45,982 bases of DNA from an uncultured Methanosarcinales archaeon (lineage in GTDB: Archaea; Nanobdellota; Nanobdellia; Woesearchaeales; CAYPCY01). The stretch's first letter is position 1; each line of letters starts with the position of its first letter. The notes under the pieces are model-generated. The model was not told the DNA's origin. It worked only from the letters and a program-made list of their open reading frames with translations, and did no database searches. The stretch is taken from the NCBI GenBank assembly GCA_964409385.1, contig CAYPCY010000004.1:1-45982 (forward strand), given 5' to 3'. The position numbers were made by a program, and so were the translations under genes. Below, piece after piece: positions 1 through 45,982 of the stretch.

Positions 1-56
1 AAGAAAATAAGTCGAACATTGAAGAATAAACCACGAACTTGAAGAAAACTTTTCAA

Positions 57-842
57 TTATTGAGAATCCCAGCAAGAATCAAATAAAGATTGGAATGATT
101 TAGCAAAAAAACCAGTATTTGCCCAAACAGCAACATCATAATCAGGATGAATTGTTTTATCATCAGACAACATAAATAAAAGTTCAGACTCGTCTGTGAT
201 CAAAAATCTAGATGAAGAAGAAAGATTTTTTACAACACCAATCTTGTTTAATTCCTTAACTAAATCATCACAAGAAGAATCCAAATTAGATGCTATTTTT
301 ATTTGTACGCCTCTTTTGTTTGCTTTTTTTAATTGATATAATAATTGAGGCATTTTCCTCTTAAATCCTGAATTAGTTGTTGAAATAACAACAGAATCTT
401 TAGCTTCTTTAATCATGAACAACAAATGATTGTAAATATTATCTCTACCACGTATGCTACCAGAAATATCTGAAGGATCTATTAATTCAATACCTTGCTT
501 GTGTAATAAAGAAAGTTCAGTTATGACTTCAGAATCTTTAGCTTCATCTAATTTAACAAGTCTCGATCCCGCATCTTTATTTAATTGTTTTTTTACACGC
601 TCAATAACTTCAACAGGTTCAATAGCATTATATTTAATGGGTTTTCCTAATTTAACCATAATAAAACCTTTTTTTTCTAGGCTTTCAAGAACATCATAAC
701 TTCTACTTCTCGGAACATTAGCAATACTGCTTAGTTCTCCTGCAGTAGACGTTCCTCTAGAAAGTAATGCAACCCATAATTTGCCTTCATAAGAATTTAA
801 TCCTAGAATTTTCAATTTGTCAACAAAGTTCTTATCATGCAT
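57..842 (-). CDS. TrmB-family transcriptional regulator (N-terminal wHTH + C-terminal PLD-like effector domain)
   Basis: LGLNSYEGKLWVALL...TAGELSSIANVPRSRSYDVLESLEKKGF is the typical TrmB HTH; start placed at ATG 842 (track begins at TTG 863). Confidence 0.9.
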   Translation of the reverse strand: MHDKNFVDKLKILGLNSYEGKLWVALLSRGTSTAGELSSIANVPRSRSYDVLESLEKKGFIMVKLGKPIKYNAIEPVEVIERVKKQLNKDAGSRLVKLDEAKDSEVITELSLLHKQGIELIDPSDISGSIRGRDNIYNHLLFMIKEAKDSVVISTTNSGFKRKMPQLLYQLKKANKRGVQIKIASNLDSSCDDLVKELNKIGVVKNLSSSSRFLITDESELLFMLSDDKTIHPDYDVAVWANTGFFAKSFQSLFDSCWDSQ

Positions 843-921
843 GTTATTACTGAAAACTATCAAAATTTATAAACGTTTCCTTTAATAACTATTGTTGAGT
901 GACAAAAAATCAAGAAAGACA

Positions 922-1165
922 CCTTGGTTTCTCTTGGAAATAATAAAAATAACAAAAAATGATTCGTATTATTTTATAATATATCTCTTAAAATTATTAA
1001 ATTAATATTAATTACATTATTGAAAATAAATAAACAAAACAAACAACAATAAACAAAACAAACAAGTTCCAATGGAAATGAAGGGGTTAGTAATACTAAA
1101 CCATAGAGACTCCGTCGACGAAGAAACAAACAATAAATTATTTAAACCTCTATTTCTTTTGGAAC
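922..1165. promoter_or_regulatory. Candidate replication origin (oriC) with ORB elements
   Basis: ORB-like boxes GTTCCAATGGAAATGAAGGGG (+, 1066-1086), GTTCCAAAAGAAATAGAGG (-, 1147-1165) and TTTCCAAGAGAAACCAAGG (-, 922-940); AT-rich stretch 941-1030; directly upstream of cdc6. Confidence 0.8.
1029..1065 (+). repeat. 18-bp direct repeat x2 (AATAAACAAAACAAACAA) in origin region
   Basis: Identical copies at 1029-1046 and 1048-1065, abutting the ORB at 1066. Confidence 0.8.
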
Positions 1166-1188
1166 TTTTAGTAAAGTGGGGTGTATAA

Positions 1189-2424
1189 ATGTCAAGCAAA
1201 AAAATACTTAGTTTTTTCGAAGATTTTTTAGAAAAAGAAACACTATTCAAAAACAAAAAAATACTACAATCAACATACACACCAGAAGAAATACCCCACA
1301 GAGAAGAACAATTAGACCTAATAGCAAACATACTCGCACCAGCACTAAAAAAAGAAAAACCATCAAACCTATTTCTTTACGGAAAAACAGGAACAGGAAA
1401 AACACTATCCGTAACATATGTAACAAACCAAATGCAAGACTTAGCAGAACAAAAAAAAATACCACTAAAAATAATATATATCAATTGCAAACTAAAAAAA
1501 GTAGTAGACACAGAATACAGACTAATAGCAGAAATATCAAAAAAATTCGGAAAATTAATACCACCAACAGGCCTACCAACAGACGAAGTATACAATATAT
1601 TTTTCGAAGCACTAGATGCAGAAGAACAAAATGTCCTACTAATACTAGACGAAATAGACCAACTAGTAAAAAAATCAGGAGATGAAATAATCTATAATTT
1701 AACAAGAATAAATGCAGACTTGAAAAACGCCCAACTATCAATAATAGGAATAAGCAACAATTTATCATTCGCAAACAACCTAGATCCAAGAGTAAAAAGC
1801 TCATTAAGTGAAGAAGAACTAGTCTTCCCACCATACAACGCAATACAATTAAAAGACATACTAAAAAAAAGATCAAACGAAGCATTCAAAGAAGGAACAG
1901 TAGAAACAGGAGTAATAGAAAAATGCTCAGCATTCGCAGCAAGAGACCACGGAGACGCCAGAAGAGCACTAGAACTATTAAGAGTTGCAGGAGAATTAGC
2001 AGAAAGAGAAAACTCCGAACAAATAAAAATAAACCATTTAGATAATGCAGAAGAAAAACTAGAAAGAGACAAAGTAATAGATATTGTAGAAACACAACCA
2101 AAACAATTCCAAATAGTTCTATACTCAATAATACTACTAAACGAATTAAACAAAGTAATAATAACAGGAAAAGTATACGAAAACTACAGAAGCCTATGCG
2201 AAAAAATAGAATTAAGACCAATAACACAAAGAAGAGTATCAGACATAATATCAGAATTTGACATGCTAGGAATATTAACAGTAGATGTAGTAAGCAAAGG
2301 AAGATATGGAAGAACAAGAAACATAAACCTAGCAATAAACCCAGACCTACTAGAAAGAATAAAACAAATATTAGATGTTTCACTAGGATTCTCAAGAAAA
2401 AATGACAAAACAAGAACTGATTAA
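1189..2424 (+). CDS. cdc6: Orc1/Cdc6 replication initiator
   Basis: IPHREEQ, Walker A GKTGTGKT, Walker B LILDEID, DPRVKSSL, GDARRAL, C-terminal wH with SKGRYGRT. Confidence 0.97.
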   Translation: MSSKKILSFFEDFLEKETLFKNKKILQSTYTPEEIPHREEQLDLIANILAPALKKEKPSNLFLYGKTGTGKTLSVTYVTNQMQDLAEQKKIPLKIIYINCKLKKVVDTEYRLIAEISKKFGKLIPPTGLPTDEVYNIFFEALDAEEQNVLLILDEIDQLVKKSGDEIIYNLTRINADLKNAQLSIIGISNNLSFANNLDPRVKSSLSEEELVFPPYNAIQLKDILKKRSNEAFKEGTVETGVIEKCSAFAARDHGDARRALELLRVAGELAERENSEQIKINHLDNAEEKLERDKVIDIVETQPKQFQIVLYSIILLNELNKVIITGKVYENYRSLCEKIELRPITQRRVSDIISEFDMLGILTVDVVSKGRYGRTRNINLAINPDLLERIKQILDVSLGFSRKNDKTRTD

Positions 2425-3835
2425 CGAATTAACAAAAAAAGGATATTTAGTAAGTCCTGAAATAATCATAGATTTAGAAAAAGTTGAAGCAATAGACATA
2501 GAACCAACAGAAAAATTAACCATTTTAACAAAAGAAATATTAAAAAAAACAAACATAAAATGGAAACAAGAACACACAAAAAACCCAGTAATAATAAAAA
2601 AAAACTACACAAAAATACAAGAAAAAAAAGACATGAATTCTTTCATAGAATACTATAATTCAAGATTCGCATATTTTGAAAACATTCTAAAAACAAGAAA
2701 CGAATTAAACAATCTAACATCAATCTCCAGAGCAAAAACATCCACTTCCCAAGAAATGTCCCTAATAGGAATGGTCTTAGAAAAACAAGAAACAAAAAAT
2801 AACAACATAATATTAACAATAGAAGACCAAAAAGAAAAAATAAAAATAATAATAGGGAAAAAAAACAGAGAATTACACGAAAAAGGAAAAGACATAGTAC
2901 TAGATGAAGTAATAGGAATAAAAGGAGTAACAGGAAAAAAAGTATTATTCGCAAAAGAAATAATCCTTCCAGAAGTACCAAATGAAGAAATAAAAAAAAC
3001 AACAGAAGACATACACCTAGCCTGTATAGGAGATATTCACTTCGGATCAAAACTTTTCATGAAAGAAGAATTCACAAAATTAATTTCTTGGTTTAGAGGA
3101 GAACAAGGAACAGAAGAACAAAAAAAACTAGCCGAAAAAACAAAATATATAGTACTAACAGGAGATATAATAGAAGGCGCAGGAATTTATCCAGGACAAG
3201 AAGAAGACCTAATACTCAAAAACCTAAAAGAACAATATAATTTAGCATATTATTATTTAAGTCAAATACCAAAAGATAAAAAAATAATAATTTTCCCAGG
3301 AAATCACGATTCAGGAAGATTAGCAGAACCACAAAATCCAATCTCAAAAGAATACGGAGAAAAACTATACGAACTAACAAACCTAACAAGTGTTTCAAAC
3401 CCCTCAACAGTAAACATAGCACAAACGAAAGATTTTGAAGGATTCGACCTCCTCCTATACCATGGATATTCATTCATACACTACTCAAACATAATAGAAA
3501 GAATAAGAGAAAAAGGAGGAATGGACAGAGCAGACCTAATAATGAAATTCTTACTGCAAAGAAGACATTTAGCGCCAGTCCACGAATCAAACCAATTCAT
3601 ACCCGACAAAGAATTTGATAATTTAATAATAGACATAATTCCAGACTTTTTCATAACAGGACACATACACAAAATGTCAATATCACAATATAAAAAAACA
3701 ACAATGATAAACGCATCTTGCTGGGCAAAACAATCAGAATTTCAAGAAAAAAACGGAGTCATACCACAACCAGCAAAATTACCACTTATAAATTTGAAAA
3801 CAAGAGAAGTAAAAGTACTAAATTTTGAAACATGA
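2402..3835 (+). CDS. polB: DNA polymerase D small (proofreading) subunit DP1
   Basis: OB fold followed by calcineurin-like phosphoesterase motifs GDIHFGS, GDIIEG, PGNHD, YHG, RRHLAP, TGHIH; lies between cdc6 and DP2. Confidence 0.95.
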   Translation: MTKQELINELTKKGYLVSPEIIIDLEKVEAIDIEPTEKLTILTKEILKKTNIKWKQEHTKNPVIIKKNYTKIQEKKDMNSFIEYYNSRFAYFENILKTRNELNNLTSISRAKTSTSQEMSLIGMVLEKQETKNNNIILTIEDQKEKIKIIIGKKNRELHEKGKDIVLDEVIGIKGVTGKKVLFAKEIILPEVPNEEIKKTTEDIHLACIGDIHFGSKLFMKEEFTKLISWFRGEQGTEEQKKLAEKTKYIVLTGDIIEGAGIYPGQEEDLILKNLKEQYNLAYYYLSQIPKDKKIIIFPGNHDSGRLAEPQNPISKEYGEKLYELTNLTSVSNPSTVNIAQTKDFEGFDLLLYHGYSFIHYSNIIERIREKGGMDRADLIMKFLLQRRHLAPVHESNQFIPDKEFDNLIIDIIPDFFITGHIHKMSISQYKKTTMINASCWAKQSEFQEKNGVIPQPAKLPLINLKTREVKVLNFET

Positions 3836-6800
3836 AAGAATACTTCAAAAAATTAGATAAGGATGCAAAACAAATATACCAAGTAGCAGTCCAAGCAAGA
3901 AAAAAAGGAATAGACCCAACAAGAACAGTAGAAATAACCCTTGCAAAAAATATGGCAGAAAGAGTTATTGGAATGATTTCAATAGTCGCGCCAGAAATTA
4001 AAAATTCGAAAGCGACAGAAAGAATAATAGACTTAGAAAAAGAACACGGAATTCTAGACTGGAAAGTTGCATTATTAATAGCCAAAGAAGTAGCTCAAGA
4101 AAAATTTTGCAAGTTCAAAAGTAAAAAAGAAGCAATAGAAATAGGAATAAGAACAGGATTCTCATATGTAACTGTAGGTGTTGTAAGTAGTCCATTAGAA
4201 GGATTCACAGGATTAGAAATAAAAAAAAGAAGAGACAACAAAGGAGAATACTTTTGTTTAAACTATGCAGGACCAATAAGAAATGCAGGAGGAACAGCAG
4301 CAGCAGTTTCAGCAATAATAGCAGATTACATAAGAAAAGAATTAGGATATTCAGAATATGACCCAACAGAAAAAGAAATAAAAAGATGTTATACAGAAAT
4401 AACAGATTATCACGAAAGAATAACCAACCTACAATATTTCCCCTCACAAAAAGAAACAGAATTTTTAATGAGTAATCTCCCAATAGAAATATCAGGAGAT
4501 GAAAGCGAAAAATTTGAAGTTAGTAATTATAAAGATCTTCCAAGAATAAGACAAAATAGATTAAGAAGTGGATATTGTTTAATGCACAGTTCATGCATCC
4601 CACTAAAAGCGCCAAAATTATGGAAACAACTAAATGATTGGGGCAAAGAATTCAACATGACCCACTGGAATTTCTTAGAAGAATTCATAAAAATACAAAA
4701 AGACTCACAAGCAAAAGGCGAAGAAAAAAAAGAAAAAATAAGTCCAAACCACACATACATAAAAGACATAGTTGCAGGAAGACCCGTAATAGGATATCCT
4801 ATGAGACCAGGAGGATTCCGACTAAGATATGGAAGAGGAAGATTTTCAGGATTTTCAGCACAAGCAATACATCCAGCAACAATGCAAGTCCTAGGAAATT
4901 TTGTGGCAACCGCAACACAATTAAAAGTTGAAAGACCAGGAAAAGCAGCAGCAATAACAGTTTGTGATAGCATAGATGGACCAATAGTAAAACTAAAAAA
5001 TGGAAGTGTAAAATTTTTAGAAACAGAAAAAATAGCAAAAGAATACAAAAAAGAAATTAAAGAAATATTATTCCTCGGAGATATTCTGATAAATTACGGA
5101 GATTTTCTCAACAGAGCACACGCACTAGTCCCCCCAGGATATTGTCCAGAATGGTGGATTCTAGAATTCGAAAAGAAAATAATAAACCTATTTGGAAATT
5201 TAGACTATGAAAAAACATCAGAAATAGTAAACATAGATGAAGAATCCTTAAAAATATTATTTCAAAAACCACTAAAAACAAAAATTTCTCCAAAAGCAGC
5301 ACTAAGAATATCATCAACGATGAACATCCCACTACATCCAAGATATACAAGATACTGGACACTAATAAACCTAACAGAACTAAAAAATTTAGTTGGGTGG
5401 TTATTAACAGGAAAACAAGAAGACGGAAAAATAATCCTTAACAATTCCGAAGACAAAAAAATATTGGAAAAAATAGGACTTCCACACAACCTAATAAATA
5501 AAGAAAAAATAATTATTGAAAAAAACCAAACATTAACAATATTAGCAACACTAGGCTGTTTAGAATTTGAAGATTTAGAAACAACCTTGAAAAAATTAAA
5601 AAAAGAACAAGAAGATAATATTCTGAAAATAATTAATAAACTTTCACTAATAGAAATAAGAGATAAAGCAGGAGTATTCATAGGTTCAAGAATGGGACGT
5701 CCAGAAAAGTCAAAAATGAGAAAAATGACAGGAAGCCCACACTCACTATTTCCAGTAGGAGAAGCAGGAGGAAGATTAAGAAGTTTTCAAGCAGCATTAG
5801 AAAAAGGACAAATAAAAACACCCATTTCAATATTTAACTGCAAAAAATGCGATGAAAAAACAGTATACTCCTCCTGTCCAGAATGCAATAATGAAACAGA
5901 AAGAATCTATTTTTGTAGTTCTTGCGGAGAAATAAACGAGAAAAAATGCAAAATACATGGAACAACAACACCATACAAAATAATAGATGTAGACATAAAA
6001 AAACACTTCAAACAAACCCTAAAATTATTAGGCGAAAAAGTTTATCCAGACTTAATAAAAGGAGTTAGAGGAACAACCAATGAAGAACACATACCAGAAC
6101 ATTTAAGCAAAGGAATCCTAAGAGCAAAACACAACATTTACGTAAATAAAGACGGAACAACCAGATATGATTGTTCAGAAGTTCCAATCACACATTTCAA
6201 ACCAAAAGAACTTTTTGTACCAATAGAAAAACTAAAAAAACTAGGTTATAAAAAAGACATAAACGGAAAAGAATTAGTACAAAACAATCAAATTTTAGAA
6301 TTAAAACCACAAGATATAATTCTACCTTGTCCAACAAACACAATAGACGAACCAGGTGATGAAGTCTTATTCAGAACAACAAAATTTTTGGACGAACTAC
6401 TAGTAAAAGCATACAAAATGAAACCATACTATAACTTAAAAACAAAAGAAGACCTTGTAGGACATTATGTTATAGGCCTGGCACCACACACATCAGCAGG
6501 AACACTAGCAAGAATAATAGGCTTTTCAAGAACTCAAGGTTTATTCGCACATCCACTACTACATGCAGCAATGAGGAGAGATTGCTTCACTTATGAGTCA
6601 AGAATACCAATAAAAAAAGGAAACAACTGGCGTTTAAGAAAAATAGGTTCTGTCGTTGAAGAATTAAATCCAACACAAATCGTAGATTCTTTCGAAACCA
6701 AAGAAATAAAGGTCAACAACTATAAAACTTTAGGAATAGTAGATGGAAAAGTGGAAGAAGTTGACATCAATAATTTTACAAAACATAAACCCCAAAAAAC

Positions 6801-8724
6801 AATACAAATAAAAACAAACTTAGGGAGGGAAATAGAAACAACAGAAGAACATAAACACATAACTAAAAATAATAAGATTATAAAAGCAAGAAACTTAAAA
6901 AAAGGATATTTGTTAAAAATCCCTTATAAAATAAAAATTAAGAAAAAAAACATCAAAAAAATTGATTTAATCGATTTATTTAAAGAAGAAGATTGGGGAA
7001 TGGTTCAAGGTTTAAAAAAAGAAGTTTCTGATTTTAAAAAAATACTCAAACAATACACACATAAAAACACCCACAATTATTATTCAAGAGATTCAACACC
7101 CATAAAAATAGCAAGTAAAATAATAAAAAAATACAAACTCGACAAGACAAAATTAACAATTAGTGCAAAAAGAGACAAAATCAAACTAAACCCAATAATT
7201 AAGGTAAATAAAAAATTCTTAAACATGTTGGGTTTGTATGTGGCCGAAGGATTTTCCAGGTGTAAACGAACAGGAAAAGGATACTATCAAGTTTATATTT
7301 CCGCAGAAAAAAAAGAAATCAGACGTTTCATAAAAAATCATTTTAAAACATTAGGCTTAAAACCAACAGAAAGAAAAACAGACAGGATAACATTCTCAAG
7401 TAGACTTCTTTACGAATTATTCATAAACAAGTTAAAAATGGGCTCGAACGCGCACGAAAAAAGAATGCCACAACAATTTTTAAACGCGACAAATAAACAA
7501 ATAGGCCATTTATTATCAGGATATCTGGAGGGAGATGGCTCGGTTTCAAAGACAGATCTCAGAATTTGTTTTGATACCGTCTCGAAAGGGCTTTTAAAAG
7601 ACATTGATTTCTTGTTTGCCCAACTACATATTTTTGTCAAAAACAAAACCTACACTAAACAACCCGGACAAAAATTAAAAGATTTTTATCTGAAAAAAAA
7701 CAAGCAAATTCCGGAATTCACAATAACTAAAGGAATTATACAAAGCAAGTTTGTTAAAAAAGCGAGCAAATACATTGTTTTTCTAAGTAGAAAAAAACAA
7801 AACATCTTAAATTATTTGGTCAGAAATAAAACTTTTCGAAATTTATTTCTTGAATATGACGATGAATTTTTCTTTGATGAAATAATTAGTGTAAAAACAG
7901 GAAGGAAAAAACCAAGTTATTGTCTGAATGTTCCTGGAAATAAGGTTGTTGTAAACAATATTTTAACAAAACAATGCGATGGTGATGAATCTTGTGTATT
8001 ATTACTACTAGACGCCTTCCTAAACTTTTCACAAAAATACTTGCCAAAAAAAAGAGGATCAACAATGGACGCACCAATAGTATTAACCTCAGCACTTAAT
8101 CCAGCAGAAGTAGACGATATGGTTTTTGACATGGACATAGCAACAAATTATAACTTAAACTTTTACAAAGCATGCAAAGAATACAAAATGCCATGGGACG
8201 TGAAAGTAGACAAAGTAGGAGATCATTTAGACGATGAAAAAAAATACAAAAATTACGGGTTCACCCACCCCACAGACAACATAAACGACGGCGTTCTTTG
8301 TAGTGTATACAAAACACTTCCAACAATGGAAGAAAAACTAAAAGGCCAAATGGAACTAGCAGAAAAAATAAGGGCAGTAGACACGTCAGGCGTTGCAAAA
8401 CTAGTAATAGAAAAACATTTTATAAAAGACATAAGAGGCAATTTAAGAAAGTTTTCACAACAACAATTCAGATGTGTAAAATGCAATGAAAAATTTCGAA
8501 GACCCCCCCTTTCAGGAATATGCACAAACTGCACAGGCAAAATAATTTTTACAATATCAGAAGGATCAGTAATAAAATATTTAGAACCTAGTTTAAGCCT
8601 AGCAAAAAATTACGAATTAGACGATTATATAATGCAAACATTAAACTTAACAAAACAAATGATAGAAGAAGTTTTTGGAAAAGACAAAGAAAAACAAGCA
8701 GGCCTGGGAGACTGGTTCGCATGA
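3832..8724 (+). CDS. polC: DNA polymerase D large subunit DP2 (intein-containing precursor)
   Basis: YAGPIRNAGGT, GFRLRYGR, GSRMGRPEK, GLAPHTSAG, RRD|CDGDE catalytic motif split by an intein, C-terminal Zn finger and PIP-like QAGLGDWF. Confidence 0.97.
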   Translation: MKEYFKKLDKDAKQIYQVAVQARKKGIDPTRTVEITLAKNMAERVIGMISIVAPEIKNSKATERIIDLEKEHGILDWKVALLIAKEVAQEKFCKFKSKKEAIEIGIRTGFSYVTVGVVSSPLEGFTGLEIKKRRDNKGEYFCLNYAGPIRNAGGTAAAVSAIIADYIRKELGYSEYDPTEKEIKRCYTEITDYHERITNLQYFPSQKETEFLMSNLPIEISGDESEKFEVSNYKDLPRIRQNRLRSGYCLMHSSCIPLKAPKLWKQLNDWGKEFNMTHWNFLEEFIKIQKDSQAKGEEKKEKISPNHTYIKDIVAGRPVIGYPMRPGGFRLRYGRGRFSGFSAQAIHPATMQVLGNFVATATQLKVERPGKAAAITVCDSIDGPIVKLKNGSVKFLETEKIAKEYKKEIKEILFLGDILINYGDFLNRAHALVPPGYCPEWWILEFEKKIINLFGNLDYEKTSEIVNIDEESLKILFQKPLKTKISPKAALRISSTMNIPLHPRYTRYWTLINLTELKNLVGWLLTGKQEDGKIILNNSEDKKILEKIGLPHNLINKEKIIIEKNQTLTILATLGCLEFEDLETTLKKLKKEQEDNILKIINKLSLIEIRDKAGVFIGSRMGRPEKSKMRKMTGSPHSLFPVGEAGGRLRSFQAALEKGQIKTPISIFNCKKCDEKTVYSSCPECNNETERIYFCSSCGEINEKKCKIHGTTTPYKIIDVDIKKHFKQTLKLLGEKVYPDLIKGVRGTTNEEHIPEHLSKGILRAKHNIYVNKDGTTRYDCSEVPITHFKPKELFVPIEKLKKLGYKKDINGKELVQNNQILELKPQDIILPCPTNTIDEPGDEVLFRTTKFLDELLVKAYKMKPYYNLKTKEDLVGHYVIGLAPHTSAGTLARIIGFSRTQGLFAHPLLHAAMRRDCFTYESRIPIKKGNNWRLRKIGSVVEELNPTQIVDSFETKEIKVNNYKTLGIVDGKVEEVDINNFTKHKPQKTIQIKTNLGREIETTEEHKHITKNNKIIKARNLKKGYLLKIPYKIKIKKKNIKKIDLIDLFKEEDWGMVQGLKKEVSDFKKILKQYTHKNTHNYYSRDSTPIKIASKIIKKYKLDKTKLTISAKRDKIKLNPIIKVNKKFLNMLGLYVAEGFSRCKRTGKGYYQVYISAEKKEIRRFIKNHFKTLGLKPTERKTDRITFSSRLLYELFINKLKMGSNAHEKRMPQQFLNATNKQIGHLLSGYLEGDGSVSKTDLRICFDTVSKGLLKDIDFLFAQLHIFVKNKTYTKQPGQKLKDFYLKKNKQIPEFTITKGIIQSKFVKKASKYIVFLSRKKQNILNYLVRNKTFRNLFLEYDDEFFFDEIISVKTGRKKPSYCLNVPGNKVVVNNILTKQCDGDESCVLLLLDAFLNFSQKYLPKKRGSTMDAPIVLTSALNPAEVDDMVFDMDIATNYNLNFYKACKEYKMPWDVKVDKVGDHLDDEKKYKNYGFTHPTDNINDGVLCSVYKTLPTMEEKLKGQMELAEKIRAVDTSGVAKLVIEKHFIKDIRGNLRKFSQQQFRCVKCNEKFRRPPLSGICTNCTGKIIFTISEGSVIKYLEPSLSLAKNYELDDYIMQTLNLTKQMIEEVFGKDKEKQAGLGDWFA
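6583..7974 (+). mobile_element. Intein with LAGLIDADG homing endonuclease in DP2 (464 aa)
   Basis: Starts CFTYES after AMRRD; block B TEEH; LAGLIDADG motifs LGLYVAEG and LSGYLEGDGS; ends NNILTKQ before extein CDGDE. Confidence 0.95.
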
Positions 8725-8834
8725 TAGGAAAAATAATAAAATACATAATATACTTTTTAATAATATCAGCAATATTCTACTTCATAAATCAATTTGTCGG
8801 GTTAGATTTTTCAACAAGTAACATATTAAAATAA
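8721..8834 (+). CDS. Putative 37-aa single-pass membrane peptide (MIGKIIKYIIYFLIISAIFYFINQFVGLDFSTSNILK)
   Basis: ATGA overlap with the DP2 stop; basic N-terminus plus a hydrophobic helix; below the ORF-track cut-off. Confidence 0.5.
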   Translation: MIGKIIKYIIYFLIISAIFYFINQFVGLDFSTSNILK

Positions 8835-8884
8835 CCACAACGTTTAAATATGTGGAAGTCCTTTCAAACAAAAGGTGGTAGTTA

Positions 8885-9148
8885 ATGAGTGAAGAAGAAA
8901 AAAAGTTCTCAAAACAATTAATTGGAAAGACAGTAGTTTCAAAATCAGGAAAGAGATTTGGAGAAGTAGGAGACATAACTTTTGAAACAAGATCTGGAGA
9001 ATTAATTAATATAATTCTTTCAAGCCCAACACCATATACTGAAAAAATGGAATTAGAAAAAAACAAAGAAGGAAAAATCTTAATTCCCTTCAGTGCAGTA
9101 ATGGCAATGGGAGATTTCATGGTTATTGCAGAAGAAGACATAGTATAG
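8885..9148 (+). CDS. PRC-barrel domain protein (CdpB-like cell-division candidate)
   Basis: SKQLIGKTVVSKSGKRFGEVGDITFETRSGEL...IPFSAVMAMGDFMVI is a PRC-barrel pattern; SD AGGTGG upstream. Confidence 0.85.
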   Translation: MSEEEKKFSKQLIGKTVVSKSGKRFGEVGDITFETRSGELINIILSSPTPYTEKMELEKNKEGKILIPFSAVMAMGDFMVIAEEDIV

Positions 9149-9179
9149 TTTTATAAAATAATATTCCTTTCTTAAAATC

Positions 9180-10124
9180 ATGAGTGAAATCTGGACTGAA
9201 AAGTATAGACCAAAGACAATTTCTGAAATAAAAGGACAGAAAACAATAGTAGAAAGAGCAAAATCATTTGTAAAAAAACAAAATTTGCCACATTTACTAT
9301 TTGCAGGACCTCCAGGAACAGGAAAAACAACACTATCCCTAGCAATATCCAGAGAATTATTTGGAAAAGAACGAAAAGGAAACTTTCTAGAATTAAACGC
9401 ATCAGACGAAAGGGGAATAGATGTCATAAGAGTAAAAGTTAAAGATTTTGCAAGAACAAAATCCTTAAGTGAAATACCCTTCAAAATAATATACTTGGAC
9501 GAGTCAGACGCACTAACAAGAGAAGCACAACAAGCATTAAGAAGAACAATGGAGAAATACTCCCAAACATGCAGATTTATTTTAAGTTGCAATTATAGCA
9601 GTAAAATAATAGAGCCAATACAAAGCAGATGTACAGTATTCAGGTTTAAACCAGTAGAAAATAACCAATTAGAAGAATTAATAAAAGAAATCGCCAGAAA
9701 TGAAAATTTTCAAATAGACAATGACGCAATAAAAATATCAATTGAATTATCAGAAGGTGACGTCAGAAAACTAGAAAATTTATTACAAGCAAGCACAATG
9801 TCAAATAAGAACATAACAAAAGAAGTATTATATGAAATTTCAACACAAGCCAGTCCTGAAAAAATAAAAGAAATATTAATTAAAGCAATAAATAAAGAAT
9901 TTGTAGAAGCAAAAAAACTAATGTTCAAAACAATCCTAGAAGATGGTCTTTCAGGAATTGACTTCATCAAACAATTAACAAAAGAAATTTGGAATTTAGA
10001 TATAGAAAATAATAAAAAGCTTAAGATAATAGAAAGTGCAGGAGAGATAGAATTCAGAATAGTAGAAGGAAGCGATGAACAAATCCAACTCGCCGCGTTA
10101 ATGGCAAAAATTTCAAGTTTATAA
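9180..10124 (+). CDS. rfcS: Replication factor C small subunit
   Basis: WTEKYRP, GPPGTGKTT, LELNASDERGIDVIR, LDESDALT, SRC motif; no intein. Confidence 0.97.
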   Translation: MSEIWTEKYRPKTISEIKGQKTIVERAKSFVKKQNLPHLLFAGPPGTGKTTLSLAISRELFGKERKGNFLELNASDERGIDVIRVKVKDFARTKSLSEIPFKIIYLDESDALTREAQQALRRTMEKYSQTCRFILSCNYSSKIIEPIQSRCTVFRFKPVENNQLEELIKEIARNENFQIDNDAIKISIELSEGDVRKLENLLQASTMSNKNITKEVLYEISTQASPEKIKEILIKAINKEFVEAKKLMFKTILEDGLSGIDFIKQLTKEIWNLDIENNKKLKIIESAGEIEFRIVEGSDEQIQLAALMAKISSL

Positions 10125-10143
10125 AAATAACAAACCAAAAAAC

Positions 10144-10470
10144 ATGGAAGAAGAAACAATCCCTGATGTTAGCGAAATACAACCATTAGTAGACTTCACT
10201 AAAAACACACAACCACAAAAACCACACCCATCACTAATAGCAGACAAGAGTTTCGAAGCAAAAACAAAATTAATCAGCCTATTAAATTCCGAAATAAAAA
10301 CAAAATCACTGCTAGTTTCAGAACTTCATGATACGCTAGAATTAATGAAAAAGAAAATAATCTCGCTAGAAAATGCACTAAAATTAGTAGAAGAAGAAAA
10401 CATACTACTAACTGTTAAGAACCAATACTTGAAAGAACAAGTTGACCTAATAACTAAGTCAAGCTCTTAA
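10144..10470 (+). CDS. Hypothetical coiled-coil protein
   Basis: 108-aa ORF with heptad-like C-terminal half; codon style matches neighbouring genes. Confidence 0.6.
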   Translation: MEEETIPDVSEIQPLVDFTKNTQPQKPHPSLIADKSFEAKTKLISLLNSEIKTKSLLVSELHDTLELMKKKIISLENALKLVEEENILLTVKNQYLKEQVDLITKSSS

Positions 10471-11371
10471 CAAGAATAGAATTCTGTAAAGTTTTTTCAT
10501 AAGCAAAACCCAAACTAATGTCAATAGGTTTAATATAATCTCCAGGTTGAGAAATTTGCTGTTGACACCTAATAATTTTCTCTCCAGACTGAAGCCTAAC
10601 CAAACCATGAGTTCCCTCACTCAACCCATTACAAAACAAACTACCTTCAATACCTGTAGTTACAGTAACGTAAACCCTATCATCAGCATTCACATTATCT
10701 GCATCACACAAACTATCCTTAGAAAAAACAACTCCAGAACCAAGATGTTTCACAGTAAAAGAAAATGCAGTAGTATCCTCACTAACAGGAGATTGTCTTA
10801 AGCTAACAACTTGAATAGGAGATGAAGAACTATGAACAATCTTTTCCCCCCTATTAGAACAAACAGTCTCGTCAGAATCTAAATTATCTTCCTTAATACA
10901 AAGATCAGAAACAACACCAGTTCCATAATTATAACAAGCATCAATTACAAATTCAAAATTTCTATTACCAGCCAGAGATTCCATATAATTAAGACCTGAA
11001 AAACTCAATGTAGTAAAAGTTCCAGGAAGCACATCACCACTATCAGGATCTTTCTTAGTCTCTTCCAAATTAGCTTCAACACTCTTAGTAAAAGCAGAAG
11101 AATCAACCCCAAAAGCAGCAGCTTCTAAACCACGAAGTTTAAACTGTGTTTCATCCATAGGAACATAATGTTCGCCCAAATTTTCAATCTCTAAAGTAAT
11201 ATCGAAAGAAGACTGTCCAGAATCATAAGTTTCTGAAGGTGGTTCTCCCTCAAGGAATGCAATTCCCAAACTAGAACTTCCTCCAATAAAAGGAGATTCT
11301 GTATTCAAACCAGGCTCACTACCACAAGCAGCAAGCAAAAAACTCATAACTATTAAATATTGTAATTTCAT
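10454..11371 (-). CDS. Putative lipoprotein, DPANN Cys-containing beta-sandwich family (paralog 3)
   Basis: Start reassigned to ATG 11371 (SD GAGGTTGA); signal peptide with lipobox LAAC; shares motifs F..PP, CY.Y.T...C, P..V, GSG with two neighbours. Confidence 0.8.
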   Translation of the reverse strand: MKLQYLIVMSFLLAACGSEPGLNTESPFIGGSSSLGIAFLEGEPPSETYDSGQSSFDITLEIENLGEHYVPMDETQFKLRGLEAAAFGVDSSAFTKSVEANLEETKKDPDSGDVLPGTFTTLSFSGLNYMESLAGNRNFEFVIDACYNYGTGVVSDLCIKEDNLDSDETVCSNRGEKIVHSSSSPIQVVSLRQSPVSEDTTAFSFTVKHLGSGVVFSKDSLCDADNVNADDRVYVTVTTGIEGSLFCNGLSEGTHGLVRLQSGEKIIRCQQQISQPGDYIKPIDISLGFAYEKTLQNSILVKSLT

Positions 11372-11381
11372 ATTATCAACC

Positions 11382-12665
11382 TCAAATCTTTTTAATACTA
11401 ATCCTCTTTTGTATTTCTTGACGATAAGCATAACCTAATTCAATAAATAAAGGAGTTTCATAAGCAGACACTTGACCAGTCCAATCCATATCAAACTCGC
11501 ACATCACCTGACCACGACCATTAACAAGCCTAACTTCCCTGCCAGGAGTACACTTCAACTGAACACCAGAAAGTCTAATATCTTCAATATAAACAGTGTT
11601 TAAATCAAGAGGAGAAACTAATTTATCATAATAAGGACTACACTTATTAATTCTATAATAATCATAAATAGTACCTGGACCTACATTCTCAATAAAAATA
11701 TTAAAAAATACTTTCTTAGGAGTGGTTTCTTGATCTATCTTAGTAACAGCAACAGGAGCACCCTGCCCACCACCAACAGACTGAGATCTCAAAGGAACAC
11801 ACGCCTTCTTTTGATTACTATAAGGATTAGGATCCACACAAACCGAAGGAGTAGCAACAGTAGCATACAAGTAACAACTAGTAATTTGCAAATTAGGATT
11901 ATAATCAGTCATGCCCTCAGGCATATTCTCAACCCATCCAGAAAAATCAATATTAACCCGCTCACCACCATAATAATTATTATTATTACCATTAATAACT
12001 CTTGTTTTAGCAAGTTTATCAGCAAAACTACCAAGTATTATAGCGCCCTTAATCATAAATCTTGCCCCCTTCTCAAAACTATTGCTAATAAACGCAAGAT
12101 TATCATTTGTAGCCTGCCAAGAAACTTCACCATCAGCATATTCAATATTCAAATCCAAATCACCTAACCAAGAACAACCACTACCTTCACCAGTCAAGGA
12201 ATCGCAAAGATTCTCAAAAAAATCAAGATTATTAATATTAATACTACTCCACCAATCAGAACCCTCACCCAAATTCCCTAAGAAGACATTACCCCAATTA
12301 CAATCAGCACCCAATCTATTAAAATCTTGAAAATAATCAATGGTAAAGTCACAATCTGCAGCAGAAGGTTGTCCAGGATCAATACCCTCAATTTTAATCA
12401 TTGAAGGATCAAAACCAGAAATGTAAAAATTACTAACAGTAGTTATGGCACCAACATTATGGGCCTCAACCAAGACAGGAAAGGTATTTTCATCACCCTC
12501 ACTAACATAAATAGTTGGAGGAGGCATATTATCAATAAATCTCATCCGAATACCTTCAGAACCTCTAAAGAAATCTTCTTGAGTTCCAGGCTCTCGAGTT
12601 CCAGGAGTACAAGAAACAATAAAAACTAGAAAAATCGCAAGTAAGAATAAAAATTTGAATTTCAT
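11382..12665 (-). CDS. Putative lipoprotein, same family (paralog 2) with acidic Cys/Trp insertion
   Basis: MKFKFLFLLAIFLVFIVSC lipobox; GSEGIRMRFIDNMPP, CYLYATV, GGQGAPVAVTK, ELGYAY. Confidence 0.8.
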   Translation of the reverse strand: MKFKFLFLLAIFLVFIVSCTPGTREPGTQEDFFRGSEGIRMRFIDNMPPPTIYVSEGDENTFPVLVEAHNVGAITTVSNFYISGFDPSMIKIEGIDPGQPSAADCDFTIDYFQDFNRLGADCNWGNVFLGNLGEGSDWWSSININNLDFFENLCDSLTGEGSGCSWLGDLDLNIEYADGEVSWQATNDNLAFISNSFEKGARFMIKGAIILGSFADKLAKTRVINGNNNNYYGGERVNIDFSGWVENMPEGMTDYNPNLQITSCYLYATVATPSVCVDPNPYSNQKKACVPLRSQSVGGGQGAPVAVTKIDQETTPKKVFFNIFIENVGPGTIYDYYRINKCSPYYDKLVSPLDLNTVYIEDIRLSGVQLKCTPGREVRLVNGRGQVMCEFDMDWTGQVSAYETPLFIELGYAYRQEIQKRISIKKI

Positions 12666-12760
12666 TATCCTTTTTTGGGTTCTTTACACTATATAAAATT
12701 TTTGCTAACAAATTTTAAATGTAGGATCATAAGTTCTAATTATATTCTTTTTTTTAAAAA

Positions 12761-13705
12761 CTAGTTTCTTCTAACAACAGTAACTTCCTTACTTTCCTGA
12801 TCAAAATAACCATATTCTGCAACAACCCTCAAAAAACGAGAATAAGCAGCACCACCCCTAGCAAAATTTTCAGAAGTCTTCGCAATACACCTGATTGAAG
12901 GTTCAGGAGAATTCAATCTAACAATACCATTACTATAACACTCAAGCTCCTCACCAGACAAGTAAGCCCTGACTTTCACAACATGCCAAGCATCAATATC
13001 AATACTCTGACCAGAACAAACATTCAAAACTTCAGTATTTTCAACAACAGTACCAGAACCAACATTACTAAAATAAATTTTAAAATAAGGTTTTATTAAA
13101 TCCCCTTCTGAAAAAAAATCAGTTTCTAATTTAGTGACAGCAACAGGACCGCCCTGACCTTTAGCAAATTTTTCATCAGTAGTTTCACAAGGTTGGGCTT
13201 GTAAATCACTACCTAATTCACTTCTCTGCACACAAATATCATCAGTAAAGACAGTCCTATAATTATAGCAAGAAACAGCACTAATTGTAGTAGAAGGATT
13301 TTGTAATTGACCATGCAATTCCTTACTTTTCATATTATAATTAGTATAAACTTCACCACCCAAAGGAAACTCAACAGATTTTCCAGGAATACTCTGCTGA
13401 AGATTAAATAAACTACCTAATTGTGAAAAGAAACTAGCATCACTATTTTCCATTGTAAAATATAAACTATCATAATTAATCTTATGATATAATTCAGAAA
13501 CATTACTCGCGCCCCGATTCTTCAAAATTACATGAATAGTGAAAGGCTCATTCTCAGGAATTTCAGAAGGTGGAGAATTTTTAGCAAAATCAATGATCAA
13601 ACCATCCTCTCCCTCAAGATAATTAATATCAAAACTACTCGGGCCAGAATTACCACAAGATACTAAAAAAAAACTAACAAAAACAACAAAAAATAACTTA
13701 TTCAT
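12761..13705 (-). CDS. Putative lipoprotein, same family (paralog 1)
   Basis: Start reassigned to ATG 13705; lipobox LVSC; GEDGLIIDFAKNSPP, CYNYRTV, GQGGPVAVTK, EYGY. Confidence 0.8.
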   Translation of the reverse strand: MNKLFFVVFVSFFLVSCGNSGPSSFDINYLEGEDGLIIDFAKNSPPSEIPENEPFTIHVILKNRGASNVSELYHKINYDSLYFTMENSDASFFSQLGSLFNLQQSIPGKSVEFPLGGEVYTNYNMKSKELHGQLQNPSTTISAVSCYNYRTVFTDDICVQRSELGSDLQAQPCETTDEKFAKGQGGPVAVTKLETDFFSEGDLIKPYFKIYFSNVGSGTVVENTEVLNVCSGQSIDIDAWHVVKVRAYLSGEELECYSNGIVRLNSPEPSIRCIAKTSENFARGGAAYSRFLRVVAEYGYFDQESKEVTVVRRN

Positions 13706-15302
13706 TCTCAACAGGCACCTCAATAACATTAATAACTTTATAACTTGAAACTTCATAAGTATAATCAACATCCACCAATAAAGTTCTAGTATTCAAAGAA
13801 CCAATCAACAATGAAGGAACATCAACAACCCTAAACCAACAATTAATAGTTTTAAAACTATTCTTAACAACAGAAATATCATTAAAAACATAAGCAGTAT
13901 AACCTTCATCATAAACTCTCATATCAGAAACAGCAACACCAGAACAAGAATCAATTTCCAACTCATTAGGCAATGCAAAAACTAACTCATTAATTTTTAA
14001 TAATCTACCATTATGCCAATCAGGATCAAGAGTCACTCCAAAAACTCTTGTTTCAATATTATTCTCAACACCCAAAGGTTGACTTCCTGAATTAATACCT
14101 ATTTTCAAAGGTCCCGGTGTGTAAATTGCCATTGGTTCTTCAGGAACGTCAAGCTCTCTATTAACATCAACACCTTCCCTCCTGTAACTATTAAGTAATT
14201 CTTGGCTAATAAAATGGAAAGGAACATACGCCAGAGTGTTAAAATCAAAAGTGCTCTTAAAATTAACTTTATACTGTCCCTTTTCACGACCACTCAAAGC
14301 ACATTCTAAATTTCTAAAATCTTCTCGAATAATAGAAAAACTTTCAGGTCTAATAATACCAACTTCAAGAACAGACGTACCTTTAGAAAGACTACATTCA
14401 TTAACAACATTAATTTCTTCATCTTCCAATGTGCTAGCAGTAATATCTGCCCAAACAATCAAAGGAGAATTCTCATAAATTACCGAATCGAGAGTTTCAA
14501 TATTAGAAATTTTAACACCTAACGCCATATATCTTCCCTGTTCAACCTTTCCCTTATACTTTTCACCAGTCAATTCCGCCAAAGTTCTATTAATAAATTC
14601 TCCAGGATCAGGAAGATCTGGGAAAACAATTTTATCTCCCAAATCAGAAAATGCACCACTAACAAATTTCCAAGTATCACCAATAACACTAGACGCATCA
14701 ACACTATAACTTCCAGTATCTAAATTATCCAAACCGAGTTTGCTAATTGCAAAAACAATAGCAACAATAACCCAAGCTAAAAGAATAATAAGCATTGCTT
14801 GCTTAATTAATTCGCTCTTAATCAAATCCTGTCTAACAATAAAGAATAAAAACCAGGCAGGAAAGAAAACAAGAACGAAATCAACACCAGGAACTTCAAT
14901 AAAAGTTCTTAATAAAGGAATAAAAACGGCAATAGCAGAAGGAATTAAGAAAACACCCCAATTTTTCAAGATTTCAGTAACACCCTTTGCCTTAGTAAAA
15001 ATGAAAACTGCAAGTAATGCAAGAAATAAATAAGCTAGAACAAAAATATAAACTTGTCCTCCACCTCTTTGAAAACCCGCATAAAAATCGTAAAAATGAA
15101 GCCCAAATAATGCAATGAAGAAAATAGATTCTTTAACATCTAATTTTTTAGTAAAAAATCCATAACCTATGAAAAAACCAAGTCCGAAAACAATTCCACC
15201 AACTAAACCACCCATAAAATAACCAAGTATGAAACCAAAAAAAACAAAAATTAAACCGTGCCAATTACTACTATTGTTGGATGGAAGAACAATAGGATTC
15301 AT
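13698..15302 (-). CDS. Polytopic membrane protein with large extracellular beta-rich C-terminal domain
   Basis: About 6-7 hydrophobic segments in the first 190 aa; C-terminal region with FDFNT, PGPL.IGI and VDYTY echoes the lipoprotein paralogs. Confidence 0.75.
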   Translation of the reverse strand: MNPIVLPSNNSSNWHGLIFVFFGFILGYFMGGLVGGIVFGLGFFIGYGFFTKKLDVKESIFFIALFGLHFYDFYAGFQRGGGQVYIFVLAYLFLALLAVFIFTKAKGVTEILKNWGVFLIPSAIAVFIPLLRTFIEVPGVDFVLVFFPAWFLFFIVRQDLIKSELIKQAMLIILLAWVIVAIVFAISKLGLDNLDTGSYSVDASSVIGDTWKFVSGAFSDLGDKIVFPDLPDPGEFINRTLAELTGEKYKGKVEQGRYMALGVKISNIETLDSVIYENSPLIVWADITASTLEDEEINVVNECSLSKGTSVLEVGIIRPESFSIIREDFRNLECALSGREKGQYKVNFKSTFDFNTLAYVPFHFISQELLNSYRREGVDVNRELDVPEEPMAIYTPGPLKIGINSGSQPLGVENNIETRVFGVTLDPDWHNGRLLKINELVFALPNELEIDSCSGVAVSDMRVYDEGYTAYVFNDISVVKNSFKTINCWFRVVDVPSLLIGSLNTRTLLVDVDYTYEVSSYKVINVIEVPVENE

Positions 15303-16426
15303 TCTATTTCAATCTTCAACTCAACAATGTTCAAAGTACCATCAGGAATGATTTGTAAGCCGTTCGATCCCTCCTCTAAAAAGTCTGAAATTTCTTTTTC
15401 ATATTCAAGTTCTGATTGATCAATTCGTGTAGTAATACCATTTATAACAATATCTCCTTGTTTTCTAGTATCATCATCTACAAATCTAATACTTAAAGTA
15501 ATTTGTTCATTAAGTTGTTCTTCAGAAACTTCAAAATAATAAACAGAATAAATAGGTTCTTCAAGTTCAGTATTTATAAGAGTTTGTTCAATAGTATAAT
15601 GTCCTGTGGTTTTGAATTGGATATTATTTGTTCCAGTAATATATTCTTTAGGAAGATCAAATAAATTAAAACCAGAACAGTCAGGAGATCCAGAATAAAC
15701 AGTTTTACCATTAAGAGTTATTTCTAAAAGACCATCTTTTATTTTACTACAAACAAATCTAAAACGAGCCTTTTCAATTGCAGCAAGTTCGGAATCAGTT
15801 ACAACAAAATTATGTTCAGCAAAAGATGCAGAATCATCAATAATATTTCCTGTAATTTTAAACATTTCAAGATAATGCTTATTAACCCTCCAAAATTTCC
15901 AACCAGGACTTTTAGTTTCAACAAATAAATTATTTTCAGAATCTAAATATTCTAAATCAATAGGACCTACATTTCCAGAAGCAGGACCTGTATAAATATT
16001 CTTACCATTAAATGAAATGCTTAAATCTCCAAGAAAATCTTTACCATTAAAACTCAATATTGGTTTTTCAACAACTCCTCTAAATTGAAAATTAATAGAC
16101 TCTGTCTTATCCGAAAATAAAGAATTCCTAGTATATACATAAGGGAATTCTTTAATAATTGCTGCTTCAGACTTTACATACAAAGAAAATGCAGGCAAAG
16201 AATGTTCAACAAAACTAGCTCCAGGATCTAATAAGGTTCCGGGAGTTTCTAATAATAAAACAGATTCCTCTTCAGAATCTGAATCACCAGTATTGCCAGT
16301 ATCATTAATACCTAATAAATCATCCCTATCTCCAGGAGGAAGAAATAAAATATATAGTAGAATAACAACAGCTATTATAAGAACTAAAAGCGCCGCGTCT
16401 CCTCCTGAAGTCTGACCTTTTTTCAT
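15299..16426 (-). CDS. Class III (prepilin-type) signal peptide protein
   Basis: MKKG|QTSGGDAALLVLIIAVVILLYILFL, followed by repeated beta-rich jelly-roll-like segments. Confidence 0.75.
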   Translation of the reverse strand: MKKGQTSGGDAALLVLIIAVVILLYILFLPPGDRDDLLGINDTGNTGDSDSEEESVLLLETPGTLLDPGASFVEHSLPAFSLYVKSEAAIIKEFPYVYTRNSLFSDKTESINFQFRGVVEKPILSFNGKDFLGDLSISFNGKNIYTGPASGNVGPIDLEYLDSENNLFVETKSPGWKFWRVNKHYLEMFKITGNIIDDSASFAEHNFVVTDSELAAIEKARFRFVCSKIKDGLLEITLNGKTVYSGSPDCSGFNLFDLPKEYITGTNNIQFKTTGHYTIEQTLINTELEEPIYSVYYFEVSEEQLNEQITLSIRFVDDDTRKQGDIVINGITTRIDQSELEYEKEISDFLEEGSNGLQIIPDGTLNIVELKIEIE

Positions 16427-16475
16427 AGACTAAACAATACTTAATTTTATATATAAGCTTTTCTGTTCGTAAACT
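16427..16475. promoter_or_regulatory. Compact divergent promoter (TATA TTTTATATATAA)
   Basis: 49-bp gap between divergent genes with a central TATA usable in both directions. Confidence 0.55.
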
Positions 16476-17468
16476 ATGAGAATTCTAACCAAAAATTTTA
16501 AAGAATTTGTAAAATTAATTCCTGAAAACTATGATGATTTATTACTAATTCAAGAAAATTTAAACAAGCAAGACATGGTTAAAGGTATTGCTTATAGAAA
16601 AGTAAATTTAGCAGGAAAGGAAGATAAATCAAAAACTGTAAAGAAAAAATATTTTTTAACAATAGAAGTTGAAAAAACGGAATTAAAAGATAACTTAAAA
16701 ATAATAGGCAAAATAAGAAATGCTCCGAAAGATTTGCCTGAAGGTGCAATCCAATCAATAAATATAGATTTAGAAGATGAAATAAGAATAAGTAAAGAAT
16801 GGCAAGATTATGAAATAAATTTTTTAAAAGAGGCAATAAAGAAGAAAAGAAAAATTCTAATTGTTGCTTTTGATAGTGAAGAAGCAAATTTTGCAAAAAT
16901 TAGTGGAAATATGAAGAAGATAATTCTAAAACTAAAAGGAGTAGGAAACAAAAAACAATTCAAGATTGAAAAATCAAATTTTTTTAAAGAAATTAATAAG
17001 TCTATAAACGAAATCACTAAACAAGAAACTTTTGATAGTATAATTCTCGCATCGCCCAATTTTTGGAAGAAAAATATGCAAGAATCATTAAATACTGAAT
17101 TAAAGAAAAAAATAATTTTTGCAACAATATCAACAGGTAAGCCAGCAGGAATAGATGAAACTTTGAAAAGACCAGAATTAAAAAAAGCAATGGAAACAGC
17201 AAATTGTGCTGAAGAACAAATTCTTTTTGAAGAAGTTATGAAAAAAATTTCAAAAGAAGAAGCAGTTTATGGAATGAAAGACATAAAAAAAGCAATAGAC
17301 TATGGTGCTGTTGAAACATTAATACTTTCAAAATCATTAATTAAAGAAAGAATATTAATACAAAAAGCAGAATCTGCAAAGTGCAAAATAAAAATATTTT
17401 CTTCAGAAGTAAAAGAAAAACTAGATAATCTGGGTGGAATTGCAGCAATCTTAAGATTCAGAATTTAA
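16476..17468 (+). CDS. pelA: mRNA surveillance protein Pelota (Dom34)
   Basis: VKLIPENYDDL, IILASPNFWK, AVYGMKDIKKAIDYGAVETL, LGGIAAILRF. Confidence 0.92.
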   Translation: MRILTKNFKEFVKLIPENYDDLLLIQENLNKQDMVKGIAYRKVNLAGKEDKSKTVKKKYFLTIEVEKTELKDNLKIIGKIRNAPKDLPEGAIQSINIDLEDEIRISKEWQDYEINFLKEAIKKKRKILIVAFDSEEANFAKISGNMKKIILKLKGVGNKKQFKIEKSNFFKEINKSINEITKQETFDSIILASPNFWKKNMQESLNTELKKKIIFATISTGKPAGIDETLKRPELKKAMETANCAEEQILFEEVMKKISKEEAVYGMKDIKKAIDYGAVETLILSKSLIKERILIQKAESAKCKIKIFSSEVKEKLDNLGGIAAILRFRI

Positions 17469-17924
17469 GTAATTAACTGTTTGAGGAATTAAGAAAGAAA
17501 TAACATATGCTAAAGCAGGAAAAATACCTCTATTTTTAATAAAATCAAAATTTTCAGCAAATAAATTACTTACAGTGAAAAAAATAAAGAATGCAGATAT
17601 AGGAACAAAAAACAAAGAAAAAGTCTTATCAGAACTAGACCTATCTAATTCATTAAGAATTAAAGCAAAAACAGTCCCGAACAATATGCCTGCTATCAAA
17701 ACCATCGAATAAAGAACGAAAGTATCTCCTGCAATCATTAAAGGAATAAGCAATAATGCAAAAGCGAAATTACCCACGATAACAACAAATAAAACCAACC
17801 AATAAATTACATCTTCAAAAGTATTTTTTTTACTTTTTTCTCTTTTCAAAATTTCTTTAGTCTTTTTAATATCTTCTTCAGACCATCCTCTCATCAAATA
17901 CCTATCTTCAGAAAATTTAACCAT
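17451..17924 (-). CDS. Hypothetical membrane protein (4 TM)
   Basis: N-terminal RGWSEEDI helix, then four hydrophobic segments; overlaps upstream gene. Confidence 0.7.
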   Translation of the reverse strand: MVKFSEDRYLMRGWSEEDIKKTKEILKREKSKKNTFEDVIYWLVLFVVIVGNFAFALLLIPLMIAGDTFVLYSMVLIAGILFGTVFALILNELDRSSSDKTFSLFFVPISAFFIFFTVSNLFAENFDFIKNRGIFPALAYVISFLIPQTVNYLNSES

Positions 17925-18351
17925 TTTTTACAGTTTCAGAAACAAAAGTATAAAACTCTTTTAACAAAGCATAATATTCGCCCATCCTGTCAATATTCAA
18001 TTTTAATTCTTCATTGTCAACAGTGCATATAAGAGCTACATGTCGTCTATATTCACATTCTCTAGAGTGTTCTGCTTTCAATACTCTTCTTAACAAAAGA
18101 TATAATTTAATATTTTCTTGAACAAGTTCTTCTTTGAATTTTTCTCGAACAATTTCTGCTTTAGCAATAGGAGAAGAAGTTTCATTATCAAAAGTTTTAA
18201 TTAAAGAGCTAACCAAAAATTCATATGAAGAAACCATTCTTTTTACAACATTATAAATGACATCACCAGTTCTAGTATATTTTAAGCTTACAAAAATTAA
18301 ATGATCAACACGTTTTAGTTCATCCTTCGCGTTTTTCAAATTTTCAATCAT
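17917..18351 (-). CDS. Conserved hypothetical helical protein (HEPN-like?)
   Basis: AKDELKRVDHLIFVSLKYTRT...EYRRHVALIC; paralog of the upstream ORF. Confidence 0.7.
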   Translation of the reverse strand: MIENLKNAKDELKRVDHLIFVSLKYTRTGDVIYNVVKRMVSSYEFLVSSLIKTFDNETSSPIAKAEIVREKFKEELVQENIKLYLLLRRVLKAEHSRECEYRRHVALICTVDNEELKLNIDRMGEYYALLKEFYTFVSETVKNG

Positions 18352-18806
18352 TCTATAATTTCACCACAATGTACAACTAGTAATCTTCCCAAATTAATAT
18401 AGTTTTTTATTTGTGAAACATTTATTGTTCTCATTTGATAACTTTCATTACAAATAACAAATTTATCTCGTCTCGAAAATTCAATAGGAGATTTTTTATG
18501 TTCTCGAATTATATCATGTAATATTCTTAAAAGTCGAACTTCATCCTTATTTAAATTATATTTAGGAGAAACTCTGTCCTTAAATATAGAATAAGCATGA
18601 TTAAAATTATTGGTAAATATAGGAATTCGTTTATACTTTCTTTCAAAATTCAAGACTGAAAACATGGCATAATTACACCCTTTAAACAAATTATTCACAA
18701 CAGCAACTAATATTTTAGGATCTTTAATTAAAGGATATGTTTGTGTTAACATATGATCTGCAGCTTTAACCTTGCACCGGGCTTGATAAATTAATGGTTC
18801 ATCCAT
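18348..18806 (-). CDS. Conserved hypothetical helical protein (HEPN-like?)
   Basis: ARCKVKAADHMLTQTYPLIKDPK...EFSRRDKFVIC; start reassigned to ATG 18806. Confidence 0.7.
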   Translation of the reverse strand: MDEPLIYQARCKVKAADHMLTQTYPLIKDPKILVAVVNNLFKGCNYAMFSVLNFERKYKRIPIFTNNFNHAYSIFKDRVSPKYNLNKDEVRLLRILHDIIREHKKSPIEFSRRDKFVICNESYQMRTINVSQIKNYINLGRLLVVHCGEIIE

Positions 18807-18837
18807 TATTAAAATAGAGTTTTGAGGGTATAAAAAC

Positions 18838-19173
18838 TTAATCATTCAAAGAAATAATAGCCTCAGCGATATCTCCTTGCGAGGTTTCTAAAGCTTTCAA
18901 AGCGGAATCTTCAGAACAATTTGCTTGATCCATCACTGTTTTAATATCTTCTTCAGTTATTTCAAACCTTTCAGAACTTTCTTCAGTAATACTTCCTGAA
19001 ATTTGAAAATTGTCAGTACCTTGCATCTTAATTTTAGAAACTGAAGGATTATTGATTATGATGTTTTTATCAGCACATTTAATAATAACTTGAGAAGCAA
19101 CTATTTCTTCTTGGCTAATGCCAAGTTTTCTCATCATTTGTTTTGCTTGTCTTGGATTAACACCAGGAATCAT
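18838..19173 (-). CDS. nac: Nascent polypeptide-associated complex protein
   Basis: MIPGVNPRQAKQMMRKLGI...EEDIKTVMDQA...GDIAEAI (NAC + UBA); start ATG 19173 with SD GGTGTGA. Confidence 0.93.
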   Translation of the reverse strand: MIPGVNPRQAKQMMRKLGISQEEIVASQVIIKCADKNIIINNPSVSKIKMQGTDNFQISGSITEESSERFEITEEDIKTVMDQANCSEDSALKALETSQGDIAEAIISLND

Positions 19174-19175
19174 AT

Positions 19176-19334
19176 TCACACCATTAAATGAACTATTACT
19201 GCTAGAATTATTACTACAACACATAAGGCAACAACTAAATTAGGGCTTATTTGAATTTTTGTCGTACTTTCATCCCAATATTGAGTTATTCCTGCAGTAC
19301 TGCTAGGAAGTCTAACTTTATTATCTCTAGCCAT
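19176..19334 (-). CDS. secG: Preprotein translocase subunit Sec61beta (52 aa)
   Basis: Manual translation MARDNKVRLPSSTAGITQYWDESTTKIQISPNLVVALCVVVIILAVIVHLMV; S.AG...Y.DE...I.ISP + TM helix; absent from the ORF track. Confidence 0.9.
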   Translation of the reverse strand: MARDNKVRLPSSTAGITQYWDESTTKIQISPNLVVALCVVVIILAVIVHLMV

Positions 19335-19377
19335 AATATACAGAATTAGAACAATATTAAAAAAGCTTTTGATTTAT

Positions 19378-19767
19378 TCATAAACTAATCAATTCTTCGA
19401 ATGTTTTGCTTTTAGAACCAGAAAGTTCTTTTCTAATTAAGAAATTCATTCCCACATCTTCCAAATCTTTAGTAGAAACAAAAAACCACTCTGTCCTATC
19501 AAATTTTATACCAACCCAGGGTTCTGATCCAAAAATTTCACAAAAGTTTTCCAATTCAAAAATCTCGGATTTAGGAAAATATTTTTTATTAGAGTTTATC
19601 GCCTTGCATTCTAAAGAAATAATTCGTTCATTCTTGCCTGCAATAATGTCAGGACTAGGATATTTAGAACTACCACTACCAGCAACTCTAATTGCAGCCC
19701 AATTATTATCCCAAAATTTATGTATTAATTGCCTTTCAGCATTAATCCCTTTAGATTTTCTACTCAT
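19378..19767 (-). CDS. hjc: Holliday junction resolvase Hjc
   Basis: KGINAERQL, RVAGSGS, PDIIAG, ECK. Confidence 0.95.
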   Translation of the reverse strand: MSRKSKGINAERQLIHKFWDNNWAAIRVAGSGSSKYPSPDIIAGKNERIISLECKAINSNKKYFPKSEIFELENFCEIFGSEPWVGIKFDRTEWFFVSTKDLEDVGMNFLIRKELSGSKSKTFEELISL

Positions 19768-19804
19768 ACGAATAAAACAAGAATAAACAGTTTATATATT
19801 CTTC

Positions 19805-20704
19805 TTAAAGTTTTAAACTTAAAAAATCTTCAGCTATAATAGTATTTTCAAAAAAGGTTTTAGCTTCCTTTTCAAGCTCGGAAACACTCTTATATCTTTG
19901 AGAAAAATGAGTGAGACAAAGTTTGTTTGATTCACTTTGCGAGGCAATAAATGCTGAATCTTTGCTTGTCAAGTGCATATTTTTTCTTGCTTTTTCTTCT
20001 AGTTCAGAATGATAAGTTGATTCAGTAATCAACAAAGAAGAACATTTTGCTAATTTTACACAATTATTATTAAGGGAGGTATCAAGAATTACTGTTATTT
20101 TTTTCCCTTTTCTTAAAGATGCTACTTCTTCAAGATTGACAAAATTGTTTTTAATTTTGATTTTTCCATTTTTCAATATTTTACCTATCATAGGCCCTTC
20201 TTTCAAACCTTTTTTTGTTGCTTTTTTAATACTTATATTCCACTTGTCTTTTTCTATAAAACTATATGCAACACAAGGAACTTGATGAGTCATATTAGCA
20301 GAAAAAATTTCAAATTCAGCACTATCAAGAATTTTTGTTGGTTTTTTAGCATCAATTTCCTTAATTTGAATATTTAAACCATTATCAAAAAAACTACTCT
20401 TGAATAACTGATTTATTTTTTCTTCACTACCTTTCGGACCAAAAATTTTTATTGAGGGTGTCGGTTCAACATTACTCAAAGTCATTAATAAGGGTAATAA
20501 ACCACCTACATGATCTCCATGCCAATGAGAAATAAAAATGTGACTTATGTCAGTTCTTTTAATTCCTGCAAGATTCATTTGCCTTTGAGTTCCTTCTCCA
20601 CAATCAAAAAGTAATCCTTTATTTTTATATTTAAGAAAAATACCCTGAACATTCCTTTCCTTTGTTGGAACCATACATCCTGTTCCTAAAAAAGTTAATT
20701 TCAT
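19805..20704 (-). CDS. rnz: Ribonuclease Z
   Basis: FLGTG, FDCGEGTQRQ, SHWHGDH, GP-rich exosite, LTHFSQRY. Confidence 0.95.
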   Translation of the reverse strand: MKLTFLGTGCMVPTKERNVQGIFLKYKNKGLLFDCGEGTQRQMNLAGIKRTDISHIFISHWHGDHVGGLLPLLMTLSNVEPTPSIKIFGPKGSEEKINQLFKSSFFDNGLNIQIKEIDAKKPTKILDSAEFEIFSANMTHQVPCVAYSFIEKDKWNISIKKATKKGLKEGPMIGKILKNGKIKIKNNFVNLEEVASLRKGKKITVILDTSLNNNCVKLAKCSSLLITESTYHSELEEKARKNMHLTSKDSAFIASQSESNKLCLTHFSQRYKSVSELEKEAKTFFENTIIAEDFLSLKL

Positions 20705-20775
20705 GAAGTTTTAGAAATAATAAGGTAATATAAATGTTTAGTAAACTTTATTAAAACCCTCTCTTAATCAAGATT

Positions 20776-21312
20776 ATGCCAAAAAAAGAATGTTTTGTAA
20801 ATGCTACTTTTGTAAAAGATGCATTAATTATTGAAAATAGTGATGCTGCAAGAGAATTAAACAACCAAAGCTGTTTTGGAAATTTAGATGGAAAAACATT
20901 AAGTATTTCATTAATGGAAGGTCTTTATTTGCTCGAAAAAGAAAAGCTTGAAGTTTATGATGGAAGAAAAAAACTAATAGAACAAGACAAATATTTCAAA
21001 AAAGCTGCAAAATTAGAACCTAATTTTAAAACAAGATATAAAGTTTTTAAAGATTTAAGAGAAAGAGGTTATGTAGTAAAGACCGCATTAAAATTTGGTG
21101 CGGATTTCAGAGTTTATGATAGGGGTGTTAAACCAGGAGAAGATCATGCAAAATGGGTTGTTTTTCCAGTTACAGAGGGAGAAACATTAACTTGGCATGA
21201 TTTTTCTGCAAAAAACAGAGTTGCACATTCTACAAAGAAAAAACTTCTTATGGGAATAGTAGATGATGAGAATGATGTAACTTATTATGAAGTAGGCTGG
21301 GTTAGGCCATAA
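20776..21312 (+). CDS. endA: tRNA-splicing endonuclease (single-unit, alpha4-type size)
   Basis: EGLYL, DLRERGYVVKTALKFGADFRVY, HA, RVAHSTKK (Tyr/His/Lys triad). Confidence 0.95.
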   Translation: MPKKECFVNATFVKDALIIENSDAARELNNQSCFGNLDGKTLSISLMEGLYLLEKEKLEVYDGRKKLIEQDKYFKKAAKLEPNFKTRYKVFKDLRERGYVVKTALKFGADFRVYDRGVKPGEDHAKWVVFPVTEGETLTWHDFSAKNRVAHSTKKKLLMGIVDDENDVTYYEVGWVRP

Positions 21313-21344
21313 ACTTTTTTAACTTATTCATTCTTTAAAATAAT

Positions 21345-22154
21345 ATGCAAAAAGAACAGGTTCTAGAATTTGTAAGACATAATGGTCCAATAATACCCAT
21401 TGATATTAAAAAAAAACTAGGATCAGACACGACATTAATAGGTGCTATGCTTTCAGAATTAGTAACTAATAAGTTGGTCGAAATTACGAGTGTTAAAAAA
21501 GGAGGAAGTCCTTTCTATTATGTTAAAGGACAAGAAGAAAAATTAGAAGATCTTCATGAATTCTTGAATGATAAAGATAAAAAAACATGTTTTTTGTTAA
21601 AAAAAGAAAAAATTTTATTTGATGATAATCAATCCCCCTTAGAAAGAGTTTCTCTAAGACAAATTAATGATTTTGCTAAAAATTTAGAAATAAATTTTTA
21701 TGGAGATAAAAGAACATTATGGAAATATTATTTAGTTTCAAATTCTGAAGTAGAAAGTTTATTAAAAGAAAGATTTGGAAAGAAAAAGACTGTTCAAAAA
21801 AAGAAAACTCTTCCATTAAAAAAATCAAAAACTAAAGAAGAAACAATTATTTTTCTTGAAAAAATAAGATCTTATTTGCAAAGTAAGAATATAGAAATAA
21901 CTAATGAAGAAATCATAAGATCAAGTTCAGAAATAGATTTTAAAGTTAAAATCCCAACAACAATAGGTAGCATGGAATATTACTGCAAGGCAAAAAGAAA
22001 AAAAAATTGCAATGATGGAGATTTAAGTACTGCATATGTTAAAGGAATATCAATGAATCTTCCTGTTTTATTTATAACAACCGGAAGAGTAACAAAAAAA
22101 GCAAAAGAAATGATAAAAAAAGAATTTAAAGGATTAATATTGAAGGAAATATAA
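21345..22154 (+). CDS. Conserved hypothetical protein, N-terminal wHTH and C-terminal PD-(D/E)xK-like domain
   Basis: GPIIPIDIKKKLG...GAMLSEL...GGSPFYY; C-terminal EIDF...YCKAK; located between endA and fen. Confidence 0.7.
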   Translation: MQKEQVLEFVRHNGPIIPIDIKKKLGSDTTLIGAMLSELVTNKLVEITSVKKGGSPFYYVKGQEEKLEDLHEFLNDKDKKTCFLLKKEKILFDDNQSPLERVSLRQINDFAKNLEINFYGDKRTLWKYYLVSNSEVESLLKERFGKKKTVQKKKTLPLKKSKTKEETIIFLEKIRSYLQSKNIEITNEEIIRSSSEIDFKVKIPTTIGSMEYYCKAKRKKNCNDGDLSTAYVKGISMNLPVLFITTGRVTKKAKEMIKKEFKGLILKEI

Positions 22155-22155
22155 T

Positions 22156-23163
22156 ATGGGAACAAAATTAACAGTTCTAGTAGAACCAAAAATTGTAAGT
22201 TATAATGATTTAAGAGGGAAAACATTCGCAGTTGATGCTCATAATGTTTTATACCAATTTTTGACGACAATAAGAAGTTATGATGGGAGTTATTTAACAG
22301 ATAAAAAAGGAAATATAACTAGTCACTTAATTGGTTTATTTAATAGATCTGTTGCGTTAATGGAACTAGGTTTGAAGTTATGTTTTGTTTTTGATGGGAA
22401 AGTTCCGGAATTAAAAAAAGAAGAAACCCTCAGGAGAAAAGAATTGAAAAATGTTGCTTTGAAAAAGTATGAATTAGCAGCTGCTGAAAAAAACATAGAG
22501 GAAATGAAAAAACAAGCGACAAGAACCACAAAATTAACTAAGGAAATGATTGGAGATGCTAAAGAATTAATAATTGCGTTAGGAATGCCAATAGTTGAAG
22601 CACCATCTGAGGGAGAAGCACAAGCTGCAAAAATGGTAAAAGAAAAAGAGGTTTATGCAGCAATTAGTCAAGATTATGATACTTTATTGTTTGGTTGTCC
22701 TAGAATGATAAAAAATTTAACAATAAGTAAAAAGAGAAAAATCCATGGAACTTATGCGATGAAAGAAGTTTTCCCTGAAATAATAGAATTAGGACAACTT
22801 TTGAATTCAACAGGATTAGACCAGGATAAGCTAATAGCATTAGGTATAATGACTGGAACAGATTATTGTAGGGAAGGTATAAAAGGAATAGGTCCTAAAA
22901 AAGCATTAAACTTACTAAAAAAAAATTCTGTAGAAGAAGCATTCTTAAAGGCTGGTTGGAATCAAAAAATAAAATGGGAAGATGTTTTTAAGTTAATAAA
23001 AGAAATGCCAACAAAATCTGTAAAAAATATAGGCTGGAAAAGTGTTAATGTTGAAAAAGTAAAAAAAATTCTTGTTGAGAGACACGATTTTGATGTAGAA
23101 AGAGTAGAAAAAACTCTTGAAAAGTTAAATGTTAATCAAAAAGGATTATCTGATTTCTTATAA
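22156..23163 (+). CDS. fen: Flap endonuclease 1
   Basis: AVDAHNVLYQFL, VFDG, APSEGEAQ, SQDYD, GTDY, GIGPKKA, C-terminal PIP box QKGLSDF. Confidence 0.97.
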   Translation: MGTKLTVLVEPKIVSYNDLRGKTFAVDAHNVLYQFLTTIRSYDGSYLTDKKGNITSHLIGLFNRSVALMELGLKLCFVFDGKVPELKKEETLRRKELKNVALKKYELAAAEKNIEEMKKQATRTTKLTKEMIGDAKELIIALGMPIVEAPSEGEAQAAKMVKEKEVYAAISQDYDTLLFGCPRMIKNLTISKKRKIHGTYAMKEVFPEIIELGQLLNSTGLDQDKLIALGIMTGTDYCREGIKGIGPKKALNLLKKNSVEEAFLKAGWNQKIKWEDVFKLIKEMPTKSVKNIGWKSVNVEKVKKILVERHDFDVERVEKTLEKLNVNQKGLSDFL

Positions 23164-23168
23164 AAATA

Positions 23169-23242
23169 GCCAGCACTCCTTAGTTACTTCCGCTAATCAC
23201 AGGCAGTGCCTCATTGGGTGTTCACCTAGTCATGGTGCTGGC
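23169..23242 (-). ncRNA. Box C/D-type 2'-O-methylation guide sRNA with non-canonical boxes
   Basis: 8-bp terminal stem GCCAGCAC/GUGCUGGC; K-turn from C=AUGACUA with D=AGGA; internal K-turn from D'=AUGA with C'=GUGAUUA; two ~12-nt guides; GC-rich island followed by a U-tract. Confidence 0.75.
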
Positions 23243-23273
23243 GAGAAAAAGAAATAAAGCAGAGATTAAAAAT

Positions 23274-23939
23274 TTAATCCCTATCAAGTCTACTCATAGT
23301 GTGTTCAAAAAAATGTGAAGAATCTCTAGGATCATCTCTGTAAGAGTCTTGCATTAAAATTTCCATAGGAAATTTATATGTTTCTTGTTCCATATCAAAT
23401 GGTGTTTGTTGTAGTTCTTCGTGTTCAAAAGATTTTTTAAAATAAATTATTTGTTCCTGGAGGTTCAATCTCTTATTTTCCTTGTAGAAATCAAAAAAAT
23501 CATTCACTAACGAAAAGGATTTTAGAAGTTTACTAATTTCAAATGCATGCATTAAATACAAATTATTGGAATGTGCTGTTTTTGAAAGATAGATTACTGT
23601 TTGTTTCCAATTTAATAAATTGTCTGAAGATTTTAAAACTTTGTAAGTTTCTAAATGGTCTTCAAGACTTAAAATTAGATCATTATTTTCTGTTGCTAAT
23701 TTGTTAGCAATACTATATGATTCAAAGAAAGTTTCTACTTCTTGAAAGTTAGGAAATTTGTCTGAAAAATAAGAAATTTCTTCTCTAGAAACTTCAGGAA
23801 ATTTTCGTCCTAATTCTCTAACTTGTTTTCCGAAATATGCTTCATTTGCAGAAGGAATAATTTCAAAATCAATAACTTCATCAACTGTTTTATTTTTCCA
23901 GTTTTTTTTACCTTCCTTTCTTCTTTTTCTTTCATTCAT
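23274..23939 (-). CDS. Hypothetical protein
   Basis: 221-aa ORF with SD AGGTAG upstream; no recognisable motif. Confidence 0.6.
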   Translation of the reverse strand: MNERKRRKEGKKNWKNKTVDEVIDFEIIPSANEAYFGKQVRELGRKFPEVSREEISYFSDKFPNFQEVETFFESYSIANKLATENNDLILSLEDHLETYKVLKSSDNLLNWKQTVIYLSKTAHSNNLYLMHAFEISKLLKSFSLVNDFFDFYKENKRLNLQEQIIYFKKSFEHEELQQTPFDMEQETYKFPMEILMQDSYRDDPRDSSHFFEHTMSRLDRD

Positions 23940-23976
23940 TTTACTACCTTTTTTAATTAGTTAAGTTAATATATAT

Positions 23977-24969
23977 TTAAAGTTTTTTGAAATCATAACA
24001 AACCCTGAATTTTCTTGGCGCATTCTGTCCTGCTTTGATAGTTTGAATTAATTTAAGCTTTTTTCTTTCTAGTTTTTTCCCTGTTTTTTCAATTTCATCT
24101 TCTTCAACAAAATAATATAAATGAATAATTCCTTTTCTTTTCAAAACAGTTAAAGCAATATTTAAAAAAACAAGAGATTTACTTGGTAATGGCATAATTA
24201 TTCTATCAAATTTTTCTTTTAATTTAGGAACTTCTTTTGAAACATCGCCTCTTATTAACTCTACATTTTTTATTTTGTTAATTTTTAAATTTTCTAAACC
24301 ATATTTGTGTCCATGAGGATTTAGTTCTATACCAACAATTTTTTTGGCTTTACTATTTTTACTTAAAACACAAGGATAAGGACCACAACCAGAAAACATA
24401 ACAAGAATTTTTTCTCCTGGTTTCACAAGTTTTGAAATTCTTTTTCTTTCAGAACCTATTCTTGGAGAAAAATAAACTTTTTCAATATTAAATTTAAGTA
24501 AAACATTATTTTCTTTATATTTTGTTTCTTTTGTCTTTTTACCAGCTAAAAATTTATATTGTTGAAGCCTAAAAGTTCCACCATGACCACTTGATTTTTT
24601 AAGAACAGTCTTAACAACTTTATCTGTTTTTAATAATGCTTTGGCAATTTCATTTTCTTTTTTTTCTAGTTCTTTTGGAATTTCTAAAATAGCTATTTTT
24701 CCAATAACATCTCTTCCTGTCTTAAGAATATTTAATTCTTTTTTAGAAAGAATTTGTTTTAAAACATCCTCAAATCTTTCCTTTTTTATTTTTTTCTTAA
24801 ATTCTCTTTTAACAAAATTTCCTTTAAAGTTATTGCTTTTTTTTTTAATAGGAAATATAATTTTATATTTTGATTTAATAATCTTATATTCTTTTAAAAT
24901 TAAGCAATCCTCAAGAAGTTTTTTTCTTGTGGTTTCTGCCTCTTTGATTGAAACTTCTAATCCTAACAT
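23977..24969 (-). CDS. trm5: tRNA (guanine37-N1)-methyltransferase Trm5 family
   Basis: DVIGKIAIL, KVYFSPR, VMFSGCGPY, IELNP, FDRIIMPLP. Confidence 0.9.
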   Translation of the reverse strand: MLGLEVSIKEAETTRKKLLEDCLILKEYKIIKSKYKIIFPIKKKSNNFKGNFVKREFKKKIKKERFEDVLKQILSKKELNILKTGRDVIGKIAILEIPKELEKKENEIAKALLKTDKVVKTVLKKSSGHGGTFRLQQYKFLAGKKTKETKYKENNVLLKFNIEKVYFSPRIGSERKRISKLVKPGEKILVMFSGCGPYPCVLSKNSKAKKIVGIELNPHGHKYGLENLKINKIKNVELIRGDVSKEVPKLKEKFDRIIMPLPSKSLVFLNIALTVLKRKGIIHLYYFVEEDEIEKTGKKLERKKLKLIQTIKAGQNAPRKFRVCYDFKKL

Positions 24970-25046
24970 TATCTAATGAAATTAGAAAAGATATATAATA
25001 TTAACCAAACATACTTAAGAATTTAGAATTCTTTGTCGTTCGGTTT

Positions 25047-26180
25047 TCAACCAAACATTTGTAAATAATCAGTTTCATCATCTACTGATTTAACTTTATT
25101 TATTGCTTCTATAAAATCAAATTCTTTAACTTTACTTCTATCTTTTCTAATGGCGAAATAACCCGCTTCTGTACATACTGCTCTAATCTCAGCACCAGAA
25201 AAACCATCCATTTGCGAAGATAAGCTTTCAAAATCAATATTTGTTGTAAGGCTCATATTAGTAGTGTGGATGTTGAATATTTCTTTAATGCCTTCTTTAT
25301 CAGGTGTTGGAACTTTAATTAATCTGTCAAGTCGCCCAGGCCTTAAAATTGCAGGATCCAAAATGTCTATTCTGTTTGTGCAACCTATTATTTTAACATT
25401 ACTTAATGGTTTAAAACCGTCAAGTTCTGCAAGTAATTGCATGAATGTTCTTTGAACTTCTCTTTCTCCAGAAGTTCCAATATCTAATCTTTTAGCAGCT
25501 AGTGCATCAATTTCGTCTATGAAAACTATTGAAGGGCTTTTTTCCCTTGCTAATTGAAAAATTTCTTTAATTAATTTAGCACCTTCACCAATATATTTTT
25601 GAACTAATTCAGAACCTACGACCTCAATAAAAGTACTATTCGTGCTTTTAGCTACTGCTTTAGCTAGTAAAGTTTTGCCAGTTCCTGGAGGTCCGTGCAA
25701 TAATAATCCTTTAGGTGGAGAAATTCCTATTTTTTTAAATAATTCTGGCTTCATTAATGGAAGTTCTATTACTTCTTTAAGCTCTTGAATTTGTTGATCT
25801 AACGCACCTACTTTATTCCATTTAATATCAGGTTTTTCAATAATTACAAATTTATTAACATCAAAAATTTTATTAGAGTCTATTTTTCTAACAATATTTA
25901 GATTTTTTTGATCTGCAAGAACAGTATCGCCAGGAATTATTTTTACATCCTTAGAAAAACTAACAAAAAATTTATTTCCATTTGGAACTTTCACTATTGC
26001 ACCATCATCAATTAAGTCACATACTTCACAAACCATTAAAGGTGGAAGTCTTAACCTATCTAAATCTGTTTTTAATTTATTAACAGTATCTTTAAGAAGT
26101 TTATTTTCATCTTCTAAATCTGTATGGTAAGAGGAGTAACTATAAGTAGATTCTTTCTCGAAATTTTTAGAATCACCCAC
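25047..26180 (-). CDS. pan: Proteasome-activating nucleotidase
   Basis: Coiled coil + OB + AAA (GPPGTGKT, IDEID, SRH RPGRLDR), C-terminal HbYX-like MFG; likely start GTG 26180. Confidence 0.95.
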   Translation of the reverse strand: MGDSKNFEKESTYSYSSYHTDLEDENKLLKDTVNKLKTDLDRLRLPPLMVCEVCDLIDDGAIVKVPNGNKFFVSFSKDVKIIPGDTVLADQKNLNIVRKIDSNKIFDVNKFVIIEKPDIKWNKVGALDQQIQELKEVIELPLMKPELFKKIGISPPKGLLLHGPPGTGKTLLAKAVAKSTNSTFIEVVGSELVQKYIGEGAKLIKEIFQLAREKSPSIVFIDEIDALAAKRLDIGTSGEREVQRTFMQLLAELDGFKPLSNVKIIGCTNRIDILDPAILRPGRLDRLIKVPTPDKEGIKEIFNIHTTNMSLTTNIDFESLSSQMDGFSGAEIRAVCTEAGYFAIRKDRSKVKEFDFIEAINKVKSVDDETDYLQMFG

Positions 26181-26208
26181 TGTAGAAGACAGAAAGAGAA
26201 AGATATAT

Positions 26209-26511
26209 TTAAACCTTTTTAATAAGTAAAACTTGTAAATGAGGAATTTTTTTAATTTTTTTAATGTTTTCTTGTTCAGCAAGATCATTTTTTAATGCAA
26301 ATTGGATAGATTCTTCTCCCACAAACATAATATTGTCTGCTTTAGAAATTAATTTTAGTAATTTGTTTTCAGGAAGTTCTTCTCCTTTGTAAAAATCACC
26401 TGTTAAATCTAGTTGTAAATTGTTTTCTTCGAATTTTTCTCCTATAATGTTTGAATCACAAACAGAAATAATTAAAGAATTCAAACTTTTATGTTCTTTA
26501 ACAAGAATCAT
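26209..26511 (-). CDS. DUF424 family protein
   Basis: IISVCDSNIIG...FYKG...VGEESI...IPHLQV; this family is typically linked to aIF2-beta. Confidence 0.85.
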   Translation of the reverse strand: MILVKEHKSLNSLIISVCDSNIIGEKFEENNLQLDLTGDFYKGEELPENKLLKLISKADNIMFVGEESIQFALKNDLAEQENIKKIKKIPHLQVLLIKKV

Positions 26512-26915
26512 TTTAATAAAGGAATAGAATTTTTAGCTCCACAAGCCATACATTTCATGAATGAAAATTTTCCTGTTGTTGAAAGTTGTGTATCTGGTTT
26601 TTTACATTCTTTACAAAAAACAAAAGTTTCTGAATACTCTTCAATTTTCCTGTTGATGAATGCTGCAGGAACTTTTCTTCCTATAATAACTCTATTATTG
26701 GAAATTTCTCCAGGTGTTGCTAATTGTTTTAGAATGTATTTTAGTAAATGTTCTTGTTTTCTTCCCAAATGAGATGCTATTGTTGCAAAATTACTTAATA
26801 CGGTCTTATTACCTTCAATATGTCCCTTTATTTTTGGAATTTCAAAACGTTGAGAACTAGACTTTTCTTCTGGCAATTCTTTCTTAGCTCTTTTTAGCAT
26901 GTCCTCATATTTCAT
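26508..26915 (-). CDS. eif2b: Translation initiation factor 2 subunit beta
   Basis: RFEIP, GNKTVLSNF, CKECKKPDT...CMACGA Zn finger. Confidence 0.95.
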   Translation of the reverse strand: MKYEDMLKRAKKELPEEKSSSQRFEIPKIKGHIEGNKTVLSNFATIASHLGRKQEHLLKYILKQLATPGEISNNRVIIGRKVPAAFINRKIEEYSETFVFCKECKKPDTQLSTTGKFSFMKCMACGAKNSIPLLK

Positions 26916-27003
26916 GTTTTTTGGAAAAAGAAGATTATTTATAAAATTTCTTTATTAACTTGTTAGCGAAAAGTTTTTATAATTTTGAAGCTATTTTTTT
27001 ACT

Positions 27004-27855
27004 ATGGTGCTTGAAGGATTTCTAAACCCGTTAAAAATTGAAAACAAACCAAGACAAATTATGTCTTATTCATTAATTTATACTGTTTTGGCTGTTTTGT
27101 TGGGTTTATGGATATTTAGTAGTGAAGCTTCAATGGTAATGGTGTTTCTATCAGTTATGGCATTATTACCTTTTGTTTATTCCTTATTAAGAAGTGAAGA
27201 GGAGAAAGGATTGATTTCAAAAAACGAGAAATCTTTATTAAAAAAACATGCTAAAGTTTTGAATATTTTTATGTTGTTGTTTTTTGGAATGACTCTTGCA
27301 TATTCATTATCTTATGTTTTTATTCCATCTAATGAATTAGTTACGACTTTTGATGCTCAAATATCTGCAATAAGGCATAATAGTGCAATTGTGTCTGGAA
27401 ATGTTTTGGAACAAGGAGCTTTTTTTAAAAAAGTTTTATTTAATAATTTAAGAGTTATGGTTTTAGCATTATTATTTTCGTTTATTTATGGTTCTGGAGC
27501 AATATTTATTTTGGGATGGAATGCTTCAGTAATAGGTGTTGCAATAGGAATGTCTATAAGAAATGCGATGGCTGAAGTTTCTTCAATGGTAGGACTAAAT
27601 TTAATAGCGGGTTATTTTAATGCTACTGTTTATGGATTGACTAGATATTTAATACACGGAATTCCAGAAATTTTAGCTTATTTTGCTGCAGGATTAGCAG
27701 GAGGAATTATTTCAGTTGCGATAGTAAAACATGATTTTTTTTCAAAAGGATTTAATAAAATTTTAACAGATAGTTATAGTTTAATAATGGTTTCTGTTCT
27801 ATTAATCTTTCTTGCAGCAATGTTAGAAGTGTGGATTACTCCTTTAATTTTTTAA
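27004..27855 (+). CDS. SpoIIM/DUF95-family integral membrane protein
   Basis: LFNNLRV, WNASVIG, HGIPEILAY, AAMLEVWITP. Confidence 0.85.
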   Translation: MVLEGFLNPLKIENKPRQIMSYSLIYTVLAVLLGLWIFSSEASMVMVFLSVMALLPFVYSLLRSEEEKGLISKNEKSLLKKHAKVLNIFMLLFFGMTLAYSLSYVFIPSNELVTTFDAQISAIRHNSAIVSGNVLEQGAFFKKVLFNNLRVMVLALLFSFIYGSGAIFILGWNASVIGVAIGMSIRNAMAEVSSMVGLNLIAGYFNATVYGLTRYLIHGIPEILAYFAAGLAGGIISVAIVKHDFFSKGFNKILTDSYSLIMVSVLLIFLAAMLEVWITPLIF

Positions 27856-28443
27856 TTATTCTAGGATTTTAATTTTTCCTTGTTTAATCTCAAACAATTC
27901 TCCTTCCAACAATAAATTATTTATTTTTGATTCGCAATTTTCTATTTTTGAAGTTTTCACAATTTCATTAATGTCAACCCCTTCTCCAGAATCTAAAATT
28001 CTTATAGTGTTAAGAATTGTTTCGTAAATATTTGAATTCTCTTTAGGTTTTATTTTTTCTAACTCTTCTTTTTTTGGTGTTTTAATATTTATTAGTTCGA
28101 ATTTTCTTATTTTTAACCAATCGTTAGTGTTTAAAACATTTAAAATTTCTGCGACAACATATTTTTCTGTATTTGATTCTCTTAAACTACCAATTATTAA
28201 AACAGGTTTACTAATAGCAAGATTTTTTGGTTGGTTGAATGTTTTTACTATTATGCTTCCGGTTCCGTCATCTACAACTAATTGATTTTTATCAATGCTA
28301 ACAATTAAAGCTATAAGATTAATTTTTAACACTTGAATGTTGTTAAAATTAAAATAGCTTAGTTCCCAACCTGGTTTTCTAATTAAAGAAGCGTTTAGTA
28401 AATCTTTTATCCTTACTTTTGTGGCTGTTGGACGTTCAAGCAT
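27856..28443 (-). CDS. OB-fold ssDNA-binding protein, RPA32-like with C-terminal wH
   Basis: R.TATKVRI, VDDGTGSI, C-terminal LLLEGELFEIKQG. Confidence 0.8.
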   Translation of the reverse strand: MLERPTATKVRIKDLLNASLIRKPGWELSYFNFNNIQVLKINLIALIVSIDKNQLVVDDGTGSIIVKTFNQPKNLAISKPVLIIGSLRESNTEKYVVAEILNVLNTNDWLKIRKFELINIKTPKKEELEKIKPKENSNIYETILNTIRILDSGEGVDINEIVKTSKIENCESKINNLLLEGELFEIKQGKIKILE

Positions 28444-28445
28444 TT

Positions 28446-30464
28446 TCAGATTTTTTGGATGTAATCTCTTTTAGGATGGAAAATGTCTCCTGATCTGGAT
28501 AATTTAGTTAGTGTTTCATCAACATCAGTTCTGGAAACTCCTTTATTTTCACATTCTCTAATAAGATCTTCAATTGGAATGCTTTTTCCGAATAGCTCTT
28601 CTAATTCAGTAATTATGTTTTTTACAATTCCAATATGGCTTCTGTCAGAAGCTGTAATTCCCGTAGTTATTCTATCAATATCTAATTGTTTAGTTTCGGG
28701 ATCTATGCCTATTTGTTCAAGACAGAAATTCAATAAACCAATTGCTTTTATTGCGTCATTTTTTTCAACAGTTTTAGAAAGTCTGGTTTTTGCAGATGCT
28801 TCAGAAAGTCTTACTAATGCTTCTAGTTGTCTTGCGGAAATAGGGATTGGTTTTACTTCGAATTCATCTGTAGAAGATGAATTCCTTATTGAAACATAAT
28901 ATTCTTTTATTTCATTAAATGCTGATTCTGTAAGAATTGGATTGATTTTTTGTTTTGCATAAGCAATATATTTTCTTAATAATTCTTCTTTGATGGGTGT
29001 TTCTTTAACATCTGATGTTTGATGGAGTTTCAGGATGAAAGATGCCATTTTGGAATCTCTGTCTTTATTAGGAATATCTCTTATTGGAAATATTAAATCA
29101 AATCTGTTTATTAGAGTGCTTGGTAATTCTATTTGTTTGGCTGGCGGTTGGTATGGATCAAACCTTCCAAATTTGGGATTTGCGGCTGCTAAGACAGTAG
29201 TTTCTGCTCTTAGGGTGGCTTGAATATTTGCTTTACTAATAGTCACTGTTTGTTGTTCTAATGCTTCATGCATTGCACTTCTGTCTTCATCCCCCATTTT
29301 ATCTAACTCATCAATAGAACAAAGACCTTTATTTGCCAGAACTAGAGCTCCTGCTTCTAGTGCCCAACCTCTTATGAAATCATCCTTAACTACTGATGCA
29401 GTAAGTCCTGCCGCGCTCGCACCTTTCCCTCCTACAAATCTTGCTTTTGGAGCTACAATAGTAACTCTTTTTAACATTTGAGACTTTCCAGAACCGGGAT
29501 CGCCAATTAATAAAATATGCATGTCTCCTCTGGTTGTTACACCATCCGTTCTAATTTTTCTAACGCCTCCAAAAAGTTGTAAGAGTAATGCTTCCTTAAC
29601 TTTGTCATGGCCATAAATAGATGGTGCCAAGGATTTAACTAATAATTCGTAAATATTCTTTTTTTCTGAAAGTTTTTTAATTTCTTCTTCTTCTTTCCTA
29701 TCTATACTAATTTCAGAAAATTCTTCTTCTACCGTTTCAAAATAATTTGCTTCTGCTATTAAATCAAATCTTATTGAGGTTCCTCCACTCCTTAAAATTA
29801 TTGGAACTTCGTTAATAACACAATTAACTATTATTTTACTTCCAGGATTTGTTTTTTTCTCACTTAAAGGACTTACTAAGTCTGCTTGTAAGAAAACGTC
29901 TAGTCTTTTTGGTTGTGCACCACCGTCTAAAGTTTCAGGAGATTCTTCTAGAACTATTTTTTGAGCATCAACAAGTTCTTTGCTTAGAATTTTAAATTTT
30001 CCTTTTCTTCCACAACCACATCTTGAAGGTTCTTTGAATTTAGTATCTAATTGCAAAACAGAAATTATATTTCCACAACTAGGACATTCAAATCTTGCAG
30101 AAGTTACTTGTGGCCTAACATCTGATTTTTGTCTTATTATTCCTTCTATTTGTATAAATTTATTTATGTGTTTACTTCTAACATTCTTTATTGCTACTTT
30201 TTGAGTGTTTGGAATATTCTTAACTCTTATTCTAAAATTAATGTTTGACTCCAAATCAAATTCTTGACATGCTAGTTCTATGGCTCTAATAACTTCGTCA
30301 GGCTTTTCAAGAAGTTCTTCAGCTAATTTGTGATTAAATTTAAGTAATTCTTCAAAATCAATAATTAAAAAATGCTTCCCTTTTCGGGAAGCTTCAAAAA
30401 GTGTAGATTGGTAAAACTTGTCAATAAATTCTTGGAATTTTTTGATTTGTTTTACAACATCCAT
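28446..30464 (-). CDS. mcm: MCM replicative helicase
   Basis: Zn finger CPSC...CGC, APSIYGH, GDPGSGKSQ, IDELDKM, EALEQQ, NRFDL, ARQLEALVRLSEA; no intein. Confidence 0.97.
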   Translation of the reverse strand: MDVVKQIKKFQEFIDKFYQSTLFEASRKGKHFLIIDFEELLKFNHKLAEELLEKPDEVIRAIELACQEFDLESNINFRIRVKNIPNTQKVAIKNVRSKHINKFIQIEGIIRQKSDVRPQVTSARFECPSCGNIISVLQLDTKFKEPSRCGCGRKGKFKILSKELVDAQKIVLEESPETLDGGAQPKRLDVFLQADLVSPLSEKKTNPGSKIIVNCVINEVPIILRSGGTSIRFDLIAEANYFETVEEEFSEISIDRKEEEEIKKLSEKKNIYELLVKSLAPSIYGHDKVKEALLLQLFGGVRKIRTDGVTTRGDMHILLIGDPGSGKSQMLKRVTIVAPKARFVGGKGASAAGLTASVVKDDFIRGWALEAGALVLANKGLCSIDELDKMGDEDRSAMHEALEQQTVTISKANIQATLRAETTVLAAANPKFGRFDPYQPPAKQIELPSTLINRFDLIFPIRDIPNKDRDSKMASFILKLHQTSDVKETPIKEELLRKYIAYAKQKINPILTESAFNEIKEYYVSIRNSSSTDEFEVKPIPISARQLEALVRLSEASAKTRLSKTVEKNDAIKAIGLLNFCLEQIGIDPETKQLDIDRITTGITASDRSHIGIVKNIITELEELFGKSIPIEDLIRECENKGVSRTDVDETLTKLSRSGDIFHPKRDYIQKI

Positions 30465-31001
30465 CTATTGAACCTTTTTCAAATTTTCAATAAGCTTTTC
30501 AACAGCAGAATGAACCTCGTCTTCAGATTTTGTTCCTGTACATACTATTTTTCCATTACTAAACAATAAAAATGTTGCTTTTGCGTCTCTTAACTTGTAA
30601 ACAAGTCCTGGAAATTGTTCTGGTTCGTATTCTGTATTATCTAACTTCATTGCCAGAGTGTTCAGGTTTAAATCCATTCCAATATCGCCAGAAGCGACAA
30701 TGTTTTGAACATTAATCTCTGGAGTTATTTTAATTTTAATACCTATTTTTTCAACACTTTCAACAATTTTAATAAGTGATTCTCTTACTTTGTCTAAACT
30801 TCTTGCTCCTGTACATACTATTTTTCCAGAACTAAAGATTAGTGCCGAAGTTTTAGGATCTTTAATCCTAATAACTAATCCTGGGAATTGTTCAGGATTA
30901 TATTCTGTGTTACTTAACGTAGCAGCCATTTTTTCTAGTGGAATGTCATGTTCCAAACTGCTAGAAACAACAATATTTACAACTTGTATGTTTTTAACCA
31001 T
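30465..31001 (-). CDS. tbp: TATA-binding protein
   Basis: Two repeats of NIV(V/A)S...EY(N/E)PEQFPGLV...FS(S/N)GKIVCTG. Confidence 0.98.
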   Translation of the reverse strand: MVKNIQVVNIVVSSSLEHDIPLEKMAATLSNTEYNPEQFPGLVIRIKDPKTSALIFSSGKIVCTGARSLDKVRESLIKIVESVEKIGIKIKITPEINVQNIVASGDIGMDLNLNTLAMKLDNTEYEPEQFPGLVYKLRDAKATFLLFSNGKIVCTGTKSEDEVHSAVEKLIENLKKVQ

Positions 31002-31154
31002 GTTTTACCCCTCGTTTTTTAAAAAGTGTTTATAAATGAGAATCAAAAGTTCTTTATAAATACTCTTGTTGTTGAATTGTGTTTTTTAAGGATATAAAGC
31101 ACACCAGCATTTCCAGTGGAGATTTTTCTTTTTCTTTTTCTTTTATTCTCTCTG

Positions 31155-31189
31155 GTTAAAAATTAACAATCGTTAAGTTTTTAAAACTT
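31155..31189. promoter_or_regulatory. Putative operator and TATA of the suf operon
   Basis: Overlapping inverted repeats GTTAA-aaa-TTAAC-aatc-GTTAA (31155-31176) abutting TTTTTAAA about 25 bp before the regulator ATG. Confidence 0.55.
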
Positions 31190-31207
31190 GATTATTTCTC
31201 TTTTTTA

Positions 31208-31558
31208 ATGGAATTTCCTCAACATATCGAATTATGGTATTTACTGCCTGCAATAAGAAGAGAACTTTCTAAAGAATTGAAAAGAAAAGGATTGTCACAA
31301 AGAAAAATAGCAGAATATTTAGGAATTACAGAAGCAGCAGTTTCTCAATATTCAAAGTTAAAAAGGGGGAAAATTTTATTGCCTGAACAATTAAAATGGC
31401 AAGTTAAGGAATCTGCAGGGAGAATATATAGAGGAAAACCAGCCTTTGAAGAAATATTTTCTTTGGTTAAAGAATCTAGAGGAGAAATACTTTGTCAGAT
31501 TCATAAAAAAGTAGATTCTGATGTTCCAGAGTCTTGCAAATTGTGCTTTGAAAAATGA
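31208..31558 (+). CDS. XRE-type HTH regulator with C-terminal CxxH...CxxC motif (putative suf regulator)
   Basis: LLPAIRREL...GLSQRKIAEYLGITEAAVSQY..KRG; CQIH...CKLC; ATGA overlap with sufB. Confidence 0.85.
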   Translation: MEFPQHIELWYLLPAIRRELSKELKRKGLSQRKIAEYLGITEAAVSQYSKLKRGKILLPEQLKWQVKESAGRIYRGKPAFEEIFSLVKESRGEILCQIHKKVDSDVPESCKLCFEK

Positions 31559-32868
31559 TAAATGAAAAAATAATAAGAGAAATTTCAGTTTCTAAGAAAG
31601 AACCTTCTTGGATGTTGAAAAAAAGGTTAAAAGCTTTAAAAATATTTAACAAATTAAAAATGCCTGATTGGGGGCCGGAACTTTCTAAATTAAAATTTGA
31701 TGAATTAACTTATTTTGTAAAGCCTGGTGCTAAGCAAACAAGATCATGGAATGAAGTGCCTAAAGATATTAAAGAAACATTTGAAAAATTAGGAATTCCT
31801 GAAGCAGAAAGAAAAGCATTGGCAGGAGTTGGAGCACAGTACGAGTCTGAAACTGTTTATCATAATCTTAAGAAAGAATGGGAAGAGAAAGGAGTTATTT
31901 TCTTAGATATGGATGAGGCATTAAGGAAACATCCTTCTCTTGTTAAGAAATACTTTAGTAAATGCGTTCCTATAACAGATCATAAATTTGCAGCATTGCA
32001 TTTTGCAGTGTGGAGTGGTGGGACTTTTTTGTATATTCCTAAAAATGTAAAAGTCAATATGCCATTACAAGCTTATTTTAGAATGAATTCTCCTGCAATG
32101 GGACAGTTTGAACATACACTAATTATTGTTGATGAAGGTGCAGAAGTTCATTATTTGGAAGGATGTAGCGCACCCCAATATACTGAAAATAATATTCATG
32201 CAGGTTGTGTAGAAGTTTTTGTTTCCAAAAATTCTAGGATGAGATATTCTAGTGTTGAAAATTGGAGTAGAAACACATATAATTTAAACACTAAAAGAGC
32301 AATTGTTGAAGATAATGGACTTATAGAATGGGTGGGTGGTAATTTAGGAAGTGGAGTTACAATGCTTTATCCTTGTTCAGTATTGAAAGGAAAAAATTCT
32401 AAGTCTGACTATTTAGGAATTGCATTTGCAGGAAAGGGACAAAATCAAGATACTGGAGGTAAAGTAATCCATATTGGCGAAAATACTAGATCTACATTAA
32501 TCAGTAAAAGTATTAGTAAGGATGGAGGAATTTCAACTTATAGAGGCTTAGTTAAAATATTACCAGGGGCGAAGAATGCAAGGTCAAGCATTAATTGTAA
32601 TGCATTACTATTTGAAGATTCAGTTTCAAAAACAAAACCTTTAATGAGAGTTAATGAAAAAACAGCTTCAGTTTCTCATGAAGCGAGTGTTGGAAAAATA
32701 AGTGACAATCAAATTTATTACATGATGTCTCGCGGCTTAAATGAAGAACAAGCGACTCAATTAATAGTTTCAGGATTTATAGCACCAATAGTTAAAGAAT
32801 TACCAATAGAATATGCTCTAGAATTTAATAGGTTAATACAATTAGAAATGGAGAATTCAATAGGATGA
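31555..32868 (+). CDS. sufB: Fe-S cluster assembly protein SufB
   Basis: AGVGAQYESE, WSGGTF, PLQAYFR, GQFEHTLII, EGCSAP, HEASVGKI, LPIEYALE. Confidence 0.97.
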   Translation: MINEKIIREISVSKKEPSWMLKKRLKALKIFNKLKMPDWGPELSKLKFDELTYFVKPGAKQTRSWNEVPKDIKETFEKLGIPEAERKALAGVGAQYESETVYHNLKKEWEEKGVIFLDMDEALRKHPSLVKKYFSKCVPITDHKFAALHFAVWSGGTFLYIPKNVKVNMPLQAYFRMNSPAMGQFEHTLIIVDEGAEVHYLEGCSAPQYTENNIHAGCVEVFVSKNSRMRYSSVENWSRNTYNLNTKRAIVEDNGLIEWVGGNLGSGVTMLYPCSVLKGKNSKSDYLGIAFAGKGQNQDTGGKVIHIGENTRSTLISKSISKDGGISTYRGLVKILPGAKNARSSINCNALLFEDSVSKTKPLMRVNEKTASVSHEASVGKISDNQIYYMMSRGLNEEQATQLIVSGFIAPIVKELPIEYALEFNRLIQLEMENSIG

Positions 32869-33644
32869 AGGAAGTAAGATTGAAAAGAGGTTTAGGAATA
32901 GAGACAAGAGTTAAAATAGAAGAACTTCCTTTAAAGAAAGAGAAAATAATTTTTTCAGGAATTCAAAAAGAAAAAATAATTTTAAAACCATTCGTTAAAT
33001 TAGAAATATTGGTTGAAAAAAATTCAAAACTAAATTTAGAATTAATTCAAGATAGTAAAGGAAATTATGAGGAACAAATTATTGTTTTAGTAAAGAAAAA
33101 TTCTTTTGTTAACTTTCTTTATTCGCATACTTCCGGAACATTACTTAGTAATAAACATTTTGTTTTGGAAGAAGATTCTAAATTGTTTTTTGAAGAAAGA
33201 AATTATGGTCTTAAAACAGTAAGTCATTCAGTATTTAATTTAAGAAAAAATTCGGAATTAAAAGTTATTTCAAAACATATTGGTAAAAAACAAGAACATG
33301 ATTCAACATTGGAAGTTATTCATGAGGAAAAAAGTTTTGCTAATTTGGAATCTAGAAATTTATTGAAAGATTCAACTGCTTTAACGAGAGGAATAATAAG
33401 AGTTTTGAAAGATGCTGCAGGAACCGAAACGGAATATATTTCAAAAAATCTTTTATTTGGTGATAGTTCTGCTAATACAATTCCAGAATTAGACATTTAC
33501 AATGAAAACATTATTTGCAAACATGGAGCAACTATTGAAACAATTAATGAAGAACAAATTTATTATTTAATGTCTAGAGGTTTGAGTAAGACTGATTCTA
33601 TAGAAGTTGTAACTTCAGGACTTTTTGGGACTAATGGAGTTTAA
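32865..33644 (+). CDS. sufD: SufD-like protein (short)
   Basis: ANTIPELDIYNENIICKHGAT...YYLMSRGL. Confidence 0.88.
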   Translation: MKEVRLKRGLGIETRVKIEELPLKKEKIIFSGIQKEKIILKPFVKLEILVEKNSKLNLELIQDSKGNYEEQIIVLVKKNSFVNFLYSHTSGTLLSNKHFVLEEDSKLFFEERNYGLKTVSHSVFNLRKNSELKVISKHIGKKQEHDSTLEVIHEEKSFANLESRNLLKDSTALTRGIIRVLKDAAGTETEYISKNLLFGDSSANTIPELDIYNENIICKHGATIETINEEQIYYLMSRGLSKTDSIEVVTSGLFGTNGV

Positions 33645-33650
33645 ATTAAA

Positions 33651-34826
33651 ATGAGAAAAGATTTTCCAATATTAAAGAATATAATTTATTTTGATAATGC
33701 TGCCACATCTCAAAAGCCAAGAGTAGTTATTAATGCAATCAAACAATTTTATGAGAAAGAAAACTCTAATGTTCACAGGTCAGTTCATAAATTAGCAGAA
33801 GTAGCAACTTTAAAATATGAATCTACAAGAAGAAAAACTTCAGAATTTCTGGGATGTAAAGCTAATGAAATAATTTTTACTTCAGGAACGACGCATTCTC
33901 TAAATTTATTAGCTAATTCCAAACGTTTAGAATTAGAAAGTAATGATGAAATATTAATTACTGAAATGGAACATCATAGTAATATAGTTCCTTGGCAAGA
34001 AATTAGTAAAGAAACAGGTGCTAAACTAAAATTTGCAGGTGTTGATAATAATGGTGTGTTAGACATGAAAACTTTTGAAGAATTACTTAATGTCCATACC
34101 AAAGTAGTTTCAATAACTTCAATGTCGAACTTAACTGGAATTAAAAATCCTGTGAGAAAAATTTCTGAACTGGTAAGAAGTAAGGCTCCTGATGCAGAAA
34201 TAATTCTTGATTGCGCACAATCAATAGTTCATGAAAAACCAAACATCAAACTAGTAGATTATCTTGTTTTTTCCAGCCATAAAATGTTTGGACCAATGGG
34301 TCTTGGAATTTTATATGGTAGGAGAAAATTATTAGAAAAATTAAATCCTTTAATGTTTGGCGGAGAAATGATAAATAAGGTAACGAAGAAAAAAACAATC
34401 TTTGCAGATCCACCTCAAAAGTTTGAGGCAGGAACCCAAAATGTAGCGTCTGTTATTGTATTTTCAAAAGCTTTGGAATATTTAGAAAAAAATTATGAAT
34501 TCATAAAAAAACAAGATTCTGAATTGTTAGAATATGCAACTTTTGAATTAAAGAAAATTAAGGGTGTTGAAATATTTGGTGATATTAATAATAAAGGACC
34601 AATAATTTCATTTACTCTTGAAGGAATACATGCTCATGATTTAGCTCAGTTATTAAGTGAAAAAAATATTGCAGTGCGTCCTGGACATATGTGCGCCCAG
34701 CCTTTAGTTGATAAGACAAATAAGGATGCTTTGACAAGAATAAGTTTTTTAGCTTATAATACTAAAAAAGAAATTGAAATTTTTATAAACTCTTTGAAGG
34801 AAATAAAATGTATCTTGAAGAATTAA
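33651..34826 (+). CDS. sufS: Cysteine desulfurase SufS
   Basis: YFDNAATSQKP, EMEHHSN, SSHKMFGP, FEAGT, RPGHMCAQP (group II). Confidence 0.95.
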   Translation: MRKDFPILKNIIYFDNAATSQKPRVVINAIKQFYEKENSNVHRSVHKLAEVATLKYESTRRKTSEFLGCKANEIIFTSGTTHSLNLLANSKRLELESNDEILITEMEHHSNIVPWQEISKETGAKLKFAGVDNNGVLDMKTFEELLNVHTKVVSITSMSNLTGIKNPVRKISELVRSKAPDAEIILDCAQSIVHEKPNIKLVDYLVFSSHKMFGPMGLGILYGRRKLLEKLNPLMFGGEMINKVTKKKTIFADPPQKFEAGTQNVASVIVFSKALEYLEKNYEFIKKQDSELLEYATFELKKIKGVEIFGDINNKGPIISFTLEGIHAHDLAQLLSEKNIAVRPGHMCAQPLVDKTNKDALTRISFLAYNTKKEIEIFINSLKEIKCILKN

Positions 34827-35179
34827 TGGAAGAATATAGAGAACCAGAAAATTTTGGTGTGATGAAGAATTATTCAGCCACACATAAGGATTGGAATAGT
34901 TCTTGCGGGGATGAAATAATTGTTTATTTGAAAATTGAGAAAGATATAATTAAAAATATTAAATTTCAAGGTAATGGTTGTGCAATAAGTGTTGTGGCTA
35001 TGTCACGGCTTTCTCAGAAAGTGAAGGGAAAAACAGTAAAGAAAGTTTTAGCTTTTAATAAAGAGAAAGTTTTAGGATTGTTAGGGATTGAAATAAATCC
35101 CATGAGATTAAAATGTGCATTATTGTCTTTAAAGGCTGTAAAAACTGCAATTGTGAGGTTTGAAAATGCTAAAAATTAA
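34808..35179 (+). CDS. sufU: SufU/IscU-type scaffold or sulfur-transfer protein
   Basis: NSSCGDE, GCAIS, RLKCA. Confidence 0.9.
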   Translation: MYLEELMEEYREPENFGVMKNYSATHKDWNSSCGDEIIVYLKIEKDIIKNIKFQGNGCAISVVAMSRLSQKVKGKTVKKVLAFNKEKVLGLLGIEINPMRLKCALLSLKAVKTAIVRFENAKN

Positions 35180-35870
35180 TGAGTTGATTGTTAAAACAGA
35201 AGGAAAAGAAATAATTACTGGACTTAATCTGGAATTAAAAAAAGGGATTAATGTTTTAATGGGACCTAATGGTTCTGGAAAAACAACCTTAGCACATGCA
35301 ATAATGGGAAATCCTAAATATTTTGTTTTGGGAAGTATTGTTTTTAATGGAAAAAACATTATTAAGTTAAAGGTTGATAATAGGGCTAAAGAAGGAATAT
35401 TCTTATCTTTTCAAAATCCTGAAAATTTAGAAGGAGTTAAAATTTCACATTTTTTAAGAACTAGTTATAATTCAATAAATGAAAAAATTCCTGTCTTGGA
35501 ATTTAATAAATTGTTAAAGGAGAAAATGAAACTTTTAGGTTTAGATTTTAGTTTTGCTACTAGAAGTTTGAAAGATTTTTCTGGAGGGGAAAGAAAAAAA
35601 CTTGAAATGTTGCAGTTATTAGTGTTAGATCCAGAATTAATAATTTTTGATGAGACAGATTCAGGATTGGATGTTGATGCTTTGAAGCAAGTATGTAAAA
35701 ATATTACTTTATTAAAGAATAAAATAGTGTTAATAATAACACATTATAGAAGAATGCTTCATTATTTTAATGTTGATAAAATCTTTGTAATTAAGAATGG
35801 AAAAATAATAAAAGAAGGAAATAAAAACCTCGCTAAACGAATTGAAGATCAAGGTTATGATTCTATCTAA
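35166..35870 (+). CDS. sufC: Fe-S assembly ATPase SufC
   Basis: MGPNGSGKTT, FLSFQNP, FSGGERKK, DETDSGLDVDAL, ITHY; ATG 35166 follows SD GAGGT. Confidence 0.95.
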   Translation: MLKINELIVKTEGKEIITGLNLELKKGINVLMGPNGSGKTTLAHAIMGNPKYFVLGSIVFNGKNIIKLKVDNRAKEGIFLSFQNPENLEGVKISHFLRTSYNSINEKIPVLEFNKLLKEKMKLLGLDFSFATRSLKDFSGGERKKLEMLQLLVLDPELIIFDETDSGLDVDALKQVCKNITLLKNKIVLIITHYRRMLHYFNVDKIFVIKNGKIIKEGNKNLAKRIEDQGYDSI

Positions 35871-36222
35871 TTGGTTTTAATTTCACTTTATTTTTAAGAG
35901 AAATTTCCCATTTTGGTAATGCAAAACCACTCCTAACTAAATGAGTGTTGAATATTTTCGCAAAACTCCAGCAAGCCTTATGGTGTAGTAACCAACTAAT
36001 AATATGTTCTGAATAACAATAAGAACACACATCAATATCTTGTTTACAAAGTAAGCAATTAATTTCTGAAGTGAAATTAAAGTCTTTAATCTCGTAAGTC
36101 TTCATTCTTAATTCACTTACTAGTTCTGGATTAGTTTCTAACATCCAAGACTCAATTTCCTTCTCTAAACACTCTGGACAAACAGGGTGTTTTACTGCTT
36201 CATAACATACTTTGCAATTCAT
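35863..36222 (-). CDS. Cys-rich (4x CxxC) putative zinc-finger protein
   Basis: CKVC, CPEC, CLLC, CSYC; SD GAGGTG. Confidence 0.75.
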   Translation of the reverse strand: MNCKVCYEAVKHPVCPECLEKEIESWMLETNPELVSELRMKTYEIKDFNFTSEINCLLCKQDIDVCSYCYSEHIISWLLHHKACWSFAKIFNTHLVRSGFALPKWEISLKNKVKLKPIR

Positions 36223-36412
36223 TTTCTTAACACCTCGTAGTTATGCCTCTGAAGTTTCCAAAAAGTTTTACAATAAAAGAATTTATTCCTTGATTGCAAA
36301 ACCCTGGTGGAATCAACAATCAAGGCAATAGATTGGTCTAATGACTAAGGAAAAATTCAGTTTCCAAAAGGTCATTAAATCAAACATAATTAATTTATAA
36401 CAAAACACATAT

Positions 36413-36655
36413 TTAAATATTGTGAATTTTTTTTAGTGCATTATTTATCTTTTCAACATTAAAACCAACTATTATGGTTCCGTTAATATCAGTTACTGGG
36501 ACGCCCATTTGATTAGATTTCTCAACCATTTGATCCCTTGCTTTATCATTCTTTGAAACATCAAGATCTTTGAATGAAACTTTCTTTTCTTTCAAATATT
36601 CCTTCAATCTTTTACACCATGGACATGTTGGTGTTGAATAAAGGGTTACTTCCAT
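36413..36655 (-). CDS. Glutaredoxin-like protein (NrdH/YruB family)
   Basis: YSTPTCPWC, MGVPV, IVGFN. Confidence 0.92.
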   Translation of the reverse strand: MEVTLYSTPTCPWCKRLKEYLKEKKVSFKDLDVSKNDKARDQMVEKSNQMGVPVTDINGTIIVGFNVEKINNALKKIHNI

Positions 36656-36737
36656 TTTATTTATTTTGTTAAGTTAGTATATATACTTTTGTTATTCAAA
36701 CACTAACTTTTAATAATGTTCTACTTTTCTTGTTTTT

Positions 36738-37481
36738 ATGCTTTACATAATAAGGTATGGTGAAATAGGAATTAAGGGTAAAAATAGAAAATATTTTGAG
36801 AAGGCCTTGGTAAGGAATATTAAAGAATTTTGTAAACCCTGTACTATTGAAAGAATTCGTGGAAGAATATTAGTGGAGACAGAAATCCCTTCATTTAATA
36901 GAGTTTTTGGTATTGTAAATTATAGTCCTGCTGTAATAGTCGAGAAAGATGTTTCTTTAATTGAAAAAACTTGTTTGAGTATTGTGAATAATGAGAAGAC
37001 ATTCAGAATAAGCGCTAGGAGATTATCAAAGAATTTTCCTTTAACTTCACACCAATTACAAGCAAAAGTTGGCGCATTTATTGTTCAAGAAAAAAGATTA
37101 AAAGTTGATTTAGGAAATCCTGAATTAAATATTGGTGTGGAAATTCTTGAAGATAAAGCAGTAGTGTTTTCTGAAAGGATTAAAGGACTTGGCGGATTAC
37201 CAGTAGGAACTGCAGGGAATGTAATTTGTAGAGTGAGTTCTAAAGCTGATGAACTAGCTTGTTTATTAGCGATGAAAAGAGGTTGTTTACCTAATGTGGA
37301 GGGCACTTCTAAATTGTTGAGGAAGTATTTAAAGAGAGAGGCAAAATTGAAGTTCAAAGCAGAAATTTCAGGAAAAACACTTTCAGAATTACCTGAGAAG
37401 GAAGAAACAGTTTTTTATCCTTTAATTAATTATTCTAAGCAGGAAATAGAGCAGGAATACGAGAGATTTATAACTAATTAA
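36738..37481 (+). CDS. ThiI-like THUMP-domain protein with degenerate, truncated PP-loop domain
   Basis: IRYGEIGIKGKNR, RVFGI, THUMP, GLGGLPVGTAG; SGGxDS replaced by SSKAD; only 247 aa. Confidence 0.85.
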   Translation: MLYIIRYGEIGIKGKNRKYFEKALVRNIKEFCKPCTIERIRGRILVETEIPSFNRVFGIVNYSPAVIVEKDVSLIEKTCLSIVNNEKTFRISARRLSKNFPLTSHQLQAKVGAFIVQEKRLKVDLGNPELNIGVEILEDKAVVFSERIKGLGGLPVGTAGNVICRVSSKADELACLLAMKRGCLPNVEGTSKLLRKYLKREAKLKFKAEISGKTLSELPEKEETVFYPLINYSKQEIEQEYERFITN

Positions 37482-37496
37482 TTTTTTCTTTTGTTT

Positions 37497-37691
37497 ATGA
37501 AAGTTTATATTGAAAGACCAAAGACTGAAAAAAATTTAGAGTTTGAAGGAACTGTTAAAGAATTATTAGTTTTGTTAGATATAAATCCCGAAACAGTAAT
37601 AGTTGCAAATAATAATGAATTAATCACTGAAGAGGATGTTCTAAAAAATACTGATGAGATTAGAATAATGAGTGTGATTTCAGGAGGATGA
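37497..37691 (+). CDS. Ubiquitin-like sulfur carrier (MoaD/ThiS/SAMP, TtuB-like)
   Basis: Beta-grasp pattern TVKELL..L.INPETVIVANN, C-terminal VISGG. Confidence 0.92.
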   Translation: MKVYIERPKTEKNLEFEGTVKELLVLLDINPETVIVANNNELITEEDVLKNTDEIRIMSVISGG

Positions 37692-38518
37692 ACTGTAATA
37701 ACTGTAATAAAAGGGCGGTATTGCTCAAACCAAGATTATGCGAGGAACATTTTATTGCTTATTTTGAAGGGAAAGTCTTTGAAGAGATTAATAATGAGAA
37801 TATTATTGGAGAAATAACTGTTGCTTGTTCTGGAGGAAAGGATTCAACAACAATTCTCTATTTACTTCATAAATTCGGCATTAAAGTTAAAGCGTTGGCA
37901 ATAGATGAAGGAATTAAGGGTTATAGAAATGAAAGTCTAGAAAGTTTGAAAAAGTTTTGTTCTGATTTGGGTGTTGAGTTGGAAGTTTTTAGTTTTAAAA
38001 ATGACTTTGGAAAAACACTTGATGAAATAATGAAGGTTAAGATTCATTCTTGCAAATACTGTGGTGTTTTGAGAAGAAATTTATTGAATAAACACGCTAC
38101 TAATTTATTGGCTACAGGACATAATTTAGATGATGAAAGCCAAGCTGCATTCATGAACTTAGTTAGTGGTAGGAAAGAACTATTTCCTGGTGGTAAGAAA
38201 GAGATTAAGAATCTTGTTAGAAGAATAAAACCTTTGAAATACTGTACTGAAAAAGAAGTTATGACTTATTCCTTTTTGAAGAATTTTCCTGTAGATTTTA
38301 ATGAATGTCCAAACTTAAAAAATTCACAAAGGGAGAAAATAAGAGATTTATTGAATTCGTTAGAGGTTGAAAAGCCTGGTACTAAGGAGAATATTTTAAG
38401 AAGATTTGAAAGCATAAATATTAAGAAGGATGGAAAGATTAAGTTTTGTAGGATTTGTAATAATCCAACACGCAGAGAAGTTTGTAATGCTTGTAATATT
38501 ATAGAGGAGATAAAATGA
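37688..38518 (+). CDS. ttuA: tRNA thiolation enzyme, TtuA/NcsA (TIGR00269-like) family
   Basis: CNNC..CEEH, PP-loop SGGKDS, CKYC, GHNLDD, ECP, C-terminal CRIC..CNAC. Confidence 0.88.
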   Translation: MNCNNCNKRAVLLKPRLCEEHFIAYFEGKVFEEINNENIIGEITVACSGGKDSTTILYLLHKFGIKVKALAIDEGIKGYRNESLESLKKFCSDLGVELEVFSFKNDFGKTLDEIMKVKIHSCKYCGVLRRNLLNKHATNLLATGHNLDDESQAAFMNLVSGRKELFPGGKKEIKNLVRRIKPLKYCTEKEVMTYSFLKNFPVDFNECPNLKNSQREKIRDLLNSLEVEKPGTKENILRRFESINIKKDGKIKFCRICNNPTRREVCNACNIIEEIK

Positions 38519-38967
38519 CCAGTATAATAGTGCCTAAAAAACTAGAGAAGGAAGCATTGAAAGTTTATGACAAAGTAGTTAATGTTAATTTTGTAGAAGG
38601 GAATAGGAAAAATTTTGATAATAGAAAAAAATGTTATTTTAAAAATTTAGAATTGATAGAGAAGAAAGACTCTTTTCATTACAGAAGAGGAGGATTAAAT
38701 CAAATACTTTGTAGGTTGGCAGCGCGTCAGGGTAAGATAGTGTTTTTTAATTTGAATTTGTTAAAGGAGGGAAAAGGATTTTCTAGAGAGGTTTTAATAG
38801 GTAGAATGAAACAAAATATTTGGTTGTGTAGAAAGTTTAAAGTACAAATGAAAGCAGGATTTTTTCCTTCTGTTAAAGAAGAAATAAAGAATCCTGAAGA
38901 TGTTAAAGGTTTGTTAATAATTCTTGGAATGACCGCATTAGAAGCTAAGAATGCATTAGAGTTTTAA
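38515..38967 (+). CDS. rnp3: RNase P subunit Rpp30-like protein (short)
   Basis: RRGGLNQILCRLA, IGRMKQNIWLCRKFKV, LGMT..EAK. Confidence 0.7.
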   Translation: MTSIIVPKKLEKEALKVYDKVVNVNFVEGNRKNFDNRKKCYFKNLELIEKKDSFHYRRGGLNQILCRLAARQGKIVFFNLNLLKEGKGFSREVLIGRMKQNIWLCRKFKVQMKAGFFPSVKEEIKNPEDVKGLLIILGMTALEAKNALEF

Positions 38968-39017
38968 CAGAAAATTTAAATAGTAATTCTAAGTAAAACT
39001 CTTATTGAGGGTAATTC

Positions 39018-42000
39018 ATGAATAAAAGAGGCTTGTTATTATTATTAGTTCTGTTGTTAGTTAATGCTGTTTTTGGATTTGTAGATTATGCAGATAAATA
39101 TTCCTGTCATTCTAACGGAGGCTTGTTTTGTGATAATTTTGAAAGTAATAAATGTGCAATGATAGATGATTTAACAGATTCTTTAAACACTATTGATTGT
39201 AGAATTTCTAGTAATTATTATGTTGATGTTGATAATGGTTTAGGAAATAATATTCTTTATTTCAACAGATTAATTTTTGATTCTGGAGCTAGTATTCATT
39301 TTGTAGATTCTGGAGCTGGAGAAGGACTAATTGATTATGGATTTTATTGTGATACTGGAGATCAAATTTGTTATGGTGAAGGAGGAAATGGAGGGGATCA
39401 AGAAGATCATGGTGGTGATGGTGGAAAGGGAGGAACTGGTGGGATTTTAGGTTTTCATGGGGGTTCTGGTGCACATGGACAAAATTTTGATGAAGGTGGA
39501 GATGATGGTGATGGTTGTGATGAAGGTGGCGATGCAGGAGGAGGCACAGGTAATAAACCTTCAGGGGCTACAATTGGTATAATTGCTTTTCAGATTGAAA
39601 TTTCTGATGAAGTCACAATTTCTGTTGAGGGAGTTACTGGTGGCACTGGTGATAATGGTTGTATGGATACTGACGGATACAATGCTGGAAGTGGTGGTGG
39701 AGGTGGTGGAGGTGGTTCTGGCGCAGGAAAATTATTTGTTGTTGCGACTGAACTTGTTGGTGATCAGCAAGGAATAAACAGTGCTTTGAACCTGGTTGCA
39801 AAAGGAGGTAAAGGAGGAGCTGGCGGTGATGGAGAAGATGGTCCTTGGAATAATGAAGGTGGTGGTGGGGGTGGTGGAGGTGGTGGTGAAGGAGGGAAAG
39901 TATATTTTTCTGTAGAAACTTCAGAAGTAACTCATTCTTTGATTGTGAACGAAGGTGCAGGCGGAGGGGGTGGTAACGGATATAGCAACGCTATTAATGG
40001 TGGAACTGGCGAAGGTGGTCCTAGTGGAGAAGCATTCGGTCCTGGTGAATGGGAACTTTCAGAATTAGAAGGTGCGTTTGGAGTTAGTATTAAAGAAAAT
40101 TATTTTGGAAGTCCTTATTTTGTTTGTAATGATGGAATAGATAATGATGGTGATGGAAATACAGATATGGCTGATGAAGATTGTTATGAAACTTCCGCAA
40201 ATGAATTAGGTTGGGAAACAGAAGCTCATAATTTAGCAGCTGATTGGTTTGATGCTTCTTCAAATACTGGAGCGGATGGTGTTTGTGGAGATGATGCAGG
40301 AGATGCTAGTTGTATAGGTTCTTTATATTGTCCTTCAATTCCAAATGATGAATGTGGGGATTTTGAGGGGTGTTCATTAACGGGGGGAGCAACAAGTTGT
40401 GATTCTTTATGGAATGATGAATTTGATTGTTTGAGCCAGGAAGGTTGTTCATGGGAATGGCAAGATTCTTACTGTAGTGGTTTCTTATGGAGTGATTCAG
40501 TATGTGCAGTTTTTGGTTCTGATCTTTGTGGTTTACCTGTTTGTTTGTGGATTTCTGGTCATAATGATTGTGTGGGAACTGCTAATTCTTGTGAGGATAA
40601 TGTTAATCAGATAGGTTGTGAATGTACAGGTAGTCCATCATGCGATTCTTTTGATAATTGTTATGATGAGTATGGTTGTAATTATATTAATGAAGGAGAT
40701 GATTTTGCTTATGTCGATCCAAACGGAACTTACTTTTGTAATTATAGAGATACAGATGATGATGACTCTCCAGAATGGACTTGGGAAAACTCGCAAGTTT
40801 CTCCTTCAGGGACTACTTTTAATATAAATGATCACAAAGAGCATATAATAACAAATTCTCAAAAGTGGTTTGTTTGTGATGCTAATTCTTCAACATCACT
40901 GACTTATTTTAATGGAACAATTTATGATTCTATGATTGAAGAGTTTGGAACCTTTACTGATCCTTCAGGGTTGCATTTTAACATGAAAACTTGTTTGGAT
41001 GCTCTTCATGAATTAACAGAATTTGAAAGTTTTGGATATTGTGAAGATTTATATGGTGATAGTTATGATTATGCTTCTTGTTGTGAAAAAGCCGCGTTTT
41101 TTTCAGTTGATGATCCGGATGGATTTGAGAGTGTTTGTAGTGGTTTTTGTTTTGATGTTTTAGGAGATACTTTAGCAACATCTTCAGAATTTGGTCAAGA
41201 TTTATGTGATTTTGAACAATTTAGCAGTTTACTTTATTGTACAGAAAATGAAGTTGGTTTAGACGCTAATTCTGTTCTTTTAGAATTATGTGGTTTTGAT
41301 CTTGCAGGTTGTTTAAGTCAAACATTAGATCCTTTTATTTCTTGTGAAGAGCAAGGATTTAGTTCCTTTGATATTTGTAGTGAAGAAAAACCTATATGTT
41401 CTGGAGCTTTGATTTATTCTATTGAGGAAGGTAGTTCAGATCCAGAACAGACATGTTGTGTTAGTAATTCTGAAGAAGTTACTTGTTCAGACTCTTCGAG
41501 TATAATAGATGAGGATTCTTGTTTGAATAATGAAGGCACAGTATATGATATTAATGACGGGTATTGTTCTCCACCAGCATTTGCAATAACCTTGCCTAGT
41601 GGAGATTCTTGTTGTTTTGGAACTTATGTTCCTTCACTAGATTTATATCAAACTGAAAGTGCGGATAAATTTATTTGTTATAAAGGAAATTTGGACACTA
41701 CTGGAAATAATTTAATTGCAGAATGTTGTTTTGATGATTATTGTTTAAATAATCAAGAGTTAATATTTGGAACTGATCGTAATTTCAGAGGACCAGGTTC
41801 TGATCTTCATGAAATTTCCAAATTCGACTTGTTTGATGCTACTACAGGCCAATTTCAGAATTACGGGAAACGATTGAAGACAAACAATGCTCAAACAGGA
41901 CTGATTATTAGTTCAGCTAATTTAAGAACCACGAATTGGGAAGGATTCAATATTTTAGAATTTGATGTTGGTTTTAATAGTGCAGATTATTTTGAAATTT

Positions 42001-42242
42001 ACTTAACTGATTCTAATGGAGAGCATTCTCTTGGAAAATTAAGTAATTATTTAGTAACAGGATCTCAACCTTACAGATGGCAGAAAGCAATGATTATTCT
42101 TCCTTTAACAGATGGTTCTGTAAGTATTGATTATTCATCAATTGAAAACATAAAGATTATGCCAACTCATTTACCTGGTGATTACTTGGCTCAAATAATC
42201 ATCGATGATTTTTCACTTTCTAGAATGGAGGTGTTAGAATGA
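39018..42242 (+). CDS. Large secreted acidic Gly/Cys-rich surface protein
   Basis: Signal peptide; GGxGG-rich segment; CNDGIDNDGDGNTDMADEDC Ca-binding-like motif; CxW repeats; C-terminal CBM-like beta-sandwich. Confidence 0.85.
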   Translation: MNKRGLLLLLVLLLVNAVFGFVDYADKYSCHSNGGLFCDNFESNKCAMIDDLTDSLNTIDCRISSNYYVDVDNGLGNNILYFNRLIFDSGASIHFVDSGAGEGLIDYGFYCDTGDQICYGEGGNGGDQEDHGGDGGKGGTGGILGFHGGSGAHGQNFDEGGDDGDGCDEGGDAGGGTGNKPSGATIGIIAFQIEISDEVTISVEGVTGGTGDNGCMDTDGYNAGSGGGGGGGGSGAGKLFVVATELVGDQQGINSALNLVAKGGKGGAGGDGEDGPWNNEGGGGGGGGGGEGGKVYFSVETSEVTHSLIVNEGAGGGGGNGYSNAINGGTGEGGPSGEAFGPGEWELSELEGAFGVSIKENYFGSPYFVCNDGIDNDGDGNTDMADEDCYETSANELGWETEAHNLAADWFDASSNTGADGVCGDDAGDASCIGSLYCPSIPNDECGDFEGCSLTGGATSCDSLWNDEFDCLSQEGCSWEWQDSYCSGFLWSDSVCAVFGSDLCGLPVCLWISGHNDCVGTANSCEDNVNQIGCECTGSPSCDSFDNCYDEYGCNYINEGDDFAYVDPNGTYFCNYRDTDDDDSPEWTWENSQVSPSGTTFNINDHKEHIITNSQKWFVCDANSSTSLTYFNGTIYDSMIEEFGTFTDPSGLHFNMKTCLDALHELTEFESFGYCEDLYGDSYDYASCCEKAAFFSVDDPDGFESVCSGFCFDVLGDTLATSSEFGQDLCDFEQFSSLLYCTENEVGLDANSVLLELCGFDLAGCLSQTLDPFISCEEQGFSSFDICSEEKPICSGALIYSIEEGSSDPEQTCCVSNSEEVTCSDSSSIIDEDSCLNNEGTVYDINDGYCSPPAFAITLPSGDSCCFGTYVPSLDLYQTESADKFICYKGNLDTTGNNLIAECCFDDYCLNNQELIFGTDRNFRGPGSDLHEISKFDLFDATTGQFQNYGKRLKTNNAQTGLIISSANLRTTNWEGFNILEFDVGFNSADYFEIYLTDSNGEHSLGKLSNYLVTGSQPYRWQKAMIILPLTDGSVSIDYSSIENIKIMPTHLPGDYLAQIIIDDFSLSRMEVLE

Positions 42243-44665
42243 GAATACTTCTTTTCTTGTTTGTAGTATTAATGGTTTCTTTTGTAATTGCTGCTGAAGA
42301 GCCAGATTGTAATTGTGATCTCGGATCTAACTCTTGCGGGTCTGGATTTGTTTGTAATTATGATAATAATTGTGATGTTGGAATTGGAACTTGTACTCAG
42401 TCTTCAGGAAGTCAATGTGATCCTGCTTCTGAATGTTGTAATACTGTTGGTTATTATCAAGAACAAGGAACTCATTGTGATATTATAGGAAGTTATGTTT
42501 GTGGAGTTGAAGATTCTGATATTCCAGGAGGGGTTCTTCAAGGGAGTGGTTGTGGTAATGATGTTTTTTGGAAGTATAAATATAAGACTTGTAATTCAGT
42601 AGGGCAATGTGTTGGTTCTTATTCAGAATGGGAGTTTAGTTTTTCTCAATCTTGTCCGAGTAGTTCTTTTTGTGATGCTGAAATAACTAGTTGTGTTTCA
42701 GGAAGTTCAATTCAAGAAATAGAATGTAATAATATAGATGAGAATTGTAATGGGATGGTTGATGATACTTTAAGTGTTGGTCAAGTATGTGGGGAAACAA
42801 CAAATGTTGGAGAGTGTTCTACAGGAATTAATGAGTGTAGTGGTAGTTCTTTAACTTGTGTTGGTGATGTTTATGCTTCAGATTCTGATTCTTGTGGTGA
42901 TGGTATAGATACTAATTGTGACGGTACTGATGGTTTTCTAGAAACTTGTGATGGTATAGATAATGATTGTGATGGTAGTGTTGATGAAGGACTTACTGGA
43001 ACAGATAATTTAGTTAATGCACTTGGTGATTGTGTAGCTGTTGAAACTACTTGTTATGATGGTAATTATGGTTATGATACTGAATTGTATTCAGAACCTT
43101 CAACTGAGGAAGTTTGTTATGATGGTATAGATAATAATTGTGTTGGGGGTATTGATGAAGGTTGTGACTTTAGTTTAATTACAGATGATTATACAGGACA
43201 GGTTCCTTCTGATAATAGATATTGTACTGGATCTTATGGTGGTTATTGGATTGATGATTTGAATCCTGCTGCAGATACTGATTTTGAAGACTTTACTCAG
43301 TATGGCCAGTATAAGTTTGCTTGTGAAGCTCAAGGAAGTTTTTACTGGAGTGGAAAGAAATGTTGTGGTAGTAATACTAAATTCTATTATGATACTACTG
43401 AAACTACAGGAACTAACGGTTCAATAATTTTATTTAAGGAATACTTTGCTGATGATCTTGCGGGTTGTTTTAGGGGAAAGCCAGTACCTAATGATTGGAC
43501 TGTTGGAAAGGCAGTAAATAATGAAATGTATGATGATTTGTTATTCTTTAATTCTTCATTTATTGGTTGTGATACTGAAGGAAAATATTCTAGTTTGAAT
43601 GTTCAGTATCATCCAAATAATGTTTTGGAATCTGATTTAGTTACTGAAGAGGTTGACTCTTCTGCAATTCGTGGAAATTGGGCTTGTATTGGTAATGAGT
43701 GGAGGGCTTTTGATGACATTCCAAAAATTAGAATAATAGCAGGGGCATTGATTAAAGAAGTTGAAGATCAAGATTATTACTTGTTCTGTGATGATGAGAA
43801 TGAGTATGTAGTTTCTGATTATACAGAAGCATATTCTGGTTTAATGCAGAATGGATCTTGCCTGATGAATATTTTAGATTCTGATGTTACGGCTTTCGGA
43901 TTTGGATTTGAAGAGTATGTTGACTTTCAAGAAATAATGGAATTAATGGGCTTGGATACTTCTGTTTGTGATAATGTTGATGAAGGTAGTGATTCAGATC
44001 ATAAGTTCTTTTCAAAATGTTCAGATGGTGATTTAACTGTGTTCATAAGGAAAGACTTTGGCGTTGGAGTTGTTGCAAATGGTGATATTACACCTCAAGA
44101 CTTCTTCCTAGTAGATATGTGGAAGGCATTTGTTGGATTTATTAAAGGAATATTATCTTCTTTAGGGTTTGATGTTGGAGGAGTTACTGAATATGATGTT
44201 CCTCTGACGGGAGTTATTACAATACTTGGAGAGACGGGAGGGAAGACTCCAGATAATTACAACAAATTCTATTCTGCAAAGGTAGGAATTAATAACATAA
44301 GTGCTTATTCCTTTAAAGCGGAAGGTTTGAATGATGATGGAGAATATAATTATGATGTTTATGCAACTTATGGAGTGTTAGAAGACCTTTGCGAATCAGC
44401 AATACAAGATTGTACTTATGAATGTGGTGTTGCAAGGGTTGAAATAACTTCAACTTATGATGCTAGAGTATTATGGCAGGATTTAACGAGTAAGACAAGA
44501 CTGCAAGAAGTTGGAAGTTATATTTTAGGATGTACAGATTCAGAAGCTAGTAATTATGATGTTGATGCTACTATTGATGATTGTAGTTGTGATTATCCTA
44601 CTAGTGGAGGGCCAGGAGAAGATGTTCCTGATGATTTTTCACAAGGTGGAATGGGACCTTCATAA
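42239..44665 (+). CDS. Secreted Cys-rich protein with repeated CDGIDNDCDG metal-binding motifs
   Basis: Signal peptide; four C(N/G/D/Y)..IDxNC/DC repeats; C-terminal GCTDSEASNYD..ATIDDCSC; ATGA overlap with upstream gene. Confidence 0.85.
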   Translation: MRILLFLFVVLMVSFVIAAEEPDCNCDLGSNSCGSGFVCNYDNNCDVGIGTCTQSSGSQCDPASECCNTVGYYQEQGTHCDIIGSYVCGVEDSDIPGGVLQGSGCGNDVFWKYKYKTCNSVGQCVGSYSEWEFSFSQSCPSSSFCDAEITSCVSGSSIQEIECNNIDENCNGMVDDTLSVGQVCGETTNVGECSTGINECSGSSLTCVGDVYASDSDSCGDGIDTNCDGTDGFLETCDGIDNDCDGSVDEGLTGTDNLVNALGDCVAVETTCYDGNYGYDTELYSEPSTEEVCYDGIDNNCVGGIDEGCDFSLITDDYTGQVPSDNRYCTGSYGGYWIDDLNPAADTDFEDFTQYGQYKFACEAQGSFYWSGKKCCGSNTKFYYDTTETTGTNGSIILFKEYFADDLAGCFRGKPVPNDWTVGKAVNNEMYDDLLFFNSSFIGCDTEGKYSSLNVQYHPNNVLESDLVTEEVDSSAIRGNWACIGNEWRAFDDIPKIRIIAGALIKEVEDQDYYLFCDDENEYVVSDYTEAYSGLMQNGSCLMNILDSDVTAFGFGFEEYVDFQEIMELMGLDTSVCDNVDEGSDSDHKFFSKCSDGDLTVFIRKDFGVGVVANGDITPQDFFLVDMWKAFVGFIKGILSSLGFDVGGVTEYDVPLTGVITILGETGGKTPDNYNKFYSAKVGINNISAYSFKAEGLNDDGEYNYDVYATYGVLEDLCESAIQDCTYECGVARVEITSTYDARVLWQDLTSKTRLQEVGSYILGCTDSEASNYDVDATIDDCSCDYPTSGGPGEDVPDDFSQGGMGPS

Positions 44666-44715
44666 AAGCAAAATTTATATACGAAATAAATCAGGGATTT
44701 ATCGGTATTAAAACC

Positions 44716-44725
44716 TTTTTTTTTT
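44716..44725 (+). terminator. Oligo-T terminator
   Basis: T10 tract about 50 bp after the stop, preceded by a weak hairpin. Confidence 0.55.
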
Positions 44726-44814
44726 CAAAAGTTACTAAACACAAGATGTTTAGAACTTAGAAATTCGTTGTATTTCGCAAGTTTTAAATAGTAATTAATA
44801 AAAGGTAAATAATA

Positions 44815-45982
44815 ATGGGTATGGGTGTAAGATATTCAAAGCTTTTAATTTTAAGTTTTTTCTTAGTAGTACTTGCTAGTTTTTCGTTGGCAAATTATTG
44901 TTACCAGTTTGATGGTAATCAGACTGCTTGTCAATCTGGAAATGCTAGCACTCTTTGTTATTGGCATCAAGAATGGGGTCAGGGACTTTGTGATCCTGTA
45001 GGTTGTGAAATGTTTAATACTAATGCTGCTTGTGATAATGCAACGGAAGCAGGTTGCTTTTGGGATAGTACTTATAATTATTGTCATGAGTTAGAATGTT
45101 GGGCTTTTGATGGTAATTCAAGTGGGTGTGCTAATGATACTGCTGCATTGGGTCTAGATTGTTCGTGGAGTTCTCCTTACTGTAATGAAAACTTCCATTC
45201 TTGTGATTATTATAATTCTACTTCAGAATGTTTTGATACTAACTGGTGTGAATGGAACGGAACTGGTTGTCAAGATCCAGGAGGTAGTTTTGGTGGTGGG
45301 GATGGTGTTGGTTGTTTTATGTTTGGTGAAGAAGCTTTTTGTAATAATGTGACTGGTTGTAGTTGGGGTAGTGGTAGTTGTGGAGGTAGTGGTTCTGGAG
45401 TAACTTGTGAATCAATAAATGAATCAAGCTATTGTAATTCAGCACCTTTCATGGATACTTGTTGTTCTTGGCAGGGAACTACTTGTAATGCTACTTTTTC
45501 AACTAGTTGTTGGGATAGTATGCAAGAACCTCCTGATGGGGGTTATTTCTGTGAGGATTATGTTGCTATAGGTAATGAGACAGTATGTAATCAAATAGCG
45601 GGTACTCCTTGGTATATGCCTTGTGCATGGGATAATGTTACTAATGAATGTGGTTTTAATGCAGATGAGTATTTTACTGGGTTTGATTCTCATTTTGAAG
45701 ATATAGATAGTAAATCAACTTGTGAAGCTGCAGGCGGGCTTTGGATGGAAGAAACATTTGTTGATTTCCAAGGTAATTTACAACAGGATCAATGGTGTGA
45801 AATGGGCTTTGGTGTCGCTTTCGAAAGTTGTGAAAGTAGTTGTTGGGCTTGTGAATTTAATGATACTGGTGGTGCTTGGGGTTCTTCAGCACTGGCAAAA
45901 TCAGCTTGTGAAGGTTCTGGATTAGGTTATTGTGAGTTCACAACTGATGCTAATGCTTTTAACGGATTTGGTTGGTGTGATA
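44815..45982 (+). CDS. Secreted Cys/Trp-repeat glycoprotein (3'-truncated by window edge)
   Basis: Manually translated open frame with no stop to the end: MGMGVRYSKLLILSFFLVVLASFSLA signal, then C..F....C......C.W....C repeats; absent from the ORF track. Confidence 0.88.
   Translation, partial: MGMGVRYSKLLILSFFLVVLASFSLANYCYQFDGNQTACQSGNASTLCYWHQEWGQGLCDPVGCEMFNTNAACDNATEAGCFWDSTYNYCHELECWAFDGNSSGCANDTAALGLDCSWSSPYCNENFHSCDYYNSTSECFDTNWCEWNGTGCQDPGGSFGGGDGVGCFMFGEEAFCNNVTGCSWGSGSCGGSGSGVTCESINESSYCNSAPFMDTCCSWQGTTCNATFSTSCWDSMQEPPDGGYFCEDYVAIGNETVCNQIAGTPWYMPCAWDNVTNECGFNADEYFTGFDSHFEDIDSKSTCEAAGGLWMEETFVDFQGNLQQDQWCEMGFGVAFESCESSCWACEFNDTGGAWGSSALAKSACEGSGLGYCEFTTDANAFNGFGWCD

Follow-up and report, generated by a model that had tools for sequence, protein, structure and literature searches.

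What kind of surface structure do five adjacent genes of a Woesearchaeal archaeon encode? Woesearchaeales are abundant and uncultured, and we know of no experimental knowledge of their envelope. The window, by which we mean the whole stretch of 45,982 nucleotides that was analysed, contains a cluster that the original prediction had interpreted as an uncharacterised, disulfide-stabilised envelope system, made up of a pilin-like protein, a polytopic membrane protein and three paralogous lipoproteins. Our reading of the open reading frames confirmed five co-oriented genes at 10454–16426, all on the minus strand:

G1, 15299–16426, minus strand: 375 aa, MKKGQ start, N-terminal anchor helix, three repeats
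G2, 13698–15302, minus strand: 534 aa, multi-pass N-terminal part and two β-sandwiches
L1, 12761–13705, minus strand: 314 aa, lipobox LVSC, orthogroup p1
L2, 11382–12665, minus strand: 427 aa, lipobox IVSC, orthogroup p2
L3, 10454–11371, minus strand: 305 aa, lipobox LAAC, orthogroup p3
TATA-like box TTATATATAAAA, 16445..16456, minus strand: 19–30 nt upstream of the G1 ATG
L1–L2 spacer, 12689..12760, minus strand: T5 run directly after the L1 stop codon

Arrangement of the gene cluster

The reading frame of L1 is open to 13771, and the start at 13705 was chosen, which gives the 314-aa form (P0001). That of L3 is open to 11431; here the start at 11371 was chosen, which fits the family alignments. 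G1 and G2 overlap by 4 nt in the sequence, and G2 and L1 by 8 nt (ATGAATAA), with the L1 start codon overlapping the G2 stop codon. L1 and L2 are 95 nt apart, and L2 and L3 are separated by 10 nt, with GAGG upstream. Across 49 loci, the median G2–L1 junction measures −4 nt, with 88% at most 10 nt long, while the other junctions have medians of 42–54 nt (54 nt for the L1–L2 gap).

The TATA-like box upstream of G1 sits within a 49-nt divergent spacer common to G1 and the Pelota gene and is a possible promoter, giving rise to a leaderless transcript. A second TATA-like box (TTTTATATAG) lies in the L1–L2 spacer, 24–33 nt upstream of the L2 ATG; this spacer may hold a candidate internal terminator and promoter.

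Conservation and neighbourhood

The cluster proved to be strongly conserved. Of 80 loci, 51 have G1–G2–L1–L2–L3 in complete order; of the others, 8 are exceptions and 21 are cut by contig ends and uninformative, so that 51 of the 59 informative loci are complete. Loci with this order all come from DPANN-type archaea, as judged by title or synteny, and the titles of the relatives name Woesearchaeota, Nanoarchaeota or Nanobdellota, in line with the lineage originally suggested. Among the exceptions, L011 and L065 lack the p2 gene, L049 lacks p3, and only p1 is present in L021 and only G1 in L058, L072 and L080.

Within the cluster, each lipoprotein keeps its place. All 50 clusters with three intact lipoproteins show the orthogroup order p1–p2–p3. 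A tree of 78 lipoproteins from 26 clusters, calculated with IQ-TREE, was partitioned perfectly by position, with 2 changes, which is the minimum; none of 200 shuffles gave a value as low. SH-aLRT support was 99 for p3 and 75 for p1. With G2 domain 2 added, the tree showed four groups and 3 changes, again the minimum. The trees and the gene order indicate that L1–L3 are three ancient, non-redundant orthogroups in a fixed order.

The flanks consist of housekeeping genes, with Pelota found in 60, TrmB in 43 and RFC in 37 of the 80 loci, and 33 flank families are recurrent (each in at least 5 of the 80 loci). Because the order of the flanking housekeeping genes is also conserved, synteny by itself could stem from a region of the genome that is static in general. 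Compared with those of the other loci, the window proteins show a median identity of 25–33%, against 35% for Pelota, which indicates that the cluster diverges about as slowly as Pelota. This pace gives no support to a fast-evolving, host-specific adhesin. Distance residuals of the cluster proteins correlated at 0.13–0.65, against values of up to 0.51 for the unrelated RFC control, and only the G2–L1 pair (0.65) exceeded this control.

The paralogous lipoproteins L1–L3

Lipidation in Haloferax depends on AliA and AliB. The window yielded no candidate for AliA, and the ORF beside SpoIIM appeared unrelated by eye. All three proteins predicted to carry a lipobox do so, and its Cys is invariant in alignments A2, A5, A6 and A7. 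Of 150 orthologues, 125 carry the strict pattern, and those inspected among the others have variants such as FFGC, IAGC and LQAC. The motif is described as [L/V/I][A/S/T/V/I][G/A/S]C following a hydrophobic signal region, and the same source describes lipoproteins as prevalent in DPANN archaea (PMC12462473).

The shared motif series was likewise recovered in the alignment of L1, L2 and L3 (CY.Y.T....C, P.V, G.G, L.C, VRL and Y), which has 40 invariant columns, including 7 Cys. Pairwise BLASTP gave E-values of 5e-14 for L1–L2, 4e-17 for L1–L3 and 7e-9 for L2–L3. This similarity is beyond chance and indicates that the three are true paralogues. L1, which ranges from 306 to 909 aa across relatives, has two β-sandwich domains joined at the motif GQGGPVAVTK (AF2 model with pLDDT 76.6 and pTM 0.73). 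L2 has the two L1-type domains plus an insert of ~120 aa in domain 1, and L3 is the most divergent paralogue, with NSGAPIQIT as the junction motif in the family consensus. At E ≤ 1e-3 the family comprises 3260 cluster representatives, of which 1612 remain at E ≤ 1e-30. An ABC-type solute-binding protein was rejected, since no such family matched the window proteins (Pfam, NCBIfam) or 49 L2 orthologues (Pfam) and there are no transporter genes in the flanks.

G2 combines a multi-pass membrane part with two β-sandwiches

The N-terminal part of G2 is multi-pass, with model helices at 14–189 and linker helices at 203–256. From its K/R-rich loops we read about 7 transmembrane segments, with a probable N-in, C-out topology. 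Two β-sandwiches follow (262–366 and 399–527), carrying 4 invariant Cys. The AF2 model has a mean pLDDT of 80.3, rising above 90 in the β domains. Invariant positions in alignment A4 are G262, C303, C334, G397, P398, G432, P445, C453, C488 and Y514; the transmembrane region is moderately conserved (H69 72%, D72 73%) and has no invariant membrane residue. G2 varies from 490 to 1319 aa across relatives.

The C-terminal domain of G2 had been thought to show a weaker version of the lipoprotein motifs. This holds for the last β-sandwich only. With deep profiles (72 × 150 rows), hhalign matched it to lipoprotein domain 2 over 110 columns (probability 87.9%, E 3.2e-6), with colinear motifs GPV / N.G / C / C / Y.Y, which indicates distant homology between the two domains. 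G2 domain 1 reached 2.4%, and shallow profiles of G2 and the lipoproteins gave no support (hhalign probability 0.2–44%).

G1 is an N-terminally anchored repeat protein

G1 begins with MKKGQ, followed by one hydrophobic helix that ends in an invariant YILFLPP.ER..LL (alignment A3, 30 homologues), an acidic low-complexity linker and three tandem repeats of ~100 aa. The repeats are recognisably related (hhalign probability 96.7%, E 3.8e-10 for a–b; 94.9%, E 4.5e-8 for b–c). A single hydrophobic segment is present in 80 of 81 G1 homologues, which come in length forms of ~390 aa and ~560 aa, with a Cys-rich insert. No Pfam or NCBIfam family was found for G1.

Fold and biochemical character

The five proteins have no match in Pfam, NCBIfam or to PDB sequences, so the system is indeed uncharacterised at the level of families. 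All five products carry anchor or export signals (N-terminal helix, multi-pass domain or lipobox Cys), and the ectodomains that were modelled or aligned are β-sandwich modules. The matches listed by Foldseek for the L1 and G2 models were generic tandem Ig-like ones, the best being integrin alpha thigh/calf, complement MG domains, RbmA and DUF11 repeats (best E 2.8e-6 for L1 and 2.0e-7 for G2; TM-scores ≤ 0.29; identity 7–14%). A DUF11 protein was also the top match in the viral library. Tandem Ig-like ectodomains have topology in common with our models and no more, and we draw no functional inference from them.

The cluster proteins have a pI of 4.4–5.1, compared with 8.1–9.5 for 7 of 8 cytoplasmic window proteins. 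Conserved Cys counts fit the proposed disulfides, with 6 in the mature lipoproteins, 4 in G2 and 2 in G1, suggesting that these residues may be paired. The Cys total of most lipoprotein precursors is odd (the lipobox Cys and further pairs), and that of G1 proteins is even in 92%.

Comparison with pili and S-layers

The KKGQ start of G1, confirmed here, would allow G1 to join a pilus or bindosome-like structure whose machinery is encoded elsewhere. Like the subunits of archaeal type IV filaments, G1 has a short basic N-terminus and [KR][GAS]Q before a hydrophobic helix, kept in at least 66 of 81 homologues, although prepilin-type cleavage is only putative. Positions −2, −1 and +1 are said to matter for archaeal SPase III, and class III signal peptides are described as having a basic residue at −2 and G or A at −1 and as being cut just before the hydrophobic helix (PMC3387779). 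Archaellin genes are reported to be expressed in some Woesearchaeota (PMC11606122). In G1, however, 6–8 small or polar residues separate the Q from the hydrophobic stretch, conservation of this 375-aa three-repeat protein peaks at the far helix end (YILFLPP) and not at the putative cleavage site, and no pilin or archaellin N-terminal domain model in Pfam or NCBIfam matched at E ≤ 1. The defining type IV pilus ATPase, TadC-type platform and A24 peptidase are absent from the 5 cluster proteins and the 37 other ORFs of the 46 kb window, as had been noted for the first two, and from the 33 recurrent flank families. A 2026 survey also describes type IV filaments as widespread in archaea other than the Asgard and DPANN lineages (PMC13705601). 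With no type IV filament gene in the window or recurrent flanks and no pilin model match for G1, the suggested pilus base finds no support, and a role of G1 in a type IV filament is highly improbable.

A fibre could also form independently of an ATPase, with pilin-like lipoproteins polymerising by strand exchange, as in bacterial type V pili after proteolytic loss of the N-terminal strand, and with G2 or a lipidated paralogue as the anchor. Type V pilins are built of two β-sandwiches, and the cluster encodes paralogous lipoprotein precursors of this kind (lipobox in 3 of 3; two β-sandwiches in the L1 AF2 model). Bacteroidia type V pili (Fim/Mfa) are likewise described as products of five-gene clusters with lipoprotein precursors, several of them paralogous, of which one stays as the membrane anchor (PMC8512630); archaeal threads, which polymerise by donor-strand complementation, offer a second model. 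The threads are reported to assemble without PibD (PMC9715654). Against such a fibre, no FimA or Mfa family in Pfam matched the window proteins or 49 L2 orthologues, no type V pilin or thread subunit is among the Foldseek PDB matches listed for L1 and G2, the lipobox is retained in all three paralogues, and no processing protease of the gingipain type is encoded nearby. The cluster also has an additional multi-pass protein and an N-anchored repeat protein, and it belongs to a single-membrane archaeon, whereas type V pili use an outer membrane of a kind that, to our knowledge, archaea lack. We consider this explanation improbable.

Archaeal S-layers and their anchors, such as SlaB, the S-layer membrane anchor of Sulfolobus, resemble the cluster products in being acidic, membrane-tethered and rich in β-sandwiches. 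S-layers are described as consisting of one or two proteins, and lipid anchoring is known for an S-layer protein, for example the Haloferax glycoprotein (PMC5744192). In its classical form, the S-layer idea does not fit the cluster, which has five proteins, none with an S-layer family match in Pfam or NCBIfam. Moreover, S-layer glycoproteins are modified with N-glycans, but sequons are almost absent from L2 and L3. The window copies of both proteins have no N-X-S/T sequon at all, as do 48 of 50 orthologues of L2 and 42 of 50 of L3. The totals are 2 observed against 142 ± 11 in shuffles for L2 and 9 against 114 ± 8 for L3, a depletion that is not a clean test, because the rows are related and the controls scatter (TrmB 9 against 45, RFC 125 against 47).

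A proposed envelope scaffold and its alternatives

Membrane-tethered all-β proteins whose gene order is kept in related DPANN archaea look like an undescribed core part of the DPANN (Woesearchaeal) cell envelope, and not like a pilus. We infer this structural role by exclusion. Our main reading, to which we assign a probability of roughly 35%, is that the cluster encodes a self-assembling, membrane-proximal, hetero-oligomeric envelope scaffold. Formation of a hetero-oligomer is plausible given the ancient orthogroups in fixed order and the compact G2–L1 junction.

In such a scaffold, all five products would assemble into a single complex on the cytoplasmic membrane, facing outward. G2 would be its membrane-embedded nucleus, on which L1, made from the start that overlaps the G2 stop, would dock; L2 and L3 would fill the other pseudo-equivalent positions of the resulting hetero-oligomer, which would derive from a homo-oligomer. 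Each subunit would be stiffened by intramolecular disulfides. G1, on its acidic stalk, would reach outward with its three repeats and act as a strut or spacer, for instance towards a separate outer layer. As no ATPase would be needed, we propose that the complex forms spontaneously once Sec export and lipidation have taken place. L2 and L3 would be expected to have scarcely any N-glycosylation sites if almost all of their surface were buried in contacts or against the membrane. In a metatranscriptome, separately annotated 'S-layer protein genes' are described among the top-expressed genes of Woesearchaeota (PMC11606122), so the cluster need not be the main wall layer. More tentatively, the cluster may encode an energy-independent surface machine of Woesearchaeales-type DPANN archaea, a pseudo-symmetric ring or lattice unit without counterpart among described pili, S-layers and secretion systems. 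In it, a multi-pass subunit would combine with three lipid-anchored paralogues under a cap formed by a stalked repeat protein, and the whole would serve as principal envelope organiser or as a fixed contact or exchange port.

Two functional alternatives to the scaffold draw on the same proteins. The cluster could be a host-contact platform, the conserved base of an episymbiont attachment or exchange site, with lineage-specific inserts in G1, G2, L1 and L2 conferring host specificity. The relatives are DPANN-type archaea, every part is surface-exposed, and large variable inserts accompany a conserved core (G2 490–1319 aa, L1 306–909 aa, two G1 forms). This core, however, diverges at the slow pace of Pelota and is found in almost every informative locus, across many environments; there is neither a secretion or energising component nearby nor a link to a host, and we regard this function as rather unlikely. 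Still less probable is an uptake or exchange conduit for a reduced-genome archaeon, in which the multi-pass part of G2 forms a channel and the lipoproteins bind or gate a scavenged substrate such as lipids. Translational coupling of multi-pass G2 to lipoprotein L1 would suit a conduit, as would an H..D pair that ~72% of filled rows have at the outer end of one G2 helix. Yet the membrane part of G2 has no invariant residue, 32 G2 homologues gave no transporter family match, the window and flanks contain no ATPase or permease partner, and the fold matches of the β-sandwiches are generic.

The cluster is present in nearly every informative related locus, and its protein families are large and without annotation. 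If it encodes an envelope scaffold or a contact platform, it would offer a target for cryoET, proteomics and antibody labelling of Woesearchaeal cells, a lineage marker, and a natural hetero-oligomer that arose when a lipoprotein was triplicated long ago. That L2 and L3 avoid N-glycosylation sites almost completely may be a clue to which archaeal surface proteins must stay free of glycans.

Organisation and conservation of the cluster

The five genes between 10454 and 16426 were all read as ORFs on the minus strand. They encode an N-terminally anchored protein with a KKGQ start (G1), a multi-pass membrane protein with two beta-sandwiches (G2) and three lipobox proteins (L1, L2 and L3, with LVSC, IVSC and LAAC, respectively):

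15299–16426, minus strand: G1, 375 aa, overlapping G2 by 4 nt
13698–15302, minus strand: G2, 534 aa, sharing 8 nt with the beginning of L1
12761–13705, minus strand: L1, in the 314-aa form of database protein P0001; its reading frame stays open as far as 13771
11382–12665, minus strand: L2, 427 aa, with a 95-nt spacer between L1 and L2
10454–11371, minus strand: L3, 305 aa, with a 10-nt spacer containing GAGG between L2 and L3

A TATA-like box lies 19–30 nt upstream of the G1 ATG, and another, preceded by a T5 run, upstream of L2; both are candidate promoters. The G2–L1 junction is compact, measuring 10 nt or less in 88% of 49 loci; this does not hold for the other junctions. A 108-aa ORF on the plus strand (10144–10470) converges on L3, with a 17-nt overlap at the 3′ end of that gene, and has only a weak YabA-like match (E = 4.8e-4; 20.5 bits versus a cut-off of 142).

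A G1 profile run on a species-level genome collection returned 101 confirmed loci, of which 80 were kept. After a jackhmmer search for G2, all five genes were found on one strand in 51 of these 80 loci, two of them with frameshift-split lipoproteins; 21 were interrupted by a contig end and eight were true exceptions. The cluster is thus conserved. Position-specific HMMs gave the same order of the L1, L2 and L3 orthogroups (p1, p2 and p3) in 50 of 50 intact clusters (49 loci and the window). Among the exceptions, p2 was missing in L011 and L065 and p3 in L049, p1 stood alone in L021, and G1 stood alone in L058, L072 and L080.

The relatives are titled Woesearchaeota, Nanoarchaeota or Nanobdellota, in agreement with the DPANN-type lineage that had been proposed. 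The title ‘uncultured Methanosarcinales archaeon’ is borne by 24 loci (L003, L006, L009 and others), and ‘Alphaproteobacteria bacterium’ by one, L050, whose flank also carries a TrmB gene. In most of these 25 the cluster is complete, and their lipoproteins interleave with Woesearchaeota-titled ones in trees. Such titles are probably placeholders or belong to mis-binned contigs.

The cluster evolves slowly and is set among housekeeping genes. The window has a GC content of about 30% and, outside the cluster, encodes Cdc6, both PolD subunits, RFC, Pelota, NAC, Hjc, EndA, FEN1, PAN, MCM and TBP, which are archaeal information-processing genes. Recurrent flanks were Pelota (divergent, beside G1 in 60 loci; 16476–17468 in the window), TrmB (43), the RFC small subunit (convergent, after L3 in 37 loci; 9180–10124), FmrO (27), PheRS subunits (26 and 22), topoisomerase VI and others. 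Because these flanks are syntenic too, the conservation of the cluster partly reflects general synteny. Median identities between window proteins and loci were 33% for G1, 32% for L2, 31% for L3, 27% for L1 and 25% for G2; the comparison proteins Pelota, TrmB and RFC gave 35%, 51% and 58%. Across the 80 loci, gene order is unusually stable for a protein identity of about 35%. In a rate-covariation analysis only G2–L1 (0.65) exceeded the maximum of the RFC control (0.51), a control value that makes the test non-discriminating.

The lipoproteins are ancient paralogues related to G2

L1, L2 and L3 carry the lipobox of lipoproteins and are real paralogues, as had been claimed. Pairwise BLASTP gave E values of 5e-14 (L1–L2), 4e-17 (L1–L3) and 7e-9 (L2–L3), and in the three-way alignment 40 columns are invariant, among them those of the lipobox Cys and of six other Cys. 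Trees built with FastTree (150 sequences) and IQ-TREE (78 sequences) separated the lipoproteins by position. In the IQ-TREE phylogeny the position split required two changes, which is the minimum and was equalled in none of 200 shuffles; support was 99 for p3 and 75 for p1. Adding G2 domain 2 to the lipoprotein tree produced four clean groups. The three proteins are ancient paralogues that are not redundant with one another and keep a constant order.

A weaker version of the lipoprotein motif series had been proposed for the C-terminal part of G2. Using deep profiles (72 G2 rows versus 150 lipoprotein rows), hhalign matched the last domain of G2 to lipoprotein domain 2 over 110 columns (87.9%, E = 3.2e-6) with the motifs in the same order, but found nothing for G2 domain 1 (2.4%), so the proposal holds for the last domain only. 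Shallow profiles gave no support for a match between G2 and the lipoproteins (0.2–44%). One domain is therefore common to four of the five proteins. Shallow hhalign of G1 against a 3-sequence lipoprotein profile found nothing, as did hhalign of its ectodomain against the lipoproteins or G2 (0.6–1.7%). An internal repeat formed by lipoprotein domains 1 and 2 was unsupported (hhalign 8–14%).

Family searches and predicted structures

None of the five proteins reached a Pfam or NCBIfam threshold. In individual scans of 32 G2 and 49 L2 orthologues no family recurred, the maximum being two G2 orthologues and one L2 orthologue for any single family. Profile searches of PDB sequences returned matches at chance level only, and neither L2 nor G1 had a tblastn match in phage genomes. 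A word-index search listed 11 lipoprotein relatives; an exhaustive profile search recovered 3260 cluster representatives (E ≤ 1e-3), of which 2546 passed E ≤ 1e-10 and 1612 passed E ≤ 1e-30. For G2, two close relatives by word index compare with 72 homologues by jackhmmer over the fetched loci. Sixty-four relatives were listed for G1, every named one being ‘hypothetical’. The clusters obtained from the ESM Atlas were all unnamed ones of Woesearchaeota and Nanobdellota, apart from a lead to DUF7383 (0.78).

The AF2 model of L1 (pLDDT 76.6, pTM 0.73) shows two beta-sandwiches meeting at the conserved GQGGPVAVTK motif. That of G2 (pLDDT 80.3 overall and >90 in the beta domains) comprises membrane helices at 14–189, linker helices, and beta-sandwiches at 262–366 and 399–527. 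Its K/R-rich loops suggest about seven helices and an N-in, C-out orientation. By a crude count of hydropathy segments, 40 of 50 G2 orthologues have four to five strong ones, the last being followed by a median of 389 residues. Foldseek searches of the PDB with both models gave the same generic tandem-Ig matches (TM-scores ≤0.29): integrin alpha legs, complement MG domains, RbmA and AglB C-terminal domains. The best match in the viral library was a DUF11 protein. With no characterised family matched in Pfam, NCBIfam or PDB-sequence profile searches, and only generic Foldseek matches, the description of these proteins as uncharacterised stands.

The G1 ectodomain consists of three tandem repeats (hhalign 96.7%, E = 3.8e-10; 94.9%, E = 4.5e-8). 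About one third of G1 homologues are about 560 aa long, owing to a Cys-rich insert of about 170 aa that separates repeat 2 from repeat 3 (L013, L014, L019, L027, L030, L035, L037 and others; database proteins P0048, P0057 and P0062). An NCBIfam scan of these variants found no family for the insert.

Charge, cysteines and N-glycosylation sites

The five proteins have pI values of 4.4–5.1, versus 8.1–9.5 for seven of eight cytoplasmic window proteins. Once the lipobox Cys is set aside, the conserved Cys are paired. In the window and its orthologues from L002–L079, N-X-S/T sequons are scarce in the L2 orthologues (2 in 18,295 residues versus 142 ± 11 after shuffling) and in the L3 orthologues (9 versus 114 ± 8). 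The depletion was weaker in L1 (72 versus 166) and G1 (93 versus 205), and G2 had 151 versus 204. Controls scattered (Pelota 64 versus 85, RFC 125 versus 47, TrmB 9 versus 45), so it is the size of the effect that counts, not the test itself. This scarcity suggests selection against N-glycosylation in the L2 and L3 orthogroups.

A putative envelope scaffold and its alternatives

The five proteins are exported, membrane-tethered and predicted to be built of beta-sandwiches, four of them having one domain in common. No energising or secretion partner was found in the window or the recurrent flanks. The best-fitting mechanism, to which we assign a probability of roughly 0.35, is a putative hetero-oligomer that would assemble by itself on the outer face of the membrane and act as an envelope scaffold. 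G2 would form its nucleus, L1–L3 might act as pseudo-equivalent subunits, and G1 may project as an outward strut.

That the cluster is instead an accessory of a type IV filament is very improbable. At the G1 start, originally described as prepilin-type, the [KR][GAS]Q motif occurs in at least 66 of 81 homologues, which agrees with −2, −1 and +1 being the positions important to archaeal SPase III (PMC3387779). Archaellin and ‘S-layer protein’ genes were among the top-expressed in a Woesearchaeota metatranscriptome (PMC11606122), so some members may have class III processing, and there may also be a separate wall protein. However, G1 matched no pilin model in Pfam or NCBIfam, and its conservation is strongest at the helix end (YILFLPP.ER..LL). 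A 2026 survey describes type IV filaments as widespread in archaea with the exception of Asgard and DPANN (PMC13705601). In line with the lack of ATPase and TadC genes noted originally, neither an ATPase or platform of type IV filaments nor an A24 peptidase was found in the 46-kb window or among the 33 flank families present in at least five loci.

Among the other readings, a host-contact platform is unlikely, though it ranks next to the scaffold; an uptake conduit is improbable, and a type V-like or donor-strand fibre a little more so. When the cluster was tested for membership in the type IV, type V, S-layer and solute-binding families, each of them failed on at least one defining feature. 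No paper describing the cluster was found in the literature searched. Its protein families are unannotated but its building blocks are ordinary, and we therefore place the cluster among membrane-anchored archaeal surface assemblies; that it is a truly new kind of machine is unlikely.

Other features of the window

The PolD large subunit ORF (3832–8724, plus strand; 1630 aa) appears to contain an intein with two LAGLIDADG-like blocks at roughly residues 918–1382. Three overlapping small ORFs of 157, 144 and 165 aa (17451–18845, minus strand), the first with hydrophobic segments, have no family in Pfam or NCBIfam. No family was found for a 195-aa ORF between SpoIIM and MCM (27856–28443, minus strand). 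AliA is reported to associate with SpoIIM (PMC12462473); this ORF was rejected as AliA, being soluble-looking and unrelated by eye.

One stretch (39018–45982) stands out by an elevated GC of 0.34 and a strongly positive GC skew. It encodes three consecutive, very Cys-rich signal-peptide proteins, which are candidates for another surface layer:

Within 39018–45982, plus strand: first protein, 1074 aa, 55 Cys, acidic double-disulfide repeat match below cut-off
Within 39018–45982, plus strand: second protein, 808 aa, 49 Cys, MopE-type motif
Within 39018–45982, plus strand: third protein, more than 389 aa, 38 Cys

Follow-up and report, generated by a model that had tools for sequence, protein, structure and literature searches.

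A conserved box C/D sRNA with relaxed boxes is predicted to guide A-loop methylation in place of RlmE in Woesearchaeales

Modification of the 23S rRNA A-loop has been reviewed (PMC7994747), and PMC2584109 notes that Um2552 is made by RlmE in E. coli and Haloferax and through snR52 in yeast, where snR52/Spb1 (25S Um2921; cytoplasmic snR52) provide a precedent for RNA-guided 2'-O-methylation of the U2552 equivalent. RlmE (RrmJ/FtsJ) has the same predicted product as the sRNA described here, but it is a stand-alone, protein-only enzyme without a guide, and it is absent from the host genome. The yeast system differs in being a eukaryotic snoRNP, and snR52 uses its other guide on 18S rRNA, not on a second 23S-like site.

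According to Dennis et al. 2015 (PMC4644070), guide-directed methylation of the first A-loop nucleotide is already predicted in five of seven archaea, so RNA-guided Um2552 in archaea is not a new idea. The closest described RNA is NeqsR10 of Nanoarchaeum equitans, whose D' guide is listed as AGUGAACACCC (PMC4644070, supplement file 1, row 256). Judged from that entry, it resembles our sRNA in being a box C/D sRNA of a reduced DPANN genome and in having AGUGAACACCC followed by one nucleotide and then the D' box, i.e., the same guide core in the same register; a D' guide of this type (GUGAACACCC, U2552 register) is present in our sRNA. It differs in its canonical GUGAUGA/CUGA boxes, its other D guide, and the lack of a long terminal stem. 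The second guide is not shared, and ~11 nt would be too short a stretch on which to decide orthology. NeqsR10 reportedly stems from work by Randau in 2012. More generally, the C-guide-D'-loop-C'-guide-D layout, ~12-nt spacers, N+5 rule, and L7Ae/Nop5/fibrillarin machinery are those of the C/D sRNAs of Pyrococcus, Sulfolobus, and Pyrobaculum. In contrast to these, the family described below keeps RUGA and GA alone in its C and D boxes, C positions 5-6 and D positions 2-1 covary as Watson-Crick pairs, and C'/D' is more canonical than C/D; our sRNA also has an 8-bp GC-rich stem and one guide predicted to pair through a bulge.

The stretch of DNA that we analyzed (hereafter the window; 45,982 nt) is contig C4 of a 797,906-bp, 15-contig assembly with 30% GC. 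It carries archaeal genes such as those for MCM, PAN, a tRNA-splicing endonuclease, and an intein-containing PolD DP2, and the host is a DPANN archaeon of the Woesearchaeota type with a genome of 0.8 Mb. A preliminary description, made from the letters of this DNA, had proposed a non-canonical box C/D guide RNA in it. Our direct read of the minus strand agrees with its sequence string and anatomy letter for letter: the element spans 74 nt from stem end to stem end (Table 1) and reads GCCAGCAC-C-AUGACUA-GGUGAACACCCA-AUGA-GGCACUGCCU-GUGAUUA-GCGGAAGUAACUA-AGGA-GUGCUGGC, with UAUUUUUAU downstream. The terminal stem comprises 8 bp and is GC-rich, a single unpaired C separates its 5' arm from the C box, and the internal D' and C' boxes together with two guide spacers of ~12 nt (12 nt for D' and 13 nt for D) are as expected of a C/D sRNA.

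Table 1. Features of the sRNA locus, in positions of the window
Feature	Position	Strand	Basis or remark
Whole box C/D sRNA, 74 nt	23169..23242	-	direct read and match of covariance model R1
Terminal stem, 5' arm GCCAGCAC	23235..23242	-	pairs with 23169-23176
C box AUGACUA	23227..23233	-	differs from RUGAUGA at positions 5 and 6
D' guide GGUGAACACCCA, 12 nt	23215..23226	-	position 5 upstream of D' is A
D' box AUGA	23211..23214	-	direct read
Internal hairpin GGC-ACU-GCC plus U, from D' to C' (GGCACUGCCU)	23201..23210	-	three covarying pairs
C' box GUGAUUA	23194..23200	-	direct read
D guide GCGGAAGUAACUA, 13 nt	23181..23193	-	position 5 upstream of D is A
D box AGGA	23177..23180	-	consensus CUGA
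Terminal stem, 3' arm GUGCUGGC	23169..23176	-	pairing and covariation on 32 homologs
U-rich tail UAUUUUUAU	23160..23168	-	direct read
A/T box UUAAAUUUUUAAU, ~35-23 nt before the sRNA begins	23265..23277	-	sequence read only
Trm5b-type tRNA methyltransferase gene	23977..24969	-	conserved upstream neighbour of the sRNA

All four boxes of the window copy retain their UGA/GA cores. The C box agrees with RUGAUGA at five of seven positions (RUGA and the last A) and the D box with CUGA at two of four (GA alone), and neither passes a strict consensus. The sequence nevertheless allows a kink-turn layout (stem, 3-nt bulge, tandem sheared G.A, and two further pairs) for C/D and C'/D' alike, in which C5-D2 is C-G, C6-D1 is U-A, C'5-D'2 is U.U, and C'6-D'1 is U-A.

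The sRNA lies in a 110-nt gap between the convergent genes FEN1 (22156-23163, plus strand) and an ORF of 221 aa (23274-23939, minus strand), upstream of which Trm5b and PAN are found on the same strand. Among the relatives, the sRNA is mostly directly downstream of Trm5 and adjoins PAN (tblastn; Trm5 in 18 and PAN in 16 of 25 loci). The 221-aa ORF, which in the window stands between Trm5 and the sRNA, has no Pfam or NCBIfam match, and tblastn found no homolog of it in these 25 loci. The U-rich tail is likely an archaeal oligo-T termination signal; the consensus of the 3' flank in the alignment of 32 homologs is CTTTTTTT. Upstream, UUAAAUUUUUAAU overlaps the stop codon of the 221-aa ORF and might be a putative archaeal TATA element, a weak suggestion in a genome of 30% GC; co-transcription with that ORF and Trm5 is equally possible. 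A scan for bacterial-style terminators found none at the locus, and such a scan, which looks for sigma-70 promoters and intrinsic terminators, is uninformative for an archaeal host. Minimum free energy folding was unremarkable (z = -1.26, not significant), as expected for C/D guides, since these must stay single-stranded.

By blastn, further families of the same order also proved to carry the element. We aligned 32 homologous copies (alignment A1), which served as the basis of the covariance model R1; the window copy, itself part of this training set, is matched at 23162-23249 on the minus strand with 86.6 bits. Of 151 sampled members of the order, the model matched 130 (100 of 115 when only high-quality genomes were considered); it also matched six genomes labelled 'same class'. 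Conservation across relatives, for which a covariance model had been suggested at the outset, is thus borne out. Because a sister sRNA type accounts for some of the low-scoring R1 matches (those in G014, G028, and G096, plus the second one in G016), the exact dual-guide motif (GTGAACACC..GTAACT) was counted separately; it occurs in 118 of the 151 genomes, one of which (G135) looks like a chance match, vs 5 matches for a reversed-pattern control. Two unpublished genomes, G131 and/or G111, are part of all counts for the order sample (R1, RlmE, A-loop, and motif).

The compensatory C/D and C'/D' changes that had been read from this one copy prove to be real covariation among the 32 homologs. Standard pairs fill 84.5% of the pair cells in A1 vs 60.1% in shuffled alignments (0 of 500 shuffles reached the observed value), and a control in which partners were slid along the alignment left 24-50% of cells paired. 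Double changes occur at 14 of 14 tested pairs, i.e., throughout the terminal stem (8/8) and the internal hairpin (3/3, with 90.8% of cells paired) among others. Of particular relevance to the boxes, C6-D1 is standard in 28 of 32 homologs (UA 16, CG 6, GC 6, other 4) and D'1-C'6 in all 31 cells (CG 15, AU 8, UA 6, GC 2); C5-D2 is divided between 16 standard cells (Watson-Crick or G.U) and 16 that are U.U-like or otherwise non-standard. Within the guides, GUGA-CACC (D') and GUAACU (D) are invariant in all 32 homologs. Collectively, these data confirm that the element is a genuine box C/D sRNA of archaeal type and that it is conserved.

Rfam returned no match at gathering score over the window, and its two matches at E <= 10 over 23100-23320 are due to chance. 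We found no description of this sRNA family in the literature searched, which covered sources other than subscription journals; the family is undescribed, and its kind (archaeal box C/D sRNA) is already known.

Box statistics were obtained for the 77 of 120 independent loci that could be parsed, the other 43 including bacterial chance matches and members without D'/C' boxes. Both RUGAUGA and CUGA occur in only five of the 77, and relaxed boxes are therefore the family norm. The D box is CUGA in 23 members and ends in GA in 75, whereas 39 members have CUGA as D' and 71 have a D' with terminal GA; 23 have AUGAUGA as C', which varies after UGA in the others. C'/D' is accordingly more canonical than C/D, which is unusual. 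The combination in the window (CU at C5C6 with AG at D1D2) recurs in six members, and the D spacer measures 13 nt in 77/77, the parsing pattern itself having required GGAAGUAACU. The box consensus of the family can be written RUGAnnn / nnGA, with C positions 5-6 pairing with D positions 2-1, and these comparisons identify the relaxed boxes as a family trait, not decay. The preliminary description spoke of drifted boxes that standard scanners would probably miss; the lack of an Rfam match fits this expectation, but the term 'drifted' is misleading. Rfam and consensus scanners miss the family because only the UGA/GA box cores are conserved. Some members, namely L072 (G003), L077 (G049), L086 (G048), and those of G097, G130, and G136, have no recognisable D'/C' boxes at all: a plain hairpin joins their two guides, both of which are intact (e.g., ...ACACC-AGUGCC...GGCAGA-CGGAAG).

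The complement of the D' guide, GGGUGUUCAC, is the 23S A-loop of the relatives, where it is exact in 17 of 20 LSU loci; the remaining three have AGG... (two loci) or GGGGGUUCAC (one locus). Across the order, the A-loop was assembled in 94 of the 151 genomes, with GGGUGUUCAC exact in 84 (a hand count) and U at the first loop position in 92. Guide positions 2-12 would pair over 11 bp with the relatives' A-loop GGGUGUUCACC, an extent above the threshold of at least 8 bp. One variable nucleotide separates ...ACACC(C/A) from nnGA throughout the family, and this constant spacing sets guide position 5 (A) opposite the first U of UGUUC, in keeping with the complementarity and +5 assignment first made for the window copy. 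We take this U to be E. coli U2552, by our own counting from the landmarks D2449 and A2451; the numbering agrees with the 105-nt offset from GGGGAUAAC to GGGUGUUC in 14 of 20 LSU loci. Since the host assembly contains neither LSU nor SSU rRNA, we infer the fit of the guide to the host's own A-loop from the 23S rRNA of its relatives.

Six of the 20 LSU genes (L042, L047, L050, L053, L057, and L059) have 31-91 extra nt between the GGGGAUAACAG site and the A-loop, giving offsets of 136-196 instead of 105; these additions to domain V could be insertions or introns. The guide also resembles helix 69 in antisense (AGUUACUCCCGC, on the wrong strand), which we judged coincidental.

Profile searches showed that the host encodes the three core proteins that a guide of this kind presupposes: fibrillarin (245 bits) and Nop5 (140 + 21 bits) by neighbouring genes of contig C5, and L7Ae (99 bits) by a gene of contig C6. 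As to RlmE, the other protein singled out for a check, TIGR00438 has no match in the host genome, and a weak Pfam FtsJ match (26 bits) was rejected because the protein is an RsmB/F m5C methyltransferase (187 bits). The function proposed for the sRNA would explain why the host keeps fibrillarin, Nop5, and L7Ae without RlmE. R1 finds just one copy of the sRNA in the host genome at E <= 10. Two crude box-plus-stem scans gave no convincing further C/D sRNA there, scans weak enough that absence is not implied.

We then compared the distribution of the sRNA with that of RlmE. Full-length RlmE (threshold E <= 1e-15) was found in 10 of the 151 genomes, including the unpublished G111. The dual-guide motif is present in 1 of these 10 and in 117 of the 141 genomes without RlmE (Fisher p = 3.7e-6, an indicative value that overstates the case since it ignores kinship of the genomes). 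Eight of the 10 RlmE genomes have no R1 match; G096 has only the sister sRNA, which is without the A-loop guide, and G083 carries the A-loop sRNA too. Conversely, the exact motif is missing in 24 of the 141 genomes that do not have RlmE. In a 20-taxon LSU tree, G002 is sister to G013 (support 98) and G045 falls elsewhere, together with the sRNA-bearing G031 and G059 (support 99), so there are at least two separate lineages with RlmE and no sRNA. RlmE and the sRNA are nearly mutually exclusive in the order.

The preliminary description had left the target of the D guide open, with rRNA and tRNA as places to look. We have identified 23S AGUUACUCCG as its predicted target, paired through a 1-nt bulge in the guide (AGUAACU:AGUUACU, one bulged guide nucleotide, CGG:CCG). 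RNAduplex gave 5'-AAAAGUUACUCCGG as the best duplex in all four operon loci that bear an LSU gene, at -12.4 kcal/mol in three of them and -9.8 in G018, with runners-up at -9.0 to -10.8. The site is kept in 18 of 20 LSU loci, and the two exceptions, G002 and G013, are also without the sRNA. Against LSU AGUUACUCCGG the guide forms 7 + 3 bp, or 9-11 bp in bulge-free variants. In a hand count of 117 genomes, a gap-free complement (GGAGUAACU, at least 9 bp) occurs in nine, and the other forms are GGAAG (65), GGUAG (10), GGAUG (13), GGAAAG (4), GGAAAAG (1), and others (15); the extra nucleotides (A, U, AA, or AAA) vary solely at the predicted bulge, and GUAACU never varies. In another order, G199 has GUAGCU in the guide and AGCUAC in the rRNA, its LSU reading AAAAGCUACUCCGGGG; the D site was assembled in one of the five genomes searched in that order. 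Together with the bulge-free variants and with the sister sRNAs, which have canonical boxes and use the same D guide, this co-change of guide and rRNA supports the target assignment. Guide position 5 falls on the second U of AGUU, presumably ~U2438 of E. coli on the 3' strand of helix 74. The bulged duplex (7 + 3 bp) and the 13-nt spacer could lower or abolish methylation at this predicted site.

Other candidate targets were set aside. The perfect 11-mer complement of the D guide found essentially only the sRNA gene itself in 61 genomes, the closed genome G016 has no complement besides its two sRNA genes, and wobble-tolerant patterns revealed no perfect target, with counts close to those of reversed-pattern controls. 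A 12-nt match in the host (C1:168777) is antisense inside a protein gene and was treated as chance. tRNAs were rejected, the best of 21 ARAGORN tRNAs pairing at only 9 of 12 positions with gaps, as was SSU rRNA, in which no site lies within 1 mismatch in the G059, G034, and G018 loci and the best duplex is only -9.1 kcal/mol in the one locus (G059) scanned with RNAduplex.

The sister sRNA type (e.g., G016 L080, G014 L082, and G096 L225) has the same D guide, (A)CGGA(A)GUAACU, but it has canonical AUGAUGA/CUGA boxes and a D' guide complementary to CCGGGGAUAACA, not to the A-loop. By our own counting, N+5 within CCGGGGAUAACA falls on the third G, which we take to be ~G2446 of E. coli. Further copies are found at L234 (G025) and L244 (G051), ~150 nt from the A-loop sRNA in G051; R1 at E <= 10 revealed none in the host genome.

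Two families of relatives depart from U at position 2552. The A-loop was assembled in 19 genomes of family f43, and every one of them shows a non-U nucleotide there, G in 10 (including the unpublished G256) and A in nine; one of them, G257, carries a U-type A-loop copy as well; RlmE was found in 0 of the 31 genomes of this family. Family f114 has G in both genomes searched (G113 and G171). Examples of such variant A-loops are G042:C34:32721-32749 (f43) and G113:C4:1085-1113 (f114). The guide pattern matched 11 of the 31 f43 genomes, of which G212 was dropped for having neither C'/D boxes nor a stem. The homologs thus comprise nine inspected loci (eight new ones and that of G042) and the match in G256, which is counted uninspected; nine of the 10 read GUGAAUCCCA, and G257 reads GUGAAUUCC. 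In G042, G191, G254, and G259, as well as in the unpublished G256, guide position 5 carries a C that faces G2552, and in G257 it carries a U that faces A2552. The strict guide pattern recovered no sRNA in 5 of 10 G-type and 8 of 9 A-type f43 genomes, and in G113 a U at position 5 opposite G gives a wobble only.

Taken as a whole, the comparative evidence indicates that the element is very probably a functional dual-guide archaeal box C/D sRNA, whose RNP is predicted to replace RlmE and to methylate U2552 and ~U2438. L7Ae would bind two kink-turns, that of C/D next to the 8-bp terminal stem and that of C'/D' next to the internal hairpin, and Nop5-fibrillarin would assemble on both. The boxes would need to keep just the UGA/GA cores that form tandem G.A, the next two kink-turn pairs being any Watson-Crick pair. 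The 12-nt D' guide is expected to open 23S helix 92 through its 11-bp pairing with GGGUGUUCACC, placing the first A-loop U (E. coli U2552) opposite position 5 for 2'-O-methylation. The 13-nt D guide would pair with 23S 5'-AGUUACU-CCG, one guide nucleotide being bulged, and bring the second U of AGUU (~U2438) to position 5, at a site that lies ~114 nt upstream and adjoins the peptidyl-transferase loop. The RNP would, in this lineage, stand in for the protein enzyme RlmE.

Other explanations of the same element deserve consideration. The RNA may form a real C/D-type RNP that acts mainly as an rRNA-folding chaperone, keeping helix 92 and the strand of helix 74 together while domain V assembles, and that fails to methylate one site (in all likelihood the bulged D site) or both. 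Both targets do lie in domain V, ~105-114 nt apart, the D duplex is bulged and has a 13-nt spacer, and PMC4644070 proposes chaperone roles for dual guides. We nonetheless consider this unlikely: the near-exclusion with RlmE speaks for the A-loop methyl group as the very thing that the RNA provides, the base at guide position 5 follows the one at 2552, and GA cores are retained in all four boxes.

It is also very improbable that the window copy is a decaying, non-functional relic whose boxes have moved too far from RUGAUGA/CUGA. Its C box (AUGACUA) and D box (AGGA) would suggest as much, and it would escape both Rfam and a consensus search, but non-canonical boxes are the norm in this family (5/77 canonical, with the window combination in 6/77), the box changes are compensatory, both guides are intact, and this single copy (R1, E <= 10) has no RlmE as back-up. 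That the locus is a mere terminator or 3'-UTR hairpin of convergent genes, or an L7Ae-binding regulator of the Trm5 operon, in either case with no guide function, is scarcely credible. A terminator has no need of two single-stranded segments of 10-12 nt that are invariant across >100 genomes, of complementarity to two conserved 23S sites, or of four UGA/GA motifs at C/D spacing, even if a GC-rich stem of 8 bp with a U-run after it, set between convergent genes, looks like one and the position directly downstream of Trm5 in many relatives would suit an operon element.

Returning to the reading of the element as a dual-guide sRNA that replaces RlmE, our analysis assigns a predicted function to an unannotated intergenic element and defines a guide RNA family in most sampled Woesearchaeales, with an alignment and a model that can be used for annotation. 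The family would offer a natural example of replacement between protein and RNA-guided routes to a highly conserved rRNA modification, and the survey indicates lineages in which nucleotide 2552 changed along with the guide. Tentatively, and with somewhat less than an even chance of being right, we suggest that in Woesearchaeales A-loop methylation has been wholly taken over by one ultra-conserved, relaxed-box C/D sRNA in place of RlmE, and that this takeover loosened the identity of U2552, nearly universal elsewhere, because a guide RNA can follow its target. The window sRNA would then represent the ancestral state of a guide/target pair co-evolving in the core of the peptidyl-transferase centre, and it may even be the sole C/D sRNA served by the three-protein machinery of this 0.8-Mb genome.

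Elsewhere in the window, positions 39018-44665 (plus strand) hold two large ORFs with strong positive GC skew, one of 1074 aa with no Pfam match and one of 808 aa with MopE-type metal-binding motifs only. At 3832-8724 (plus strand), DP2 of DNA polymerase D is encoded by an ORF of 1630 aa that is interrupted by a LAGLIDADG-domain intein.
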